Positions 1 to 51,342 of a DNA stretch of 51,342 bases are shown piece after piece. Every line of letters begins with the position of its first letter. Positions within the stretch are counted from its first letter, which is position 1. Source of the stretch: Prorocentrum cordatum (Eukaryota); contig CAUYUJ010000037.1 of the NCBI GenBank assembly GCA_963575745.1, positions 620,001 to 671,342 on the forward strand. The letters are read 5' to 3'. The position numbers were made by a program, and so were the translations under genes. The notes below the pieces were generated by a model. That model did not search any database. It was not told the DNA's origin and saw only the letters and a program-made list of their open reading frames with translations.

Positions 1-104
1 GCGACCCCCTCGCGACCCACCCTTGATCCACCTGCGACCCACCCAGAGGACGGAAAGACAACAAGGTTAGCCAACATGGACTCTAAACAGTTGTGTTTCT
101 AGCA

Positions 105-1400
105 ATACATGTGGTGCAACCTACGTGGTGCAATATTTGTTGCGCAATATATGTGGGGCGATATATGCGGTGCAGTTGGTTTTAGCAAACGAGTTGGCAC
201 ATTCCGTGCTCTTGCTAGCATCCCGCCCACGCACCCGCAATTTGGCTTGCAAAACCCACGCGGTGGCGATTGCGATGCATGCATGGCGTTGGCTGGTGCA
301 TCTCTGCGGCCGCGCCAAACCAAGCGCGCGCGCGCAGCAGCCAGCCAGTTCGGCGCGACCGATTCGGCCGCGGTGGCGCTGACCGCTGGGCACATCCCAG
401 CGGGCACTTTACTGTGAGTCGGCTGCTTGGGCGGGCGCGGTAGCACGGCAACGTCGACAACGGTAGACATGATCATGGCACGATGCTGGTGGCGATGTTG
501 ACAATGACGAAGGCGCGGCCAGTCTGGGCGCCGATGTTGATCACGCCGACGACGATGACGACGTCCTCGCGTCGGTTATGAAAGTTTTGGAAAGAGTTCG
601 ACGTGCGCGCGCGGCCGACGCGAGAGAGTGGCCCACATGGTGTTATTTGACACGGATCGTGCCCTTCCCCCCAGCACGCGCGCAAGGGCGTGCGAATCAT
701 GTCGGCATGAGGCGCGAGGGGCCCGCAACAGTTTATGAAAATTGTGGAAAACCATGGTTTTTCCAAGAATTCACAAAGGGCGCGAGCGCACGATTTTTTG
801 TTGAAAACGAATGTCGCGAAACCGTGTGTTTTGTGTGTGTGTTTTGGACATTCGGTTTGGGCGCGGCTACGAAACCGAAGGATTCCAGCATGCGCGCGAC
901 GAGCACGCGCATGTCGTCACACGTTTTACAAAACATAACAATAAAAAAATGTCATCGCGACGGCAGGCGCGCATGGGCGGTCGAACGATTTCAACATGCG
1001 CGCTCGAAACCTGTTTGGTAGTGTGTGTGTGTGTATATGTGTATGTGTGTGGTTGTTGTTGTTGTTTGCTGGGAAAAATGAAACGCATGGTTGTTAGAAA
1101 ATCCACACGAGCGCGCGCGCAAGCTCTCTTCGAAAATCCGCGTTGCGAAACCAAGCGTGTTTATATGTTCCTTGGGCACCCGATATTGAAAATCGCGACG
1201 GAAAACAAATATCGTTGAAGGATTTCGGCCTTCGCTCGCGACGACGCGCGCGTGCGCATTTCGTCTCACGATTTGCAAGGTACTTTTGACAACTTATGGT
1301 GTTTTGTAAGCGGGTGCGCGCGCATAGTATTTTTCTGCAGAGGATGATGGTGGTGGGGGGGGGGCGATACCGCCTGGGCTGAGATGGCACGACTCCAAAT
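105..1400 (+). repeat. Dispersed repeat family A, copy 1 (GTGGTGCAA-rich head, CGCGCG-rich body)
   Basis: Collinear by eye with 3215-4760. Shared blocks include TGGCGTTGGCTGGTGCATCTCTGCGGCCGCGCCA versus TGGCGCTGGCTGGTGCATCCCTGCGGCCGCGCCA, and the GATACCG..GGGATGG-type end. Confidence 0.8.
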
Positions 1401-1729
1401 TTAGGATGGGCAATCGGGCAAACCCACAAGTATATTGCCATACGAAAAGGGGTACTGATAATCCGGGGGGTCGGTTCTCTTTTTAGAAAAAAAGGGTAAC
1501 ACATGTGGTGCAGCATTTGTTGTGCGATATATGTTCCATATGTTGCAAGATGTGTTGCGCAATCTATGTGGTGCACTCGATAGTGTAACATGTGATGTGC
1601 AACCTACGTGGTGCAAAACATGCTATGTGAATGACGCTGTGCAGTCTGACCATATATGTGGTGCAGTCGGCGTGTTGCAATATAGGTTGTGCAATATGTG
1701 CGGTGCAATATATACATTCACACACATGT

Positions 1730-1828
1730 GTATAATATATATATATATATGCATACATACAAACATACATGCATCTACATATTCATATACATACACATAA
1801 ACATAAACAAATACATACACATACGCAC

Positions 1829-1871
<43 letters not shown>

Positions 1872-1883
1872 CGCATTTACATT

Positions 1884-1923
<40 letters not shown>

Positions 1924-1930
1924 CTTACAT
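1730..1930. repeat. (TA)n/(ACATAT)n microsatellite
   Basis: Directly visible tandem ACATAT units. Confidence 0.95.
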
Positions 1931-1989
1931 AGTATGAAGAAATACCGCCCCCCCCCCAGCCCCGTGTGCCACACCTCCCCGCCACATCT

Positions 1990-2930
1990 TTGGGACGCTC
2001 CCGGCACCGCTCCCCCAGGCGTTCCCAGGAGCCTCCACAGCGCTCCAGGAGGGCCCAAGACGACTTCCAGGAGCACCCAGAATGCGAAAGGATGGTCCAA
2101 GACGCTCCCAAGCATCCCAGGTCAGCATTCCGACGGCTCTCGAGGCTGCCAGGTAACCTCCAAGAGACCCCAAGAGAGGTCCGAGAGGCGTCCCGGGACG
2201 GCCAGAAGAGGCCAAAATCGTAGATTTTCATTTGTTTTGTTCAATGCTTTTGGCTTCTCGCGTTTTCGAGCGAGAGCCGTCTCGAGAGAGCCAGAGAGGG
2301 TAAAGTCGTTGATTTCCAATGGTTTTTCTAATGGTTTTCGCCTTCTCATGGTTTCCCGCTTCCAACCCTCGAAGATCTAGGATTTGGGGCAAAAAACAAT
2401 GAAATTCCGAGAATTCCCTGTTAAAAAAAAGTGGGACTCCTACTCGGGGGTCCCACACATCCCCTGACTGGCCGGTACCGCGCCTCCCGGCTTCCCGGGG
2501 GGAGACCCCAAGACGCCGAAGGACAGCCCATGATGGCCCCAAGGAGCCCCCATAACGTAAAGAACGGCCCAACACGCTCCCGCGCAGCCCGAGACACCGT
2601 TCCGACGGCTCTCCAGGCTTCCAGGAGGCCTCCAGAAACCCCAGGGGGTCTGGAAGATCCCACACCCCTGAGGGGCCCGGCTAACAAAACCCGCGAGGCA
2701 CAAACAAAAAACAGCGCCGAACAGCGCCGAGGAACTGGCAAAAAATGGGAATCCCACAATTCTGTTTTGTTTTTCAAGCTTGGCCCCCGGTCTACTTTTG
2801 CACAACAGACCAAAATTACGATCCCCCTCACCTTCCAAAATGAACTCATGAAGCCTTTGAGCACTTCCCCTTCTATACGATTCCGAGGCTTGCGCAGGGC
2901 CTCCAAGGGAGTCCCTGGACGCAAGAAGCG
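1990..2930 (+). repeat. CCAAGA/CCAGGAG-rich interspersed repeat
   Basis: Same motif vocabulary as 35780-36720 and 45230-48000, and in reverse orientation 13480-13750, 21170-21790 and 49450-50170. Confidence 0.65.
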
Positions 2931-2965
2931 ACCAACATAATATTACATGAATTGGCCGATCAAGC

Positions 2966-3011
2966 CTAGCTAGACCTTGAGCGCGCGCGAAGCGCGCGCG
3001 ATGGTTCTAGT
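2966..3011 (+). mobile_element. Helitron-like 3' terminus: GCGCGCGC-GAA-GCGCGCGC hairpin followed by CTAG|T
   Basis: Hairpin at 2981-2999, CTAG at 3007-3010, then T and a microsatellite. A near-identical copy is at 48055-48100. Confidence 0.6.
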
Positions 3012-3210
3012 CTCTCTCTCTCTCTCTTACGTATTTGTTCCCATACATACATGCATGCATGCATACATACAAACATACATACATACATACATGCATACAT
3101 ACACATATACATACATACATACATACATACATACATACATACATACATGCATACATACATACATTCATACATACATCCACACACATTTATATATATACAT
3201 ACATACATAG
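3012..3210. repeat. (CT)n followed by (TACA)n microsatellite
   Basis: Directly visible. Confidence 0.95.
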
Positions 3211-3214
3211 CTCA

Positions 3215-4760
3215 TGCGTCGTGCAACCTATGGTGCGAAATAGACTTGGTGCAATGGATGTGGTGCAAATTGTGTCTGTTCGCAGTGAGTTGCCCACTCC
3301 ACTGCTCGCGCAAACATCCCACCCACCCACCCGCAACTTGGTTTGCAAACCTCATGCTGCGGCGACTTCGATGAGTGCTTGGCGCTGGCTGGTGCATCCC
3401 TGCGGCCGCGCCACCCCGCGCACGCGCGCGCGCGGCGGCCAGCTAGCTTGGCGCGACTGACGCGGCCGCGGTGGTGCTGACCGTTCAGCACATCCCAGCG
3501 GGCACGTGAGTGCGAGTCGGCGATTTAGGCGGGCGCGGTATCATGGCAACGTCGACTATGGTAGACACGGTGATGATGATAGTAGCGATGTTGGTGACGA
3601 TGCTGACAGCGACGACGGCACGGCCAGTGACATGCCAATCACGCCGACGACGATGACGGCGTCTTCGCGTCGGTGATGAAGGTTTTGGAAGAAATTCGAA
3701 ATGCGCGCGCGGCAGACGCGCGAGAGTGGCCCGCATGGTTTGATGCGACACGGACTGTGCCACCCCAGCACGCGCACACAACGGCGTTCGAACGATTCCG
3801 ATATGCGCGCGCGAAGCCCGTTTGGTAGCATACCACGAAAATGTAGGAACAAAAACGCATGGTTGTCTTAAGGACTCGCACGAGCGAGCGCGCGCACGTT
3901 TTTGTTGAAAGCCCGTCTTGCGAAACGATGTTTTTTTGTTGCGGTTTCTTGTTGGACACTCAATTTGGGAACCCCTCCGAAACCTACGGTTTTTGAAGGA
4001 TTGTGGCATGCGCGCGCGACGACGCGCGCGCGTGCACTTCGTTTCACTGTTTGCAGAGGATTTTCGCGACGGCGCGCGCGCAAGGGCGCTCGAACGATTT
4101 CGACACGCGCGCGCGAGGCCCGTTTGGTCGCATGTTCAGAAAATAGTTTTTCCTTAAAAAATGAAACAACAAACATTTTTTTTCAGAATTCGCAAGAGCG
4201 CGCGCACGTTTTTTTTGAAAACCTGCCTTGCGAAACCACTTTTTCGGGCACTCGATTTTCAACCCCTCCGAAACCTAAGGTGTTTGAACGATTCTGGCAT
4301 GCGCGCGCGACGACGCGCGCGCGTGCATGTCGTTTCATTGTTTGCAGGGGATTCTCGCGACGGCACGCGCGCAAGGGCGCTCGAACGATTTCGACAAGCG
4401 CGCGCGAAGCCCGTTGGATATCATTTTTTCAGAAAAATATTGAAAAACTATGCTTGTTTTAAGAACTCGCAAGGGCGCGCGCACGTTTTTTTTTGACAAC
4501 CTGCCTTGCGAAACCTTGTGTTTTTGTGTGTTGTGTGGACACTCGGTTTTGACACCCTTCCGAAACCCAAGATTATTGAAGGATTTCGGCATGCGCGCGC
4601 GACGACGCGCGCGTGTGTACTTCGTCCCGTTTTTTGTTGCAAGAGGTTTTTGGCAACTCATGATTTTTGACATAAACGAGTGCGTGCGCATAGCATTTGT
4701 TCCAGAGGGCGACGGAGGGGGTCGATACCGGGTGGCCTGGGATGGTATGGGCTCAGTAGG
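3215..4760 (+). repeat. Dispersed repeat family A, copy 2, with internal ~290-bp tandem units
   Basis: GCATGCGCGCGCGACGACGCGCGCG recurs at about 4007, 4298 and 4589. Homologous to 105-1400. Confidence 0.8.
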
Positions 4761-4784
4761 AAAATGCACGAAGGGTCACGGTCA

Positions 4785-4800
4785 TATATATATATATGTA

Positions 4801-4844
<44 letters not shown>

Positions 4845-5250
4845 AATCAAGGTTTGCCTCTGTAGGGGTCCTAGCGGATTTAAGGGCAGGTGAGGTGCAG
4901 CGCCGATTCGGTGGTCGGGCCCGGGTGCCTGGGTCCCGGGTGCCCGGGTGCCCGGGTTCGCCGCTCATTCGGTTGCCGGGTTCGCCGCCGATTCGGTGAC
5001 CGGGCCCGGGTGCCCGGATGCCCGCGGGTGCCGGGGTGCCCGGGTGACGGGTGCCCGGTGCCCGGGTGGGTGCCCGGGTGCCGGGTGCCGGGTGCCCGGG
5101 TGCCTGGTGCTCTGTAGCCCTATAGCCTTATAGCCCTATATCCCTATCGCCCTATAGCCCTATAGCCGCATTACCCATATAGCAATATATCGCCCATATA
5201 GCGCACATGAGCCCATATAGCCCTGTAGCCCTACAGCCCTACAGCCCTGA
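4785..5250. repeat. (TA)n, (GCCCGGGT)n and (TATAGCCC)n simple-repeat cluster
   Basis: Directly visible tandem units. Confidence 0.9.
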
Positions 5251-8200
5251 AATGATTATCATTGGGGTTTTTCTCTGGTATCATATGTCTGTGTATATGT
5301 ATATGTATATATATATATATATGTGTGGACTTCCCATCGGAACGCGTGGCTGACAACCCCGGGGTGGGGTGATGGGGGTAGAATCGAATTTCTTAAAAGA
5401 GAGGAGCATATACGTGGTGCAATCTAAGTCAAGCGACGAAAAGCAGCGCAAAGCAGCGCGAAGCAACGCAAAGCAACGCAAAGCAACGCGAAGCAATCTA
5501 TGTGGTGCAATCTGACGGCGGCGACTAGCGGCGACGGCGTCGATCCTGATAGGGATGGTGCGGGCGACGACGGCGATGCCGACGATGATGGTGTCTTGTA
5601 TTTTCTGCGGTGGTGATGCTGGTGATGACCATGGTGGTGATGACGATGATGCTGATGATGACTTCAACGAAGGTCATGATTCGGGGGTTCTGGTGACGAT
5701 CATGGCGATGGCGATGCTGGCACTGCGATGAAAGGCCATGGTGACGAGGAAGATGGCAATGCCGATGCTGCCACTGGACGGCGAATGCGGTGACGACGAC
5801 GGCGACCACGATGCCATTCTTACGACGATTGTGGCTATGCTAGTGGCGCTGGTGACGATGATGGCGCTGACAATCATTACGATTATTATGGAGATCGGAT
5901 GTTGAGATGTCTGCGGGAGCTGACACTGGAATGGCAGTAAGTTGAACAGGCAATGATGATGAGGAGGATGAGAACACATAAAGTAACCACGAACATAGAT
6001 GCTATATGTTTCTCTAGGCTTCGAGGCCTCTCTCGAGGCTCGCCAGCAGGGCCGACGCGGCAGACAGCAGCCCTGCGCAGGTGCTGCTGCATCAGAAGGG
6101 GTGCGAAAGAGAGGTGGGGGGGGCGAGGACAAGCAAGAGGATGACGAGGATGGAGGCGAGAAAGGTGACAGTCAGGAGGACGACGAGAGGGAATGCCGAA
6201 ACCCTGCCCTCCCCCCTCGTCCTCGTCTTCGCCGCCCCTCTGGTCCCCCTCGTCCTCCTGCCCCTCGTGCCCCCATTTCGCGTCGCCCCCCCCACTCCCT
6301 CATCTCTTTCTCCTCCTCGTCCTCTTCCTTCTCTTCCTCCACATCCCCTTCTTCCCTACCCTACCATTGTCATATCCCTCCTGCCCCTCCTCACCCTCCG
6401 CTTCCCTCCCCCTCACCCCCCCCCCACACCTTGTGGCTCAGGCCCAAAACGGGCCCGCTGAGCAAACTTGCGCGCTACGTGCCATCGCCATTGGATACCA
6501 TTCGGCGAGACTTCGCCAACATGTCGGAGTGCCCCGTAGGGCTCTTCGCTTCAACCACCCAAGCGTGAACCCAAGGCATAGGACGATGGTGGATCGTGTG
6601 TAGGGGTCGTCACCAAAACCTTTAATGCAAACTGCCCTGGAACTTGTACCAGTTCCAGTGTGTCCACTCCGAACGCCTCACCACTGGCCCGTAATGGCAT
6701 CAATGCTTGAACCACTAAAATTGATGTGCGTGCGTGGGCTTGCCCACCCCGGGGACTGCAACGTATGCAACTTATGCTGGGCTACGTGGCGCCATCGGTT
6801 ATTCTTGCTTGTCTTGTATGCATTGCTGCGCGGCCGTGCTTTCCCGCCCTTGTGTCTTGGAAGACAACAGCCAATGGCCTCAGGACAACCGGCTGCGCGA
6901 ATGGCGCGCGATTGCCTAGTCATCAGGCGCCCGCAGCCGAATACCAGGCACCCGCTGCCTTCAACCACACCGTCCAGCCTTAAGCCGCCGCGGGCGGAGA
7001 CCAAACCAACCGTGGGTGGGGGTCCCTCGGACGACCTTTCCCTTATCCTGGAATGTGCCCACGTGCGGGTCTGCCCACGCGATCACCGATCCATGTTGGC
7101 GTGCGCCCGCCAAGGATGTCTCCCCCCCGGCTCTTCCCTGAGCGGGTGCTGGTGTCTGTCTGGGCCTGGGTCCGATGCGCCTGGATCCGTGCGTGCATGT
7201 GCCCAGGCGCCAGCCGGCGTATGGCTTCTCGGCTCGGACCGAACGGTGTCAACCATAATGTTTGAAATAGCGCCACGCGAGAGCCCCGTTCAACGCAGAT
7301 GGAATAGAGCCGCCCTCAATCCGTGTGAGTAGTTGCTGCGCCATTGAAAGGCCTGGCCCACAAGCCTGAGAGGGGACCTCAAGCGAAGGTTCGTTTTGAA
7401 TCGGCGCCGTGCTCTCCAGCAGTGTGATTGCTGCGCGATGTTATGTGTTTGGACGTACAGCTTGAGGACGTCTGAAGCGAACGCCTCACATTGACAAGGG
7501 GCCTTGCTCCCCGCGTGTCTCTCGTGAGACTTGAAAGCCAAATTTCGCGGCGCTCAAGCGAGAGCTAATTTTGCAAACGGGCCGCACTCAATCCGTGTTG
7601 CTATTGCGAGCTGTTAGGACGAACGTTCGCGGCGCCAAGGCGAGGGCTTCATGTTTTGAGACCGATGTGTTCTCCATCCGCACGATTGCCGGGAAACGCA
7701 TTCAAAAAAAATCGGTTCAGAAGTGGTGAGGACGAAGCGCTCGGACCGCCCGCTCGTCGGCACGTATGGTTGTGCGGCGAGCACAACCTTACAAGGAAGA
7801 GCGAGGGGTGAGGAGAAGGCGGAGGAGAAGCGGGAGGAGGCGCGGTGCCCAGGGTGCAGAGCGCGAGGAGGGAGGTTGCTGCCGTGGTGGCCTTGGCCGG
7901 GACGCAGTGGCTGAAGAAGGAGCCCCGCGAGCGGGCGCCAGAGGGCGCGGGGGAGGGGGTCGCCAGCAGAGGAGGCAGCCGGGCCAATCGCGCAGAGCGA
8001 CGACGTCGTCTTCGTCGCCAGCGTCGGCGTCAACGGTCAACAGCGGCGTCGTCTTCGGCGCTGGTGTCGCCATCGACGCCGTCCTCTTCCTCCTCCCTCC
8101 TCGTCCTCCTCCTCCTCCTCCTCCTCCTCCTCCTCCTCGGCCTCCTCCTCCTCCTCGTCTTCCTCCTCCTCCTCCTCCTCCTCCTCTTCCTCCTCTTCCT

Positions 8201-8956
8201 CCTTCTCCTCCTCCTCAGTGTCCGGGCTGGTCGAGCGGGATGGATGTGAGCGGGCGTGCTGGGCCATGCCTGCCGAACTCCTGGGGAGGAGGGGCACACT
8301 TGGAGCGCGGCGGGCTCGGAGGCGCGCCAGGCGCCAGGCCTCCCACGCGCCACGTCCCCCTGCACAGTGGAGCGCGCTCGGGGCCCTCCGCTGCGCCGGG
8401 GCCGCGTGCGCCCGCGGCCTCGCTGGAGAAGCCCTGGCGGAAGTCGGCGGCGAGCCCAGGGGGGAAGTGGGACGGGGCAGGCCCCCGCAGAAGGCGGCGG
8501 GCCTTCTCGGAAGCCCTCTCGGGCCGTCTGAGGAGGGTTCCAGGTTCCCCGAAGGCAGAGGCGGCTTCTCAGAAGGCCGGAGTGCTTCCGAGAAGCCGCG
8601 CCACCTTCCGAGAAGGCCTGCCCCCCCCCGCTCATTTCCCCCCCGGGCGCCCAGCCGAGAAAGCACCGGGAGAGCCAAGAAACGCCCAGAAGCGCCCAGG
8701 AGTTCCCGCGGGTTGAGGGTCTGGGCCCCTCGGAGAGCACGAGCAGCGCACAGCAAGTATAGTCCAGATGCTGGGATCTGGGCCACCTTGGTTTCAGGAG
8801 GGGCCAGGGTCTTCGGGCCGCTCTGCCGCAGCGCACGCCTGACTGCTGAGGCCTGTCCCAGTTTGGGGCGCTGGCGGCCGCGGGGTGTGGTTGCGCTCGG
8901 CGCACGACCTCGACGGACGGGCAGCGGCACCGGCCAGAGCGGCCGCGCCGGCCGAC

Positions 8957-9630
8957 ATGCCCTTCGACGCCAGCAGCGAACGCGGCCAGCACGTCCTGCG
9001 GGTATGCGCGTGGGCCGCGCTGCTGTAGCTGGCTGCGCCGTCCCAGCGCCGGTGGGACGAGGAACCCATCGAGGGGGTGGACGTCGAGGCGTCGTCCGCG
9101 CCCGGGTGGGCGGAATGGCGCGGAGGCCTCAGCAGGCGGCGCCGCGCCTTGCTGTCAATATGGCGGGGTGGAACCGCGTGGACCTGCACGCGCCGGTGGC
9201 GCCACGGCGAGGAGGAGCAGCGGTGACCCTGGTGCCCGCACACGCAGGCGTTGGCTCGTCACTGGTGGGCCGAGTGCGCCCGCTTCGGCGGCGAGCGCGC
9301 GAGGCCCGGGGCTGCTTTCAGAATCGCCCCGGAGCGGTGAGCCCGCCAGCCGCGGGTCACTTCCAAGAACGGTTGGGTGCTCCACGCTGGCGCAAGCCCT
9401 CTGGCGGCGAGCGCAGATGCAGATCGCAGCCTGCCTCCCCGGCGTTGCAGTGTGCGAGGCCTCGGCCGAGCAGCGCGACGACGCGCTGGGCGCCCCGCCC
9501 CCGGGCAGACCCCCGGACCCAGGTTGACGGGCGGCACCCGGCTCGCACTGGCACGGCGCGCGGCTCCACGGCCGCGACCTTATTTCTAGGTTATCGCTCA
9601 TTCATTCCACTTCTTTTCTGTAAGTGAAAA
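8957..9630 (+). pseudogene. Decayed 3' fragment of a non-LTR retrotransposon ORF with a C-terminal CCHC zinc knuckle
   Basis: Manual translation through stops gives ..RRALLSIWRGGTAWTCTRRW..QR*PWCPHTQALARHWWAECARF..RQPRVTSKNGW. This is a C-x2-C-x8-H-x4-C motif (9224-9277) with the first Cys mutated to TGA. A T-rich tail and a short A run follow. Confidence 0.6.
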
Positions 9631-10904
9631 AGCCACCCAGACTCCGACTTGTTTGCATGCAGCGGCACTCCACTCAGTGTCGCGCGGCACGGGAGAGCGC
9701 TCATGCGTTTTTCGGCGTTTTGTTTGACAATTCTCGCTGCTGTAGACGGGGGAAAGAGCACGCGCCGCGCCCGATCGGGAAGCACCGCTGTCCGGCAGTG
9801 GCGTGGGATCAACACTTGCTGTCCCTCGAATGGCCCATGATCGGCGACATGAACATGTGCCCCCTACGGCGGGGGCGCAAACATTCAATTCGCAGATGTA
9901 CACTCATGTTCGCCAGCGTGGACTCCACAGCGTGAGTCATTGCGGCGCCTTGGAGGTAGAAGCTACGCGGTGCAAGCTGCGTGCTGTGAGCCATGCCGTG
10001 AAAGTTTGCAGGTGCCAGCTACTCGGTGCAAGCTATGTGGTTTAAGATGTGTCGTGTGAGCAAAAAGCTATGTGGTGCAAGCTCTGCGCGCAGGGCGCCC
10101 ACCAGGCAGCACGGGCGGCAATGTGAAAAATCCTCGGCGGACCCACCCGGCGCACAGGGCGCCCACGAGCGCCCAGAGAGGCGGCACAGGCGGCAACGTG
10201 GCGCACTCTCGGCGGACCCAGCCAGCGCACGGGCGCCCACGAGCGCCCGCGAGGCGGCGCCGGCGGCAACGTACACCCGGCGCACGGGGCGCACAACGTT
10301 AGCCTGCGTGGGCCCCTAACAGCGTGCTTCTAGCAGTATATGTTGTGCAACCTAGGTGGGGCAACTAAGGCTGTTCGACCTACGTGGTGCAATAACGGCT
10401 GTACTATTTAGGGTATACAGCATATGTTGTTCAACCCATGTGTTTCAATCTACGTGGTACGATCAGCTTCCTTGCTTTGCGGTAGCAGGCCATGGGAGCC
10501 TGGCAAGTCCTCGCAACTCCGTCCGTAGAGTGCAACCGCGTGCGCTAGCGGTAGCGATAGGTAATGGATGGGGAAGCGCCGATTCAGCGTCGACTCGATC
10601 CAGCGTCGGGCAGCGTCCATTCGCAAGAGCCAGCAAGATGGCATGGGAGGTCCCAGTGAGTTGCCGCAGAACTGTTTCATCCCCACGGTTCGGCTCTGGC
10701 GCGGGAGCTGTCCGACTTGGGATTTGGCCCAGTGGGCGTGCGGCATCGCCGCTCTCGACCGTCGTGCGTGCGACGTCCATGGGCGTGCGCCTCGTGAGCT
10801 GGAGATCGCATGTCAGCGCTGCAAAAGCGCGCGGAGGGGATCGAGGCGAAGGACGACGACGACGACGAGACGCGTGGAGGGTATCACGTGGAACACACGA
10901 GTGC

Positions 10905-11135
10905 ACAGAGAGGAAGAAAGCGAGAGAGAGAGAGAGAGAGACAGAGACGGAGACAGAGACAAGTCAGATACAGGGACAGAGACAGAGTCGGAGAGGGAGA
11001 CGGAGAGGAAACGAAATAAAGAGAAAAAGGAGAGAGAGGGAGAGAGAGACAGGACACAAAATAGAGGGAGAGCGACAGAGACAGAGACAGAAACAGACAG
11101 AGGAAGAGAGGTATAGAGAGAGAGAGAGAAAGGAG
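10905..11135. repeat. (GA)/(GACA)-rich polypurine tract
   Basis: Directly visible. Confidence 0.9.
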
Positions 11136-11318
11136 GATGAGGAGGACAATCAGGGACAACGACATGGTAAGTTCGGCTTCCGCTCCGGATTCTGACCTCT
11201 GGAGGTCTTTGGAGGACCTGGAGGCTTCCAAAGTGGCGGATAGCGCCAACATCTCAACGCAATGACCGACAAGCGCACAATAAGCTTTCGTCGTCTCTCT
11301 AAACCTGAGGCCAAGATC

Positions 11319-11351
<33 letters not shown>

Positions 11352-13896
11352 CGGGCCGAGATGCAGACCCTCGGTGCGTCAAAGCGCACAATGGCAATCC
11401 CTCGTGGACCTTCGAGGGCTGAGGCCAGGGCCTCGCAGAGCGACGACGACGACGAGGGGGGGGGGGGGGGAGCGTGCCGAGCTGCCGCGGGGAGGAGGCG
11501 GCGGGGCAGACCCTCGGAGCGCCCGGCCAGGAGCTCCAGCCCGCGCGCGACGGGCTCGCGGCCTGAGCGGCAAGGCGCACCGCAGGGGCGCCCGCACGCC
11601 CACCGCCGCGGTCCTCCGTCTCGCTCTCCGCCTCCTACTTTCGGGCTCACGGCTCGGGTGAGGCTCTTGGCTGCGCGCAAGCAGCCCCCCCCCCCCCCCA
11701 TGGGGTAGTCCCAGCTGGCCCCATCGGGCGCCCCCGGGGCACGGAGCAGAGCGGCACGCGCTCGGTCTGCAGGGCACGGGATGTCGCAGGAGCAGCCGCC
11801 GCAAGACGCCAAGTTCACGTTCCTGGATGCACACCCACAGGCGAGGCGAGCGTGTGCGCAGAAGCGAACACGGGGGCGCCAGCGGAAATTTAGGCAGCTT
11901 TCCATCGTCACCGGGATGCTGGGGTACGCGTTTAGGGGTAACGCCAAGGTTTGGGCCAGCTCAGGGCCCGCACCCCTCGCGTTCACCGCAATGCCGTACG
12001 TCGTGGATGGATTCCCGCGCGCATGTGCGCATCTGCAGATGTGAGCGGGCCTGAACCCTGGAGGAGCCCAGCGGAGAGGCGCCTGGACGAGACCTCACCT
12101 TGATGTCCTCTGGTACGCGTAGAACGATCGCTGCTCTGGGCGCTCTTGGAGGGGCCAGCGAAGCGCCCTCCATACGGGCATGCACGAACTGCCACTGTTG
12201 ACTGAATCCCTGGAGGGTCCAGCCGCGCGCCTCTTGACGCACATCCGAGCGACTCGCCACCTTGGGCGTTGCCAAAATGAGGATTCTTGCCACTTTTTGA
12301 GCCACTGGGGCGGCGCCACACGCGGATCCAAATGAGAATGCTGCCCTCTGGGTCCCGTCGCAATCTCTGGGGTCCTTGGGGAGTCCGAGCGCGACGTCTC
12401 TTCCCCAGGTGCCGCCAATCGCAGGACTGTCGCCACGTCTTGAGCCCTCGGGGAATCCGGTGTTGCGCCGTCCTGCTGGCATCGAGTCCTTGCCTCGTTG
12501 AGTGCACGTCCCGGGAGAGATGGGTACGTCGCCGGGTGATGTGGATTGTTCTGTCATGCCGCACATCTTACACCCAGGGGGGCGGCTCGTTCCACAAGCA
12601 GTAGAACTGGAATGCCATGGTGCCCACATGGAAGCGATTCGTTGTGCAAGAGAGTGGAGAACATGCGTTCAATACATTCGGGATCTTCTCGTCTCAGCAG
12701 TCCCGCCAATTGCTGTGAAAGCACCTTGCCGGTTGCGTCCTTCTCATACGGAAGGGCGCATGCAGGGACATTGCATCTGTCCACCGCAGCTTCTAGTGGT
12801 GTTTGGGTTGCCGTCGCACTCGGCGGCCATAACAGGCAAGCACAGGGGAAGTCTGCTTCGGCGCGAGGTTCGAGCTGTCGCCTCTGATTTTCCTGCAGTT
12901 CTCTCAGCCAGCACCACGTTTGTCGCAGCTCGTAGTTGCGAGCTGCTTGACCGATCACGACTTTCCCACTGCCACTACGTAAAACAGCAGTTGACACAGA
13001 GGTGTGCAACAGCAAGATGTACAACCTCTGGGAGATAGATTCATCGTCGTGTTCCTTCTCTTCTTCCCCTACATCTCCCACACGTTATCCTCCTGCTCGT
13101 TCTCTTCATATCGCTCCTAGTTCAAATTCCCCTCCTCTCCCCCCCCCCGTGCACCTCGTCTACGCTAGTTTTCGGCTTGTGATCTTTCTATGCTCTTAGG
13201 GCGAGTCACATTCCATGCGTGCACAAGCCATTGTTATCCAGCTGCGTACGGCAAGCCATCGTGCCAGCCTGGCCTTCTGGGTGGTGAATCTTCGAGGGGG
13301 CACGGGAGGTCGTAACGTGTGACACCTCGTGTCCCTAAGTTTGAGAGAGTTGTGAGGAGGAGGATGACGATGGCGAGGAAGAGCAGGATGAGAAAGGGGA
13401 AGGCCGTCATTGTGACATGTTTCGTCTTCACTTCTGGAGGAGCTCTCATGAAGATAAGTTGGGTTGGACTGGGATTGTCGTGGGCTCCTGTGAGGCAGTC
13501 TTGGGGAGCCGTCTTGGGGCTCTATTGGTCTCATGGGTGTTGTGGTCGGGCCGTCGTGCGGCTATCTTGGCGCCGTCTTGGGCCATCGAAGAGCTTTCTA
13601 AGGCCGAATCGGGTCTCTCCAGGAGCCGTGCTGCGCCGTCTTGGAGCCGTCTTGGAGGCCCCGTGGGCGGTCCTCTTGTGCCGCCCTGGGACCCTCGTGG
13701 GGCAGTTTGCCTGTCTTGGGGCCATCTTGGAGACTTCTTCGGCTGCCTTGAGCTGACGGACACCCCAAACGGTGACAACACGACACCTCGACATACCAAA
13801 ATTGTGGCCAACACATGATGGTGGTCTCCTCGAGCCCTGCTGGTGTCTCACAACTTTCTCACCACCATCATGTACAATACAGCCGAAACCGATGGC

Positions 13897-14068
13897 AAGG
13901 ATGGGTAATCTTCCCAAGGGTACCGTTGCATTCGTGCCCCTTTGGTTCATGTTTGACTACTCTCGATGTCCCAACGCGCTCGAAAAGGCTTCAGCACGGG
14001 CGTCTAAGGGTCTTGCATCTGTGTCGCACATCTTTACTATCAGTGTTGATCGTACGTAGAAGTTGACA
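13897..14068 (+). repeat. Dispersed ~170-bp repeat, copy 1
   Basis: AAGGATGGGTAATCTTCCCAAGGGTACCGTTGCAT... aligns by eye with 50404-50570. Confidence 0.7.
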
Positions 14069-14950
14069 CAGGCGAGCGCAACCGTGAGATGTGCAGCCTA
14101 TGGGCAAACGTGCATCGTCGTGTTCCTCCTCCTCTCCTTCTCCATACATCCCCTCCGCGTCACGCTCCTCCTCGCTCTCTTCACATTACTCCTTGTTCGC
14201 AGTCCCTTCCTCCCCCTCCGCCTTGGCTTCACTCGTTGCTTGTGTGATCGTTCTCTGCCCTGTAGGCCGAGTCGCACTCCATGCATGCACAAGCGAATGC
14301 TATGAGACTTCTCCGTGGGATGCAGGTGTACGGTGATACGCCGAGTGGGTGCCTGGATATCGGTATTATATCAAAGAAAACGAGAGCGCAGGGATTGCGG
14401 GATCGATCCACGTCGCTGTGGCCACAGGACTGTGGCAGGGAGGGGCGCGGAACAAAAACTCCACCAGAACCCCCTCACTTTGGACAGACGTTCATGGACA
14501 GTGTAAGACAGTTCGCACCCTAAATCTGACCACATGTCTTGCTATATGTGTACCCACTTCCCGCTGTCTGCCTCTGCGAGCACGTGGTGCCGTTTCGGCT
14601 CGTCACCGCACCAGGCCAGTTTCTTCGAACGTGGAGACAGGTCTACCTCAGGGGTACTTGCTATGTGAGATTTTCTCACAGGGACGCTCTGCAGGACACC
14701 GGATCTACAAATCAAGCATTATGTTTTTTTCGGGAGAGTTCAGAGAGAGAGAGAGAGTTTAGAGAGCGAGGGAGGGAGAAGGATGGAGGGAGAGGGAGAG
14801 TGAGAGGGAGAGAGGGAGAGAGATCAAGGAGAGGGACAATAGAGAAAGCGGAGGACGAGAGAGGGAAATAGAGGGAGAGAGTGAGGGGAAGATAGGGAGA
14901 GAGGGGGCGAGAGAGAGATATTGGATATTGAGGGATAGGTGCAGAGGGAC

Positions 14951-14993
<43 letters not shown>

Positions 14994-15695
14994 TGTGTGT
15001 ATCTATATAGCATGCAGTTGTACGCAGTCTGCGATCTTGACGCATGCGCTCATGACCTGCATGCTGAAGCTGTCACAGCTGATGTTCTCGCTCAAGAGAT
15101 AGAAGGAGGTACATTGAGAGAGAGGAAGAGAAAGGTGAGGAATATACATATATATATATAGAGAGAGAATGATATATAAAGAGAGAGAGAGAGAGACACA
15201 CACACGCACACGCACACAGACACACACAAACACAAACACACACGCACACACACACACACACGCACATTGAGACCGTAGACAGCACGGAATTCCAGAGTCG
15301 CCTCTGCAGATCGGGCGGTTCAGCGGATATCCACGCAAAGTAGGCCAACAAGCCGACACCAGTCTGCCCGTAGTTTTGCCTGTGACGCTGCGCGCCACCG
15401 GGACGTCTTGAGCCTGTATGTTCTCCTCCCCCCGCTCCTGCGCGGGGGGGGAGATGTTGCCGCACCGCCTGCGGTTGAACGGCTCGCCCAGAGGTCAGGC
15501 GATCGCAAACATTGATTAAGGGGGGCGTGGATTAGCGACGGGTCCCGTTTCCATGGGAAATCGCTTGTTTCCGCCGCCGAGCGAGGCGGCACCGGCCGCA
15601 TTTTGGGCAGGGTACCTCCCCCGATCCATGGATGTGGCGACCGCGCGCCAAATCCATGGATCGCCAATCCACGTTTGCGCGCCCCCGACCGGAGG

Positions 15696-15779
15696 ATGGA
15701 AGGGATGTTCGAGTGCAACATCTGCCTGGAGGAGGCCGCGAAGCCGATGGTTACGCGCTGTGGGCACCTCTTCTGCTGG
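15696..15779 (+). CDS. RING-HC E3 ubiquitin ligase (RNF5/RNF185/RMA1-like), exon A
   Basis: Encodes MEGMFECNICLEEAAKPMVTRCGHLFCW and ends at the GC donor TGG|GCGCCT. The true start of the gene is uncertain. Confidence 0.8.
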
Positions 15780-16419
15780 GCGCCTCCCGGGGGTGTGGAG
15801 CGCCAGCTGATGAGAGCCGGTCGCCTCTCGACTCCCAGCGCTGCTCATTCAGGTGCTTGTTCTCCTCCTGGTCTTGTATCTTCCCTGGCTCCTGCTTATG
15901 ATCCTGCTTATTCCCCGTGTTATCATGATTTTTCTCCTTATCATACAGGTGCTTGTTCTTCTGCTTACTCTCCTTATTCTCCGATTGGCTCTTCGCCCCG
16001 AACCCGAATTCACAGTGTAGTCTTGTCTCTCCGCTCTGTCGCTCTCGCCCCGAGCCCGCCCGCCCCGTCACGCTCCTTCCTCGCAGCCCGCTCCCTCCTC
16101 CTGCTCCTCCGCGCATGCGGCTGACAGTGATAGCACACGAGGTTTTGTCAGTGCCAGCCAGAGGTCAGGCAAGCCCAGGACCAGGATGAATCGCTCCAGA
16201 GCGCTCCAGAACACTCTCAGAGCGCTTCGGAACGCCCTGAAACGGCCGCGGGGCCCGATACATCCTCCAGAGCCGCCAGATCTCAGGGATCCCCGATTTA
16301 TCCCGATCCAAGTTTGTCTCGACCCTGGCTTCGTCTTGGGAGGAGGAGCACGGCGAGCTGGAAGGGCGCGCCACAGCGCACAGACGCTCGCCCTGCGGGT
16401 GGGGGGGGGTGCGGTGCAG

Positions 16420-16471
16420 GCTTGCCTCCGCCAGTGGCTGGACGCCACCGCCTCATCTGTGCAGCAGTCAG
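16420..16471 (+). CDS. RING-HC E3 ligase, exon B
   Basis: CAG| acceptor, encodes ACLRQWLDATASSVQQS-g, donor TCAG|GCGCCG. Continues CGHLFCW in frame. Confidence 0.75.
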
Positions 16472-16514
16472 GCGCCGGGGAGGTGGGGGGCAGGAGCTCG
16501 GAGCTCCGTCCCTC

Positions 16515-16742
16515 CCTCCTCCTCCCTCCTCCTCCGCGGCGTTCTCCTTCTCCTTGTCCGCCTTCCCTTCTCTCTCCTCCTGCTCCTCCTCCTCCTCCTC
16601 CTCCTACTCCTCCTCCTCATCCTCCTTCTCCTCCTCCTCCTCCTCCTCCTCCTCCTCCTCCTCCTCCTCCCCCTCCTCCTCCTCCTCTCCCATCCTCCTC
16701 TCCCATCCTCCTCCTCTTTCTCTTCCTCCTCTTTCTCTTCCG
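16515..16742. repeat. (CCT)n polypyrimidine tract
   Basis: Directly visible. Similar tracts lie at 8085-8216, 34540-34680 (GGA) and 43440-44470. Confidence 0.9.
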
Positions 16743-16988
16743 TTTCTCGGGACGCGCCCAGGTGGGGGGAGGCAGGGACTCTCTTGTCTCGTCGCGGTTC
16801 GGCTCTCTTCACCGTTCCGGATCTGTTTGGGGTTTCCGGGCTGCAAGCTCGCGGAGAGATGTAGTGGCGTCGCGATTCGTGGGAAATGGAGCGAGAGAAA
16901 GAGAGAGAGGGAGAAGGACATAAGTGTGTATACTATATATATGCATGGAGAAAGAAAGAGAGAGAGAGAGAGAGAGAACCCCACACCC

Positions 16989-17305
16989 ACACTTACACTT
17001 ACACTTACACTTACACTTACACTTACACTTACACTTACACTTACAATTGCACTTGCACTTGCACTTGCACTTGCACTTACACTTACACTTACAATTACAC
17101 TTACACTTACACTTACACTCTTACACTTGCACTTGCACTTACACTTGCACTTGCACTTGCACTTGCACTTGCACTTGCACTTGCACTTGCACTTGCACTT
17201 GCACTTGCACTTGCACTTGCACTTGCACTTGCACTTGCACTTGCACTTACACTTACACTTACACTTACACACACACAACGCGCGCGCACACACACACACA
17301 CACAT
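16989..17305. repeat. (ACACTT)n/(GCACTT)n hexamer microsatellite
   Basis: Directly visible. Confidence 0.95.
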
Positions 17306-20300
17306 GCACTCGCACTTGTTCCTCATACGCGGCGCTCGGTCGCAAAGACCGGCCGTGTCAAGCCAAGCAGGATTTCTGCCAACTAGAATTGTCAAACTTG
17401 TGTGGAAACGTGCACCAATTAGAGATCGACGCCCCCCACACATAGAAGCACACAGCCAGATAATTCATCAAACCATGAAGAGAGTAGAGCTGGGCCCATT
17501 TCGATCCGACCGATCCGAATCGATGTCGATTTCGGCGGGCTCGATCCGATCCGATTTCGATGTTCTGACGGCCCGATGTGGCCCGATGTTGACAAGGCGT
17601 TGTGCATCCTGTGCATCCTGGCACGCCGATCCAGTTCGATTCCGACCCAGTGCCGATGCGGCCCGATCCGACGCACACTCTGATTCGACCAGATGTCGCG
17701 ATTCATGGCCCCGTCCCGTCGGACAAGGGGGGGGGATCGGGAAAGGGGGCAGTCGGGCGTTGCTAGAAGTGCCCCTGGCCCAAGGTGCCCCCAGGATTCC
17801 CAAGGAGGCCCCCACGGCCTCCAGAGCACCCCTCACCAGGCGCAGCGGATCCCAGGGGCTCCAGAATTGAGCACAAAGCTGGGGGCACCGTGGGCGAGGG
17901 GCACTTACACCCATCAGACATCTTAAGAAGACGCGTCAATGTCCGTGGACTCCAGATTTCGTTCAAGAGAATCCTGAATCTGGACTGGGCCCTGGGGGGT
18001 TGCTTGGAGCTCTCTGTATCGTAGAACTGTCGTATCTCTGGAACTGAGCTGCTGCTTAAGCAAACGCAAGGGTGTACATGGCAACCCCCGAGAGAGTACG
18101 AACACTCCTGCACGCAGCTGGCTTTGGCACCGCCGCCACGCGACGGAAATCGATAACGAATGGCGCCTCCAGCGCATTCCCGAGGAGGCCCCCTTCTGCC
18201 TCCAGAGCACCCCCCACGAGGCGCAGGGGGCCCCCATGGGGCTCCAGAACTGAGCACGAGGCTGGGGGGCACCTCGGGCCAGGGGCACCTGCAGCAGCCC
18301 CCCGAGGGAGCGCGACGACTTCTGCACGCAGCTGGCTTCGGCACCGCCGCCCTGCGCCCTCCTCGATGCTGCTGGCGCCGCCGGCGCCGGGAGGCGCGGG
18401 GAGAGCCAGCTGCGAGAGCTGATGCGCCAGCCTCCCTCTGCTCTCGCCCCCTTCCGTCCGACCCGATGGGCCGTCACTGGCAGCCTGACGAGGGGGGACG
18501 AAGACCAGGACGTGAAGGAGGAGCAGGAGGAGGAGCAGGAGCAGGAGGAGGAGGAGCCCAGTCGCTGATGTTTGCCTGACGCAAGTTGAGGAGGAGGAGG
18601 AGGAGGAAGAGGAGGAGGAGGAGGCACTGGCTGCCCCTGCAGGCTGCTGGGGGGAAGGCTGGAGGCCCTCCTCGCGCCGTGAGCAGATCTCGACGGGAGG
18701 TTTTCTGTGTCGTCTTCGGCCTCCCCGGTGGAGCCTGGCCGGGCCCCGGGGCCGTCAAACCGACAGCTCAGGATCCGGAGGGTTCCAAAGGGGGTTTTGG
18801 GGGAGGGGATTTTCCAGGAGGGGTCCCCCAGGGGCTTCGCACCCCGTATTTTGACAAAGTTCCGAGGCCCCTGGGGGGCTCTCTGGAAAACCCCTTGCCC
18901 AGAAAACCCCTTTTGGAACCCTCTGGAGGATGAAGAGCCAGCCCTTGGCAAGGGGTCCTCCAAACCTCTAGGGGGGCACGTGGCGAAAAAGACATGACGT
19001 TGGATGTCTGGGAGGGGAGAGGTAGGGCAGGAAGCGTGGAGGGGAGGGAGAGCGAGGACAGAGAGAGAGAGAGAGGGAGGCGGTGGAAGAATGCTTGGTC
19101 CCCGCCTGTGTGGGGGGGGGGGGCGGCGGAGGGGGCCGAGGAGTGGAGGATGGACGGATAGGTGTATCTTCTCACCCCGCCCACCATCGTTCAACTTCCC
19201 CTCTGCGGTTGGCGCTGGAAAGACAGCGTGCGATGTGGCGCCGCCGGCCCGCTTGTTACACGCTGTCAGCGTGCACCGAGGAAGCCCCGGCAGGGAGACA
19301 GCGTGCACAAGAGGGGCAGAGGGGGCCCTCGCGGGGCGGATCGCCTCGCAGGGACAGCGTGCCTTTGGGAGATCGATGTGGAACGCCATCTTTCCAAGGC
19401 CAACCGTGTGCACATCGGGCGCTCCAGAAAGGGCCTCGCCTTCGAGGGTCGAAGGAGTTGGCATCTCTTGCACGGCGGAAGGCGGGGGAGCCCCTTGCAG
19501 AATCTTCGTCCCGACACCAGGGGGGGGGGAGGCGGCGGGGTAAGCCAAGGTGACGCCCTCAACCATCGACGCCCAGATGGCTGGTGGGATCCCCTGGGTG
19601 AGCCTCAGGGGAAGTCCAGCGGGGCACGGAGATCGCAGGACACGGAAGCGCAACCGAGAGCAGCTTGATGATGAAGGCGCCTAGTTTTCTAGGATGGAGG
19701 ACCGGTGAGCTGCAAGAAACGAAGGCTCGGGAGACGACGATCACACATCACGACCCCGACCACACGGTGACGAGGAACACCGCGAGGTGACCGAACACAC
19801 AGACAAAGACGACGACATTTACGACGACCAGTTCCTGATATTTCACTTACAAGCAGCTCCCACAGGGGAGCGAGGTTTTAGTAGGCGGTCTCGGGGGGAC
19901 TCATACCTTGGCACGAGGCCCGCTGGGCTGGGGCCTTCCGTTCTAGGCCCCCCTGCGCCAAATCATGTCGGTGGCTGGCAATGCGAATCGTCGAAGGCAA
20001 TTGCCAGGAGGACCTAGGAATGAGTACACGGCAAAGGAGGTGATTCAGACGCGCGTGATCATTCAGACGGGCAGGAGCGAGGCTATCAGCAAGCTGGGTG
20101 CGTTCGCGCCACGCTCGACATCCTATCAGATCCCTCCCGCCCATCCCTCCTAACTGGGCTGACCAGTTCTCTATCCGCGGACGCGCATAGCCGACTTGAA
20201 ACTCCGAGAACGACCTCGTCGTGTTGTGCGCGATCGGGAAAGTGCAGCCGCGTACAGCCTATCGGACATGGACGAAGCAGTCGAAAGGGTACCGAACGAG

Positions 20301-20353
20301 CACGAGACAGGAAAGCGTGGCGCGGGGTGGGGGGCGCGGCGGGGGCGCGGCAG

Positions 20354-20424
20354 GCCCGCTGCTCCTGGGCGAGCGCCTCGGAGATGGGCGCGGCGCGGTG
20401 GCTTCCTCCTGCCCCATCTGCAAG
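20354..20424 (+). CDS. RING-HC E3 ligase, exon C
   Basis: CAG| acceptor. The phase-1 join gives G-PLLLGERLGDGRGAVASSCPICK, which supplies the last CxxC pair of the RING. Donor AAG|GCGCCG. Confidence 0.7.
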
Positions 20425-23400
20425 GCGCCGGGGGGCCTCGGTGCACGCCCTCGCAGGGGCGTGTCTGGACCACACGGGACGCACACACAGAGACACACTC
20501 TTCGGTCTTCCGCGGGCGGGGGCAGCGCCCGAAGGAGGCGCAGGCGCGCACGCATCGGAAGAAAGGCAGGGAAAAGATCTTCACGGGACAGCAGCACACC
20601 ACACACACACACACACACCACCTCTGCCGCTCCCCCCTGCTCCTCCTCCTCCCCCCTGGCGCTGATACGTCTCCGGGGTTGATTCGGATCGCTCCATACT
20701 CAATTCCTGAAGCCCGTGACTGAATGACGAGTGGATCGGCTCCGCCGACCCCCAGATGAAGCGAGGGGCCCATGGAAAGTGTTAGGGCGAGTCATGGTCT
20801 TCAATGCTGTACCCACAACTGCACTCACGTTGGGACAACATGATTGGCACGGGGACAACCAATCATTTCGCGCGACTCTGCAGTCCAGGCAAGCCGACGT
20901 CAGCGGATCCTGCCAACGATGCACCACACATCGCTCTTCCATAGAGAGCCCTCCTCCGCAGAGGTGCGGGTAGGAGGGTGAGAAGGAGGAGGATGAGGAG
21001 GAACAGAGAGATAGAGAGAGAGAGAGAGATAATCAAACATAAGAGGGAATCAGAAAGAGACAGGGAGAGAGGAGAGAGAGAGAGAGAGAAAAAAAAAAGA
21101 CAAGACAAACCCAAAAAGAGACTGGACGCATACGAGGGTCCCTTGGAATGCCCTTCTGTCGCATCCACTTAGAGGCATATGGGGGGCTTTGGGGGGCCTC
21201 TCGGGGGGTGATTTGGGGCCCCCAGTGGGGTTCTTAAGGCTTCTTGGGGATCTCTTAGAGGCTTCTTGGGGCTTCTTGGAAGAGCATCGGGGGCCTCTGG
21301 GGGGCTCTTGGGGCCATATTCGTGGGACAGGCTCGAAATGTTAGTTCGTGTTCTCCCTCTTGGGCCCCTCTTGAGGCCCTCTTGGACCTCTCATGGGCCC
21401 TGTTCGGGGCCCCTGTGGCCGTTTGGGGGCCCTCTTGGACCGTATTGGGGCCCTCTTGGGGACCTCAGGAGCCGCCTTGGAACGATCTCGTGGGCCCCTT
21501 GACTTGTCTTGGACGTTGTCAGACGCAAAAGGAGCGCATGCGAAAAATATCGTGTTCCCGACGGGAATGAAGGCGATGTGGGCTTCTTGAGACCCTCTCA
21601 GCTATCCTCTGGGAAACTCTTGGGCCGTCTTGGAAGCTTCATGGGCGGTCTCATAGCCATCTCGGAATGTCGTCGTGAGGTTGTCTTGGGCCGTCTCGAC
21701 GCTTTTTTGGAGCACATTGGCACTCTACTTGGGCCGTTTTGAGGCTCTTGGGGGGCTCCAGAGGCTGCTCCAGGGGTGCGTTGGCGAGCACGTCCCCCGC
21801 CCCCCCCTTCCCCCTGACCCCCTCCCCACCCGTCCTTCTGATCGGATTTCAGATCCTCGGGGGAGGGGGAACAGGGGAGGGGGGCAGCCAATCATCTCAC
21901 ACGCCTTTGCACCCGCAGCAAGCGGTGGTCGGCGAATGTATGCAATCCACGCGAGGGTTTCCTGCGCCTGCTCTTCATTACCACCACCACAGACCAGGGG
22001 CGGCTGGTCCATAGCAGCGCGCCTCGCACGACAGAGGTAGGTCAGCCGTCCCAGGCCTGTAACGGTGGGGGTGACAGGTAGGCCCACCAGGGTTTGCATA
22101 TGTGTGCGAATGGTACACCCACGGTCATAGAGGGGAAGGTTACATGAGGTGGCCAGAATTGCGGTTTGGAGCTTTTTGGTCAGCGTGTCGCCCCGCTGGC
22201 TCAGGTCCATCATGTCTCGGCGCAACGCGCCAGCCACGCCCTGGCCCCCGAGCGTCAACGTCCCGATCCCCTCCCGGGCTCTTGCCCCGGCGGAGCGGAG
22301 CGACACGCTTTCAGCTCGCAGGGCACAGCGTGTCGCCAGGGCCGCCGCCGCGACACGCGAAGCGGACGCCCCCGACCGCAGACCTTGCCAGACCGTCAGT
22401 GCAGCCAGCGCGCTCATTCGAACGGCCGCACGGCCTCCGCACCGCACGCCGTATCTGCGGGGAGGCTTGGGGGGTCTGCTTCCGTCTGATGCCTGCGCTA
22501 TCACCGAGGAGGCTTGGCTGTGTCAGGTTGCGTTTGCCAATCTTCTCGTGCCTCCTTCGCTCCTCTGGATGATAATCAGTCCTACCCTCCTTCGGAGGAC
22601 TTCCAGTGACGTTCGAAGGCGCTCCTGTCAATGCTGCTGGGCTCCAGTCTTCACCCCCCAGAGTCCTCCACCTCCTTCTTCTCACACCCTTCTGCACTTC
22701 ACTCCGCCTCCCCCTCGTCCCCCCTTCCCCTTCTCCCTCTCCTCGTTCGCCTGCCTCTGAGGGGTGCCGCGCCTCTGATCAAATCCCAGCACCATTCAGG
22801 CTGCCGAAGATACGACTTGATCGATGCGTCTTGGGGACAATCATGAGCCAGCCAGACTGCTCTTTATCATCGTGCACTTGGCGTTACCCACTTGGCGAGA
22901 GTCCAAGTGTTACTCCTCCCAGCATTCAAGACACATAGAAGACAATGAAACTAACAAACTGTAGACAAGCTGAAGCTTGGATCAAGCTAAGCTGCAACAG
23001 TTGCATGGAACAGCCTGGATACGTTACAGGGCTGAGTTGCTTTGCTTTGTTTTTATTCGCTCCGCGCTGCTGTGCGTCTCGGTGCAGTGCGCTGCATGTG
23101 ATTGCCCCGCTTTCGTTGTTTTGTGTAGCGTTTGCGCCGCTTTGACTTGCGTTGCTTTGAACGGACTTGTCTTGTATATTGTTGGTTTGACTTGTTTTGG
23201 GATAACCTCACAGCATAGCACTAAGAAAGCATTGTTGAAGTATGCTCTGCTTGGTATCCCACTGCATCGCACTGCTAGCTGCGCGATGGATTGCCCTATG
23301 GGGTCCCCTGGATGCTCGTTGGTCAGAAGTGGCGCCCACGGGTTGCGCCATGGGGTGCCCCTTTGTTGCCGGGGGTTCTGTGTGGCCGCGGGCTGTGCAA

Positions 23401-23699
23401 CGGATTGTCTCCTGGGAACCAGAGATCCTCCAGGGCCACGGGTCGCGCCCACGGGTTGCTCTGCATGGTTGTGCGCTGGTTTGCCACGGAGCGCTCTGCA
23501 GCGCGCTGCCTCGCGTTGCAGGCACTTCTCCACCACGGGCTCATACGCGCTGCGCTTCAGTGCGTTACGTTGATTTGCATCGGTCTGCATGCGCGATCTC
23601 TCGCATAATATCCGCTGCATTACTCCACTGGATCCAGTCCGCGCTGGAGCTGTGCATCCTTAAATTTCTAAGGTGGGTCATGCATCTTCGTGTTTTCGA

Positions 23700-23975
23700 A
23701 CGCACACACCAATTCACACACGCACGCACACACACACACACACACGCATAAGCACACGCATAAGCACACGCACAAACACGCACACACACACACACACACA
23801 CACTCACACGCACACACACACACAGACACACACACGCACACACACACACACACACGCACACGCACACGCACACGCACACGCACACACGCACGCACGCGCA
23901 CGCACGCACGCGCGCGCGCACGCACGCACGCACACACACACACACACACTCACACGCACACCACACACACACACA

Positions 23976-24018
<43 letters not shown>

Positions 24019-24037
24019 GCACACGCACACGCACCCC

Positions 24038-24094
<57 letters not shown>

Positions 24095-24120
24095 GCGCGC
24101 ACACACACACACTCACACAG
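23700..24120. repeat. (CA)n/(CACG)n microsatellite
   Basis: Directly visible. A similar tract is at 35380-35560. Confidence 0.95.
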
Positions 24121-25480
24121 ACATTACATTTTGGCGATCGCGGCCTCGCGCGCAGCAGCGAGGCGGAGCAAGCCGAGAAAAACGGCACAGAACCAGCGCG
24201 CGCGCGCGGCTGGTCCCTCAGACGCGGGACCACATTGGATCAACCACCGGGGCGTAGGTGGCGGGCGGGAAAATTGTGACACCGTCCGCAGACAGGGACG
24301 AGCAACACAGCGAGGCGACCGACCGTCAGCGACGAAGAAAAAGAGGAACAAACAAATGTGTGCGAGAACCGTACTGGGAAGAGACCGCTGCTTCCGGCTG
24401 CCACAGTGCGGTGGCGGAGGTAGTGAACGAGCGGCAAACACACACGCACACGCACACGCACACGCACACACACATTCACAAACCTTTTCGGTCATTCGTC
24501 CGCGGGCAGGCAATTCGCCATGCCGACAAGAATGTCGCACGGGCGCGCACGCGCCGGTTGGTCAAGAGAGTGGCCAGGCCTTCAAAAGGCAATGGCGTCA
24601 GCGGCCGCGGAGCACCGGCGAGCAAGGGGCAGCGGCCGCAGGGCGGCGGGGGGGGAGCCAGGCGCGGGGCGCGCAGCAGCGAGGCGGCGGAGCAAGGCCA
24701 TCGACACCAGGACTCCGAGGTGAGCCCACCAGGACACCAGGACACCAGGAGCCCACCAGACTTAGGCGAGCGGGAGGGCAGCCCCGTCAGCGGTAGCGGG
24801 CAGCCCGCCAGAGGTGGCGGACGCCAGGGCGGGGGGGGGGAACGCCCAGAGGCGGAGCGGCGCGAGGGCCAGGCAGGGCGCCTAAAGGAGCGAGCTGGCG
24901 GAGCTGCGGCGGGGAGCGGCAAAAGGGAGCGAAGTGCCCCCCACACTCGGCAAGACTGGAGAGCGTCGGGCACCCGAGGGCGGGCGGAGGGGCAGGCCGC
25001 CAGAGAGGCGGCGAGGCGAGGCAGGCAAAAACGACATGCCCGTCCGTTCCCGCCAGACCGGAGCGCTGCAGTCGGGGGAGGGGCGGCCGGCCCGCCAACC
25101 AACCAATCTGAGAGGGTTGGGGGTAAGAAGAGTGGCCTACGGTGTATCAGGTTGAGTTGTGGAGGACATCCGAGATTTGTATGGCCATCCAGATGAATTA
25201 GCTTGTGCTGACTTCAGCTGTATATAAATATATGCTCTGTAAGTTCCATAAATTTCGCCGCCGTGAATTTTTATCAGACGTAAAGTAAGAGTCCGATGGC
25301 CCTGCCATGCATTCGTGTGGACCTCATGCGGGAACGTCGTCGTCGTCGCCACCGCCGTCATCGTTTCCACCAGCCGCCATGGCTCCAAAGCGGAGCCTCA
25401 CACGCGCGCCGCCATCCCCAAGATTGGGCCATGGCATGCTGGGCCACCGTTCAGGTCGAACCAAAGGAAGAGTCATCCGG

Positions 25481-25680
25481 CGCTGCACCAGCAGCGCCAG
25501 CAGCGCCAGCTACACCAGGCGCAGCACCAGCAGACGCAGCACCAGCAGGCGCAGCACCAGCAGGCGCAGCACCAGCGGGCGCAGCACCAGCAGACGCAGC
25601 ACCAGTAGCAGCACCAGGCTCAGCACCAGCAGGCGCAGCAACAGTCGCAGGCGTACCAGCAGGCGCAGCAGCAGCACCGA
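25481..25680 (+). repeat. 15-bp minisatellite GCAGCACCAGCAG(G/A)C, Ala/Pro/Gly if coding
   Basis: Tandem units are visible and read AAPAG/AAPAD in ORF 25296-25727. Coding status is unsupported. Confidence 0.75.
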
Positions 25681-26863
25681 CGTTCTGTGTTACTTGCTCT
25701 TGGCGCAGATGCCTCATCACGAATTAGAGCGAGGAGGGCCGCGGTTGGAGAGCTCTCGAATGCGATTACGCACCTGACCTCCTGATCGTGTACAATGGCT
25801 TGCATGCCTTCCCAGGGGACACGTGACGCGCCATCATAGAGACGAATGCATTGAGCCTTCCTACGGTGCATCACCGCAGCGACGGCATTGAATGGGCACG
25901 AGTCCCTCTTCGGACCACCCCTCGGTGCCAGAGAATGACGTATGAAGGCAGTCATTGACACTTCGATGGCAAAATGCACTGCCCAGGAGATCGCTGCGTA
26001 GGGGACCGTAAGGCGGGGTTGGACATTTTAGTCAATCCTATCGTGGTTTGGAATGGACAGGCGATCGGGAAAGCAGCATGGCGCACTGGTGGAACTTTGC
26101 CCGCGCCGCGCGCAACCTGAAATTCACCGGCGTGGCGGCGCAAAGCGCCGCGCAATGATGCGCCTGCACTCTTGAACGCAAGGCCCGACGATCTACTGGC
26201 GGTCATGCGCAAGTCAACTACCCCGCACGCCGTCTCGACCGATTCCCGCTGCAAGCTCAAACTGACGGGGGGGGGGGGGGGGCGCGCGCCAAATTGCATT
26301 TCACATAATGTCGCATACGCACATGCAAATTAAGATATTGACTGGCTTTACACAGTACTTTGCCCCGTTCTTTATTTGCGGGGCGGGGAAGAGCTATATA
26401 TTTCAGAATGTTTTACGCCGCGCCGCTTTGGGAAGGGCCAATCCGCCTTCATCAAATTACACCAGCAATCAAACTGCATTCCGATGTCTTCGCATGATTT
26501 GGCAAAAAACGAACGTTATCTTGCAAACGACCCGTGGGCAAGCAAGTCGCGCGCCCAATCGGTGCGAATCAGAATATATACATATATACATATATATATA
26601 TACAGCACCTCGCAGAGACGCTGGTCGGACTGCAACGAGTAAGGGCTCGGCTTGAAACCAAGTCCCCGGGCTCATTTTCCTGAACTGCTGCTGGTTGATG
26701 TCATCGTTGTCAGATTGACACTCGGCTGCAATCACAATGGCCACGATGCCGATCACCTACTCCTGGCCCAGCGGTCTGAATTGAGCAGCATCCGCGCACG
26801 CACTATTCACACCGCCAAGTATCCGGGGCACGGCTTTCCAAAGTTCTAGACGTTTCGCGTATC

Positions 26864-29800
26864 CCCACGGTTCTCTCAAAGCTTGCCAACGACCTGGGTC
26901 TCTGTGTCAGCATGTTTGACAGGATGTTTCACGCCCTCCGCGGCCAAGACACGGCGGTGGTCCACCTGTCGATTTGCTACCGCATGCATCCGCAGCTCCT
27001 CGCCTTTACGAACGCAGCCTACTACGGCAAGGGTATGGCGAGCGGCATCTTGAACCCGCTCAGAGACAGGCCCATAGTTGAAGGCATCCCATGGAGAGAC
27101 ATCTCACCCTGGGAACCTAGGCGCCCGACGGAACTCGCCAAGCTCACCAGTTCCAACGAGGCCGACCTCAGCGCGACCCTTGGGCAGTTGGATCCTCCGC
27201 AGAACGGCGACAGGCACCGCTTCCCTCTTGTCGACACACCCTCGTGGGAGGTTACGTCCGGCCTCCAGCCAGGCTACGCCAACCTCCCCGAGGCAGCGCA
27301 GGCTGTGGACATGGCGCGGGCACTCCTCCCCGAGCTTGAAAGAGGCACCACCGTCCGAATCGTCGTTGGCTACCAGCTCCAAACGGCCATCCCAATGGAC
27401 GGCTGGCCACAAGGCCCGCGCCACCTCAGCGGCGCCCTGCGAAACTCGAAGAGTGGCAACAAAGGGAAATCCGGCAAGGGAAAAGGCAGTGGCGGCCATA
27501 GCGGGCGAGATATCCCCGGCCCTGGAACAGACTCCCGAGAGCACGAGGTCGACACTCACCGCTGGGAAACCGTCTTTCGGGAGGGTCGTAACGCCCACGC
27601 AGCTATCGGCACAGCCTTCCCTGGTCTCAGACAGAGTGCAGGCAAGCACATGAAAAGTGGGGCCCTCAAGCTCACTACCATCGACTCCAGCCAGGGCGGG
27701 GAGGCAGACATCGTGATTGTGCTGACCACCAGGAGCAACGGGATGCACAACTGGGGCTTTGTCGATGACGCCAAGCGGCTGAACGTGGCGAACACGAGGG
27801 CCAAGCGGAACATCATGATGTTGGGAGACGGGCGCATGTTCGCCAACGCCACTTGGTCCCAGCTACGTGCGCTTTCCGAATGCGGGCGCTTGGCCCGCCG
27901 ATGGGCCAGGTTCGGGGGCGACGGACCCGCCGGCCACAGGCAATCCCTGGTCATAGACGATAGGTTTGACCCACTGCCCGACCTCGCCACCTGGGCGCCC
28001 TCCCCCGTTGCCTGGAGTTGCGACGCGAAGGGAGAGGATGGGCGCAAGGAGCTCGATGCGGCCAAGAGAAAAGCCCGTGGCGCTCAGGCGAACAGCTTCG
28101 CCGATCGCTTCAACGCCCCACTGGCCGATGACTTCGACTGGGACTCCCTGGGCAAGTTCATCTCTGACGGCCTAAACGAGATCCTCTCGACGCCTGCCTT
28201 CCATGTGCTCATCTACCTGGTGGCGGGGCTCCACCCGCGTGAATTCTCGCTGTCCGAGACACCGCGGCAGCCTGGCAGACTCGACCAGAAGGCGTGGTCG
28301 CACCTGGGCTTCCTGTTCGACATGTCCCTGGGTTTAGACGCGACCAATCTGGTCTACAACATGCTCTGGGCAGCCATAGTGTGGTCACTCGGCCTTGGCA
28401 CTCCCTGGGAGGACGCAGGCCACGCAGTGTGCAACGACTCCCTCCCCCCGGCGCCGCACGTCAGGGGCCGACGTGCAACGGCGGGCGGCGACAGTGCACT
28501 CCCAAGGGACTTGTCCGACAGGTTCCCCAGGCGTGGAGTGCAACAACCAAGGACTGCTGCAGGCACAGGAAGCACCCTGGGATGGTTGGCCTGCAGGAGA
28601 TCTTAGGTAGTGCTTCCGTCGATCCAACCAGGGGCCGACTCCGGGAGGAGATCAAGGACACAGACGGCCTCCCCATGGAGTCTTGCAAGACCCGCTCGCT
28701 CCTGGTGGTCATGATGTTAATGCTCCGCGAGCCGCGCGTGTTCTTGTGGCCGTTCCCACACGCCGAACAGGCTGGGGACGTGATTGCAGCCATCCTGGGT
28801 TTCTGTGTCCCGTGGCAGGAAGCGCATCGAGGGTTCCGGCAGGACTTCGCGAGCACCTAGGGCCTCACGCTGGAGGACCTGGCCGATCTCCACGGGCGCA
28901 TCGAGGCAATCCTGCCACACATCTCCAAGCTCGTAGCGGTGGCACACCACCACCCCGACGCACAGGCAGCTGGCTGCCCGCAGACCTGGAGTGAGTTGGA
29001 CAGGCATGACTTCCAGCTGAAGGCCCCGCTGCTCGTCCTCGAGAAGATCGTCCCAGCCGCCTCACTGACCCCCCTGGGCACGCACCACTGCCCCCTGTGC
29101 GCGCTTCACATCGCGCTCGCGGGCTCAGACGCCTCCCTGGGTGACGACGACCGGGGTGCTGGGCTCGCCTACATCGGCGGCGGATTCGCCCTTTCCAACA
29201 CCGATCTGAACGCCCCCATGCCGCCCGCCCCCGCCCCAGGTACCAAGCAGGACCCCCCGCACATCCTCGACGACAGGCTGTTGGCTGAGCAGAAGCATGG
29301 CAGGTTCAAGTGCGACAGATGCGGCAAGGATCAGCTACGCTCCACAGACGGTACATGGATCTCGGACGATACTCGCCTGATGGTAGCGCAGAACCGGCCC
29401 CAGGCCTACCTCGACGGTACAAACATGGGATGGCACTGCGAGATCTGCTGGATTCGACACCTGGAGGACAAGGGCATCCCAGCACCAACCGGTGCAACAG
29501 TCGCGGATAAGGTCAAGGAGTACGAACACTGGAGGACCGGTGGCGCAAGTGACAAGAAGGCGAGTGCCCTCCCCTCCCTGGGTCATCTCCCACTTGGCTT
29601 TGGATGCAGCCCCCAATCGGACACGAGGACACTGGCGGATCTCATCATGACGCCGGCGGGCATGCACAACCCAAAGCGCGCCAACACCACTATTCCCATC
29701 CTACGGGTCAGGGATGAGCGATTCGGCCTTAAAGCTGCAGAGAACAAGGTCTACTCTGCTCGGTGCGACACATGCCCCCCAGGGGCACCGCTCCTAGTCT

Positions 29801-31878
29801 GGAAAACCGGAGCACCTCCCCTGGGATGCTTCATATGGAAGCCAAAGGAAGGAGTGGGTGTGCCCGAGCAAGCAGGGCTGCCTCCCATTGAGCGGCGAGC
29901 CATAGCCTGGTGGGAGCGCGACTGGAATGCCACGTGGTGCTGCCGGCGGCGCCTGGTCCCCATCTGGAACATCGGGCCCGCGACTCTGGACCACATCATT
30001 GGGAGAGACTACAGGGCACTGCACCCAGCCGAGGCCCCTGTCCTGCCGACGCTCAAAAGCCGGGTCGCAGCGGAGGCCCCGGTGGACATACTCCGCACCC
30101 TTCCCTGGATGGGCGCCGACGCCAAGGCCGCAGATCGCTTCGCCAAGACAGGAGCGGCAAACCTCCCTGGGTCCAGCGCCTTGGGAACAGCCGCCCCCGT
30201 GGCCGAGCAGGCCCCCAGGACTCTCCCGCAACTCATGGAGCTCCTGCCGGAGCTGCCAGTCCCCCAGGGGCCGCTCCTGGACTGCAGGGAGGTCACCAAC
30301 CCCACGCTCAGGTCAGACGACCCCAGGAGTAGGTCTGGCAGCGGAAACGTGGTCGTTCAGCAGCTTCTCGTGACCCACCTCCGGGACTTCCACCCTGGAC
30401 TGGACTACCTTTGGCGGCAGTTCTGCCACGGCCATTGCGATGATAACATCCCAGAGCCTAAAAACGAATAAGCCTCGTGGCCAGGCGGTCGGTTGACGAT
30501 TTTTCTCAGGGCGGCGTACGGCGACGACATCCCGGGGGATTGCTCCCCGCGCAACCAGCCCTGGGAAGGCAAGCGGCTGGCCGCCGCGCGAGTCGTCTCC
30601 CACCTCACCAACGGCGAGAAACACAAAGAGGCCTGGGAGCGGCACGTCTCGACCCTCGCCCCGGCGAGTGGCTTCAACCCAGTCAGACACGAGATGGGCA
30701 CGCTGACGAGCTTCCTGCTCAGCCTCAGTGCCGATGCCCTGGCCACGACAACCATCACCTCCCTGGCGGAGTCGCATGTGCAGGCCATGAGCGAGAACAG
30801 GCCCGGCAACGAGGCAGGGCGCCCTCCGACACAGTGGCTGGGCAAGCCCAAAGTTCCAGCAAGAACCGTGGGCGACACCTCCACAGCGGTTGGTGCAGAC
30901 TACTCCCTGGGTTCGAAAGACGCCGGGATGCGCGCTGGAGACCCGAAGGTGCCTGGCCCAGCTGCCAAAGAGGAGGACGACGAAGATGAAATTCCTGCCA
31001 CTGAGCGAGCGGATTCAGCCGACTTTGGAAGCCCCCAAGAGGCTCCTCCCCCTGATGACTGTCCGGACACGGACACGGGTGCGGAAGATGATGGCCCTGG
31101 CGCCAAGCCGCCACAGCAAAGCCCAACGGCAGAGAGCATGGAACCCAGCTCCGACGACGACCCTTTGAACGCCTGGGGTGGTGCAGCCACCACTGAGCAG
31201 AACGCCAGTGGTTCCAGGGGGCCAGGTCGAGACGAAGCCGCGCGAGACAGAGGCGCAGCACAGGACCACCGCCCCGCACTACGCAATCCGCAAGCACCAG
31301 ACCGCAGGCTGGCCTACTCTGGCGCCACGGAACGACGCGTTCTCAACCAGCTGACCGACGCCCACGGAGGCCCCATGTACAAGGCTTGGTTGGGCTCCGT
31401 GGACTTGGAGCGCCGCGGAGAGACGCCCGCCAAGTGCATCACCAGACACCAAGTTGACTTGGGTGGAGTATTCTGTGTCCTTTGGACTGCATACACAAAA
31501 GGCATCCGGATCCCTGGGTCCAAGGATCCCAAGTCAGACCCGAAGCTGCACACGGACGCGAACATCAACAAGTTCTTGGATGACTGGAAGCATTGCGGTT
31601 ACGATGCCTACGCGATGGACAAGAAGTTTAACTTCTGCATCGACTGGGCAACGGTGCGGGCCGAATACATGCGCCACACCAGGACAGACGGCACGGGCAA
31701 GGGCAACCACCAACAGAACAGCTGGCACGACCGGGCAAGGAGCTCCTGGGACGCCTGGGACAACTGGCAGAGTGGCTGGAGCTCCGGCTGGCACGACGAC
31801 CAGTGGCAGTCAGGAGGCAAGCGTGGCGGCGGCAGGCCAGATGACCGCGGCGAGAAGAGGCAGCGGTGGGGCGACTGA
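26864..31878 (+). pseudogene. 5'-truncated, disrupted ~1,670-codon ORF: C-terminal half of an Upf1/DNA2-like SF1 helicase, Cys-rich domains and a Trp/Gly-rich tail
   Basis: Helicase motifs: PTVLSK..GLCVSMFDR, CYRMHP, YANLPEA, VGYQLQ, TIDSSQGGEADIVI and RLNVANTRAK. One frameshift falls near 28450-28590. ORFs 28294-28860, 28939-30471 and 30493-31878 share one frame, broken only by TAG at 28858 and TAA at 30469. No introns are needed. Confidence 0.85.
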
Positions 31879-31964
31879 GCCCCCTCCCCCCCCTTCCCCA
31901 AGCGTTTCATGTGCAGCGTCTGTTTTCCACACTCTGTGCAGCCTTCTGTTGCCTCATGGGTTAC

Positions 31965-32564
31965 GTTTCATATACTCGGGCGGCGGCCTGCCGCCGCCCT
32001 CCCTGGTACACGCACTTCCTGCCTTTGGACCCAAGTGTGTTTACCAGCAGTACCGTCTGCATGGCATCACGGGGGCGCGTTGCGTGCAGGCCATAGTTGG
32101 CCCCGGCCCTGCTGTAGTTGTTTTCACCTCTGGCCCTGTTGGACTTCTTCCCCCGGCCTCGCGGCTCTGTGACCGTCGCCGATGGCGTTGCCTCGTCTCA
32201 GTCCAGAACCGCACTCACCATGCTCCCTGGGTTCTCAAAGGTACTGCGGCTTCAGCTGCTCTTCAGTTTCATATACACACGTGGCGGCCTTCCGCCGCCC
32301 TCCCTGGTACACGCACTTCCTGCCTTTGGACCCAAGTGTGTTTACCAGCAATACCATCTGCATGACAGCGCTGGGGCGTGTTGCGTGCAGGCCATAGTTG
32401 GCCCTTGGCCCCGCTGTAGTTGTTTTCACCTCTGGCCCACGGGATCCGTCCGCCGGCCTCGTGGTTCTGTGACCGACGCAAAGATGGCTTCGCCTCGTCA
32501 CTGTCCAGTACCGCACTCTTGCTCCCTGGGTTTCTCCATGGACAGCGGCCTTCAGCTGCTCTTC
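31965..32564 (+). repeat. ~301-bp tandem duplication in the 3' UTR of the helicase element
   Basis: GTTTCATATAC..CCCTGGTACACGCACTTCCTGCCTTTGGACCCAAGTGTGTTTACCAGCA..TTCAGCTGCTCTTC starts at 31965 and again at 32266. Confidence 0.9.
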
Positions 32565-35381
32565 TCTGCGCTCTCCTGGGTGCGACTGTGGGCGGGTGGC
32601 TTCCCGACAGCGGGTCTTCAACGTAGACCAGACGGTGCACTTCTGGTGCCGTTGAGGTACCCCTCCGGTGACAATGACTTGGGGTGCCCACCCGTAGGAC
32701 TTTGCCGCGTTCGGACGCAGGGACCAGTTGCGCACCGACCTGCGCGCACCGGCCTCAGCGTGGCAGCGGGTGGTCAGAAGACTGATCCCACATCTGTGCA
32801 GTGGTTCGCTGTTCCTTTGCTGGCCGCCAGTTTCGGTTGCCTGGACTGGCATCATCCCACCGTCGCGCCCCCGCTCCACCCGGACGAGCGGTCTTCCCTC
32901 GGCTTCTTCGTGACCACTGACTGTTGCTTGGGCTGCAGCTGGTAAGAGGCAGCACCGCTCCTCGAGCGCCCTCGTCTACTCCACTCAGGTACGCCAGGGT
33001 ACCTTGGTTAGGCGGCTCCGGTTGTGCTGGTCACGTTAGTTGCTTCCTGGTACGCGTCCCTGTTCTAATCTGGTTGGCGTCGCTTGCGATTTGTGGCCGT
33101 TAGTGGAGTGGGACTGTTGTCCCTTCCGCATGGCGTCACATCATGTCACTTGATGGTCGCTTGCGTTCGCACCTATTCGCGGCTGTCTCCTGGGCCTGGC
33201 GTGCTTGGTTCGGTTCGACACCACGAACTCCACGCCTTTGGGCTGTGTGGGTGCGCACTCTGGAGCTGCGACGGTTCGCTGGCGCTGTCAGAGCGAACCT
33301 TTCGTACGGGATGCCGACTGACGATTGCTTTTGTGTCTTTCGGTTGGTGCTTGTGCGTGGCAGGTCCCCTGGATCCCCTCGCACTTCTTTCCCTCCGAGG
33401 TTGGGGACTTCCTCCTGTTCAGTTAGTGTCTCAGACCGCTTGGTTCTGTTGCCTCTGACACGGTGGGGGTCTTGCATCGCGCCACTTTGGCAGCGTAGTT
33501 ACTTCTCCCTGGGCGCTGGGTTCCCATCAGACTCCCTGGGCAGCAGCACCCTTGCACCTGCCGCCCGGCGCCGGCCGCGGTACGCGCGCGCCCCTGGCCA
33601 ATTTATAGCGGCCGCAGCCCGACCGTTACCCGCCGCCCGCCCGCGGCTGTATAAAAAAAGTATCCCCACCAGTCGGGCTTTAGCCGAGTTCTGCGACAGG
33701 GTGCCATGATAAGTGAGGCCGCTCTCTGTGCCGCCGTTCCTTCTCTTACTGGCGCTGTGTGCCTCGTCTGACGTCCGCTGCGTCGCCTTCGCTCCCTCCC
33801 CCCCCTCTTGCCCCCGCTTGTGATTCGGCTGGAGCTTGGCGCCGCAAGGGCGACTTCTCCCTCCGTTCCGCCTGGTCTCCGCGCCTCTGCGTCCCCACCT
33901 GCTGGGATGCCTGTGCCGGTCACCTCTAATGAGGGTAATTTTGTCCCAGGCACGTGCATTCGCCATTGCGGCTTACGCGCTTCTTTGGCAAATTATCTAC
34001 GGCATGTGCCCCAGCCGTTTATCCCGCTTCTTGACCCTTGTCTTGGAGCCGCCGACCAAAAAAGTATCCCCACCAGTTCGCTCCCGCTCCCTGGCCGTCG
34101 CCTTGGAGCCGCTAACCAAAAAAATGTATCCCCACCAGTGCTCTTGCCGCCTGACCGTCGTCTCGCGGCCGCGACCGAAAAAGTATCCCCACCAGTGCCG
34201 TTTGCAGTCAGCTCAGCCAGCCTCCCTTCAGCCCGCGGCCCCGCCGGCGGTAGGTTCTGAGTGTGGCTTAGCCGCTGCTCGTTTAGGCCTGCGCGCTGCT
34301 AGTTTGACAGGCCCGTGGCCCGGACCTCTCAGCTCGGCGACTGCGACTCCGCGTCCGCCCGCGACCAAAAAAGTATCCCCACCAGCCCATTCAGAAACGA
34401 TGTTTAGGCGAGTTGAGAGGTGATCAGGGAAGTGCGGGAGCAAAGAGGTGGACGGCCGAACCGCGTGAAGAAGAGAGGGGGCGAAGGAGAAAATTTGATG
34501 GATGGATGAGGGAGTAGGGCGAAGGAGGATGAATAGGATGAGGAGGAGGAGGAGGAGGAGGAGGAGGAGGAGGAGGAGGAGGAGGAGGAGGAGGAGGAGG
34601 AGGAGGAGGAGGAGGAGGGGGAGGAGGAGGGAGGAGGAGGAGGAGGAGGAGGAGGAGGAGGAGGGGGAGGAGGAGGATGAGAAGGGATAGGAGGAGGAAC
34701 GAGGAGGAAGAAAGCAAGCAAAAGGGCCAGAGTTCTCTTGGATGTTTCTCGGAGCCTCTCGGGGTATCTCTTGGCCGTCTTGGGGCTCCCTTGGCGGTCG
34801 TGGGGGGCTCTTCGGCGTCTTGGGTGCCTCGGGGGGGCCTCTTGGGGCCGCTTGGGATCCTTTTGGGGGCCTCCTGGGGGCCTTTTGGGGGCCTCTTGGG
34901 GCCATCTTGGGACCTCGACGACGACGACCGACGCCGAGGCCCCTTGAGATCCTCGAGGCCAGAATTTCCGCATGTGTTTTCGCTTTCCCAGGCCAATATC
35001 CAAAACAATAAATCACACAATTAAGTTTGAGTAACGAAATAAGTCCCGTAAGTTCCATATGTTCATATTGGTGATAAGAGCCGCATGTCATTATTCAACA
35101 TATCGCTACTATGATGTAAGGTTTTCGATTTGCCCATCGATTTTATGAGTTGAAAGGGGTGGGCGGTATCATGTTGACATTTGATATTGCAAGCACACTG
35201 TGCACATACAACTCAACTTGAGGATTGCTCAAGTCCCTATGATGTTGCTGATGCCCAGCTTCTCTGGGCAACCCTCTCAGGAGGGACCTCCCCGGCGATC
35301 GGCCGGACGGGGGACACCGGTGAGACAGCGTCGAAGCGCCAGGAGGGATGATGCGGGGCCGAAAGAGCTTGGGCGATCCAG

Positions 35382-35417
<36 letters not shown>

Positions 35418-35431
35418 GCACATACAAGTTG

Positions 35432-35466
<35 letters not shown>

Positions 35467-35512
35467 ACCACACACACGCACCACACACACAAACATACAT
35501 TGCACACACACA

Positions 35513-35546
<34 letters not shown>

Positions 35547-36725
35547 CTCTCTCACACACAGACATTGTGCACACACAGGCAAATTCTGACACACGTTTGC
35601 ACTCGAAGGGTTTCTCGTCGCGCATCTTGGTTGCCTCATTCATCCTGCCGATGAGCCACCCTACAACCAACATATACACATAACGGGGGACCGGGTCCTG
35701 GGGGCCCAGGCCGAGAGCTCGACCACAAATGTGTGGACTGGGCTGCCTGGAGCCTTGCCGGCGCGCCAGAGGCCCTCTGAGATCGCCCGCCCGAAGACGG
35801 CCCTGGATTGCCTGAAAACACGGTTCGAGACCGCCAGAACGGCCCATGACGGCTCCAGATTGTTGAGAATTGGCCATCGCCTGTCCAAGAGGTCTCCAAG
35901 GCACCCCAAGAGGCCTCCACGAAGCTTCCCAAGAGGTAAAGGTTTAGACGGATTTGGGTTTTCTTGTTTTTTGTCGGTTTCCCAAAGCTCCAAGGCGGCC
36001 CGAGACGCCTCCAAGGACGCCCCAATATTGCCCAAGAGGCTCCCAAGAGAGCCCCAGGACGCTCCGAGAGAGTTCCACGACGGCCCCGAGAGGGCTCCAA
36101 GACGGCCCAAGAGGCCTCCAAGACGGCCCAAGAGACCCCCGAGACTACTCCAGAGAGGGTCCAGACGGGAGCGGACATCTTGAGCCCTCGGCCTCGAGCG
36201 GCCCCACGGAAGCCCAGAGAGGCCCCTAAGAAACCCCAAGAGGCCCGAAGAGGCTTCCAAGAGGCCCCCAACCCCCAAGAGGGCCGAAGAGGCCTCCAAG
36301 AGGCCCCCACCAGGCCTCCAGGAGGCCCCCACGAGGCCTCCACGAGGCCCCAAAGAGCCAAATTCATTCATATGTCAAAAGTTTTGGAGGATTTGGGCGT
36401 TCTCGCCTGTGCGGCTTTCCGACGTTCCGAGGCGGCCCAAGAGGCTTCCAAGATCGCCCCACCATTGCCCAAGAGGCCCCCAAGAGCGCCCCAGCTCACC
36501 TCAAGAGTTCTCCAAGGCGGCCGCAGAGGCCCGCAAGACGGCAGTCCCAGAGACCTCCAGGACGTCCCGATAGACCTCGACGAGCGCTCCCCAGACGGGA
36601 CCAAGAGCTAAAATGAATTGATATTCCTGACGCTTTTGAACGACGCCCCCAGGCGACCCGAGAGAACTCCAAGACGCTCAAAGAAGCCTCCATGAGGCCT
36701 CTCAAGAGGGCCCAAAGAGGCAAAA

Positions 36726-36744
36726 GTCATTGTTCTGGCTCAAG
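36726..36744 (+). other. Degenerate dinoflagellate spliced-leader relic
   Basis: GTCATTGTTCTGGCTCAAG resembles the 3' part of DinoSL (GCCATTTTGGCTCAAG). It sits at the boundary between repeat and unique DNA, about 115 bp upstream of the ATG of an intronless gene. Confidence 0.55.
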
Positions 36745-36858
36745 CAAGGCTGCCTCCAAGCTCTTGTGGCCTCTTGCATCCGAGCCCGCACTGCGGGCTC
36801 GGATGCACGAAGCTGCGGGCCCCGCAGCGAACCCGTCAGCTCCGGCCGACCGGACCCC

Positions 36859-38430
36859 ATGCTGCGCAGCCCAGCGATGCAGCTGGCCGCCAAGGGCAAG
36901 AGAGACGGGGAAAGCTCACGCCCGGTGGGCCGTTCCAGCAGATTGGGCAGCTTGGGGTCGCATCCGTCACCTAGCCGCAGGGCTTGCTCCAAGACGCGGC
37001 TGTCGATGCTGGCTGCAGATGCCAGCGGCGTGAGCCTGGCTGGAGGCGGACAGCGCCACTGCATCATGCGTGGTGCTGTCGCCGACCCTTTAAAGGCTGT
37101 GCCAGACGCCCAAGGGTGCGCGACCCCCAGCACAGCGGCTGGCTCACCCGCGTCCTCTCGTTCGGGCTCGATGCCTGCGAGCAGCCGCCCAGTCTCGAGG
37201 CTGCCTGAAGCAGGGAGCTGCGGAGCGCCAGTGGCGGTGGTCGACATGATCCGCTCCAGGCGTGGTGGTCGCAGGCCCCCGTCTGGGGCGCCAGCGCGCG
37301 AGGCACCGGAGCTTGCGCGGAGCGGTGCGGGCAGCGGCCCCGCTTCCTGGGGATCGTCGCGCACCGCGGGCTCGGCGGCGGCGGCGGTGCAGAGCCACTG
37401 CAGGGACGTCAGGGAAGTCTGCCGCCTTGCCAAGACCCTGCAGCTGCCGGTGGCAGAGGTTGAGCGGGCATGCGCCCTCTTCCGGGACCATGCTCAACCC
37501 CTCGCCCCGGGTGCCGAGATGCTCAGAGACGGGCGCCTTGGCCACGAGCAGTTTGCCAGGCTCGTGCGGAGCCACCTGACTCGTGACAGCGGCGGGGTGG
37601 CGGAGTGGTCCATTAACAGGGTAATGCATGCCCTCAAGAGCGTGCGCGAATCCGATGGTGTCAACCAGAATCTTTGCCTGAGCTTCGAAGAGTTTGTTGT
37701 GTGCATGCACATCCTGTCTCTCGATCGTGCGGCGGAGGCGAAAGAGGCGGAGCGGAGCCACGGCAGGGACGTCGCGGAGGTTTGCCGCCTTGCCAAGACC
37801 ATGCAGTTGCTGGTGGCAGAGGCGCGGCGGCTGTACACCCTCTTCGGGGACTACGCCGAGCCCCTCGCCCCAGGGGCCAGGATGGTCAGGGACGGGCGCC
37901 TTACCCAGGAGCAGTTTGCCAGGCTCGTGCGGAGCCAGCTTACGTGGGACAGCGCCGTCTCAGCAGAGCAGCACGTTGAGAGCATAATGTCTTCAGTCAG
38001 GAAGGTGTGTGAGGCCGCTGGTGTCAAGCGGGGTCGCGGTCTGAGCTTCCATGAGTTTTTGGAGTGCACGCGCATCCTGTCTTTCGACGGTTGCATCCTA
38101 TCTGGGGAGGAGCGCGGACTGCGCAGGATGGCCCAGAAGTACGACCTAGGATTCGTCGAGATCGACAGGTACAAGAAGGTGTTTGACGAGCTAGACGCAG
38201 AACGCAGCGGCAGAATTGGCCGCCAGGCATTGGATAGCTTTTTCAACAAGTTTGGCATCTTCGCGGAGGACATACGCCACGCCGACACGCGCAAACACGA
38301 CATTTGGCTCCTAGCGGATCCAGACCTCAAGGGTAGCATCGACTTTGAAGCGTTCCTGATCTTCAACTTGAAGTACGTTAGCCGAGGAGCCGAAGGCCTC
38401 TATCAGTACTTTGGGGCATGCGCGGCCTGA
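36859..38430 (+). CDS. Intronless EF-hand calcium-binding protein (523 aa from the first ATG) with an internal 121-aa duplication
   Basis: EF-hand-like loops FDELDAERSGRIGRQAL and ADPDLKGSIDFEAFL. The block RDVxEVCRLAKTxQLxVAE..DGRLxxEQFARLVRS occurs twice, at about 37391 and 37754. Confidence 0.8.
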   Translation: MLRSPAMQLAAKGKRDGESSRPVGRSSRLGSLGSHPSPSRRACSKTRLSMLAADASGVSLAGGGQRHCIMRGAVADPLKAVPDAQGCATPSTAAGSPASSRSGSMPASSRPVSRLPEAGSCGAPVAVVDMIRSRRGGRRPPSGAPAREAPELARSGAGSGPASWGSSRTAGSAAAAVQSHCRDVREVCRLAKTLQLPVAEVERACALFRDHAQPLAPGAEMLRDGRLGHEQFARLVRSHLTRDSGGVAEWSINRVMHALKSVRESDGVNQNLCLSFEEFVVCMHILSLDRAAEAKEAERSHGRDVAEVCRLAKTMQLLVAEARRLYTLFGDYAEPLAPGARMVRDGRLTQEQFARLVRSQLTWDSAVSAEQHVESIMSSVRKVCEAAGVKRGRGLSFHEFLECTRILSFDGCILSGEERGLRRMAQKYDLGFVEIDRYKKVFDELDAERSGRIGRQALDSFFNKFGIFAEDIRHADTRKHDIWLLADPDLKGSIDFEAFLIFNLKYVSRGAEGLYQYFGACAA

Positions 38431-40339
38431 AGCCTGAAAGGAGTGCATTCCAGCCCAGTTTCTGCGCACATCGGAACGGCAGTGATCCATCCAACATATC
38501 AGAGTGTGATATTCAAGCCCATTGGTTTCCACAACTGCACAGATAGCGGAAGCGTGGGCCACGAGCTGCTCAAGAACCTTGCCATTGGCTGCCCTTGGGC
38601 GGTCGAACATTCTCGGATGCGCACCTGATTTCCGTGCGTAGCGCCGCGCGGGCACGAGGCACTGATCGCGAGAGTCAGACGGAGCTACCTCCAACGTAGA
38701 TTCGGGGCGGTTCGTGTCAACGGCATGCCATGTCCTTGCGTCCCCCTGTTACGTAGGTAGGGCTGTCATCCTTTCAAAAAAACCGGAGCGTCCACTGGTT
38801 TCCAAAGTTGTACAGCGAATGGAAGCGTGGGCCGGAACCTTGCCAAGCCTTGCAATGTCAGGAAAGCCAAGGCACGGGAGAGAGTCTCTTTTCTCCCCCT
38901 CTCCCTCCTCTTCTCCTGGTCTTGGAAATGCCGCCACTGTCTTTTTTGGGTGTTGGCTAGTTGCAGCTGTTGTCGTGTGAGTAGCAGCCCAACGCGAGCG
39001 TGGGATTGCCTCTAATCGACGGCGTCGCTCGCGCGCTGCAAGGCCAGATTTGGGCCATAATGCGTAGGCCCGCGCCTGCGGGCGAGTCCTCCGGCACACT
39101 GGTGGACTGGACTCGTCCGCCCTCTGCCAGCGGCGCGCCCGGGGCCCTGCTGCTGCCTTAGCTGCTGCGGCGGAGGGAAGGAGTGAGCCACTGAGGGAGG
39201 GCGGGGCGGCACCCTGACAAGAAGGGCGTGGCTGTCGACGCGAGGTATCACCTCGCAGTCTCCGTCTGATGAGTTTTCATTGAGACCCTCAGCAGTAGTG
39301 TTGCGCTGAGGTGGTGTACTGTAATCCTGTGGCATGGGCACTGCTGCCAAAACAAGAAGTCATTGATTATTCGTGGGTCCTGGTGGATTTCATATCTACA
39401 CGTATGAGAGAGAGAGAGAGAGAGAAAGACAGAAAAAAACATTCTGCATACAACCATATGAGTAGTCTATATACATGTTATGCCATACGCTCATTCAGAC
39501 ATACAAACATACACATAAGCATACACACATATACATACATTCAGTCATCCATTCATACGTACAGACACACCATTCCATACCATGCCATACATACCATACC
39601 ACACACCCCGCAAATGCAGATAGGAGTGAGGAGTTATTGTGGTCTCGTTGTGACTCGCTGTGAACCGAACAAATAAGAAACCCGCCGCACCTGCCGATTT
39701 CTTAATTTTGAGCACGCATTTCTGCGCAGCCAAGACCGGTGCCACCAAGGGGCTTAAACAAGTAAAACGAAGCATTCAATGAAGAATTCCGCCGTAGGCG
39801 CCGATGTTTTCAAATGGTCAGCATTGCTGCTTCTCTGCGCAACCAAGATCGGCGCCGCCCGCGGGCCCCGCTGCGACGGGCCCCCACGACGCCGCGGGCC
39901 CCCGGACGGGTTACTGAAAAAATACTGAACGGAACATCTAGTGAAGAAGCCCGCCGCAGTCGCCACTTTTTTAGTTTCAACACTGCATGTCCGCGAAGCC
40001 TAGACCAACGCCACCCTTAGGCGCCGCGGCGGCAGGGCCCCACGACACCGCGGGCAACCCGCGATGGGGCTTCCCAGGCCCCCGCCCCTGGGCCCCACAC
40101 GACCGGCGCCACCCGTGGGCCCCGCGGCGACGGGCCCCAGCGACGCCGCGGGCCCCCCGCGGTGGAGCCCCCTGGACCCCCCCATGGGCCCCCACACGTG
40201 CGCATGTGCCCCCCCGCAGGGCCCTGCCGGGCCCTCTTCTGGCCAGAAAGAATATGATAAACTCGACGACGTGTGCCTGCTCCGAAGCAGCCAACGCGCG
40301 CATGACTGTCAGTGGATTCGCGTGAGCGTAAATCTCTTA

Positions 40340-40751
40340 CTCCGACATATATACATGCCTGCCTGTCTGCACACATCCGACCTACATACATACACGCATG
40401 CATGCAAGCATATATACATATATGCATAATATATATATATATATATATGTAAATATATGGGTATATACATATGGATGCATGCATGCATGCAAGCATTCAT
40501 GCATAAACACATGCATTGCAATTGGTTATATCGATGTATGCATGCTTACGCATGCATGTCTATACACCTACGTACAGACATACATGCATGCATTCATACA
40601 AACATGCATATGGATGTATGCATGTATGTGTACACATGCATACATATATATATACATACATACATACATACATACATACATACATACATACATGCATGCA
40701 TACATACATACATACACATACATATACATATATATATATATATATATATAT
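40340..40751. repeat. (TACA)/(TGCA)/(TA) microsatellite
   Basis: Directly visible. A similar tract is at 48100-48390. Confidence 0.9.
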
Positions 40752-40752
40752 C

Positions 40753-41618
40753 GGAGGTTGGGGGGTGAGATCGAAGTGGAACGGAGAGCCCCCCTACCGG
40801 GAAATCGATTTCGGTTTCGTGTTCGTGCGTGCCGTGCGGGCGAGGCGAAGCTGCGTGGGCGGGCGAGAGAACGTCTCCTGTGGCTGAGGCGCGGCCGGAC
40901 CAAATGTCTCCCTTCCGGGCGGCCGTGGGCCCGCGGTGTCCCGCCGGTGTCCCGCTGGTGTCCCGTGTGGCTGAGGCGCGGCCGGACCAAATGACTCCCT
41001 TCCAGGCGGCCGGGGGCCCGCGGTGTCCCGCTGGTGTCCCGCTGGTGTCCCGTGTGGCTGAGGCGCGGCCGGACGAAATGATTCCCTTCCGCGCGGCCGG
41101 GGGCCCGCGGTGTCCCGCCGGTGTCCCGTCGGTGTCCCGTCGGTTTCCCGATAATGATGATGTTGATGATGATAATGATTGCTATGTTGTTGCTGATGAT
41201 AATGACGATGGTGGTGTCCCAGTGATTATGATGATGGTGTTGATGATGATGATGATATGACGATGATGATGATGTGTCTGCCCGTTGTTGTTGATGATGA
41301 TGTTGGTAATGATGATGCTGATGATTATGGTATCCCGATGATGATGATTTTGACGGTGGTGCTGATGATGGTGTTGGTGATGGTGTACCTATGATGATAT
41401 TGATGATGATGTTGGTGATGATGGTGCTGCTGATGATGATGGTGTCCCGATGATGTTGATGATGCTGTTGATGATGATGATGATGATGATAATGAGCTGA
41501 TGTTGATGATGGTGTCCCGATGATGTTGATGATGTTGACGATGAAAATGGTGGTGACCATGGAGGTGTCCCGATGATGTTGATGATGCTGATGGTGATGA
41601 TGACGATGGTTGTGTCCC

Positions 41619-41685
<67 letters not shown>

Positions 41686-42037
41686 GCATGATGATGACGG
41701 CGTTGATGATGCTGATGACGATGATGATGATGAAATTGTCCCGATGACGATGAAAATGATGGTGTTGATGATGATGATGACGTTGAATGTTAGATCGATT
41801 GTTATATCGGTAGTGAGATCGATAGTGAGACCGAATGTGAGATCGATTGTGAGATCGATAATCAGATCAATTGTGAGACCGAGCGAATGAGATAGATCGA
41901 GTGAGATCGATTGTGATATCGACCGAGTGAGATCGATCGAGCGAGACCGATAGTGAGATGGATAGTGAGACCGATCGAGTGAGACGCTGCATCCTCCCCC
42001 CCCCGAACCTCCTTATCACCCGAAGGGTGGTCTTATA
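40753..42037 (+). mobile_element. Non-autonomous element with (sub)terminal inverted repeats and a 3' hairpin (Helentron/DINE-like architecture)
   Basis: GGAGGTTGGGGGG at 40753 pairs with CCCCCCGAACCTCC ending at 42012. CACCC-GAA-GGGTG follows at 42017-42029. Flanks are TA-rich. The interior holds three 87-bp repeats (40879, 40966, 41053), (GAT)n and GAGATCGAT repeats. Confidence 0.5.
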
Positions 42038-42054
42038 GGTATATATACACCGGG

Positions 42055-42385
42055 GGACGAGGCCAGGGAGGTCCCGCCCAGGGACCTCGGCAGGGCATGC
42101 CCGGGGCCTTACTTTCCCTGTGTTTTTTTTAAGGGTTTCGGCCACCCGGAGCCACCCGAACCCCCCGGGGGGTCCCACCCAGGGAGCTCGGCGGGGCATG
42201 GGGGGCCCGGGAACTTACTTTCCATATGTTTGTTTAAGGGCTTCGGCCACCCGGAGCCACCAGAACCCCGGGGGACGTGCCCGGGGGGGTCCCGCCCAGG
42301 GACCTCGGCGGCGCATGGGGGGCCCGGGGCCTTACTTTCCTTGTTTTTTTTATACGGTTTCGCCGGCCCGGAGCCACCAGAGCCC
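42055..42385 (+). repeat. About three tandem ~100-120-bp units (CCAGGGA..TCGGC..CTTACTTTCC..CCCGGAGCCACC)
   Basis: The motif recurs at about 42073, 42173 and 42291. Confidence 0.7.
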
Positions 42386-44965
42386 CAAGAGGTTGCAAGG
42401 AGCTTCAGGAGCTGCTCCCGCCTGGTGCCCCAGGTCTCCCACATGTCTGCAGGCCTCGCAGAGGCCTCCAGGAGAGCTCCCCAGAGCTCACACACTTGGT
42501 TTCCCCTAGTTTTTTCCACGTCTCTCCCCTTGCAGCCTGTTCTGCACCCCCACGCTGCGCGGCAGCCCCAGAGGACGCCCAGACCGTCCCGGTTCGGCCC
42601 CAGACGCTCCCAACCTTGTCCCAGATGTCTCCGCATGGGAGGATCGGCGCGCCCCAGTAGGGTCACAGAGAGGCCAGGGACGCTCCAAGATCCCTGCGAC
42701 GCCGACGATCACCCCAAGACAGCCCCCCGAGCGACTTCGTCGACGCGGCATGCTCCCAAGAGGCCTCCTCGAAGGGCTCTCTGAGGTCGTATTCCTTGTT
42801 TTTTCCATTGGTTTTTCCACGCTTTCACTCATCCAGCGTGTTCTGCATCCCCACTCTGCACGGCAGCCCAAGAGGACGCCCAGACCGATGCGGTTCGGCC
42901 CCCCGGGGCCCCCAACCGCGATCCAAGACGGCCCCGCATGGGAGGACCAGCGCCCCCAACTAGGCTCCACGAGCCGCCAGAGTCGCTTCCAGGCCTGCGC
43001 GACGCCGACGATCGCCCCACGACAGCTTTCCAGGCCACCTCGCCAGCAAAAGAGGCTTCCTAGAGGCTTCCCACAAGGGCCCCCAGAGGCTCAACTCCTA
43101 GTTTCCCCCATGTTTTTTTTTCCCCCGGTTTCTGGCCACCCAGATTGTTGTGTTTCTCGACGGTGCAAGCTCGTCCTAGAGGTCCCCAAGACTGCCCCGC
43201 GACGGCTCCAGAGGCTCCCAACCGTGCCCCATGACGGCACCAGAGTGCACCCTGACGGCTGAAGCGGCGGCAACGAGGAACCCCGAACACCCCAACACGG
43301 CCGATTGGGGCCACAAGAGAGGCCTGGGGGCCTTTGCGGTCGCCAGGGGCGGTTTCGACACTGTTGATTGCGTCTCGGCGAACCGCGACCGAGCCAAAGA
43401 CCTGTCACAGAGCTCAAAGGACGGGGAGGAGAAGCAGGACGAGGACAAGGAGGAGGGGAACGATGAGGACGAGGAGGGGGAGGAGGAAGAGGAGGAGGAG
43501 GAGGAGGAGGAGGACGACGAGGAGGAGGAGGAGGAGGAGAAAGAAAGAGGAGGAGGAGGAGGAGGAGGATTTGGAGTAGGAGGAGAAAGAAAGAGGAGGA
43601 GGAGGATGTGGAGGAGGAGGAGGAGGAGGAGGCGGAGGAGGTGGAGGAGGTTGAGGAGGAGGTTGAGGAGGAGGAGGAGGATGAGAAGCAGGAGGAGGAG
43701 CAGGAGCAGGATGAACAGCTGGAGGAGGACGAGCAGTAAGAGGAGACGGCGGGGAGAAGGCGGAGGAGGAAACGGAGGAGGAGGATGAATAGGCAGGGGG
43801 GCGGGGGGGGGGTTGCCTCCTCCTCTGCGTTTTCGTAATCCTCCTCTCCTCCTCCTCCTCCTCCTCCTCCTCCCTCCTCCTCCGCCTCCTCCTCCCTTCT
43901 CCCCTCCTCCCTGATCCTCCTGCACCTCCTGCTGCTGCTGCTGCTTGCTCCTCTGTTTCTCCTCCTCCTCTCTCCTCTCCTGCTACTCTCTCCTCTCCTC
44001 TCCACCCCTGCCCTCCCCCATCACCCTCCCTCCTCCTCCTCCTCCTCTCTCCTCCTCCTCCTCCTCCTCCTCTCCTCCTCCTGCTCCCCCTCCTGCTCTT
44101 GCTCCTCCTCCTGCTCCTACTCCTGCACCTCCTCCTTTGATGTTGCTCCTCATCCCCTGCCCCCCCTCCTCCTCCTCCTCCCCCTCCTGCTCCTCCTCCT
44201 CCTCCTGCTCTTCCTGCTCCTGGGCGTGGGGTCCTGGGGCCGCACTCTCGGGGCCGAGGAGGGGTCCAGGGATCGTGGAGGATTCTAAGGGCCGAAGATG
44301 GGTCCACAGGCGTCCACGCGGGTCCCCAGAGCCAGCGGTCCAATGCCCAGGGTCCAGAATCAGTCAAGGGCGGACGAGAAGGAGGAAGACGACGAGGAGG
44401 AGGAGGAGGAGGAGGAGGAGGAGGAGGAGGAGAATGAGGAGGAGGAGGAGGAGGAGGAGGAGGAGGAAGAGGCCAGGGAGGAGACGAAGGCGAACGAGGA
44501 CGAAGGCGAGCACGAAGACAAAGGGCGAGGAGGAGGCCGACAACGATGACGAGCAGGGGGGGAGTCCGGGCAGTTCTTTGTTGGGCTGCGGGTTTCGTCC
44601 CCCGCTCCTTGGGGTGGATTTACCGCTCTGGTTCGGTTTGTACCGGTTTGATTCGGCCCCATTCGGTCCACAAGCGATATTGGTTCGGTTCGGTTCGGGT
44701 CTCTACCGCGACCATTCCGGTTCGGTTCGATTCGTCTTGGGGGGTGCGCTGGTTCGCGCCCGTTCGATTCAGCCTGGCTCAGTCCAGGCAGTTCTGGAAC
44801 CTTCCTGCAACGAAACACTGCGACGGAGTTACGCCAGGAAGGAGGCACCACAGTACGAGATTTCCGAGGCTCCAGGAGGGTCCGCCGTCAGGACCCTCTG
44901 GAACGAGATCCGCTGTCGATGGCACTGCTTGCCGTGGTATCCGTTGGTGCCATGGTGCCACGACT

Positions 44966-45002
44966 ACAACCTAAGCGTGCGCGTAGCGCGCGTGGTTCTA
45001 AT
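44966..45002 (+). mobile_element. Helitron-like 3' terminus variant (GCGTGCGC-GTA-GCGCGCGT..GGTTCTAA|T)
   Basis: Same layout as 2966-3011, followed by (AAT)n at 45013-45158. Confidence 0.45.
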
Positions 45003-45887
45003 ACATATACATAATAATAACAATAATAATAATCATAATAGTCATAATAATAAGAATAATAATAATAAGAAGAAGAAGAATACTAATAATAATAAGAAGA
45101 ATAATAATAATGATAATAATAATAATAATAATGATAATAATAATAATAATAATAATAACGGCGCACCGGGTCCGGGGGCCCGGGGCCGCGACCACGACCA
45201 CAAATGTGTGTGCCCAGGCTCTTGGGGCGCCCCTGAGGCCCTCAAAACGCCCAAGGAACGCGCCAAGAGAACCCGAAGACGCCCCAAGACGGACCCAAGA
45301 CACCCAAAGCCCGCTCCAAGATGCCCAAGATGGCCCCCAAGACACCTCCAAAAGCCTCGCAGACGCTCTAAGAAGCCCCCGAGAGGCCCCCCAGGACGTC
45401 GCCAAGAGGCAAACATAGCCCCACTCCTTTCGCAAAACGTGCATATTTGGCATATTGATTGTTTTCGCTGTCGTACCGCTCTTGACGACATCAGAGGTCT
45501 CCAAGACCGCCCCAAGACAGTCCAAGAGGCGCCACCGAGGGCCCCAAGACGGCCCAAAAGAGCCCCAGGACGGCCCAAGAGGCGCCCAAGACGGCCCAAA
45601 CGGGCCCCCAAAGGCGCCCAAGAGAAGCCCAAGATTGGGAAGTCCAACCGACAATTCGAGCTTTCCGCCAAAACAAGCGCCCGGGAGGCCCCAAGAGGCC
45701 CCGAAGAAGCCCCAAGAGGCCTCCAAGAGGCCACCCAGACGCCGCAAGAAGGCCCCACGAGGACCCCCGAGAGAGCCCTGAGAGCCCTGAGGGCCGGAAC
45801 CTCGACCACACATGTGGGCCCCGGAGTCCCGGCGGCCCCAGGCGGTCTCGAGACACCCCCAAGACGCCATCCAGGGGCCTCTGGCGA

Positions 45888-47770
45888 CGCACGATGCGTT
45901 TTAAGCTGAGGCCCCCAAGACGCCCCGAGAGGCCTTTCAGATGGCGCCCAAGAGCGCCCCGAGAGGGCAAACTCGTTGATTTCCATTGTTGTTTTTTTCA
46001 ACTGTTTTTTTTGCATTCTCGTTGTTTCGTGTTTCGGGCACTAAAGCACCACCCAAGAGGCTCCCAAAACCTCCAAGACGGCCCAAGAGGCCCCAAGAGG
46101 CCAAGAGGGCCCAAGACGGCCCAAGAGAGCCCCGAGACGGCCCCAGAGCCGCCCAAGACGGCGCAAGAGGGTCCCAAGAAGGCCCCAAGAGGGGCCCAAG
46201 AGAAGGAACGCGAACTGAAAAAACAAGCTCTTTGCCCCAAGATGCCCCCAGAGGCCCCAAGAGGCCCCAGAGGCCCCATGAGGCCCCCAAGAGGCCGCAC
46301 GATGCATTTTAAATTGCCCTGGAGGCCCCCAAGATGCCCCAAGAGGCCTTTAGGATGCCGCCCAAGAGCGCCCAGAGAGGGCAAAATCGCTGATTTCCAT
46401 CTGTTTCTTGAAATGTTGTTTCTCGCTGTCTTGTGTTTCCGGCGCTAAAGCACCGCCCAAGAGGCTCCCCAAACCGCTCCCAGACGGCCCAAGAGGCCCC
46501 CAAGAGGGCCCCAAGACGGCCCAAGAGAGCCCCGAGACGGCCCCAGAGCCGCCCAAGACGGCGCAAGAGAGTCCCAAGAAGGCCCCAAGAGGGGCCCAAG
46601 AGAGGGAACGCGAATTGAAAAATCAAGCTCTCCGCTCCAAGATGCCCCCAACAGGCCCCAAGAGGCCCCCGGGAAGCCCCCAAGAGGCCCCACGAGGCCC
46701 CCAAGAGGCCGCACGATGCGTTTTAAATTGCCCCAGAGGCCCCCAAGACGCTGCAAGAGGCCTTTGAGATGGCGCCCAAGAGCGCCCCGAGAGGGCAAAC
46801 TCGTTGATTTTCATGTTTTTTTCAATGTTTTTTGCATTCTCGCTGTTTCGTGTTTCCGGCGCTAAAGCACCACCCAAGAGGCTCCCCAAACCGCTCCCAG
46901 ACGGCCCAAGAGGCCCCCAAAAGGGCCCCAAGACGGCCCGAGAGAGCCTCGAGACGGCCCCAGAGCCGCCCAAGACGGCGCAAGAGAGTCCCAAGAAGGC
47001 CCCAAGAGGGGCCCAAGAGAGGGAACGCGAACTGAAAAATCAAGCTCTCTGCCCCAAGATGCCCCCAGAGGCCCCAAGAGGCCCCCAGAGGCCCCATGAG
47101 GCCCCCAAGAGGCCGCACGATGCGTTTTAAATTGCCCCGGAGGCCCCCAAGACGCTGCAAGAGGCCTTTGAGATGGCGCCCAAGAGCGCCCCGAGAGGGC
47201 AAACTCGTTGATTTTCATGTTTTTTCAATGTTTTTTGCATTCTCGCTGTTTCGTGTTTCCGGCGCTAAAGCACCACCCAAGAGGCTCCCCAAACCGCTCC
47301 CAGACGGCCCAAGAGGCCCCCAAAAGGGCCCCAAGACGGCCCGAGAGAGCCCCGAGACGGCCCCAGAGCCGCCCAAGACGGCGCAAGAGAGTCCCAAGAA
47401 GGCCCCAAGAGGGGCCCAAGAGAGGGAACGCGAACTGAAAAATCAAGCTCTCCGCCCCAAGATGCCTCCAAGAGGCCCCAAGAGGCCCCCGGGAAGCCCC
47501 CAAGAGGCACCAAGAGGCCCTCAAGAGGCCCCAAGAGGCCCCCAAGACGGCCCAAGAAAGCCCCGAGACGACCCCCAGAGCCGCCCAAGACGGCGTAAGA
47601 GAGTCCCAAGAAGGCCCCAAGAGGGGCCCAAGAGAGGGAACGCGAACTGAAAATCAAGCTCTCCGCCCCAAGATCCCCCCAACAGGCCCCAAGAGGCCCC
47701 CGGGAAGCCCCAAGAGGCCCCCAAGAGGCCCCCAAGAAGCCCAACTCAGGCTCCAAGAGGCCCCAAGACG
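45888..47770 (+). repeat. Tandem satellite with a ~404-414-bp unit, about 4.5 copies, CCAAGAGG-rich
   Basis: CGCACGATGCRTTTTAA occurs at 45888, 46296, 46710 and 47114. Confidence 0.9.
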
Positions 47771-48054
47771 GCACCCAAAAGGCTTCAAACTCTTTCTAAG
47801 AGGCCCTCGAAGACATGCCAAGAAGGTCCCATGACGACTTCAAGAAGCAGGTCAGGATGCTCCGAGGAGGCCCGAAGTGGCCCCCAAGAGAGCCTAAGAG
47901 GCTCCCAAGAGGCCCCCAAGCGGCCTCAAGCAGCATCCAGGAGGCCAGAAAGAGGCCCCAAGAGCCCAGCGGTCCAGGCGGGGGCCGAACGAACATTTCC
48001 AGCCCTGGGCTCCCGGAAGCCCATGAGGAAGCTCTAAGAGTTCGACCAATCAGC

Positions 48055-48100
48055 CTAGCTAGAACTTGAGCGCGCGCGAAGCGCGCGCGATGGTTCTAGT
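48055..48100 (+). mobile_element. Helitron-like 3' terminus, copy of 2966-3011
   Basis: CTAGCTAGAACTTGAGCGCGCGCGAAGCGCGCGCGATGGTTCTAGT, followed by a microsatellite. Confidence 0.6.
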
Positions 48101-48816
48101 GTATATATATACACACACACGCATGCGTTCATGCATACATGTGTATAGATACATGCATGCATGCAACCACATGTATATATATATATATATACATTTATAT
48201 AGTGTGCCACATGCATTTGCAAAATGCATATAACCATACATTCATGCATGCATATACATGTGTAGAGTGTAGACATCTTGGCTAAATAAACACATACTTC
48301 GTTACGTACGTACTCGCAGGCGTGCATCAATGCATGCATGCATACGGACAGACATGCATCCATGCATGTATACATACATTCATACAGACACGCGGTCCAT
48401 AAGAAGCTCGTCTAGAGCGATGCAAGAAGAACACATCATTGATTGTCCACCGTTTTCGTTTACGGATTTGCAGCTTCTCGCTATTTCTGCTTCCCGACTG
48501 CTCAAGACGTCCCAACAGGTTCCCAAGACCGCCCCTGGGAGCTCCAAGAGGCTGCCACGAGGGTGCCTCCACTGCCTACGAGGGCCCAAGGACGGGTCGG
48601 GAGCCACCCAAGACGGCAGAAGGGGGCCCGAAAAGATACCCCAGGACGGGGCAAGGAGCCCCCAATATGCATCAAGACCGCGGCCCAAAATGATTTCAAG
48701 ACGCTCAAGTGGCGTCTTTCGAGGCCGAAAGATATGCAAAGTGTTCCCCGAGAGCGCCGAATGAAGGACAAACCATTGATCTGCCTTCGGCTTTTGAAGA
48801 ATTTTTGACGCTTCGC

Positions 48817-49428
48817 ATATCCCCACAAGCTTGTGCACTTGTTGCGTCGGCCTATGCGCCGTCGTAACCAATTATCTTGCCCTGTGCCCCTGCCGAGACC
48901 ATCCCGCTTCTTGGATGTGTCCTTGAAGCCGACAATAAAAAAAAGTATCCCCACCAGCGCCCCTGCGAGTGAGGCCTCCATCTGTTCCCCCCTTTCTCCT
49001 GCCGCCGCTTGCCCTTGCGCCCGCTGTGTCTCTCCTGTTCCTTGGCCTCCTCCTCGTTTCATGGACGGTGCGGCCTCAGCCACTCCGTGCCGCCACAGCG
49101 CGGCGTGCTCCACGCCCTTGCGCGCTGTTCGGTACGGTCAGAGCTTGGCGCCACTTGTGCGACTGCTCCTTCCGTCCGTTTTCAGTTTGGTGTTTGCGTT
49201 CCCCTGTTTCGGGCCGCCAGCGTCCCAATGAGGGTCATTTTGTCCCTGGCACGTGCACCCGCTGCCGCGGCCTATGCGCCCCAGCAGCTAATTATTTCGC
49301 CCTGTGCCCCAGCCAAGTCCGTCCCGCTTCTTGGATCTGTCCTTGGAGCCGCCAATCAAAAAAAGTATCCCCACCAGTTCCGCCTGACCGTCGTCTCGCG
49401 GCCGCGACCGAAAAAGTATCCCCACCAA
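48817..49428 (+). mobile_element. Array 2: three stacked A-tailed inserts separated by RTATCCCCAC(CAR) repeats
   Basis: Motif copies at 48817-48826, 48945-48957, 49365-49377 and 49416-49428. A-tracts are A8, A7 and A5. Inserts are about 118, 407 and 38 bp. Confidence 0.85.
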
Positions 49429-50403
49429 CCCATCCAGAATTGATTGCCAGTTTTCTTGGGGCCTCTTTGGAGGCTATCTTGAGCAATGCTCGGCTAGAGG
49501 CTGTCGGAGGCCATCTTGAGCCATGCTCGGCTATCTTGGGCCACCGTGAGGCTGCCTTGAGGCCTCTTGGAGGTCTGTCGGAGGCTATCTTGAGCCACGC
49601 TTGGCTATCTTAAGCCAGTTTGAAGGCCATCTTGGGCTATCTAGGGTTCTCTTGGAGCCATTTTGAGCCAAAAAGGGCGGGGTGGAGGGTCTTTGGGAAA
49701 GGCTGGGAGGCCTCTTGGGGCCATCTTGGGCCCCATGTCTCAAAAAGAGGAGGTGCCTTAATTCGGATCCCCCCCGCCGGAGGCTCTCAAACGGCGTCTT
49801 GGGGCCGTCTTGGAGCGCTCTTGGGCGCCTCTTGGGCGATCTTGGGGCCGTCTTCGGCCTTCTTGGGCCCCTCTTGGGGCCCTTTTGGGCCATCATGGTG
49901 CCATCTTGAGGCTTCCAAAGCCCATCGGAAGCGGAAAGGCGAGAATGCCAAAAACATTGATTTTCCCTTGGGTTTGGAGTGTTTTGGGATCTTGGAATTC
50001 GCCGTGGAGGGCTCGAAGGGCACTTGGATCCGTCTTGGGCTGTCTTGGGGCCTCTTGGGGGTATGTCGGAGGCTATATTGACCCATCTTGAAGTAACATG
50101 GGCCATCTTGGAGGCCATCTTGCGCCTTTGAACGCCTCTTGGAGCAATCTTGGGCCATCTTGGACGCTCTAACGCCTCGCGGCGCGCCCCGTCCAGGCCC
50201 AGGGGAGGGAACGGGGGGGAGGGGCTTCAGTGGAAGAGAAAAGAAACAAAACGCGTTATACCACCTAAGCCCAGAGGGCTGGTGGGATTTGTGCGTTTCA
50301 CTTTTCTGCTTCCCGTCCGTCCAAGACGGTCCAACAGGCTCCCAAGACCACCCCACGACTGCCCACGAGGGCCAAGAGACGGGCGACGGTCAACTCGCAT
50401 AGT

Positions 50404-50570
50404 AAGGATGGGCAACCTTCTCAAGGGTACCCTTGCATCCTTGCCTCCTCGGTCCATCCTTGGCGACTTTCGTTGGCCGCGCGCTGCTCGAAAGACTTCA
50501 CAATTGGCGGCCAAGACCCTTGCATCCTTATCGCGCATCTTTGCTATACTGGTTGACTGTAGGAGTCACC
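50404..50570 (+). repeat. Dispersed ~170-bp repeat, copy 2
   Basis: AAGGATGGGCAACCTTCTCAAGGGTACCCTTGCAT..., homologous to 13897-14068. Confidence 0.7.
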
Positions 50571-51342
50571 CAAGACGGCCAAAGGGAACCCGAGAAGAGC
50601 CTCCAGACGGCGCAGGAGGCTCCCAACATGCCCCAAGAGCGCTCCAAGACGGCCCAAGATATCCAGACGCTCCAGGGGCGCCCCTGAACCCCTAGGATGT
50701 CCACAAGAGGCTCCTCCAGAGCGCCGAAAAGGGGACTAACGATTGAGTTTCACCTGGCTTGTGAAGGATTTTGAGCTTCTCGCGTTTCCTGCCCCGGCCG
50801 CCCAAAACGGCCCAAAAGGCTTCCAAGACCGCCCCTGGGAGATTCAAGCGGCTGCCAAGAGAGCCCGCGACTGCCCACGAGGGCCCAGGTAGAGCAACCC
50901 AAGACGGCCCAAGGGGGCCCCAAAAGAGCCCCCGGAGGAACCACAGACAGAGAAGGTACGAAGCTCCGAAACAGCTCCAGGGTGCTCCAGAATCCTTCAC
51001 GATAGCCTCCGGATGCCGCAGGAGACGCCCCGAGACCCCGAGACCTCCCTAAGAGCGTTCCAAAGTTCCTCCAGCGAGCTGAAAGAAGCCCAAATCTGTA
51101 ATGTTCCCAAGGTGTTTGACAGGTGCTCCTCTTCCCCTTCTGTCGGGATCCCGACCGCCCAAGACGGAACCAAAGGCTCTCAAAACCTCACCTGGAAGCC
51201 CCAAGGGGCTGCCAAGAGGGCCACGCGAATGACATACAGAAAGACAGTCAAACATAGACAGAGAAAGAGAGAATGAGAGGGATCGGTCTCGATAAGCAGG
51301 TCGACCCCACAGACTCAAGGCCACCCTGGTGTCCCGTCTATC

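What the first reader, a model, noticed from the sequence alone, without database searches (positions are those of the whole stretch)
26831..34400. CRISPR-like array built by sequence-specific stacking of A-tailed, 5'-truncated inserts
Seen: six copies of GTATCCCCAC(CAG) separate five inserts of about 6.8 kb, 391, 49, 44 and 177 bp. All are in the same orientation and end in A5-7. The four short inserts end in a related GCCGCNACC-like sequence. Removing the inserts restores CGGCTTT..GACGTTTCGCGTATCCCCACCAGCCCATTCAGAA, which matches the flanks of array 2. Known: target-primed reverse transcription leaves 3' A-tails, variable 5' truncation and TSDs, and site-specific non-LTR clades (R2, CRE/SLACS, NeSL) reuse a fixed target. 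Inference: a site-specific retroelement family I do not recognise regenerates its target with each 13-bp TSD, so the locus records successive insertions.
Basis: partly seen in the sequence, partly recalled or inferred. Interest (0 to 1): 0.92.

Follow-up and report, generated by a model that had tools for sequence, protein, structure and literature searches.

The report
Stacked site-specific retroposon inserts, dinoflagellate
A dinoflagellate genome holds two places where A-tailed, front-truncated copies of one repeat family have piled up at exactly the same 13-base site, each copy duplicating the site so that it can be hit again.

Summary
Array 1 (26859-34385) has six copies of GTATCCCCAC(CAG) separating five same-strand inserts of 6791, 391, 49, 44 and 177 bp. 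Array 2 (48817-49428) has four copies and three inserts. All eight inserts end in A5-A8.

Uninterrupted target sites exist. 11 of 12 metagenome contigs found with the right-hand junction carry ..ATTCTTGACGCTTCGC|GTATCCCCACCAG|CCCATCCAGAAACGAT.. with a single 13-mer and no insert.

The inserts are diverged members of one superfamily. They share a roughly 110-nt 3' domain and are about 70-87% alike, yet the 13-mers between them are identical. This points to independent insertions with a 13-bp target-site duplication and rules out tandem duplication of one module.

The 6.8-kb insert is a 5'-truncated, decayed copy of a high-copy element. Its single giant ORF (a 2945-aa relative was found) encodes an Upf1-like helicase. 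No known-family reverse transcriptase or endonuclease was found.

The host is probably Prorocentrum cordatum or a close relative. The target unit lies at the 3' end of a spliced-leader-bearing transcript.

[quoted passage not shown] "CRISPR-like" is only an analogy. Interest is moderate to high. It is a new variant of a known kind.

The parts
26842..26858 (+). Left arm of the target unit of array 1 (AGTTCTAGACGTTTCGC). It corresponds to ATTCTTGACGCTTCGC of the empty sites.
26859..26868 (+). First copy of the duplicated site in array 1. Only the 10-mer GTATCCCCAC is present. This is the 5' junction of insert I1.
26869..33659 (+). Insert I1, 6791 bp, ending in A7. It is a 5'-truncated copy of a giant-ORF element. 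It starts inside the Upf1-like helicase and lacks roughly the first 790 aa compared with the relative P0011. Coding runs to 31878, with at least one frame change near 28468-28495 and an in-frame stop at 30469-30471. The 3' UTR spans 31879-33659.
   Evidence: Pfam AAA_12 at 4.3e-25. tblastn shows P0011 786-1322 and 1333-2130 collinear with 26834-28468 and 28495-30720. Thousands of 85-99% alike contigs in four runs.
27641..27829 (+). Best-matching stretch of helicase domain 2 (AAA_12, motifs V-VI) inside I1.
   Evidence: residues 288-350 of the frame starting at 26780. One search shows the closest solved relatives are Upf1/NAM7, Sen1 and SMUBP-2.
31965..32564 (+). 300-bp tandem duplication (85% alike) in the 3' UTR of I1. 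Its copy number differs in a contig of run X4.
33660..33672 (+). 13-mer GTATCCCCACCAG (target-site duplication copy).
33673..34063 (+). Insert I2, 391 bp, ending in A6. It covers the end of an ORF (stop codons near its 5' end) plus a 3' UTR. It belongs to the same tail family as J1 and J2.
34064..34076 (+). 13-mer copy.
34077..34125 (+). Insert I3, 49 bp, ending in A7 followed by T.
34126..34138 (+). 13-mer copy.
34139..34182 (+). Insert I4, 44 bp, ending in A5. Its last 36 nt are identical to J3 of array 2.
34183..34195 (+). 13-mer copy.
34196..34372 (+). Insert I5, 177 bp, ending in A6.
34373..34385 (+). Last 13-mer copy of array 1, continuous with the right arm of the unit.
34386..34450 (+). 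Right arm of the target unit (CCCATTCAGAAACGAT..) and its type-a continuation (..AGGCGAGTTGAGAGGTGATCAGGGAAG..), followed by an (AGG)n microsatellite.
   Evidence: This bin has about ten-fold higher contig depth than I1.
48805..48816 (+). Left arm of the target unit of array 2.
48817..48829 (+). First copy in array 2, ATATCCCCACAAG. It is either a 13-mer with two changes or a 10-mer plus junction bases.
48830..48944 (+). Insert J1, 115 bp, ending in A8.
48945..48957 (+). 13-mer copy.
48958..49364 (+). Insert J2, 407 bp, ending in A7. Its tail is 80% alike to I2 over the last 60 nt.
49365..49377 (+). 13-mer copy.
49378..49415 (+). Insert J3, 38 bp, ending in A5. It comes from the same source as I4 but has a different 5' truncation point.
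49416..49450 (+). Last copy in array 2 (GTATCCCCACCAA) and the right arm of the unit, running into a CTTGAGCC-type satellite.

Best explanation
Both arrays are stacks of independent, site-specific, RNA-mediated insertions. The mechanism is most likely target-primed reverse transcription (TPRT).

The target is a 13-bp site, GTATCCCCACCAG, inside a dispersed, conserved unit of about 46 bp (ATTCTTGACGCTTCGC|GTATCCCCACCAG|CCCATCCAGAAACGAT).

Inferred steps:
1. The bottom strand is nicked at the left edge of the 13-mer, and its 3' end primes a copy of an A-tailed RNA.
2. Copying often stops early, which gives the 5' truncation.
3. The top strand is cut 13 nt further right.
4. After fill-in the 13-mer stands on both sides of the insert, so the site is regenerated and can be hit again.

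Shown here: the layout, the empty sites, one shared 3' domain across all inserts, and different truncation points for copies from the same source.

Inferred here: the nick positions, the RNA intermediate, and the enzymes.

The inserted family is a high-copy dinoflagellate repeat, with the host probably Prorocentrum cordatum or a close relative. Its long form carries one giant ORF containing an Upf1-like RNA/DNA helicase and CxxC zinc modules. No known reverse transcriptase or nuclease domain was found. The polymerase and nuclease therefore most likely come in trans from a partner element that recognises the shared 3' domain.
For: Layout: 10 site copies and 8 inserts, all on the + strand, ending in A5-A8.

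Empty sites: 11 of 12 metagenome loci found with the right junction are uninterrupted units with one 13-mer. L008 and L009 are the same locus, so these are 10 distinct loci.

Independent insertions rather than tandem duplication: insert tails are only about 70-87% alike in pairwise comparison. In contrast, all 5 full 13-mers of array 1 and both internal ones of array 2 are identical.

Same source, different truncation: I4 (44 bp) and J3 (38 bp) are 36 of 36 identical at the 3' end.

Shared 3' domain: it is found in all 8 inserts, including the 6.8-kb one.

I1 is a true multi-copy repeat. 4557, 887, 552 and 10777 contigs from four runs were laid on 26300-35000 at 85-100% likeness, while the unique left flank has depth 0.

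Independent junction: one contig of run X1 joins an I4-type tail directly to the A-run, the 13-mer and the right arm (joint 34177>34367).

5' truncation of I1: it starts at about residue 790 of the collinear 2945-aa relative P0011.

Junction bias: 5 of 6 internal 5' junctions begin with T. This would fit an untemplated A added to the cDNA end (inference).
Against: No RT, AP-endonuclease or restriction-like endonuclease domain was found:
- in I1;
- in P0011, even at E up to 5;
- in any of the 191 stop-to-stop ORFs of at least 130 aa in the window;
- among PDB sequence matches of P0011, which are helicase cores only.

The A-runs are short (5-8) and could be templated rather than true poly(A) tails.

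All 11 empty sites come from metagenomes of unnamed organisms and are paralogous to the two window sites, not allelic. None of those 11 is filled.

Read support for this exact locus was not obtainable.

No consensus RNA structure was found in the tails.
Confidence: 0.7

Rival explanations
1. The inserted sequences are not a transposon family of their own. They are retrocopies of mRNAs from a multi-copy host gene family (a ZNFX1/Upf1-like helicase with a conserved 3' UTR). A separate site-specific LINE, not seen here, places them at this site.
For: The giant ORF has only helicase and zinc-module features and no RT or EN. A 300-aa piece is annotated as an ordinary protein product in Prorocentrum cordatum. 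Retroposition of host mRNAs is reported as rampant in dinoflagellates, with the responsible element unknown (PMC6050394, passages).
Against: All 8 inserts at two sites belong to this one superfamily. No unrelated mRNA is among them. The family is very abundant and diverse. An intact intron-free 8.8-kb ORF on a 12.6-kb contig looks like a mobile unit.
Confidence: 0.17
2. The arrays arose by tandem duplication or unequal crossing-over of one [tail - A-run - 13-mer] module, followed by divergence. Repeated insertion played no part.
For: Tandem Repeats Finder reports a 60-bp period at 34042-34196 with 2.6 copies and 78% matches.
Against: The modules differ by 13-30% in their tails, yet the 13-mers between them show 0 changes. 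Insert lengths range from 38 bp to 6.8 kb. I4 and J3 are identical across two distant arrays whose flanks differ at 10 of 53 positions. Empty sites exist.
Confidence: 0.04
3. Insertion happens at the DNA level and is driven by the element's own helicase-containing protein through an unknown copy-in mechanism that is anchored at the 3' end. The A-run is an encoded terminus.
For: No RT was found. A-runs are short and nearly constant at 5-8. About 1800 aa of the giant ORF are unassigned.
Against: 5' truncation down to 38-49 bp with a fixed 3' end is the signature of abortive reverse transcription. No HUH/Rep or transposase family match was found. No terminal repeats are visible. Helitron features are absent (no TSD expected, AT target, Pif1-type helicase).
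Confidence: 0.07
4. Assembly artefact: repeats collapsed or chained by the assembler.
For: The region is repeat-rich, and this exact locus could not be checked against reads.
Against: Two separate arrays have different content. An independent run holds a tail/A-run/13-mer/flank junction. The junctions are exact to the base.
Confidence: 0.02

Closest known systems
Site-specific non-LTR retrotransposons with restriction-like endonuclease (R2, R4/Dong, NeSL-1, CRE/SLACS/CZAR, Utopia)
   Same: One fixed target inside a multi-copy sequence, one orientation, 3'-anchored copies with 5' truncation, and a constant short target duplication. The features of these clades are recalled here, not tested.
   Different: No RT or endonuclease was found in the longest copy or in its 2945-aa relative. 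The coding content is an Upf1-like helicase. The target is not an rRNA, snRNA, tRNA or spliced-leader gene by Rfam or ARAGORN. Stacking of up to five copies at one site is prominent here.
LINE/SINE partnership through a shared 3' tail (stringent-type LINEs and their SINEs; recalled)
   Same: Diverged family members keep a common 3' domain of about 110 nt in front of the A-run. This is what a partner RT would recognise.
   Different: The dependent partner here would be a roughly 10-kb protein-coding element rather than a short Pol III SINE. The LINE partner has not been seen.
Zepp (Chlorella) and telomeric HeT-A/TART-type head-to-tail stacks of poly(A) retroposons (recalled)
   Same: Same-orientation piles of 5'-truncated, A-tailed copies at a preferred place.
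   Different: Those stacks insert into earlier copies or onto chromosome ends. Here every copy is separated by an exact 13-bp target duplication of an unrelated unit.
Dinoflagellate retrogenes and tandem gene arrays with genomic mini-poly(A) sites
   Same: Genomic poly(A) sites in dinoflagellates are 3-5 A followed by G or C, and were suggested to be 'a signal and/or a byproduct of duplication'. The spliced-leader acceptor is an AG (PMC2488372, abstract and passages). Each insert here ends in A5-8 followed by G, and each 13-mer ends in CAG.
   Different: Those arrays are of host genes with spacers of 85-982 bp. No fixed target or TSD has been described for them in the passages read.
CRISPR arrays
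   Same: Short identical repeats alternating with variable inserts.
   Different: The genome is eukaryotic. The repeat is a target-site duplication, the inserts are all copies of one repeat family, and nothing points to an immune function.

Membership tests
Non-LTR (LINE) retrotransposon, autonomous | Encodes a reverse transcriptase (RVT_1-type) | tested here: not met
   Pfam finds none in I1, in P0011 at E up to 5, or in any of 191 window ORFs.
Non-LTR (LINE) retrotransposon, autonomous | Encodes an AP-type or restriction-like endonuclease | tested here: not met
   No Pfam match. A motif scan found no CCHC, and only one loose PD..(D/E)xK string in the N-terminus of P0011. About 1800 aa remain unassigned, and structure prediction failed.
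TPRT-type retroposon (autonomous or not) | 3' A-tail, variable 5' truncation, flanking target-site duplication | tested here: met
   8 of 8 inserts end in A5-8. Lengths run from 38 bp to 6791 bp with a common 3' end. 13-bp repeats flank the inserts.
Site-specific retroposon | The same target is used at independent loci, and empty copies of the target exist | tested here: met
   Two arrays in the window have flanks 81% alike. 11 empty units were found in metagenome contigs. One further filled junction was found in run X1.
SL-gene-specific clades (CRE/SLACS/CZAR, NeSL) | The target is a spliced-leader RNA gene | tested here: not met
   The unit does not contain the dinoflagellate spliced-leader sequence. 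The leader's 3' part occurs only at the 5' end of L011. There is no Rfam match at the unit. Some unit subfamilies are followed by AG|GNGAGT, which remains unexplained.
Helitron | Rep (HUH) plus Pif1-type helicase, no TSD, insertion between A and T | tested here: not met
   The helicase is Upf1/NAM7-like. No Helitron_like_N or PIF1 match was found. A 13-bp TSD is present.
Dinoflagellate retrogene | Relic spliced leader at the 5' end of the genomic copy | not testable with these tools
   All 8 inserts are 5'-truncated. No full-length genomic copy could be fetched.
CRISPR array | Prokaryotic repeat-spacer array with a leader and cas genes | tested here: not met
   The context is eukaryotic. The repeat is a duplicated target that also occurs singly at empty sites.

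The most novel reading that the evidence does not exclude
The 13-bp duplication may work as a minimal dinoflagellate intergenic cassette.

- Its first G completes the AAAAG-type poly(A)-site motif behind each insert.
- Its pyrimidine-rich body ending in CAG gives a spliced-leader acceptor exactly in front of the next insert.
- The target unit sits at the 3' end of host transcripts, in the same orientation as the inserts.

If this is right, a promoter-less element with no recognisable RT would be transcribed by read-through. Trans-splicing and polyadenylation would cut it out as a capped, tailed RNA, and it would then be copied back into the same site. On that reading, the same machinery would be a concrete model for how dinoflagellate tandem arrays with mini-poly(A) junctions arise. 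The unassigned 1800 aa of the giant protein might hold the missing nuclease or polymerase.
Probability: 0.15. Interest if true: 0.85.

Novelty: new variant of a known kind. Interest (0 to 1): 0.6.

Why it matters
Dinoflagellate genomes are thought to have grown largely by retroposition. A review I read in passages states that it is unknown which element does the reverse transcription and insertion (PMC6050394).

This locus gives base-exact junctions, a fixed 13-bp target, empty sites and a defined 3' recognition domain. That turns the question into a searchable one: find the enzyme that nicks this unit and the RT that binds this tail.

A site that accepts insert after insert without being destroyed is also a natural candidate landing pad for transgenes in organisms that are hard to transform.

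A high-copy mobile family built around an Upf1-like helicase instead of an RT would be unusual among retroposons.

Tried and rejected
- Whole-genome search: no genome is held.
- Earlier notes of this scan: nothing found.
- Rfam at gathering score on the window, Rfam at E up to 1 on 10 metagenome loci, and ARAGORN: nothing at the unit. The only matches were microRNA-like chance hits elsewhere.
- Viral contigs:
  - The right-junction pattern gave 4 chance hits with unrelated flanks.
  - The A-run plus 13-mer pattern gave 15 chance hits.
  - P0011 gave none.
- Prokaryote genome contigs: 0 hits for the left junction.
- Homologue searches for the helicase ORF, for ORF2 and for P0011 residues 1330-2400. 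These gave only distant helicases, one 300-aa P. cordatum fragment, and P0011 itself.
- ESM Atlas for ORF2: best score 0.79, no lead.
- AlphaFold2 of ORF2 with a 3-row alignment: mean pLDDT 30.3, unusable, so no fold search was made.
- Consensus RNA fold of five tails: -3.7 kcal/mol, no convincing helix.
- DNA hairpin at the nick: z-scores -0.09 and -0.99, not significant.
- RNA evidence: no RNA holder was listed among the sequencing runs.
- Binding or complex prediction: not attempted.
- The idea that the unit is a spliced-leader RNA gene or a relic leader was considered. It was set aside because only the last 5 nt of its reverse complement resemble the leader's end.
- The idea that both arrays are "closed" by an imprecise last insertion at the left was weakened. 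The first copy of array 2 can be read as a full 13-mer with two substitutions.
- Other A-runs of at least 6 in the window show no similar junctions.
- Literature searches (listings only) returned no paper describing a site-specific retroposon or a helicase-encoding retroposon in dinoflagellates.
Full report
**1. The observation**

GTATCCCCAC occurs far more often than chance. With up to one mismatch there are 11 matches, against a shuffle mean of 2.66 and a maximum of 7.

Reading the sequence and tabulating it gives two arrays.

Array 1:
- GTATCCCCAC at 26859, followed by GGT
- insert I1 (26869-33659, 6791 bp, A7)
- GTATCCCCACCAG
- I2 (391 bp, A6)
- 13-mer
- I3 (49 bp, A7 then T)
- 13-mer
- I4 (44 bp, A5)
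- 13-mer
- I5 (177 bp, A6)
- 13-mer, continuous with CCCATTCAGAA

Array 2:
- ATATCCCCACAAG at 48817
- J1 (115 bp, A8)
- 13-mer
- J2 (407 bp, A7)
- 13-mer
- J3 (38 bp, A5)
- GTATCCCCACCAA, continuous with CCCATCCAGAA

All inserts lie on the + strand. With the inserts removed, the two sites align at 43 of 53 positions and not beyond, apart from satellite DNA. Only these two copies of the site exist in the window.

**2. Empty sites and the target unit**

No genome is held for this window. I scanned the metagenome contigs with the right-hand junction, GTATCCCCACCARCCCATYCAGAA. This pattern matches both empty sites and the last copy of any filled array.

Of 12 loci, one (L016) is a chance match. 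The other eleven (L005-L015; L008 and L009 are the same locus) all read ..ATTCTTGACGCTTCGC|GTATCCCCACCAG|CCCATCCAGAAACGAT.. with a single 13-mer and no A-run or insert. So 11 of 11 true hits are empty and 0 of 11 are filled. In the window, 2 of 2 sites are filled.

The conserved core is about 46 bp.
- To the left the sequence is locus-specific in most loci. A subgroup shares about 55 more bases.
- To the right there are three subfamilies:
  - (a) ..CCCAGGNGAGTTGAGGTGATCAGGGAAG.. then (GGA)n. Array 1 is of this type.
  - (b) ..TACCAGGTGAGTTGG..
  - (c) a CTTGAGCC-type satellite. Array 2 is of this type.

Rfam and ARAGORN find no known RNA gene at the unit.

These empty sites are paralogous to the window's sites and come from unnamed organisms. 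They show that the uninterrupted target exists. They do not show an empty allele of these two loci.

**3. Independent insertions, not tandem duplication**

All eight inserts can be aligned at their 3' ends over roughly 110 nt..CGGCYTAYGCGC..GCNAATTTAT..GYCCC..TCCCGC..GCCGC..ACC-An. Over the last 60 nt they are only about 70-87% alike in pairs. The exception is I4 and J3, which are 36 of 36 identical but start at different points, 44 versus 38 bp.

The 13-mers between them are identical: five full copies in array 1 and two internal ones in array 2. Modules that had diverged by a fifth or more after a tandem duplication could not keep 65 consecutive repeat positions unchanged. The 60-bp period reported by Tandem Repeats Finder at 34042-34196 is therefore a by-product of stacked short inserts.

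The two arrays differ in number, length and subfamily of inserts. The A-run plus motif is thus not part of one fixed larger repeat.

**4. What the inserts are**

I1 begins inside domain 2 of an SF1 helicase (Pfam AAA_12, 4.3e-25).

A search of 1.84 billion representative proteins found 5122 hits at E up to 0.001, most of them generic helicases. It also found a 2945-aa protein, P0011, from a 12.6-kb metagenome contig. P0011 is collinear with I1: residues 786-1322 match 26834-28468, and residues 1333-2130 match 28495-30720.

I1 therefore lacks about the first 790 residues. It has at least one frame change and an in-frame stop at 30469-30471, so it is a truncated and decayed copy. The coding part ends at 31878 and is followed by a 1.8-kb 3' UTR.

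P0011 has these parts:
- an N-terminal C2H2-like finger
- the helicase (AAA_11/AAA_12)
- about 1800 further residues with paired CxxC motifs

No other Pfam family matches, even at E up to 5. Its only matches among solved structures are the helicase cores of Upf1/NAM7, a 5'-3' RNA helicase-like protein, Sen1, SMUBP-2 and DNA2.

None of the 191 stop-to-stop ORFs of at least 130 aa in the window has an RT or endonuclease domain. The other matches are a RING finger, EF-hands and a weak synaptobrevin-like hit.

ORF2 of I1 is 95% identical to a 300-aa "unnamed protein product, partial [Prorocentrum cordatum]". The window's G+C of about 0.5-0.7 fits that species, which its genome paper describes as having the highest G+C of those compared (PMC10666404, passages). 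I take the host to be this species or a close relative.

**5. Abundance and independent junctions**

Contigs of four public runs were laid on 26300-35000. The counts were 4557, 887, 552 and 10777 contigs, spread over likeness classes from under 90% to over 99%. They cover all of I1 and the short inserts, so the family is high-copy and diverse.

The unique left flank 26300-26590 has depth 0 in all four runs. None of them holds this locus, and the junctions of this locus remain unchecked.

The bin 34157-34447 (I4 end, I5, last 13-mer, right arm) has about ten times the depth of I1. This fits a unit that is much more numerous than the long element.

One X1 contig joins an I4-type tail directly to the A-run, 13-mer and right arm (joint 34177>34367). 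That is an independent filled site, or the counterpart of array 2, in another data set.

**6. Mechanism**

The combination of fixed 3' end, A-run, 5' truncation to as little as 38 bp, one orientation and a constant 13-bp duplication is what target-primed reverse transcription with a 13-nt staggered cut produces. This follows from established knowledge of non-LTR elements.

From the orientation I infer two cuts:
- a bottom-strand nick between TTCGC and GTATCC
- a top-strand cut after CCAG

Five of six internal 5' junctions start with T. That would fit an untemplated A on the cDNA end. This is inference.

Which copy of the duplicated site is reused is unresolved. There is a weak hint for the right-hand copy. 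The I4/J3 type is identical between arrays and so probably young. It lies last in array 2, last in the X1 contig, and second to last in array 1.

Because neither RT nor nuclease is seen in the element, I think they act in trans and recognise the shared 3' domain. This has not been shown.

**7. A lead on the target**

L011, when oriented like the unit, begins with TTTTGGCTCAAG. These are the last 12 bases of the dinoflagellate spliced leader. The 21-base leader string I used as a search term is found in 28 papers. This 12-mer occurs nowhere else in the loci or the window.

After the leader comes a 382-aa ORF, a stop and 97 nt. The contig then ends inside the unit. The unit therefore lies at the 3' end of a leader-bearing transcript, in the same orientation as the inserts. 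This is one case only.

Bachvaroff and Place (PMC2488372, abstract and passages) report three things:
- Genomic poly(A) sites in dinoflagellates are mini-poly(A) runs of 3-5 A followed by G or C.
- These runs are possibly "a byproduct of duplication".
- The leader acceptor is simply an AG.

Each insert here ends in A5-8 followed by the G of the 13-mer, and the 13-mer is pyrimidine-rich and ends in CAG. This suggests, without showing, that the duplicated site rebuilds a poly(A) site behind each copy and a trans-splice acceptor in front of each copy.

**8. Comparison and novelty**

Functionally this works like the site-specific non-LTR clades. It fails the membership tests for an autonomous LINE, because no RT or endonuclease was found. 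It is not a Helitron and not a CRISPR array.

Four literature searches (listings) and passages of two reviews (PMC11453091; PMC6050394) gave no description of such an element in dinoflagellates. I did not see the supplementary repeat tables of the genome paper.

I rate it a new variant of a known kind, with interest 0.6. The helicase-only coding content and the dinoflagellate setting are what make it worth following.

Noticed in passing
L011 (stored strand reversed; oriented coordinates 1-1329): The contig starts with the last 12 nt of the dinoflagellate spliced leader. It carries a 382-aa ORF with a sulfotransferase-like HIGKAGGTSF string (my reading, no Pfam hit) and ends inside the target unit 97 nt after the stop. 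G+C is 0.47, lower than the window.
   Followed up: partly
L014, oriented about 899-970: An empty unit is followed by a partial second copy (..CAGAAAC GCTTCGCGTATCCCCGCCAGCCC GTATCCC..) without any insert. This is a local duplication of the site itself.
   Followed up: no
L012, oriented about 170-230: A second, degenerate unit (..TTCGCTCCCAGCATCCCATCCAGAACCGATGTCCAGG..) lies about 130 bp upstream of the intact one.
   Followed up: no
window 34386-34420; L005, L006, L007, L012, L015: Right of the unit, subfamilies a and b carry AG|GNGAGTTG, with N being T, C, A or G. This resembles a splice donor, including the GC and GA donors reported for dinoflagellates (PMC10666404 methods passages). Subfamily c lacks it.
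   Followed up: partly
window 34814-34911, 36213-36516, 45500-47800, 49797-49912: 11-bp GGCCTCTTGGG-type satellites occur on both strands, partly organised in 211-bp and 403-bp higher-order repeats (45908-47519, 3.9 copies, 89% matches). They have very high depth in all four runs (bin 34739-35000).
   Followed up: partly
window 49440-49650; L008-L010, L013: The satellite right of array 2 (GGCTATCTTGAGCCATGCTC..) read on the minus strand ends each unit in GGCTCAAG, like the 3' end of the spliced leader. This may be a relic-leader array or chance.
   Followed up: no
window 31965-32564: A 300-bp tandem duplication (85% alike) lies in the 3' UTR of I1. A contig of run X4 'goes back 300' there, so the copy number varies among family members.
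   Followed up: partly
window 36640-38427 (+): A 596-aa open frame with an EF-hand pair at its C-terminus and a 363-bp internal tandem repeat (37383-38087).
   Followed up: no
window 15516-16121 (+): An open frame with the start of a RING finger (zf-RING_UBOX, 6e-07). It is probably one exon of a host gene.
   Followed up: no
window 34523-34708, 43425-44472, 41150-41780: Long trinucleotide arrays: (AGG)n/(GGA)n/(TCC)n and (GAT)n.
   Followed up: no

Follow-up and report, generated by a model that had tools for sequence, protein, structure and literature searches.

Processed pseudogenes arise in trans by LINE-1-type machinery, and retroposition is regarded as one of the main forces by which dinoflagellate genomes have grown. 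LINE-1 (L1) itself inserts nearly anywhere, at loose TT/AAAA-like sites. The role of L1 in the formation of processed pseudogenes is stated in the abstracts of two papers (PMC5131818, PMC3747384). For the site-specific element R1 of Drosophila 28S rDNA, parts of Stage & Eickbush (2009, PMC2718515) describe a 14-bp duplication that separates tandem copies, and microhomologies of 1-5 nt or untemplated letters in 5'-truncated copies. The tandem arrays of R1 were inferred there to result from re-insertion at the upstream copy, growth ending once that copy is damaged. Double insertion at a duplicated target is also given as the origin of tandem transposon dimers in part of the work of McGurk & Barbash (bioRxiv 10.1101/158386).

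In the current study, a window of 51,342 nucleotides (the whole stretch of DNA that was analysed) was found to contain two arrays that resemble those of R1. As in the sections on R1 cited above (PMC2718515), one fixed site is used, a duplication of 13-14 bp lies between head-to-tail copies, the 3' junction is rigid and the 5' junction is flexible, with microhomology or extra letters; in both cases the arrays would be explained if new copies enter the duplicated target that lies 5' of a resident one. Unlike R1, the target is a conserved block of ~58 nt and not rDNA (the window contained no Rfam family and the computed empty sites no tRNA), and the inserts are tiny fragments, with no full-length element or enzyme gene seen in the window. 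Moreover, one unit is a foreign mRNA, and the host is dinoflagellate-like.

Like a processed pseudogene, this unit is non-functional and 5'-truncated, ends in poly(A), is flanked by a duplication and has a 5' joint of the microhomology type. It differs from L1 pseudogenes in its insertion at one exact 13-mer, common to a dedicated retroposon family. As with the dimers in the cited part of McGurk & Barbash, a site-preferring element that makes duplications keeps its target, and so forms tandems; those are mostly full-element Drosophila dimers, whereas the arrays described here hold 3-5 units of mixed families. The unit is probably a processed and 5'-truncated retrocopy of a helicase mRNA, lying in a landing site that is reused by one retroposon family.

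The target repeat and its two arrays

The exact 9-mer TATCCCCAC occurs ten times in the window, on the + strand only (starts at 26860, 33661, 34065, 34127, 34184, 34374, 48818, 48946, 49366 and 49417). The mean over 100 shuffles was 0.20, and none of the 100 reached at least 10 copies. The copies are grouped in two arrays, 26859-34385 and 48817-49428, at loci 14 kb apart, and the 13-mer to which they belong separates all units (table 1). An A-run precedes eight of the ten copies, the two without it being the leftmost of each array. In all eight, five to eight A are joined to the repeat at the identical base, i.e. an A-rich 3' end lies at a fixed position, and the junction pattern AAAAAGTATCCCCACCA, with at most one mismatch, gave 8 matches vs 0 expected.

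These eight repeats end in ...CACCAG (seven) or ...CACCAA (one). The preliminary description had proposed that the leftmost repeat of each array lacks an intact CAG/CAA owing to a short duplication; the lack was seen in both arrays, but a shortened duplication is not clear in array 2, since its leftmost repeat is a full-length 13-mer with two substitutions.

The block of ~58 nt around the 13-mer can be aligned between the two computed empty sites, with conservation of the right flank as well as the left and flanks that are ~78% alike. The presence of homologous flanks at both loci shows that one site, inside a dispersed repeat, is used in both. With up to 3-4 mismatches allowed, the window contained no additional copy of flank plus 13-mer (an empty site).

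When metagenomes were scanned with a 16-mer, 118 loci were returned, each with a single match and no array features, and a gapped pattern of two repeats had 0 matches in viral contigs and 0 in genome contigs. The 118 loci lie in unrelated, mostly bacterial-looking contexts. In the literature, the 12-mer and its reverse complement gave only an unrelated occurrence. A spliced-leader relic was also considered and rejected, because the leader core of 15 nt, with 3 mismatches allowed, had a single match, a number equalled by 81 of 100 shuffles.

Table 1. Features of the two arrays, all on the + strand. R1 to R5 in the table denote repeats of array 1 and not the R1 element.
Feature	Position	Remark
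Left flank of locus 1	26831-26858	Homologous to left flank of locus 2 (48788-48816)
Leftmost repeat of array 1; 5' junction of helicase unit	26859-26868	GTATCCCCAC, followed by GG; 10/13 nt
Target-or-insert zone CCCCAC	26863-26868	Candidate microhomology of 2-6 nt; target reads ...TCCCCAC followed by CAG
Coding remnant of Upf1-like SF1 helicase	26864-31878	Motifs III-VI only; own TGA at 31876-31878
Frameshift, frame 2 to frame 1	28460-28500	tblastn segments overlap at P0001 1340-1368
In-frame TAG	28858-28860	Trp in P0001
In-frame TAA	30469-30471	Glu in the 92%-identical fragment P0014
3' UTR of retrocopy	31879-33659	Internal duplication of ~300 nt; A7 end (33653-33659)
Repeat R1	33660-33672	GTATCCCCACCAG
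Insert X391	33673-34063	Family copy; A6 tail
Repeat R2	34064-34076	
Insert X'49	34077-34125	Same retroposon family; 5'-truncated
Repeat R3	34126-34138	
Insert Y44	34139-34182	Family copy; 36/36 identical to Y38 of array 2, other 5' end
Repeat R4	34183-34195	
Insert Z177	34196-34372	Family tail
Repeat R5, rightmost of array 1	34373-34385	
Right flank of locus 1	34386-34402	CCCATTCAGAAACGAT; homologous to 49429-49446
Leftmost repeat of array 2	48817-48829	ATATCCCCACAAG; 11/13
Insert X115	48830-48944	
Repeat of array 2	48945-48957	
Insert X407	48958-49364	Hairpin of 3' tail at 49326-49349
Repeat of array 2	49365-49377	
Insert Y38	49378-49415	
Rightmost repeat of array 2	49416-49428	GTATCCCCACCAA

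A family of hairpin-tailed inserts

The seven non-helicase inserts (38, 44, 49, 115, 177, 391 and 407 nt) are 5'-truncated copies of one retroposon family, which align at their 3' ends and differ at their 5' ends. Their 3' tails share a conserved, covarying hairpin of 8 pairs, four of which are changed on both sides. In X391, a frame at 33673-33709 reads ...AEFCDRVP followed by a stop. In the alignment 89.3% of the cells were paired, compared with 75.5 +/- 3.5 in shuffles, a level reached by 0 of 500 shuffles, and pairing fell to 36-55% when the hairpin was slid. A covariance model of the tail retrieved only the seven family copies in the window, the next match having an E-value of 0.13. The A-tails are short (5-8 A), which counts against a reading as retroposition.

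Neither the family nor its target seems to have been described before; the kind of event, site-specific target-primed retroposition, is already known. A literature search joining dinoflagellate, non-LTR and target-primed reverse transcription gave unrelated matches only. In the literature consulted, no account of the machinery behind dinoflagellate retroposition was found: a review of retrogenes (PMC6050394) contains no mention of 'target site', 'reverse transcriptase' or 'truncat', and a genomics review from 2024 (PMC11453091) none of 'target site', 'target-primed' or 'non-LTR'.

The helicase unit

The remaining unit, of 6.8 kb (26864-33659), is collinear with an Upf1-like helicase of ~2,500 aa; measured against P0001, a full-length relative, it runs from residue ~799 to residue ~2540, with no intron-size gaps. 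The absence of introns is weak evidence of retroposition, because the full-length relatives are also uninterrupted ORFs on their contigs (2535-2541 aa). The coding remnant was recognised by Pfam (AAA_12, 4.3e-25) and by PDB matches to Upf1/NAM7 (2xzl, 2xzo), and in tblastn it was 50% and 36% identical to the relative, in two frames. As in other Upf1-like SF1 helicases, there is a RecA-like half at the C-terminus (AAA_12), together with the end of motif III; unlike them, the N-terminal ATP-binding half is gone, and the parent family consists of giant proteins (2,500-2,900 aa) with AAA_11, AAA_12 and long unknown regions.

The coding region is followed by a 3' UTR of 1.8 kb whose A7 tail directly abuts the 13-mer; GTATCCCCAC is found at both ends of the unit. 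One frameshift, the TAG at 28858 and the TAA at 30469 disable the frame, ~799 N-terminal residues are absent, and there is no in-frame ATG upstream. The fragment is therefore a dead pseudogene, and no new kind of helicase.

The covariance model of the family hairpin had no match in the helicase tail at E<=10; lacking this hairpin, the mRNA was probably mobilised in trans. A MAFFT alignment had been suggestive of a family tail here, a candidate that was rejected: the local-alignment score was reached by 59-253 of 500 shuffles, and nhmmer with the tail profile found no match. In folding, the helicase tail was on a level with its shuffles (z = -0.32).

The 5' junction

According to the preliminary description, the target repeat marks the point where the helicase ORF is cut, and the homology begins within the repeat itself. 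Both points were borne out. The frame 26780-28606 reads ...RIPTVLSKLANDLGL..., with the codons ATC CCC ACG GTT CTC at 26861-26875, and alignments to the yeast and human Upf1 structures begin at the proline codon at 26864 (query residue 29), inside the leftmost repeat, as does the tblastn match to a second relative, P0002. The unit behaves like inserted DNA flanked by a target-site duplication. Both long relatives carry GDP(L/H)QLPPTVLS at the junction point, in agreement with the earlier assignment of P-T-V-L to the tail of motif III.

The absence of Walker A and B (motifs I and II), also claimed earlier, extends from the copy to the window. Residues 1-780 of P0001 carry GPPGTGKT and DEAAQ, and they had no tblastn match in the 51 kb window at E<=10. 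No AAA_11 domain was detected in the ORFs scanned, i.e. 61 of the 66 of at least 200 aa and 150 of the 195 of 110-199 aa.

A 5'-junction microhomology is likely, and would measure 2-6 nt. The relatives read Pro-Pro-Thr-Val, so that CCN CCN ACN is expected in the parent, and since the junction lies somewhere in 26862-26869, up to six letters (CCCCAC) are ambiguous between target and insert. The conserved Pro-Thr of the relatives assures only CC.AC at the junction. An overlap of insert and target letters, proposed before as CCCAC, is likely, at a length that the relatives bound but do not fix.

Proposed mechanism

The two arrays, both within the window, would be accounted for by the following events, modelled on target-primed reverse transcription. 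An endonuclease would nick the bottom strand directly to the left of GTATCCCCACCAG, and the 3' end so freed would act as the primer from which an RNA is reverse-transcribed, starting in its A-tail. Cleavage of the top strand 13 nt downstream would leave a 13-bp duplication on the flanks of each insertion. Since the duplication preserves the target, further hits are possible, giving head-to-tail arrays. Seven of the eight inserts would have been copied from the family's own RNA, and the helicase mRNA would have been copied instead once. Synthesis of the helicase cDNA may have halted ~2.4 kb before the coding start, its end joining the top strand at the shared CC(C)AC letters, with loss of the final CAG of that repeat. 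The enzyme is postulated here, since the ORFs of the window that were scanned (61/66 of at least 200 aa, 150/195 of 110-199 aa) included no gene for a reverse transcriptase or an endonuclease. The copying of a hairpin-less RNA would be unexpected if this enzyme requires the family hairpin.

Taken together, the fixed position of the nick, the duplication of 13 bp, the hairpin tail of the RNA and the capture of an mRNA of 6.8 kb provide a signature by which genomes can be searched for the enzyme. Site-specific retroelements are under development for targeted gene insertion, according to part of one report (PMC13580325), and a natural site that accepts 6.8 kb of foreign RNA is relevant to such work. 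It is unlikely, though conceivable, that the 13-mer serves as a landing pad dedicated to a reverse-transcribing, site-specific machinery which accepts kb-long cellular mRNAs along with its own hairpin-tailed RNA, in arrays that grow upstream until an imprecise 5' joint caps them. If true, this would be a natural, polar locus of site-specific retrogene capture in a dinoflagellate-like genome, and the first sequence signature of the enzyme behind rampant dinoflagellate retroposition.

Order of insertion and alternative explanations

The chance that new units enter upstream (on the left), as in R1 and as proposed in the preliminary description, is judged to be about even. Left entry is mechanistically credible, the same inference having been made for tandem R1 arrays in part of the cited paper (PMC2718515). 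The preliminary description had called the left end 'hairpin-proximal' and likened the growth to CRISPR leader-end acquisition. This was not supported: no hairpin or leader is common to the two left flanks, the conserved hairpin being in the inserts' own 3' tails. CRISPR remains an analogy, sharing at most the logic of polar growth in a repeat-spacer-like array; the two systems have no parts in common. Here the target would be duplicated in an RNA-templated process, and most of the 'spacers' derive from a single element.

The age clues from the two arrays conflict. In favour of left entry, deviation is confined to the leftmost repeats, and the helicase copy at the left end is only lightly decayed: over 5 kb it has gained 2 stops and a single frameshift, and so is not old. 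Below an even chance, but possible, is an opposite or absent polarity, with entry at the rightmost copy or at whichever copy is intact; the deviant repeats at the left ends would then be the oldest or most error-prone 5' junctions and not caps. The leftmost insert of array 2, X115, has 14 private differences (7/14 being C>T or G>A) vs 4 in its right neighbour X407; the 36/36-identical inserts Y44 and Y38 lie at or near the right end of their arrays; and the right flank, like the left, is conserved between the loci. The private differences, however, may predate insertion and go back to the source lineage. The full 13-mer is intact at all 6 internal 5' junctions while both leftmost ones deviate (1/45 for 'lacks CA(G/A)'), a pattern predicted by left entry with capping, and R1 arrays grow at the upstream copy, according to the same part of PMC2718515. 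It is improbable that each array arose in a single event, by a reverse transcriptase that left one RNA at its end for the 3' end of a second RNA with read-through target sequence, the internal 13-mers being derived from RNA and not from local duplication. Such jumps would fit the shortness of some inserts (38-49 nt), the identity of seven of the eight A-run-linked 13-mers despite flanks only ~78% alike, and the extra T after CAG that opens 5 of the 6 internal inserts, as an untemplated addition before the jump; R2 polymerase adds untemplated letters at template ends, as stated in a section of PMC2718515. They would require RNAs ending exactly after CCAG, yet nothing indicates such RNAs; the units appear unequal in age; and for R1 arrays with this layout the relevant part of that paper gives repeated insertion as the explanation.

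Neither a parent gene nor an empty site was found, which would fit an origin without retroposition, from a resident helicase gene whose 5' half disappeared through a deletion or a rearrangement beside a chance motif; against this, the A7 that closes the 3' UTR abuts a full 13-mer exactly, the identical 10 letters stand at the truncated 5' end, and the layout is repeated for seven further inserts at two loci, making such an origin extremely improbable. There is also very little likelihood that the helicase unit represents the family's own large element, i.e. a poly(A)-tailed mobile gene for an Upf1-like helicase of ~2,500 aa using this site. Its 3' junction is exactly that of the small inserts, and the full-length relatives are uninterrupted ORFs of 2535-2945 aa. 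However, a single helicase unit was seen, its 3' tail has no detectable likeness to the family tail, and in P0001, P0002, P0010 and P0012 Pfam detected no domain of a reverse transcriptase, endonuclease or integrase. A search for homologues of near length found none at 1e-10, P0001 showed no related loci in viral and genome contigs, and a protein atlas returned generic AAA_12 helicase clusters only.

A Helitron, in which a Rep endonuclease is fused to a Pif1-type helicase and which inserts without target duplication or poly(A), was likewise rejected: in the copy, P0001, P0002 and P0012 the Pfam matches were confined to AAA_11/AAA_12, neither Rep nor PIF1 being among them, and both a duplication and an A-tail are present. 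The C-terminal region of the helicase matched 75 clusters at E<=1e-3 in public assemblies; these are short broken relatives, some of them 79-92% identical, and would also be compatible with a mobile helicase element. Given these many broken C-terminal relatives, the helicase gene itself may be multi-copy.

Target repeats and the two arrays

The 51 kb window contains ten copies of the motif TATCCCCAC, all on the + strand, against an expected count of 0.20 (mean of 100 dinucleotide-preserving shuffles, none of which reached ten). The copies separate the inserts of two head-to-tail arrays (see table). Eight of the ten are full 13-mers, GTATCCCCACCA(G/A), with an A-run of 5–8 immediately 5' (0 expected), and the two exceptions are the leftmost copies of the arrays. 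The preliminary description was thus correct as to the sequence. It had further stated that these leftmost repeats lack an intact CAG/CAA, which is true of both arrays, but the copy in array 2 is most plausibly a repeat of full length that carries two substitutions rather than a shortened one.

Joining each left flank computationally to its right flank gave two 'empty sites'. These are alike across ~58 nt surrounding the 13-mer but not beyond it, indicating that the insertion site lies in a short dispersed repeat. The computed sites contained no tRNA, the target matched no Rfam family, and no unoccupied target copy was found within the window.

Features of the window
Feature	Position	Strand	Remarks
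RING-type zinc finger ORF	15516-16121	+	Pfam zf-RING_UBOX 6e-07
Array 1	26859-34385	+	six motif copies
Leftmost repeat of array 1	26859	+	GTATCCCCAC, then GG
Own stop codon of helicase remnant	31876-31878	+	kept
EF-hand ORF	36640-38427	+	Pfam
Array 2	48817-49428	+	four motif copies
Leftmost repeat of array 2	48817	+	ATATCCCCACAAG
Tail hairpin	49326-49349; also in tails ending 34063, 34125, 34182, 34372, 48944, 49415	+	conserved, compensatory changes
Tandem-repeat fields, one orientation	35990-36590, 45220-47600, 48460-48660
Tandem-repeat fields, opposite orientation	21170-21500, 34800-34930, 49460-49850
G-run/(CG)n and (TA/TACA)n stretches	26267-26290, 26574-26605, 48090-48390

The helicase remnant

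The leftmost insert of array 1 is a Upf1-like helicase sequence. The frame across 26864 encodes Pro-Thr-Val-Leu-Ser, and in alignments to solved Upf1/NAM7 structures this Pro is the very first aligned residue, so that homology does start inside the target repeat, as had been claimed. Pfam detected the C-terminal helicase half AAA_12 (4.3e-25). The best relative, P0001 (an unnamed ENA protein of 2541 aa), has both AAA_11 and AAA_12, with GPPGTGKT and DEAAQ located upstream of GDPLQLPPTVLS. By tblastn, its residues ~799–2540 are collinear with the window at 50% and then 36% identity, with no intron-sized gaps in the alignment. Residues 1–780 had no other match in the window (E<=10) and the scanned window ORFs contained no AAA_11, which bears out the reported absence of Walker A and B. 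One frameshift (~28460–28500) and two stops were found, TAG at 28858 (Trp in P0001) and TAA at 30469 (Glu in P0014, a fragment 92% identical). The 3' UTR of 1.8 kb ends in A7, directly adjoining a full 13-mer.

A 5'-truncated coding sequence with UTR and A-tail, bounded on both sides by the same 10 letters, identifies this unit as a retrocopy on sequence grounds, and the frameshift, the two stops and the missing ATP-binding half mark it as a pseudogene. The flagged observation as a whole is real. Judged by its sequence features, the event is of a type already known, namely target-primed retroposition at a specific site, with tandem growth as in R1 and with a processed pseudogene; the retroposon family, the 13-bp site and the host group appear to be undescribed in the literature searched. 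The 3' UTR also holds a tandem duplication of ~300 nt (31960–32110 and 32270–32420), and the peptide-like stretch GGLPPPSLVHALPAFGPKCVYQQY appears twice in the ORF translations.

5' junctions

Positions 26861–26862 (AT) are incompatible with a Pro codon and 26869 is G in the window but C in the target, so the helicase joint falls within CCCCAC (26863–26868). Both long relatives have Pro-Pro-Thr here; the parent must therefore read CCN-CCN-ACN, which forces a match at four positions (CC.AC) among the five final letters of the target. This match has a probability of about 1/256 (arithmetic) for a blunt random joint, and an overlap of insert and target is thus likely. The microhomology previously given as CCCAC is upheld to that extent, but its length is only bounded, at 2, 5 or 6 nt depending on two wobble bases of the parent gene. 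The last three target letters (CAG) are gone at this joint.

For 5'-truncated R1 and R2 copies, joints with 1–5 nt of microhomology or untemplated letters are described in PMC2718515. In line with the latter, a T directly follows CAG in five of the six internal inserts (33673, 34077, 34139, 34196 and 49378, not 48958; P roughly 0.002 by arithmetic, with T at about 20%), and may be an untemplated letter added at the cDNA end.

The small inserts and their relation to the helicase

The seven other inserts (38–407 nt) have 3' ends that align with one another, and varying 5' ends. Their tails have in common an 8-bp hairpin about 10–15 nt 5' of the A-run, with 89.3% of cells paired versus 75.5 +/- 3.5 in shuffles (0/500 reach 89.3%) and 36–55% when the partner was slid. 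Four pairs are altered on both sides; this covariation is supportive but not conclusive, as there are just seven sequences, all of them related. The reverse transcriptase may recognise this hairpin. Searching the window with a covariance model built on the tail gave these seven copies (E 1.7e-19 to 8.4e-8, by construction) and no others, the next match having E 0.13; within the window the family is therefore confined to the 13-mer site. In X391, the longest array-1 copy, an open frame at the start (33673–33709) ends ...RALAEFCDRVP-stop and may be what is left of the 3' end of the element's ORF.

The helicase tail was rejected as a family tail, since its alignment scores were equalled by 59–253 of 500 shuffles; it matched neither the family tail profile nor the covariance model (E<=10). 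Given this unlikeness, the small inserts are read as RNA of the machinery itself (the 3' end of a LINE, or a partner resembling a SINE), and the helicase mRNA as a bystander that was copied in trans. Mobility of the helicase gene itself has low odds. In public assemblies, 75 clusters are related to its C-terminal region; many of them are short and broken, some 79–92% identical. Further dead copies probably exist, which would suit such mobility, but Pfam detected neither reverse transcriptase nor endonuclease in the long relatives. One public fragment, P0013 (122 aa), which shares 91% identity with the copy in the window, fuses the equivalent of ~28600–28690 straight to ~29290 onward, skipping roughly 200 codons; this junction indicates that other rearranged or dead gene copies exist elsewhere.

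Polarity of the arrays

It had been proposed that new inserts join at the leftmost repeat and that growth ends once this repeat is damaged. The idea seems reasonable, and we give entry at the left an even chance. In R1, the closest precedent, tandem copies have a 14-bp duplication between them and are attributed to further insertions into the duplication at the resident copy's 5' end, while tandems are described as rare in lineages making no duplication (PMC2718515); this growth logic favours left entry. The general principle of tandems via a duplicated target is also found in bioRxiv 10.1101/158386. In the window, left entry is favoured by the loss of CA(G/A) in 2/2 leftmost repeats versus 0/8 others (1/45 by arithmetic, with n=2 arrays), by clean 5' junctions at all six internal inserts, and by the light decay of the leftmost helicase copy. 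The left end had also been called hairpin-proximal, which was not confirmed, as the two left flanks have no hairpin in common.

Entry at the right, or in no order, is a weaker but serious candidate. X115, leftmost in array 2, carries 14 private differences over 116 columns (seven of them C>T or G>A) versus 4 in its right neighbour X407, and the two Y units, both located at the right end or close to it, show no difference over 36 nt though their flanks are just ~78% alike. Both observations could be explained by source-lineage differences predating insertion. Formation of the arrays in one event via template jumping is improbable.

Surroundings

Among named proteins, the neighbouring EF-hand ORF has a single relative, which comes from Prorocentrum cordatum (53% identity across 55% of the query length). 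The window has a G+C content of about 60% and abundant 10–11-nt tandem repeats, including large fields of the CCAAGAGGCCC / GGCCATCTTGG type. It is regarded as dinoflagellate-like, which gives a lead rather than an identification. Fields of opposite orientation flank array 2, and the GGCCATCTTGG orientation is found after both arrays. Upstream of both arrays there are (TA/TACA)n microsatellites as well as about 15 consecutive Gs that run into (CG)n.

Follow-up and report, generated by a model that had tools for sequence, protein, structure and literature searches.

A probable 5'-truncated retrocopy of a giant Upf1-like helicase mRNA at a target motif occupied by poly(A)-tailed inserts in Prorocentrum cordatum

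Structure and boundaries of the insert

The window (the whole stretch of 51,342 nucleotides of Prorocentrum cordatum contig CAUYUJ010000037.1 that was analysed) contains at positions 26864–33659 a single colinear frame of about 1,670 codons on the + strand, interrupted by one frameshift and two stops. Its open stretches lie in frame 2 (26780–28606) and in frame 1 (28243–31878), the latter with two in-frame stops. The features of the insert and of its surroundings are as follows.

26848–26858, +, left half of the conserved target motif, AGACGTTTCGC, which the first GTATCCCCAC follows without a gap
26859–26868, +, GTATCCCCAC, target-site duplication on the 5' side; the helicase codons start within it and share its final 5 nt
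26864–27870, +, 3' half of an Upf1/Sen1-like SF1 helicase (Pfam AAA_12; phmmer against the PDB), beginning with PTVLS after motif III
26975–26995, +, motif IV, CYRMHPQ
27440–27511, +, low-complexity run rich in Gly and Lys, part of the about 109 additional residues found between motifs IV and V; also in P0001
27677–27721, +, motif V, TIDSSQGGEADIVIV
27779–27808, +, motif VI, LNVANTRAKR
28475–28478 (approximate), +, frameshift from frame 2 to frame 1, where the P0001 alignment switches frame; both frames read
28858–28860, +, in-frame TAG; the P0001 residue here is Trp
29254–30060, +, Cys-rich domain with CxxC pairs at 29305, 29431, 29758 and 29935; no known fold match
30469–30471, +, in-frame TAA (P0001 alignment; frame reading)
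31366–31677, +, conserved C-terminal module
31717–31875, +, Trp/Gly-rich, RGG-like tail with 8 Trp within the last 70 aa, followed by TGA
31876–31878, +, true stop, TGA
31879–33652, +, 3' UTR of 1,774 nt
31965–32264 and 32266–32564, +, tandem duplication of about 300 bp in the 3' UTR
33653–33659, +, A7 tail
33660–33669, +, 3' copy of the target-site duplication, GTATCCCCAC; the motif runs on as CAGT to 33673
33674–34063 (about 390 bp), 34078–34125, 34140–34182 and 34197–34372, +, four further poly(A)-tailed inserts, A5–A7 then GTATCCCCACCAG
34373–34396, +, right half of the target motif and right flank, GTATCCCCACCAGCCCATTCAGAA
48806–49439, +, second occupied target motif, with poly(A)-tailed inserts at 48827–48944, 48958–49364 and 49379–49415

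The names of motifs III–VI are those that we take to apply to these stretches; the alignments to NAM7 were computed. With the full-length relative P0001 as the tblastn query, residues 780–1368 align with 26807–28528 at 50% identity and residues 1340–2540 with 28444–31869 at 36%, the two pieces being colinear. The beginning of the frame in the insert (PTVLS) corresponds to residue ~800 of 2,541 in P0001 and colinearity is kept to the last residue, so the insert is truncated at its 5' end. The observation of the earlier note, a frame of ~1,670 codons with three lesions followed by a long 3' UTR, A7 and a target-site duplication, largely holds and is partly confirmed: all of these elements are present, and the alignment with P0001 locates the frameshift, the TAG and the TAA, the only lesions in 5 kb. 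The 10-bp GTATCCCCAC stands at both ends of the insert, its 3' copy directly after A7, which is a hallmark of a retrocopy. The 5' edge is uncertain by 5 nt, because CCCAC (26864–26868) both closes the duplicated motif and supplies Pro-Thr codons of the helicase. The intronless frame is compatible alike with a spliced mRNA source and with an intronless gene, and does not tell the two apart.

No working helicase could be made from the insert, since approximately the first 800 codons, including those of the ATP-binding motifs, are missing and three disabling lesions are present. Differences from the aligned contigs number 1,075, and among the 40 listed, 37 lie in the coding part. These window-private substitutions are distributed 9:11:17 over the codon positions, with 13 synonymous and 24 not, a pattern close to neutral, although the sample (37 of the 40 listed) is biased.

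The helicase and its full-length relatives

The Pfam AAA_12 match in the insert (E=4.3e-25; 88.9 bits, cut-off 27) establishes the presence of the second RecA-like half. The first half (AAA_11, with Walker A and B) is found in P0001 and in a second full-length relative, P0013, but not in the insert, where motifs I and II are absent because the frame begins just after motif III. The best sequence matches in the PDB (phmmer) are Upf1/NAM7 and Sen1, with E=3.6e-11 for NAM7/UPF1. The insert aligns to the motifs of NAM7 in two stretches, and motifs IV and V are separated by 191 aa compared to 82 in NAM7; the insertion with a Gly/Lys-rich stretch, previously estimated at ~95 aa, is thus present and measures about 109 aa. 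A profile of the family matches UPF1 at 6.6e-43 over ~260 positions, Sen1 at 2e-38, and IGHMBP2 at 5e-32, whereas nidoviral nsp13 is matched at 1.6e-5 over ~53 positions, in motifs V–VI only. A nidovirus-type helicase was rejected on account of this difference. An Upf1 orthologue was rejected as well, since the CH zinc domain was not found in P0001 and the family has many copies; neither the Sen1 N-terminal domain nor any other orthologue-specific domain was detected in P0001 (Pfam, E<=0.1).

After the helicase, ~1,336 codons (27870–31878) match no Pfam family, in agreement with the earlier description of more than 1,300 aa unlike cellular Upf1. The Cys-rich domain within this region is modelled confidently (AlphaFold2, pLDDT 85.3). 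Fold searches with it gave a best Z of 2.8 in VIA-align and nothing at E<=1e-3 in Foldseek against the PDB and BFVD, the best match among the viral structures of BFVD having E=0.47. ORFs within the 3' UTR match no Pfam family, and contigs of other copies jump back 300 nt at 32564>32265, in the UTR duplication.

P0001 (2,541 aa) consists of an orphan N-terminus of ~600 residues, the helicase core (AAA_11 and AAA_12, as in the other full-length relatives) and ~1,400 orphan residues, with Pfam families confined to residues 610–1126 (E<=0.1). P0013 has 2,945 aa; both have a conserved N-terminus at their start, and helicase families are the only ones found in them (Pfam, NCBIfam, PHROGs). These are the longer copies that the earlier note proposed to look for, and no RT or RdRp domain is found in them. 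They give no support to the claim that the insert is the 3' part of a very large helicase-encoding retroelement with an RT upstream. No RT, endonuclease, RdRp, capsid or protease family was detected in the insert frames, P0001 or P0013, and no RT or endonuclease among the 120 window ORFs (>=150 aa) outside the main frames, 106 of which were covered in one scan. Thus, the RT and endonuclease domains that define an autonomous non-LTR retrotransposon are found in none of these, and with no protease or second enzyme detected, the term "polyprotein" used before is unsupported.

The family consists of many diverged copies. Another data set contains four full-length ORFs of 2,535–2,541 aa with 88–99.6% mutual identity. 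With a threshold of E<=1e-3, 102 cluster representatives match the part following the helicase, and 54 remain at <=1e-10; 20 were checked, of which eight are P. cordatum proteins from eight different contigs (34–91% identity to the window copy) and seven bear a EukProt label. In run X1, 2,006 contigs were placed at 85–100% identity, a single position being covered by as many as 13 different ones. What emerges is a large, diversified and undescribed family of giant Upf1-like helicases, of which ~2,000 residues are orphan and which includes a domain predicted to fold confidently into a structure without a known counterpart.

The many-copy status of the family fits a mobile family equally well, and in this respect it counts against a retrocopy of a host gene.

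The target motif and its stacked inserts

Exact GTATCCCCAC occurs nine times in the window, always in one orientation, and eight of the nine copies are directly preceded by A5–A8 (one with a single intervening T). With up to one mismatch allowed there are 11 matches compared to 2.66 expected, a number reached in none of 100 shuffles. The left-flank pattern AGACGYTTCGCRTATCCCCAC is found in the window only at 26848 and 48806 (0.01 expected), and the right-flank pattern CCCCACCARCCCATYCAGAA only at 34377 and 49420. The target flanks are thus conserved at two loci, with homology ceasing within ~35 nt leftward and ~24 nt rightward. Immediately ahead of 34373/4, other contigs have loose ends with the sequence ...TTCTAGACGCTTCGC, which represent unoccupied sites elsewhere. 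The target matches neither Rfam families nor tRNA.

The two loci together carry eight poly(A)-tailed inserts in the same orientation, and the sequences found there include at least four that are unrelated to one another. Downstream of the helicase insert, A5–A7 is followed by GTATCCCCACCAG at 34058, 34119, 34178 and 34367, and a 60-bp tandem pattern is seen in the stacked inserts of 33674–34372. In run X4, a long poly(A) stands directly before 34367. The 32-nt tail at 49384–49415 is identical to that at 34151–34182, with different 5' truncation points (37 and 43 nt); judging by these ends, the same tail would have been inserted at the two loci in independent events. A single contig of run X3 passes from the motif straight into the final ~52 nt of the insert's UTR (26868>33608), a junction which hints that helicase RNA may have been copied into the motif more than once.

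The last 173 nt of the insert were compared with four insert tails by local alignment, giving z = -0.7 to 1.5, the observed score being reached by 30 to 254 of 300 dinucleotide shuffles. The likeness of the 3' end to those of the ~400-bp inserts, noted previously, is therefore not above chance, and a 3' tail common to the insert and the short elements, by which a SINE/LINE partnership would be recognized, is not found.

Origin of the insert and comparison with known systems

The presence of eight poly(A)-tailed inserts at one motif suggests that the helicase insert is one of a series made in trans. We consider it probable that the polyadenylated mRNA of one member of the many-copy giant helicase family was copied by LINE-type target-primed reverse transcription, leaving a retrocopy (processed pseudogene) truncated at the 5' end and dead on arrival. 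A LINE-type endonuclease/RT acting in trans would nick the conserved motif ...AGACGYTTCGC|GTATCCCCACCAG..., and cDNA would be synthesized from the nick, starting at the poly(A) end of the RNA. Synthesis would halt early, and the 5' end would be joined with duplication of 10–14 bp of the target. Since each event would duplicate the motif, further poly(A) RNAs could stack there as an array. We infer the enzyme, which is probably of the LINE type and would cut the target motif, as well as the source copy; no RT or endonuclease gene in the window identifies it directly. Such an enzyme would have to accept unrelated poly(A) RNAs, because no significant similarity links the 3' end of the insert to the other inserts, and this is to our knowledge unusual for sequence-specific LINEs. 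The interpretation offered earlier is partly supported: the tail, the duplication, the 5' truncation and the place of the insert in the series of eight agree with the capture of a cellular poly(A) RNA and its writing into the array. The genomes of dinoflagellates are very large and are for the most part a product of RNA-based copying, by enzymes and target rules that are hardly known; this locus preserves clean footprints of such copying (a tail, a duplication, a truncation and a single fixed cut site), and the short motif and the 32-nt tail provide handles for finding the responsible element in the assembly.

The role of the many-copy family can be read in two ways, as a host gene family or as a selfish one, and we entertain both. 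It is unlikely, though far from negligible, that the family is itself a selfish retroposon, either LINE-dependent or autonomous with a polymerase in an unrecognized domain or a separate upstream ORF, of which the window copy would be a truncated element. Very many diverged copies in one genome, several intact 7.6-kb ORFs, the indication that this UTR may be present at the motif a second time with another truncation point, and the orphan ~2,000 of 2,541 residues with their confidently folded domain would agree with it, and the contigs bearing full-length ORFs (12–27 kb) have space for more ORFs. Yet P0001 and P0013 contain no RT, integrase, transposase, nuclease or capsid signal (Pfam, NCBIfam, PHROGs), the 3' end of the insert is not common to other array members, and host genes of dinoflagellates are commonly many-copy and retroposed, according to published accounts (PMC6050394). 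We can speculate, with a little more doubt, that the ~2,500-aa helicase genes constitute a new selfish protein-coding dinoflagellate retroposon that spreads by borrowing a sequence-specific LINE enzyme to which any poly(A) RNA is acceptable. In that case the putative helicase, the zinc-binding domains and the Trp/Gly tail might act on RNA, either in its own RNP or in host silencing, and so favor its own copying, and the motif arrays would be a dedicated landing pad recording this traffic.

A viral origin, by which the mRNA of a marine protist virus was reverse-transcribed into the motif by a host LINE, is improbable. The long intronless ORF with an SF1 helicase and a weak Viral_helicase1 match in P0001 (E=2.9e-5; 24.4 bits, cut-off 21) are compatible with it, as is the presence of parts of the helicase copy in marine metagenome runs, and a shared virus could explain why fragments 79–92% identical are labelled green alga in EukProt beside dinoflagellate ones; however, a mislabelled or mixed culture would also account for that label. 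The family profile is far closer to cellular UPF1, Sen1 and IGHMBP2 than to nsp13, RdRp, capsid and protease families are not found, and the G+C and CpG contents of the insert resemble those of its flanks. Two scans of IMG/VR found no relative, the single match (L001) not matching P0001 (E=1.2), and no BFVD structure matches the Cys-rich domain, so the possibility of a virus raised earlier finds no support. If the source were a single-copy host helicase gene with introns, such as Upf1, SETX or MOV10, an ordinary processed pseudogene would show just such a tail, duplication and truncation, and the helicase core is nearest to cellular Upf1/Sen1. This origin is nevertheless highly improbable, as the closest matches are many diverged copies and not a single-copy host gene, no orthologue-specific domain was detected in P0001 (Pfam, E<=0.1), and identity to helicases outside the family is limited to 9–15% of the query.

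The preferred reading, a retrocopy made in trans, has a close parallel in mammalian LINE-1 processed pseudogenes, which carry poly(A) and a 10–14 bp target-site duplication and are 5'-truncated. The insert resembles them in all these respects, in its proposed trans origin from an unrelated mRNA, in being dead on arrival, and in possible microhomology at its 5' junction (CCCAC). Unlike them, the window inserts use one long specific motif, form stacked arrays and have very short A5–A8 tails; nicking of the target would not leave a T-rich end for priming, and no LINE is seen in the window. Recurrent insertion in the same orientation and at an identical position within a repeated target is shared with sequence-specific non-LTR elements, such as R1/R2 (rDNA), SLACS/CZAR/NeSL (spliced-leader genes), Utopia (U2 genes) and TRAS/SART (telomeres). 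These elements mainly copy themselves by recognizing their own 3' UTR, whereas the sequences at the window site are unrelated and none encodes an RT, and the target lacks an Rfam or tRNA match.

RNA-based gene copying is very common in the same host group: 22–23% of Symbiodinium genes arose in this way (PMC6050394), and such retrogenes are marked by a relict DinoSL (PMC6050394; PMC5585692); passages on them make no mention of target sites or tails. Those retrogenes are known by their 5' spliced-leader relic, whereas the window copy is 5'-truncated and no array unit starts with a DinoSL relic.

With Upf1-like SF1B helicases (UPF1, Sen1/SETX, IGHMBP2, DNA2, ZNFX1, Aquarius) the family shares the AAA_11/AAA_12 core in its full-length members and motifs IV–VI in the insert. 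It differs from them in its long orphan regions on both sides of the core, its many copies and the Gly/Lys-rich insert in its second RecA-like half, while the family-specific accessory domains of Upf1, Sen1 and ZNFX1 are not found in P0001. Yeast subtelomeric Y' elements are helicase-encoding repeats that can be mobilized by the Ty1 reverse transcriptase. Their helicase class and location are different and they have no sequence relation to the window family, but by analogy only, they offer an example of a repeated helicase unit of several kb that may be copied via RNA by the enzyme of another element.

The helicase retrocopy and its boundaries

The 6.8-kb region at 26864–33659 is a genuine retrocopy from a giant helicase gene family: it is dead, has well-defined limits and was inserted at a sequence-specific landing motif. 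On the plus strand, frame 2 is open over positions 26780–28606, and frame 1 comprises positions 28243–31878, interrupted by two in-frame stops. Among the Pfam families, AAA_12 alone was found in the first frame piece (E = 4.3e-25), and none in the second and third pieces. The best PDB sequence matches of the helicase piece are yeast and human Upf1 (3.6e-11), followed by Sen1. The alignment consists of two stretches, with query residues 29–105 corresponding to residues 387–458 of NAM7, and residues 296–362 to residues 540–607. Based on these stretches, the frame starts behind motif III, with PTVLS (at 26864, directly after that motif) as its first residues, and contains just the second helicase half. 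The segment between the two stretches is 191 residues long in the query versus 82 in NAM7, in agreement with the Gly/Lys-rich insertion between motifs IV and V described in the earlier note.

A tblastn search of the window with P0001, a full-length relative of 2,541 residues, returned exactly two colinear pieces and no further locus. Residues 780–1368 of P0001 align with 26807–28528 (frame 2, 50% identity), and residues 1340–2540 with 28444–31869 (frame 1, 36% identity). The part of the alignment ahead of 26864, 19 residues long, is weak and looks like a chance extension; identity is strong from PTVLS onwards. The window copy thus located comprises the last ~1,670 of ~2,500 codons, through to the natural stop, and carries the following elements.

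27440–27511, plus strand: Gly/Lys-rich run, within the extra segment between the NAM7-aligned stretches
About 28475–28478, plus strand: frameshift, from the P0001 alignment and frame reading
28858–28860, plus strand: in-frame TAG, Trp in P0001
30469–30471, plus strand: in-frame TAA, from the P0001 alignment and frame reading
31876–31878, plus strand: natural stop TGA, end of the ORF
Directly 3' of the TGA (31876–31878), plus strand: 3' UTR of 1,774 nt with a ~300-bp tandem duplication
33653–33659, plus strand: A7 tail, followed by GTATCCCCAC

The intronless frame of ~1,670 codons with three lesions, the UTR, the A7 and the target-site duplication, all read from the sequence at the outset, were each located. 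As Walker A and B are absent and three lesions are present, the copy is non-functional. The 37 coding substitutions private to the window, from a biased sample of 40 differences listed out of 1,075 from run contigs, fall on the three codon positions as 9:11:17 (13 synonymous, 24 not), which is near a neutral pattern within the limits of such a sample. The tandem duplication of the UTR occupies 31965–32564, and its unit number differs between family copies, as seen in contig joints that go back by 300.

The landing motif and the insert arrays

The ten letters of GTATCCCCAC that follow the A7 tail are the same as those at 26859–26868, ahead of the frame. This word has nine exact occurrences in the window and 11 matches with one mismatch allowed, against 2.66 expected (none of 100 shuffles reached 11). 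Directly before eight of the nine exact copies there is a run of A5–A8, in a single orientation, and the copies form two arrays.

26859–34385: locus 1, the 6.8-kb insert and four inserts of ~390, 48, 43, and 176 bp
48817–49428: locus 2, three inserts of 118, 407, and 37 bp

Both loci are bordered by AGACGYTTCGC to the left and by CCARCCCATYCAGAA to the right; these outer flanks are found nowhere else in the window, and the homology between the loci stops at them. Loose contig ends from other places, in which the left flank is joined straight to the right flank, are unoccupied motifs, and in one run that point of the target motif carries a long poly(A). The word GCATCCCCAC at 42845 was rejected as a target, its A-run being absent and its flanks not common. 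In each of the four runs, the summed contig depth is much greater just right of the target (34236–34500) than anywhere else.

Both arrays contain one and the same 32-nt tail ending in poly(A) (CTGACC...GACCGAAAAA), at 34151–34182 and 49384–49415. Since the 43- and 37-bp inserts have this tail in common and differ in their 5' starts, they represent separate events from one abundant template, which is a candidate for the 3' end of a driving element, the putative LINE-type source of endonuclease and reverse transcriptase acting in trans. In one metagenome contig the final ~52 nt of the helicase UTR adjoin the motif, a hint at more than one copying of helicase RNA into a motif of this kind. The ~400-bp inserts (33674–34063 and 48958–49364, also 48827–48944) behave as a SINE-like family whose members have one tail in common, and are without a tRNA match, an Rfam match or a spliced-leader relic. 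Their 3' ~170 nt are well conserved, their 5' halves align poorly, and the overall identity is 78%. Rfam gave no match on the window at the gathering threshold and none at E ≤ 1 on 33600–34560, and the target motif itself matched neither Rfam nor tRNAs. No relic of DinoSL (a 16-nt motif) was found at the start of any insert; a single match with three mismatches, on the minus strand at 49662, is equalled by 45 of 100 shuffles.

Target-primed reverse transcription by a sequence-specific nicking enzyme, as known for non-LTR elements, leaves just such traces: a tail, a single orientation, 5' truncation at differing points and a duplication whose left edge is fixed. The motif and the insert overlap in CCCAC at the 5' junction, where microhomology may have guided the joining. 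The weak resemblance of the insert 3' end to the ~400-bp inserts, suggested previously, did not hold, the last 173 nt being no closer to the other tails than shuffled sequence. Because the 3' end is unlike those tails, the enzyme would recognise the poly(A) end and no common 3' structure. The type of process is known; its targeting rule is unusual.

No reverse transcriptase or endonuclease ORF was detected among 120 ORFs of at least 150 residues scanned outside the main frames of the window, the sole matches being a RING finger (15516–16121, plus strand) and an EF-hand protein, both probably host exons. The latter, a long ORF at 36640–38427 (plus strand), has a C-terminal EF-hand pair and an internal 363-bp tandem repeat at 37383–38087. 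Tandem units of 10–11 bp (CCCAAGAGGCC and its complement) are very abundant at 34770–34911, 35986–36516, 45258–47964, and 49793–49912, with a 403-bp higher-order repeat at 45908–47519.

Full-length relatives and the orphan regions

In a word-based search of longer proteins, P0001 matched 94% of the helicase piece (E = 2.9e-169, 50% identity). Among proteins of similar length, the same kind of search gave only 15 generic helicases with 10–22% query coverage for the helicase part, and none among 8,000 candidates for the part that follows. Every Pfam, NCBIfam, and PHROGs match of P0001 falls within residues ~605–1136, all to helicase families, with no reverse transcriptase, RdRp, protease, integrase, or capsid family in these databases. 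The family protein is one giant Upf1-like helicase, with ~600 orphan residues before and ~1,400 after, and the polyprotein proposed in the earlier note is not recognisable. The 2,945-residue relative P0013 shares this layout, and its alignment with P0001 extends over residues 269–1867.

The 1,006 residues past the first stop matched 102 proteins at E ≤ 1e-3 (HMMER, 1.84 billion representatives), 54 of them at ≤1e-10 and 8 at ≤1e-30; most are short fragments, some 79–92% identical. A 661-residue AlphaFold2 model is partly confident (pLDDT 66.8), with no Foldseek match in the PDB at E ≤ 1e-3 and a best VIA-align Z of 3.7, on a short helical part. The Cys-rich domain (29254–30060) is confidently modelled by AlphaFold2 with the HMMER matches as alignment (pLDDT 85.3), and its predicted fold has no Foldseek match in the PDB or BFVD (best E in the latter 0.47). 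Its best VIA-align Z is 2.8, and the weak rows with FYVE/RING-like zinc fingers (residues 8–98) were not accepted as evidence of kinship. The ESM Atlas gave no usable match for 28861–30468 (best 0.79) or 30472–31875. An RNase III-like reading of the REPRxFLWPF...GDVxEA stretch was a sequence idea only, lacking fold and profile support. The C terminus is a Trp/Gly-rich, RGG-like tail with eight Trp within the last 70 residues. In this tail (31717–31875, as in the last ~60 residues of P0001), Trp stands beside Gly, Ser, or Asp, together with RGG, an arrangement that brings to mind the Argonaute-binding "GW" platforms found, for example, on certain silencing helicases.

Host range and origin of the family

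Of the 20 matches looked up, eight are proteins of Prorocentrum cordatum, each from a different contig and 34–91% identical to the window copy. Three further full-length ORFs of 2,535–2,541 residues, clustered with P0001 and located on separate contigs, are 88–99.6% identical to it. In the public run X1, 2,006 contigs fit the region (192 at ≥99%, 561 at 95–99%, 790 at 90–95%, and 463 below 90%). A single place is covered by as many as 13 different contigs, and the copy number of the 300-bp UTR repeat varies. Although the depth of contigs, here from four runs, does not equal copy number, the entire unit, together with its UTR, clearly occurs in many sequence variants. Due to these P. cordatum copies, full-length ORFs and variants, the source is not a single-copy host gene, the case that the earlier note had set against its reading; the family copies are many and diverged. 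The left flank (26000–26851) has almost no contig cover (0–1.3 in X1), from which nothing was concluded. The G+C content of the window is ~60%, in keeping with a Prorocentrum-like dinoflagellate, and PMC10666404 describes the P. cordatum genome as repeat-rich and highest in G+C among those compared.

Seven of the 20 looked-up matches carry a Pyramimonas strain label (EukProt), possibly because the data set is mislabelled or mixed, or because an element is shared. These fragments (P0011, P0016, P0017, P0019, P0021, P0022, and P0028) are 51–92% identical to the dinoflagellate-type sequence of the window. No family relative was found in JGI metagenome contigs.

The source family is a more interesting puzzle than the retrocopying process. 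A viral source finds no support, as no relative of P0001 was found in IMG/VR, BFVD gave no match to the Cys-rich domain, and the family profile, ranked by its scores against PDB chains in place of a phylogeny, reaches 6.6e-43 with UPF1, 2e-38 with Sen1, 5e-32 with IGHMBP2, 6e-20 with DNA2, and 1e-12 with ZNFX1, versus only 1.6e-5 with coronavirus nsp13, confined to motifs V–VI. The sole IMG/VR pattern match, L001, is spurious (E = 1.2 against P0001, G+C 39%). That the family has diversified deeply inside a single genome, that several 7.6-kb ORFs are intact and that helicase RNA may have used the motif repeatedly would all suit a family that is itself a selfish retroposon. Against this, no mobility enzyme was found and the insert has no 3' tail in common with the other array members; we regard this origin as the less likely one. 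The family may instead be a frequently retrocopied multigene family of the host; according to PMC6050394, dinoflagellate host genes commonly undergo retrocopying.

The giant helicase gene family is so far undescribed: literature searches brought up no helicase-encoding repeat family and no motif-specific poly(A) arrays in dinoflagellates, and the word "helicase" does not occur in PMC5890265 and PMC10666404. One further P. cordatum protein, P0020 (1,877 residues), lacks the translated target motif and combines two C-terminal modules of the family (residues 246–580) with a weak cytosine-5 methyltransferase stretch (1594–1709; PHROGs 2.2e-7; Pfam 19.1 bits, where the cut-off is 22). The gene model is probably chimeric, spanning neighbouring repeats; DNMT-bearing retroelements are known in Symbiodinium (PMC5890265).

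What the first reader, a model, noticed from the sequence alone, without database searches (positions are those of the whole stretch)
48788..49440. Second independent array at the same target sequence
Seen: left flank CGGCTTTTGAAGAATTTTTGACGCTTCGCATATCCCCAC and right flank CAACCCATCCAGAA mirror array 1, with three A-tailed inserts between them. The internal repeats read GTATCCCCACCAG, whereas the host copies read ATATCCCCAC (left) and ..CCACCAA (right). The internal repeats are therefore more uniform than the local target, so part of the repeat may be templated by the incoming RNA rather than being a pure TSD. Two arrays within about 15 kb suggest many more genome-wide.
Basis: partly seen in the sequence, partly recalled or inferred. 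Interest (0 to 1): 0.8.

Follow-up and report, generated by a model that had tools for sequence, protein, structure and literature searches.

The report
Stacked A-tailed retrocopies at a repeated target
Three shortened, A-tailed RNA copies sit one behind another at one short repeated sequence in what is probably a dinoflagellate genome, showing that RNA copies are pasted again and again into a preferred site.

Summary
At 48817-49428 three A-tailed inserts (107 nt+A8, 400 nt+A7, 33 nt+A5) are separated by exact GTATCCCCACCAG. A degenerate copy lies on the left (ATATCCCCACAAG) and a one-off copy on the right (..CCAA). Array 1 has five more exact copies (33660-34385). Its left edge is at 26859, in front of a 6.8-kb, 5'-truncated, A-tailed, decayed copy of a giant SF1-helicase gene.

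The inserts fall into four unrelated families. Shared families (alpha, beta) have different 5' ends in the two arrays. Flanks match for only about 39 nt on the left and 11 nt on the right, so the arrays are independent and not a duplication.

Contigs from four public runs show uninterrupted target sites, other junctions and many further alpha/beta copies. One apparently different organism has the target but no alpha or beta.

Best reading: repeated target-primed retroposition of poly(A) RNAs into a multicopy target, by a reverse transcriptase not encoded in the window. It stays open whether the 13-mer is a pure target-site duplication or partly RNA-templated. The organism is probably a Prorocentrum-like dinoflagellate. 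I class it as a new variant of a known kind.

The parts
48788..48816 (+). Left part (L) of the conserved target, array 2. T-rich with AATTTTTGA. It belongs to the tail of a CCAAGAGGCC-repeat unit family.
   Evidence: Exact and unique 39-mer. 31/39 columns identical to 26831-26868. 48600-48805 is 69% like 50562-50772. Family members are listed.
48817..48829 (+). Leftmost, degenerate motif copy ATATCCCCACAAG. Positions 2-10 are intact; position 1 is a CpG>CpA change.
48830..48944 (+). Insert A: family alpha, 107 nt + A8, 5'-truncated.
   Evidence: 92/115 identical to the 3' end of insert B. z 38.4 against shuffles. D6.
48945..48957 (+). Internal motif copy GTATCCCCACCAG.
48958..49364 (+). Insert B: family alpha, 400 nt + A7. 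The longest alpha copy in the window.
   Evidence: Homologous to 33673-34063 (z 27.3; 75% over 213 nt). Summed contig depth rises towards its 3' end.
49365..49377 (+). Internal motif copy GTATCCCCACCAG.
49378..49415 (+). Insert C: family beta, 33 nt + A5, 5'-truncated.
   Evidence: All 38 of its letters are identical to 34139-34182, which starts 6 columns further 5' (38 of 44 columns). 9 X1 contigs extend beta further 5'.
49416..49428 (+). Rightmost motif copy GTATCCCCACCAA.
49429..49442 (+). Right part (R) of the conserved target, CCCATCCAGAA...
   Evidence: Matches 34386-34396. Contigs switch to the array-1 type of R after 49439.
26831..26868 (+). Array 1: left target part plus motif positions 1-10 (cgcGTATCCCCAC).
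26869..33659 (+). Array 1 insert 0 (family delta): 5'-truncated, decayed retrocopy of a giant UPF1-like SF1-helicase gene. The ORF ends at 31875, followed by about 1.78 kb of 3' UTR and A7.
   Evidence: Pfam AAA_12. UPF1 alignment starts at nt 26864. tblastn with P0006 aa 780-2540 matches 26807-31869, with one frameshift and two in-frame stops.
33660..34385 (+). Array 1, remainder: motif, alpha (391), motif, alpha (49), motif, beta (44), motif, gamma (177), motif.
34386..34430 (+). Array 1 right target part, CCCATTCAGAAACGATG... This is the type of R most often seen in contigs.
   Evidence: Loose ends behind 49439 in 7 X1 and 5 X3 contigs read ACGATGCCCAGGCGAGTTGA...

Best explanation
Array 2 is a stack of three separate retroposition events at one copy of a multicopy target sequence. 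The target is about 40 nt L, then GTATCCCCACCAG, then CCCATTCAGAA...

Polyadenylated RNAs of unrelated families were reverse-transcribed from their A-tails at a sequence-specific nick just left of the 13-mer (target-primed reverse transcription). In this window the families are alpha, beta, gamma and a helicase mRNA, delta. The copies are cut short at the 5' end. Each event leaves a copy of the 13-mer on both sides of the insert, so the site is regenerated and can be hit again. This builds head-to-tail arrays.

Shown:
- precise A-run/13-mer 3' junctions
- variable 5' ends
- four unrelated insert families
- independent arrays
- uninterrupted target sites elsewhere
- a 5'-truncated processed helicase pseudogene

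Inferred:
- the enzyme (a site-specific non-LTR-type reverse transcriptase/endonuclease encoded elsewhere)
- the positions of the nicks
- that the 13-mer is target-derived rather than partly RNA-templated
For: Motif and tails: 8 exact motif copies, all on one strand. Seven follow pure A5-A8 runs and one follows A7+T.

Insert families: 7 of 28 insert pairs are related. They form alpha (4 copies of 41, 107, 385 and 400 nt) and beta (2 copies). The other 21 pairs have z<=2.8. The same family therefore appears with different 5' ends, and unrelated families share the same 3' junction.

The 6.8-kb insert is an intron-less, 5'-truncated, frameshifted copy of a helicase gene. It matches P0006 aa 780-2540, has no match to aa 1-779, and ends in A7 plus the motif.

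Array flanks are alike for only 31/39 columns (left) and about 11 nt (right). Further out they score 28/63 and 51/110 columns.

(447 X1, 175 X2, 64 X3 and 30 X4 contigs laid):
- Left-flank-type sequence ..AATTCTTGACGCTTCGC is joined directly to 49416 in 3 X1 contigs and 1 X2 contig. These are empty sites.
- 10 X1 contigs continue after alpha-A-run-motif (49377) with other sequence, often R-like.
- 9 X1 contigs carry longer beta copies.
- One X2 contig lacks exactly the beta unit (joint 49358>49411).
- One X1 contig joins 48826 to 49054, which is another truncation point.
- Summed depth rises from 2-6 (left flank) to 240-890 (alpha 3' part) and 1745-2514 (motif plus R). The tool warns that this is not a copy number.
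- X4 (organism C, by its coded label not the organism of X1) has L-motif-R uninterrupted and no alpha or beta.

Precedent: target-specific non-LTR elements have precise 3' and variable 5' boundaries, 0-20 bp target-site duplications and occasional tandem insertion (PMC4640811, passages read).
Against: No reverse transcriptase or endonuclease domain was found in any of 191 stop-to-stop ORFs of >=130 aa in the window. None was found in the helicase family either.

A simple serial target-site-duplication model does not predict two things:
- Left-edge junctions keep only motif positions 1-10 (26859, 48817, and the X1 joint at 48826), while 6/6 internal copies are complete.
- Array 2's internal copies read CCAG while its right-hand copy reads CCAA.

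The A-runs are short (5-8), and beta has the same A5 in both arrays, so they could be templated.

The nature of the target is unknown. Rfam gave nothing.

The 21 aa upstream of the helicase junction still score against P0006 (2 of 5000 random windows reach the score, best of 5 offsets). This blurs where that insert begins.
Confidence: 0.6

Rival explanations
1. The same retroposition, but the 13-mer travels with the RNA. Donor copies sit in target sites, so their transcripts read through the A-run into GUAUCCCCACCAG, perhaps ending at the CAG. The reverse transcriptase copies this tail. It then jumps from a prematurely ended template to the 3' end of the next such RNA, so an array can arise in one event. 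Only the leftmost, imperfect copy is original target DNA.
For: - 6/6 internal copies are perfect 13-mers, while left-edge junctions stop at position 10 in both arrays and in one X1 contig.
- Internal copies in array 2 read CCAG although the local right-hand copy reads CCAA. One search lists no A>G variant at 49428 at >=10%, although rows with very low support are shown.
- Beta carries the same A5 in both arrays.
- 104 motif letters carry no change, while alpha copies differ by 20-37%.
Against: - Four unrelated families, including an apparently ordinary mRNA (the helicase), would all need read-through donors.
- The rightmost copy of array 2 should then also read CCAG, unless priming covers position 13.
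- No transcript was seen.
- Only two arrays were read in full.
- The left copy's A at position 1 is explained by CpG decay.
Confidence: 0.28
2. The unit A-run + G + TATCCCCACC + AG is a compact dinoflagellate processing cassette: a genomic AAAAG-type poly(A) site followed by a pyrimidine tract and a spliced-leader acceptor AG. The arrays are then small polycistronic units kept for expression, and not merely insertion scars.
For: - In dinoflagellates the genomic sequence at poly(A) sites is AAAAG/C: 3-5 A followed by G or C. Trans-splice acceptors are AG (PMC2488372, passages read).
- The best named protein hit is from Prorocentrum cordatum.
- The motif is invariant while the inserts diverge.
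- The A-run and motif are always unpaired in folds.
Against: - The inserts are 33-400-nt fragments of longer sequences with no ORF. One is a decayed pseudogene.
- No DinoSL relic was found: 1 match with 2 mismatches, against 1.57 expected.
- This reading explains why the motif is conserved, but not how the array arose.
Confidence: 0.07
3. Both arrays descend from one ancestral array by segmental duplication or unequal crossing-over. No site-specific insertion is involved.
For: Both arrays hold alpha then beta in the same order and share about 39+13+11 nt of flank.
Against: - Flanks are unrelated beyond that.
- Beta copies are identical but differently truncated, while alpha copies are 63-80% alike.
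- Insert numbers and lengths differ.
- Empty sites and other junctions exist in contigs.
Confidence: 0.03

Closest known systems
Target-specific non-LTR retrotransposons (R2, R1, NeSL/CRE, Utopia/Keno)
   Same: They insert at one defined position of a multicopy sequence. The 3' junction is precise and the 5' boundaries vary. 5' truncation, 0-20 bp target-site duplication and occasional tandem insertion are seen (PMC4640811, passages read).
   Different: No RT/endonuclease ORF was found here. At least four unrelated A-tailed RNAs use the site, including a cellular-type helicase mRNA. The target is not a recognised RNA gene. The host is a dinoflagellate.
LINE-mediated processed pseudogenes and chimeric retrocopies made by template switching (recalled; no paper read)
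   Same: 5'-truncated, intron-less, A-tailed copies of cellular RNAs are made in trans. Template jumps join pieces of different RNAs.
   Different: Those insertions are scattered across the genome and lack a constant 13-nt spacer. Here every unit ends in the same motif at one type of site.
Dinoflagellate mRNA recycling / retrogenes
   Same: RNA-derived gene copies are common, and short genomic A-runs followed by G or C mark poly(A) sites (PMC2488372; PMC6050394 and PMC12014239, search listings only).
   Different: Those retrogenes are recognised by DinoSL relics at the 5' end, and none is present here. I found no site-specific arrays reported.
Head-to-tail arrays of truncated retroelements: Drosophila HeT-A/TART, Giardia GilM/GilT, Chlorella Zepp (recalled; no paper read)
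   Same: They form same-orientation stacks of 5'-truncated, A-tailed units.
   Different: Those arrays sit at chromosome ends or nest in each other's tails. They have no regenerated internal target motif.

Membership tests
Site-specific non-LTR retrotransposon insertions (TPRT) | Element-encoded reverse transcriptase and endonuclease | tested here: not met
   0 of 191 ORFs >=130 aa in the window have an RT or endonuclease Pfam domain. The longest alpha copy is 400 nt with no ORF. The rest of the genome is not available.
Site-specific non-LTR retrotransposon insertions (TPRT) | A-rich 3' end joined precisely to the same target position | tested here: met
   8 of 8 exact motif copies follow an A-run: 7 pure A5-A8 and 1 A7+T.
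Site-specific non-LTR retrotransposon insertions (TPRT) | Graded 5' truncation of copies of one family | tested here: met
   Alpha copies are 41, 107, 385 and 400 nt, and beta copies 33 and 39 nt. Longer beta copies and rising depth towards the alpha 3' end are seen in contigs.
Site-specific non-LTR retrotransposon insertions (TPRT) | Target-site duplication derived from the local target | tested here: inconclusive
   The motif flanks every insert. However, the left copies keep only positions 1-10, and the internal copies of array 2 read CCAG against the local CCAA.
Site-specific non-LTR retrotransposon insertions (TPRT) | Same target used at independent loci, with empty sites present | tested here: met
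   Two loci in the window have unrelated outer flanks. Empty-site contigs: 3 in X1 and 1 in X2, plus uninterrupted L-motif-R in X4.
Dinoflagellate retrogenes (DinoSL-tagged) | Relic of the 22-nt spliced leader at the 5' end of the copy | tested here: not met
   The 15-nt DinoSL core gives 1 match with 2 mismatches at 49662, against 1.57 expected. It is not at an insert start. The DinoSL sequence was typed from recall.
Dinoflagellate retrogenes (DinoSL-tagged) | Short genomic A-run followed by G or C at the 3' end | tested here: met
   A5-A8 followed by G in 7 of 8 copies. The rule is taken from PMC2488372.
Small RNA gene as target (snRNA, SL RNA, 5S, tRNA) | Target matches a curated RNA family | tested here: not met
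   Rfam gathering scan of the window: 0 hits. E<=10 scans of 48600-49600 and 48640-48832 gave only chance-level hits. ARAGORN: 0 tRNAs. The target is split by the inserts, which lowers sensitivity.

The most novel reading that the evidence does not exclude
The 13-mer is not a scar but a portable RNA end. RNAs that end in A-run + GUAUCCCCACCAG are copied and chained by template jumping into a conserved landing site. These RNAs would be read-through or outron-type products cut at a trans-splice acceptor CAG. Every captured fragment is thereby equipped with a dinoflagellate poly(A) site and a spliced-leader acceptor. This would be a dedicated cDNA-capture locus that helps explain how dinoflagellates recycle mRNAs into expressible gene copies.
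Probability: 0.2. Interest if true: 0.8.

Novelty: new variant of a known kind. Interest (0 to 1): 0.6.

Why it matters
Dinoflagellate genomes are thought to be shaped by large-scale reinsertion of mRNA copies, but the machinery and the landing sites are unknown.

This is a defined, conserved, multicopy landing site that repeatedly takes up 5'-truncated poly(A) RNAs of unrelated origin. That gives a concrete handle on three questions:
- which reverse transcriptase does this
- whether the junction sequence is supplied by the target or by the RNA
- whether the A-run/pyrimidine/AG spacer makes the captured pieces expressible

The element also marks a family of giant intron-less helicase genes as a source of retrocopies.

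Tried and rejected
Genome and collection searches:
- Whole genome: none is held.
- Metagenome scan with a 16-mer: 119 loci, all single chance matches on inspection. L057 is a kinase gene on the other strand. The scan was wasted on too short a pattern.
- 24-mer in genome contigs: 1 chance hit in a bacterial MAG gene.
- 24-mer in viral contigs: 0 hits.
- P0006 in viral contigs: none.
- Earlier notes of this scan: nothing.

Sequencing runs: no RNA holder is listed. X4 is only guessed to be RNA, so nothing can be said about expression.

RNA and structure:
- Rfam and ARAGORN found nothing.
- 3' hairpins upstream of the A-runs: the folds have z between -1.5 and +0.7, which is not beyond chance. An alpha hairpin shows two compensatory pairs in 3 sequences, which is too few to count.

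The helicase family:
- No RT in P0006, P0015 or five other relatives.
- PDB matches fall only in the helicase core.

Ideas dropped:
- The motif as a tRNA 3' end, CCA tail or LTR primer-binding site: no tRNA and no LTR.
- The motif as a DinoSL relic.
- The motif as a 13-nt intron: too short.
- The target as U2, U4 or U6: only loose resemblance by eye and no Rfam support.
- The right flank as the 5' end of the helicase gene: the MPRR/MPKRR resemblance is too short, and tblastn found no N-terminal match in the window.
- An untemplated T after CCAG: in A1_3 the T is templated by beta.

Literature: the motif string gave 8 unrelated papers.

Full report
OBSERVATION

The 39-nt left flank is exact and unique at 48788-48826. 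Array 2 is laid out as follows:
- 48817-48829: ATATCCCCACAAG
- 48830-48944: insert A (107 nt + A8)
- 48945-48957: GTATCCCCACCAG
- 48958-49364: insert B (400 nt + A7)
- 49365-49377: GTATCCCCACCAG
- 49378-49415: insert C (33 nt + A5)
- 49416-49428: GTATCCCCACCAA
- from 49429: CCCATCCAGAA...

The 12-mer GTATCCCCACCA occurs 8 times exactly in the window, always on the + strand. Five copies are at 33660-34384 and three are in array 2. With up to 2 mismatches there are 11 matches, against 4.13 +/- 2.07 in shuffles, and 0 of 100 shuffles reach 11. Seven of the 8 exact copies follow a pure A5-A8 run and one follows A7+T.

ARRAY 1 IS LARGER THAN ITS FIVE EXACT COPIES

A degenerate copy, cgcGTATCCCCACgg, lies at 26859. 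Its left flank matches array 2's left flank in 31 of 39 columns. Between 26869 and the A7 run at 33653-33659 lies a 6.8-kb insert.

Its first ORF carries the C-terminal half of a UPF1-like SF1 helicase (Pfam AAA_12). The alignment to UPF1 structures begins at residue 29, which is nt 26864. A 2,541-aa metagenomic protein, P0006, is 50% identical. It has the helicase core at residues 610-1130 and no other Pfam domain.

By tblastn, P0006 aa 780-1368 match 26807-28528 (49.6%). P0006 aa 1340-2540 match 28444-31869 (36%) in another frame, with in-frame stops near 28858 and at 30469. Nothing in the window matches aa 1-779. This is therefore a 5'-truncated, intron-less, A-tailed, decayed retrocopy. 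Its coding part ends at 31875, followed by about 1.78 kb of 3' UTR.

The family is diverse. There are 75 cluster representatives at E<=0.001, some fragments 79-92% identical, and one of 2,945 aa with the same architecture. None has an RT domain.

INSERT FAMILIES

Of 28 pairwise comparisons of the 8 inserts (A-runs removed), 7 are significant.
- Alpha comprises 33673-34063, 34077-34125, 48830-48944 and 48958-49364, with z from 4.2 to 38.4.
- Beta comprises 34139-34182 and 49378-49415, with z 17.4.
- The other 21 pairs have z<=2.8. Gamma (34196-34372) and the helicase copy (delta) stand alone.

Copies of one family end at the same 3' position but start at different points. Alpha bodies are 41, 107, 385 and 400 nt. 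Beta bodies are 33 and 39 nt.

The two long alpha copies share 269 of 425 alignment columns (75% over 213 nt locally). Insert A shares 92 of 115 columns with the 3' end of B. In the beta pair, all 38 letters of array 2's copy are identical to array 1's copy, which begins 6 columns further 5'.

INDEPENDENCE OF THE TWO ARRAYS

Beyond the 39 nt on the left and about 11 nt on the right, the flanks are unrelated: 28 of 63 and 51 of 110 columns, and BLAST finds no other hit. Add the different truncation points, and the contrast between identical beta and diverged alpha copies. A single duplication does not explain the two arrays.

ELSEWHERE IN THE GENOME

No assembly is held. I therefore laid Logan contigs of four runs on 48700-49520 at >=85% likeness. 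The numbers laid were 447 (X1), 175 (X2), 64 (X3) and 30 (X4).
- Three X1 contigs and one X2 contig join ..AATTCTTGACGCTTCGC directly to 49416. These are uninterrupted target sites.
- Ten X1 contigs leave the reference right after alpha-A-run-motif (49377), often into R-like sequence.
- Nine X1 contigs carry beta copies that extend further 5'.
- Seven X1 and five X3 contigs switch after 49439 to ACGATGCCCAGGCGAGTTGA.., which is the array-1 type of right flank.
- One X2 contig lacks exactly the beta unit (joint 49358>49411).
- One X1 contig joins 48826 to 49054 with four other letters between.

Summed word depth in X1 is 2-6 on the left flank and 40-210 on the 5' part of insert B. It is 240-890 on B's 3' part and 1745-2514 on the motif plus right flank. 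The tool warns that this is not a copy number, so I take it only as evidence for many copies and for a 3' bias.

X4 is labelled organism C, which by its coded label differs from the organism of X1, and is only guessed to be RNA. It has left flank, motif and right flank uninterrupted. It has high summed depth on the left part and no alpha or beta. The target is therefore older than these inserts.

It is not met.

ORGANISM AND CONTEXT

The best named hit of a neighbouring EF-hand ORF is a Prorocentrum cordatum protein (53% identity over 55% of the query). The window is 50-70% G+C with many 10-11-nt CCAAGAGGCC-type repeats. Marine metagenomes hold 5-8% of its sampled words. I infer a dinoflagellate related to Prorocentrum, but this rests on one protein hit.

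In dinoflagellates the genomic sequence at poly(A) sites is a short A-run followed by G or C, and trans-splice acceptors are AG (PMC2488372, passages read). The unit here reads A-run, G, TATCCCCACC, AG. No DinoSL relic is present.

The left flank belongs to the T-rich tail of the CCAAGA-repeat units. Only the two arrays have the TATCCCCAC continuation.

MECHANISM

The anatomy is that of target-primed reverse transcription at a sequence-specific site: precise A-run/motif junctions, graded 5' truncation, unrelated poly(A) RNAs sharing one junction, a processed pseudogene among them, empty sites elsewhere, and flanking copies of the motif. Each insertion regenerates the motif, so arrays grow.

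Target-specific non-LTR elements show the same precise 3' and variable 5' boundaries, 0-20 bp duplications and occasional tandem insertion (PMC4640811).

The enzyme is inferred, not shown. None of the 191 ORFs >=130 aa has an RT or endonuclease domain.

TARGET-SITE DUPLICATION OR RNA-TEMPLATED MOTIF?

Two details do not fit a plain serial duplication.
- Left-edge junctions keep only positions 1-10. This is seen at 26859, where CCCCAC overlaps the helicase's own codons, at 48817, and in the X1 joint at 48826. By contrast, 6 of 6 internal copies are complete 13-mers, 5 of them followed by T.
- Array 2's internal copies end in CCAG although the right-hand copy next to the local flank ends in CCAA. 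One search lists no A>G variant at 49428, although rows with very low support are shown. This suggests that CCAA is the variant of this type of target.

Against this idea, four unrelated families would all need such donors. The A at position 1 on the left is a CpG decay. Only two arrays could be read in full. I give the RNA-templated version 0.28 and the overall site-specific retroposition reading 0.6.

UNEXPLAINED

The 21 aa upstream of the helicase junction still score against P0006: 6 of 21 identical, with 2 of 5000 random windows reaching the score, at the best of 5 offsets. This is either chance or a hint that the target's left part is related to that gene.

The identity of the target is unknown.

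NOVELTY

Searches for site-specific retroelements or such arrays in dinoflagellates returned nothing pertinent. I saw the listings and passages of two papers. I class the finding as a new variant of a known kind.

Noticed in passing
26780-33659 (+): A decayed retrocopy of a giant (about 2,500 aa) intron-less protein family. It has a UPF1-like SF1 helicase core, several CxxC pairs and no other known domain. There are 75 cluster representatives in public data, mostly short fragments.
   Followed up: partly
45908-47519 and 2182-2347, 36213-36516, 49793-49912: Blocks of 10-11-nt CCAAGAGGCC-type repeats occur in both orientations. Each is followed by a T-rich tail ending in TTCTCGC. One block forms a 403-bp tandem repeat of 3.9 copies. 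The target's left flank is a variant of this tail.
   Followed up: partly
26801-26863: The translation just upstream of the helicase junction keeps weak similarity to helicase motif III of P0006 (6/21 identical), although the essential GDxxQLPP is lost.
   Followed up: partly
48799-48812: An Sm-site-like AATTTTTGA followed by a small hairpin (ACGC-TTC-GCGT) lies directly left of the insertion point. The same stretch has high summed depth in run X4.
   Followed up: partly
34523-34708; 43425-44472; 41150-41780: Long trinucleotide arrays: AGG, GGA/TCC and GAT.
   Followed up: no
36640-38427 (+): A long ORF with an EF-hand pair, 53% identical to a Prorocentrum cordatum protein. It contains a 363-bp internal tandem duplication (37383-38087).
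   Followed up: no
26266-26283: A run of about 17 G in otherwise unique sequence upstream of array 1.
   Followed up: no
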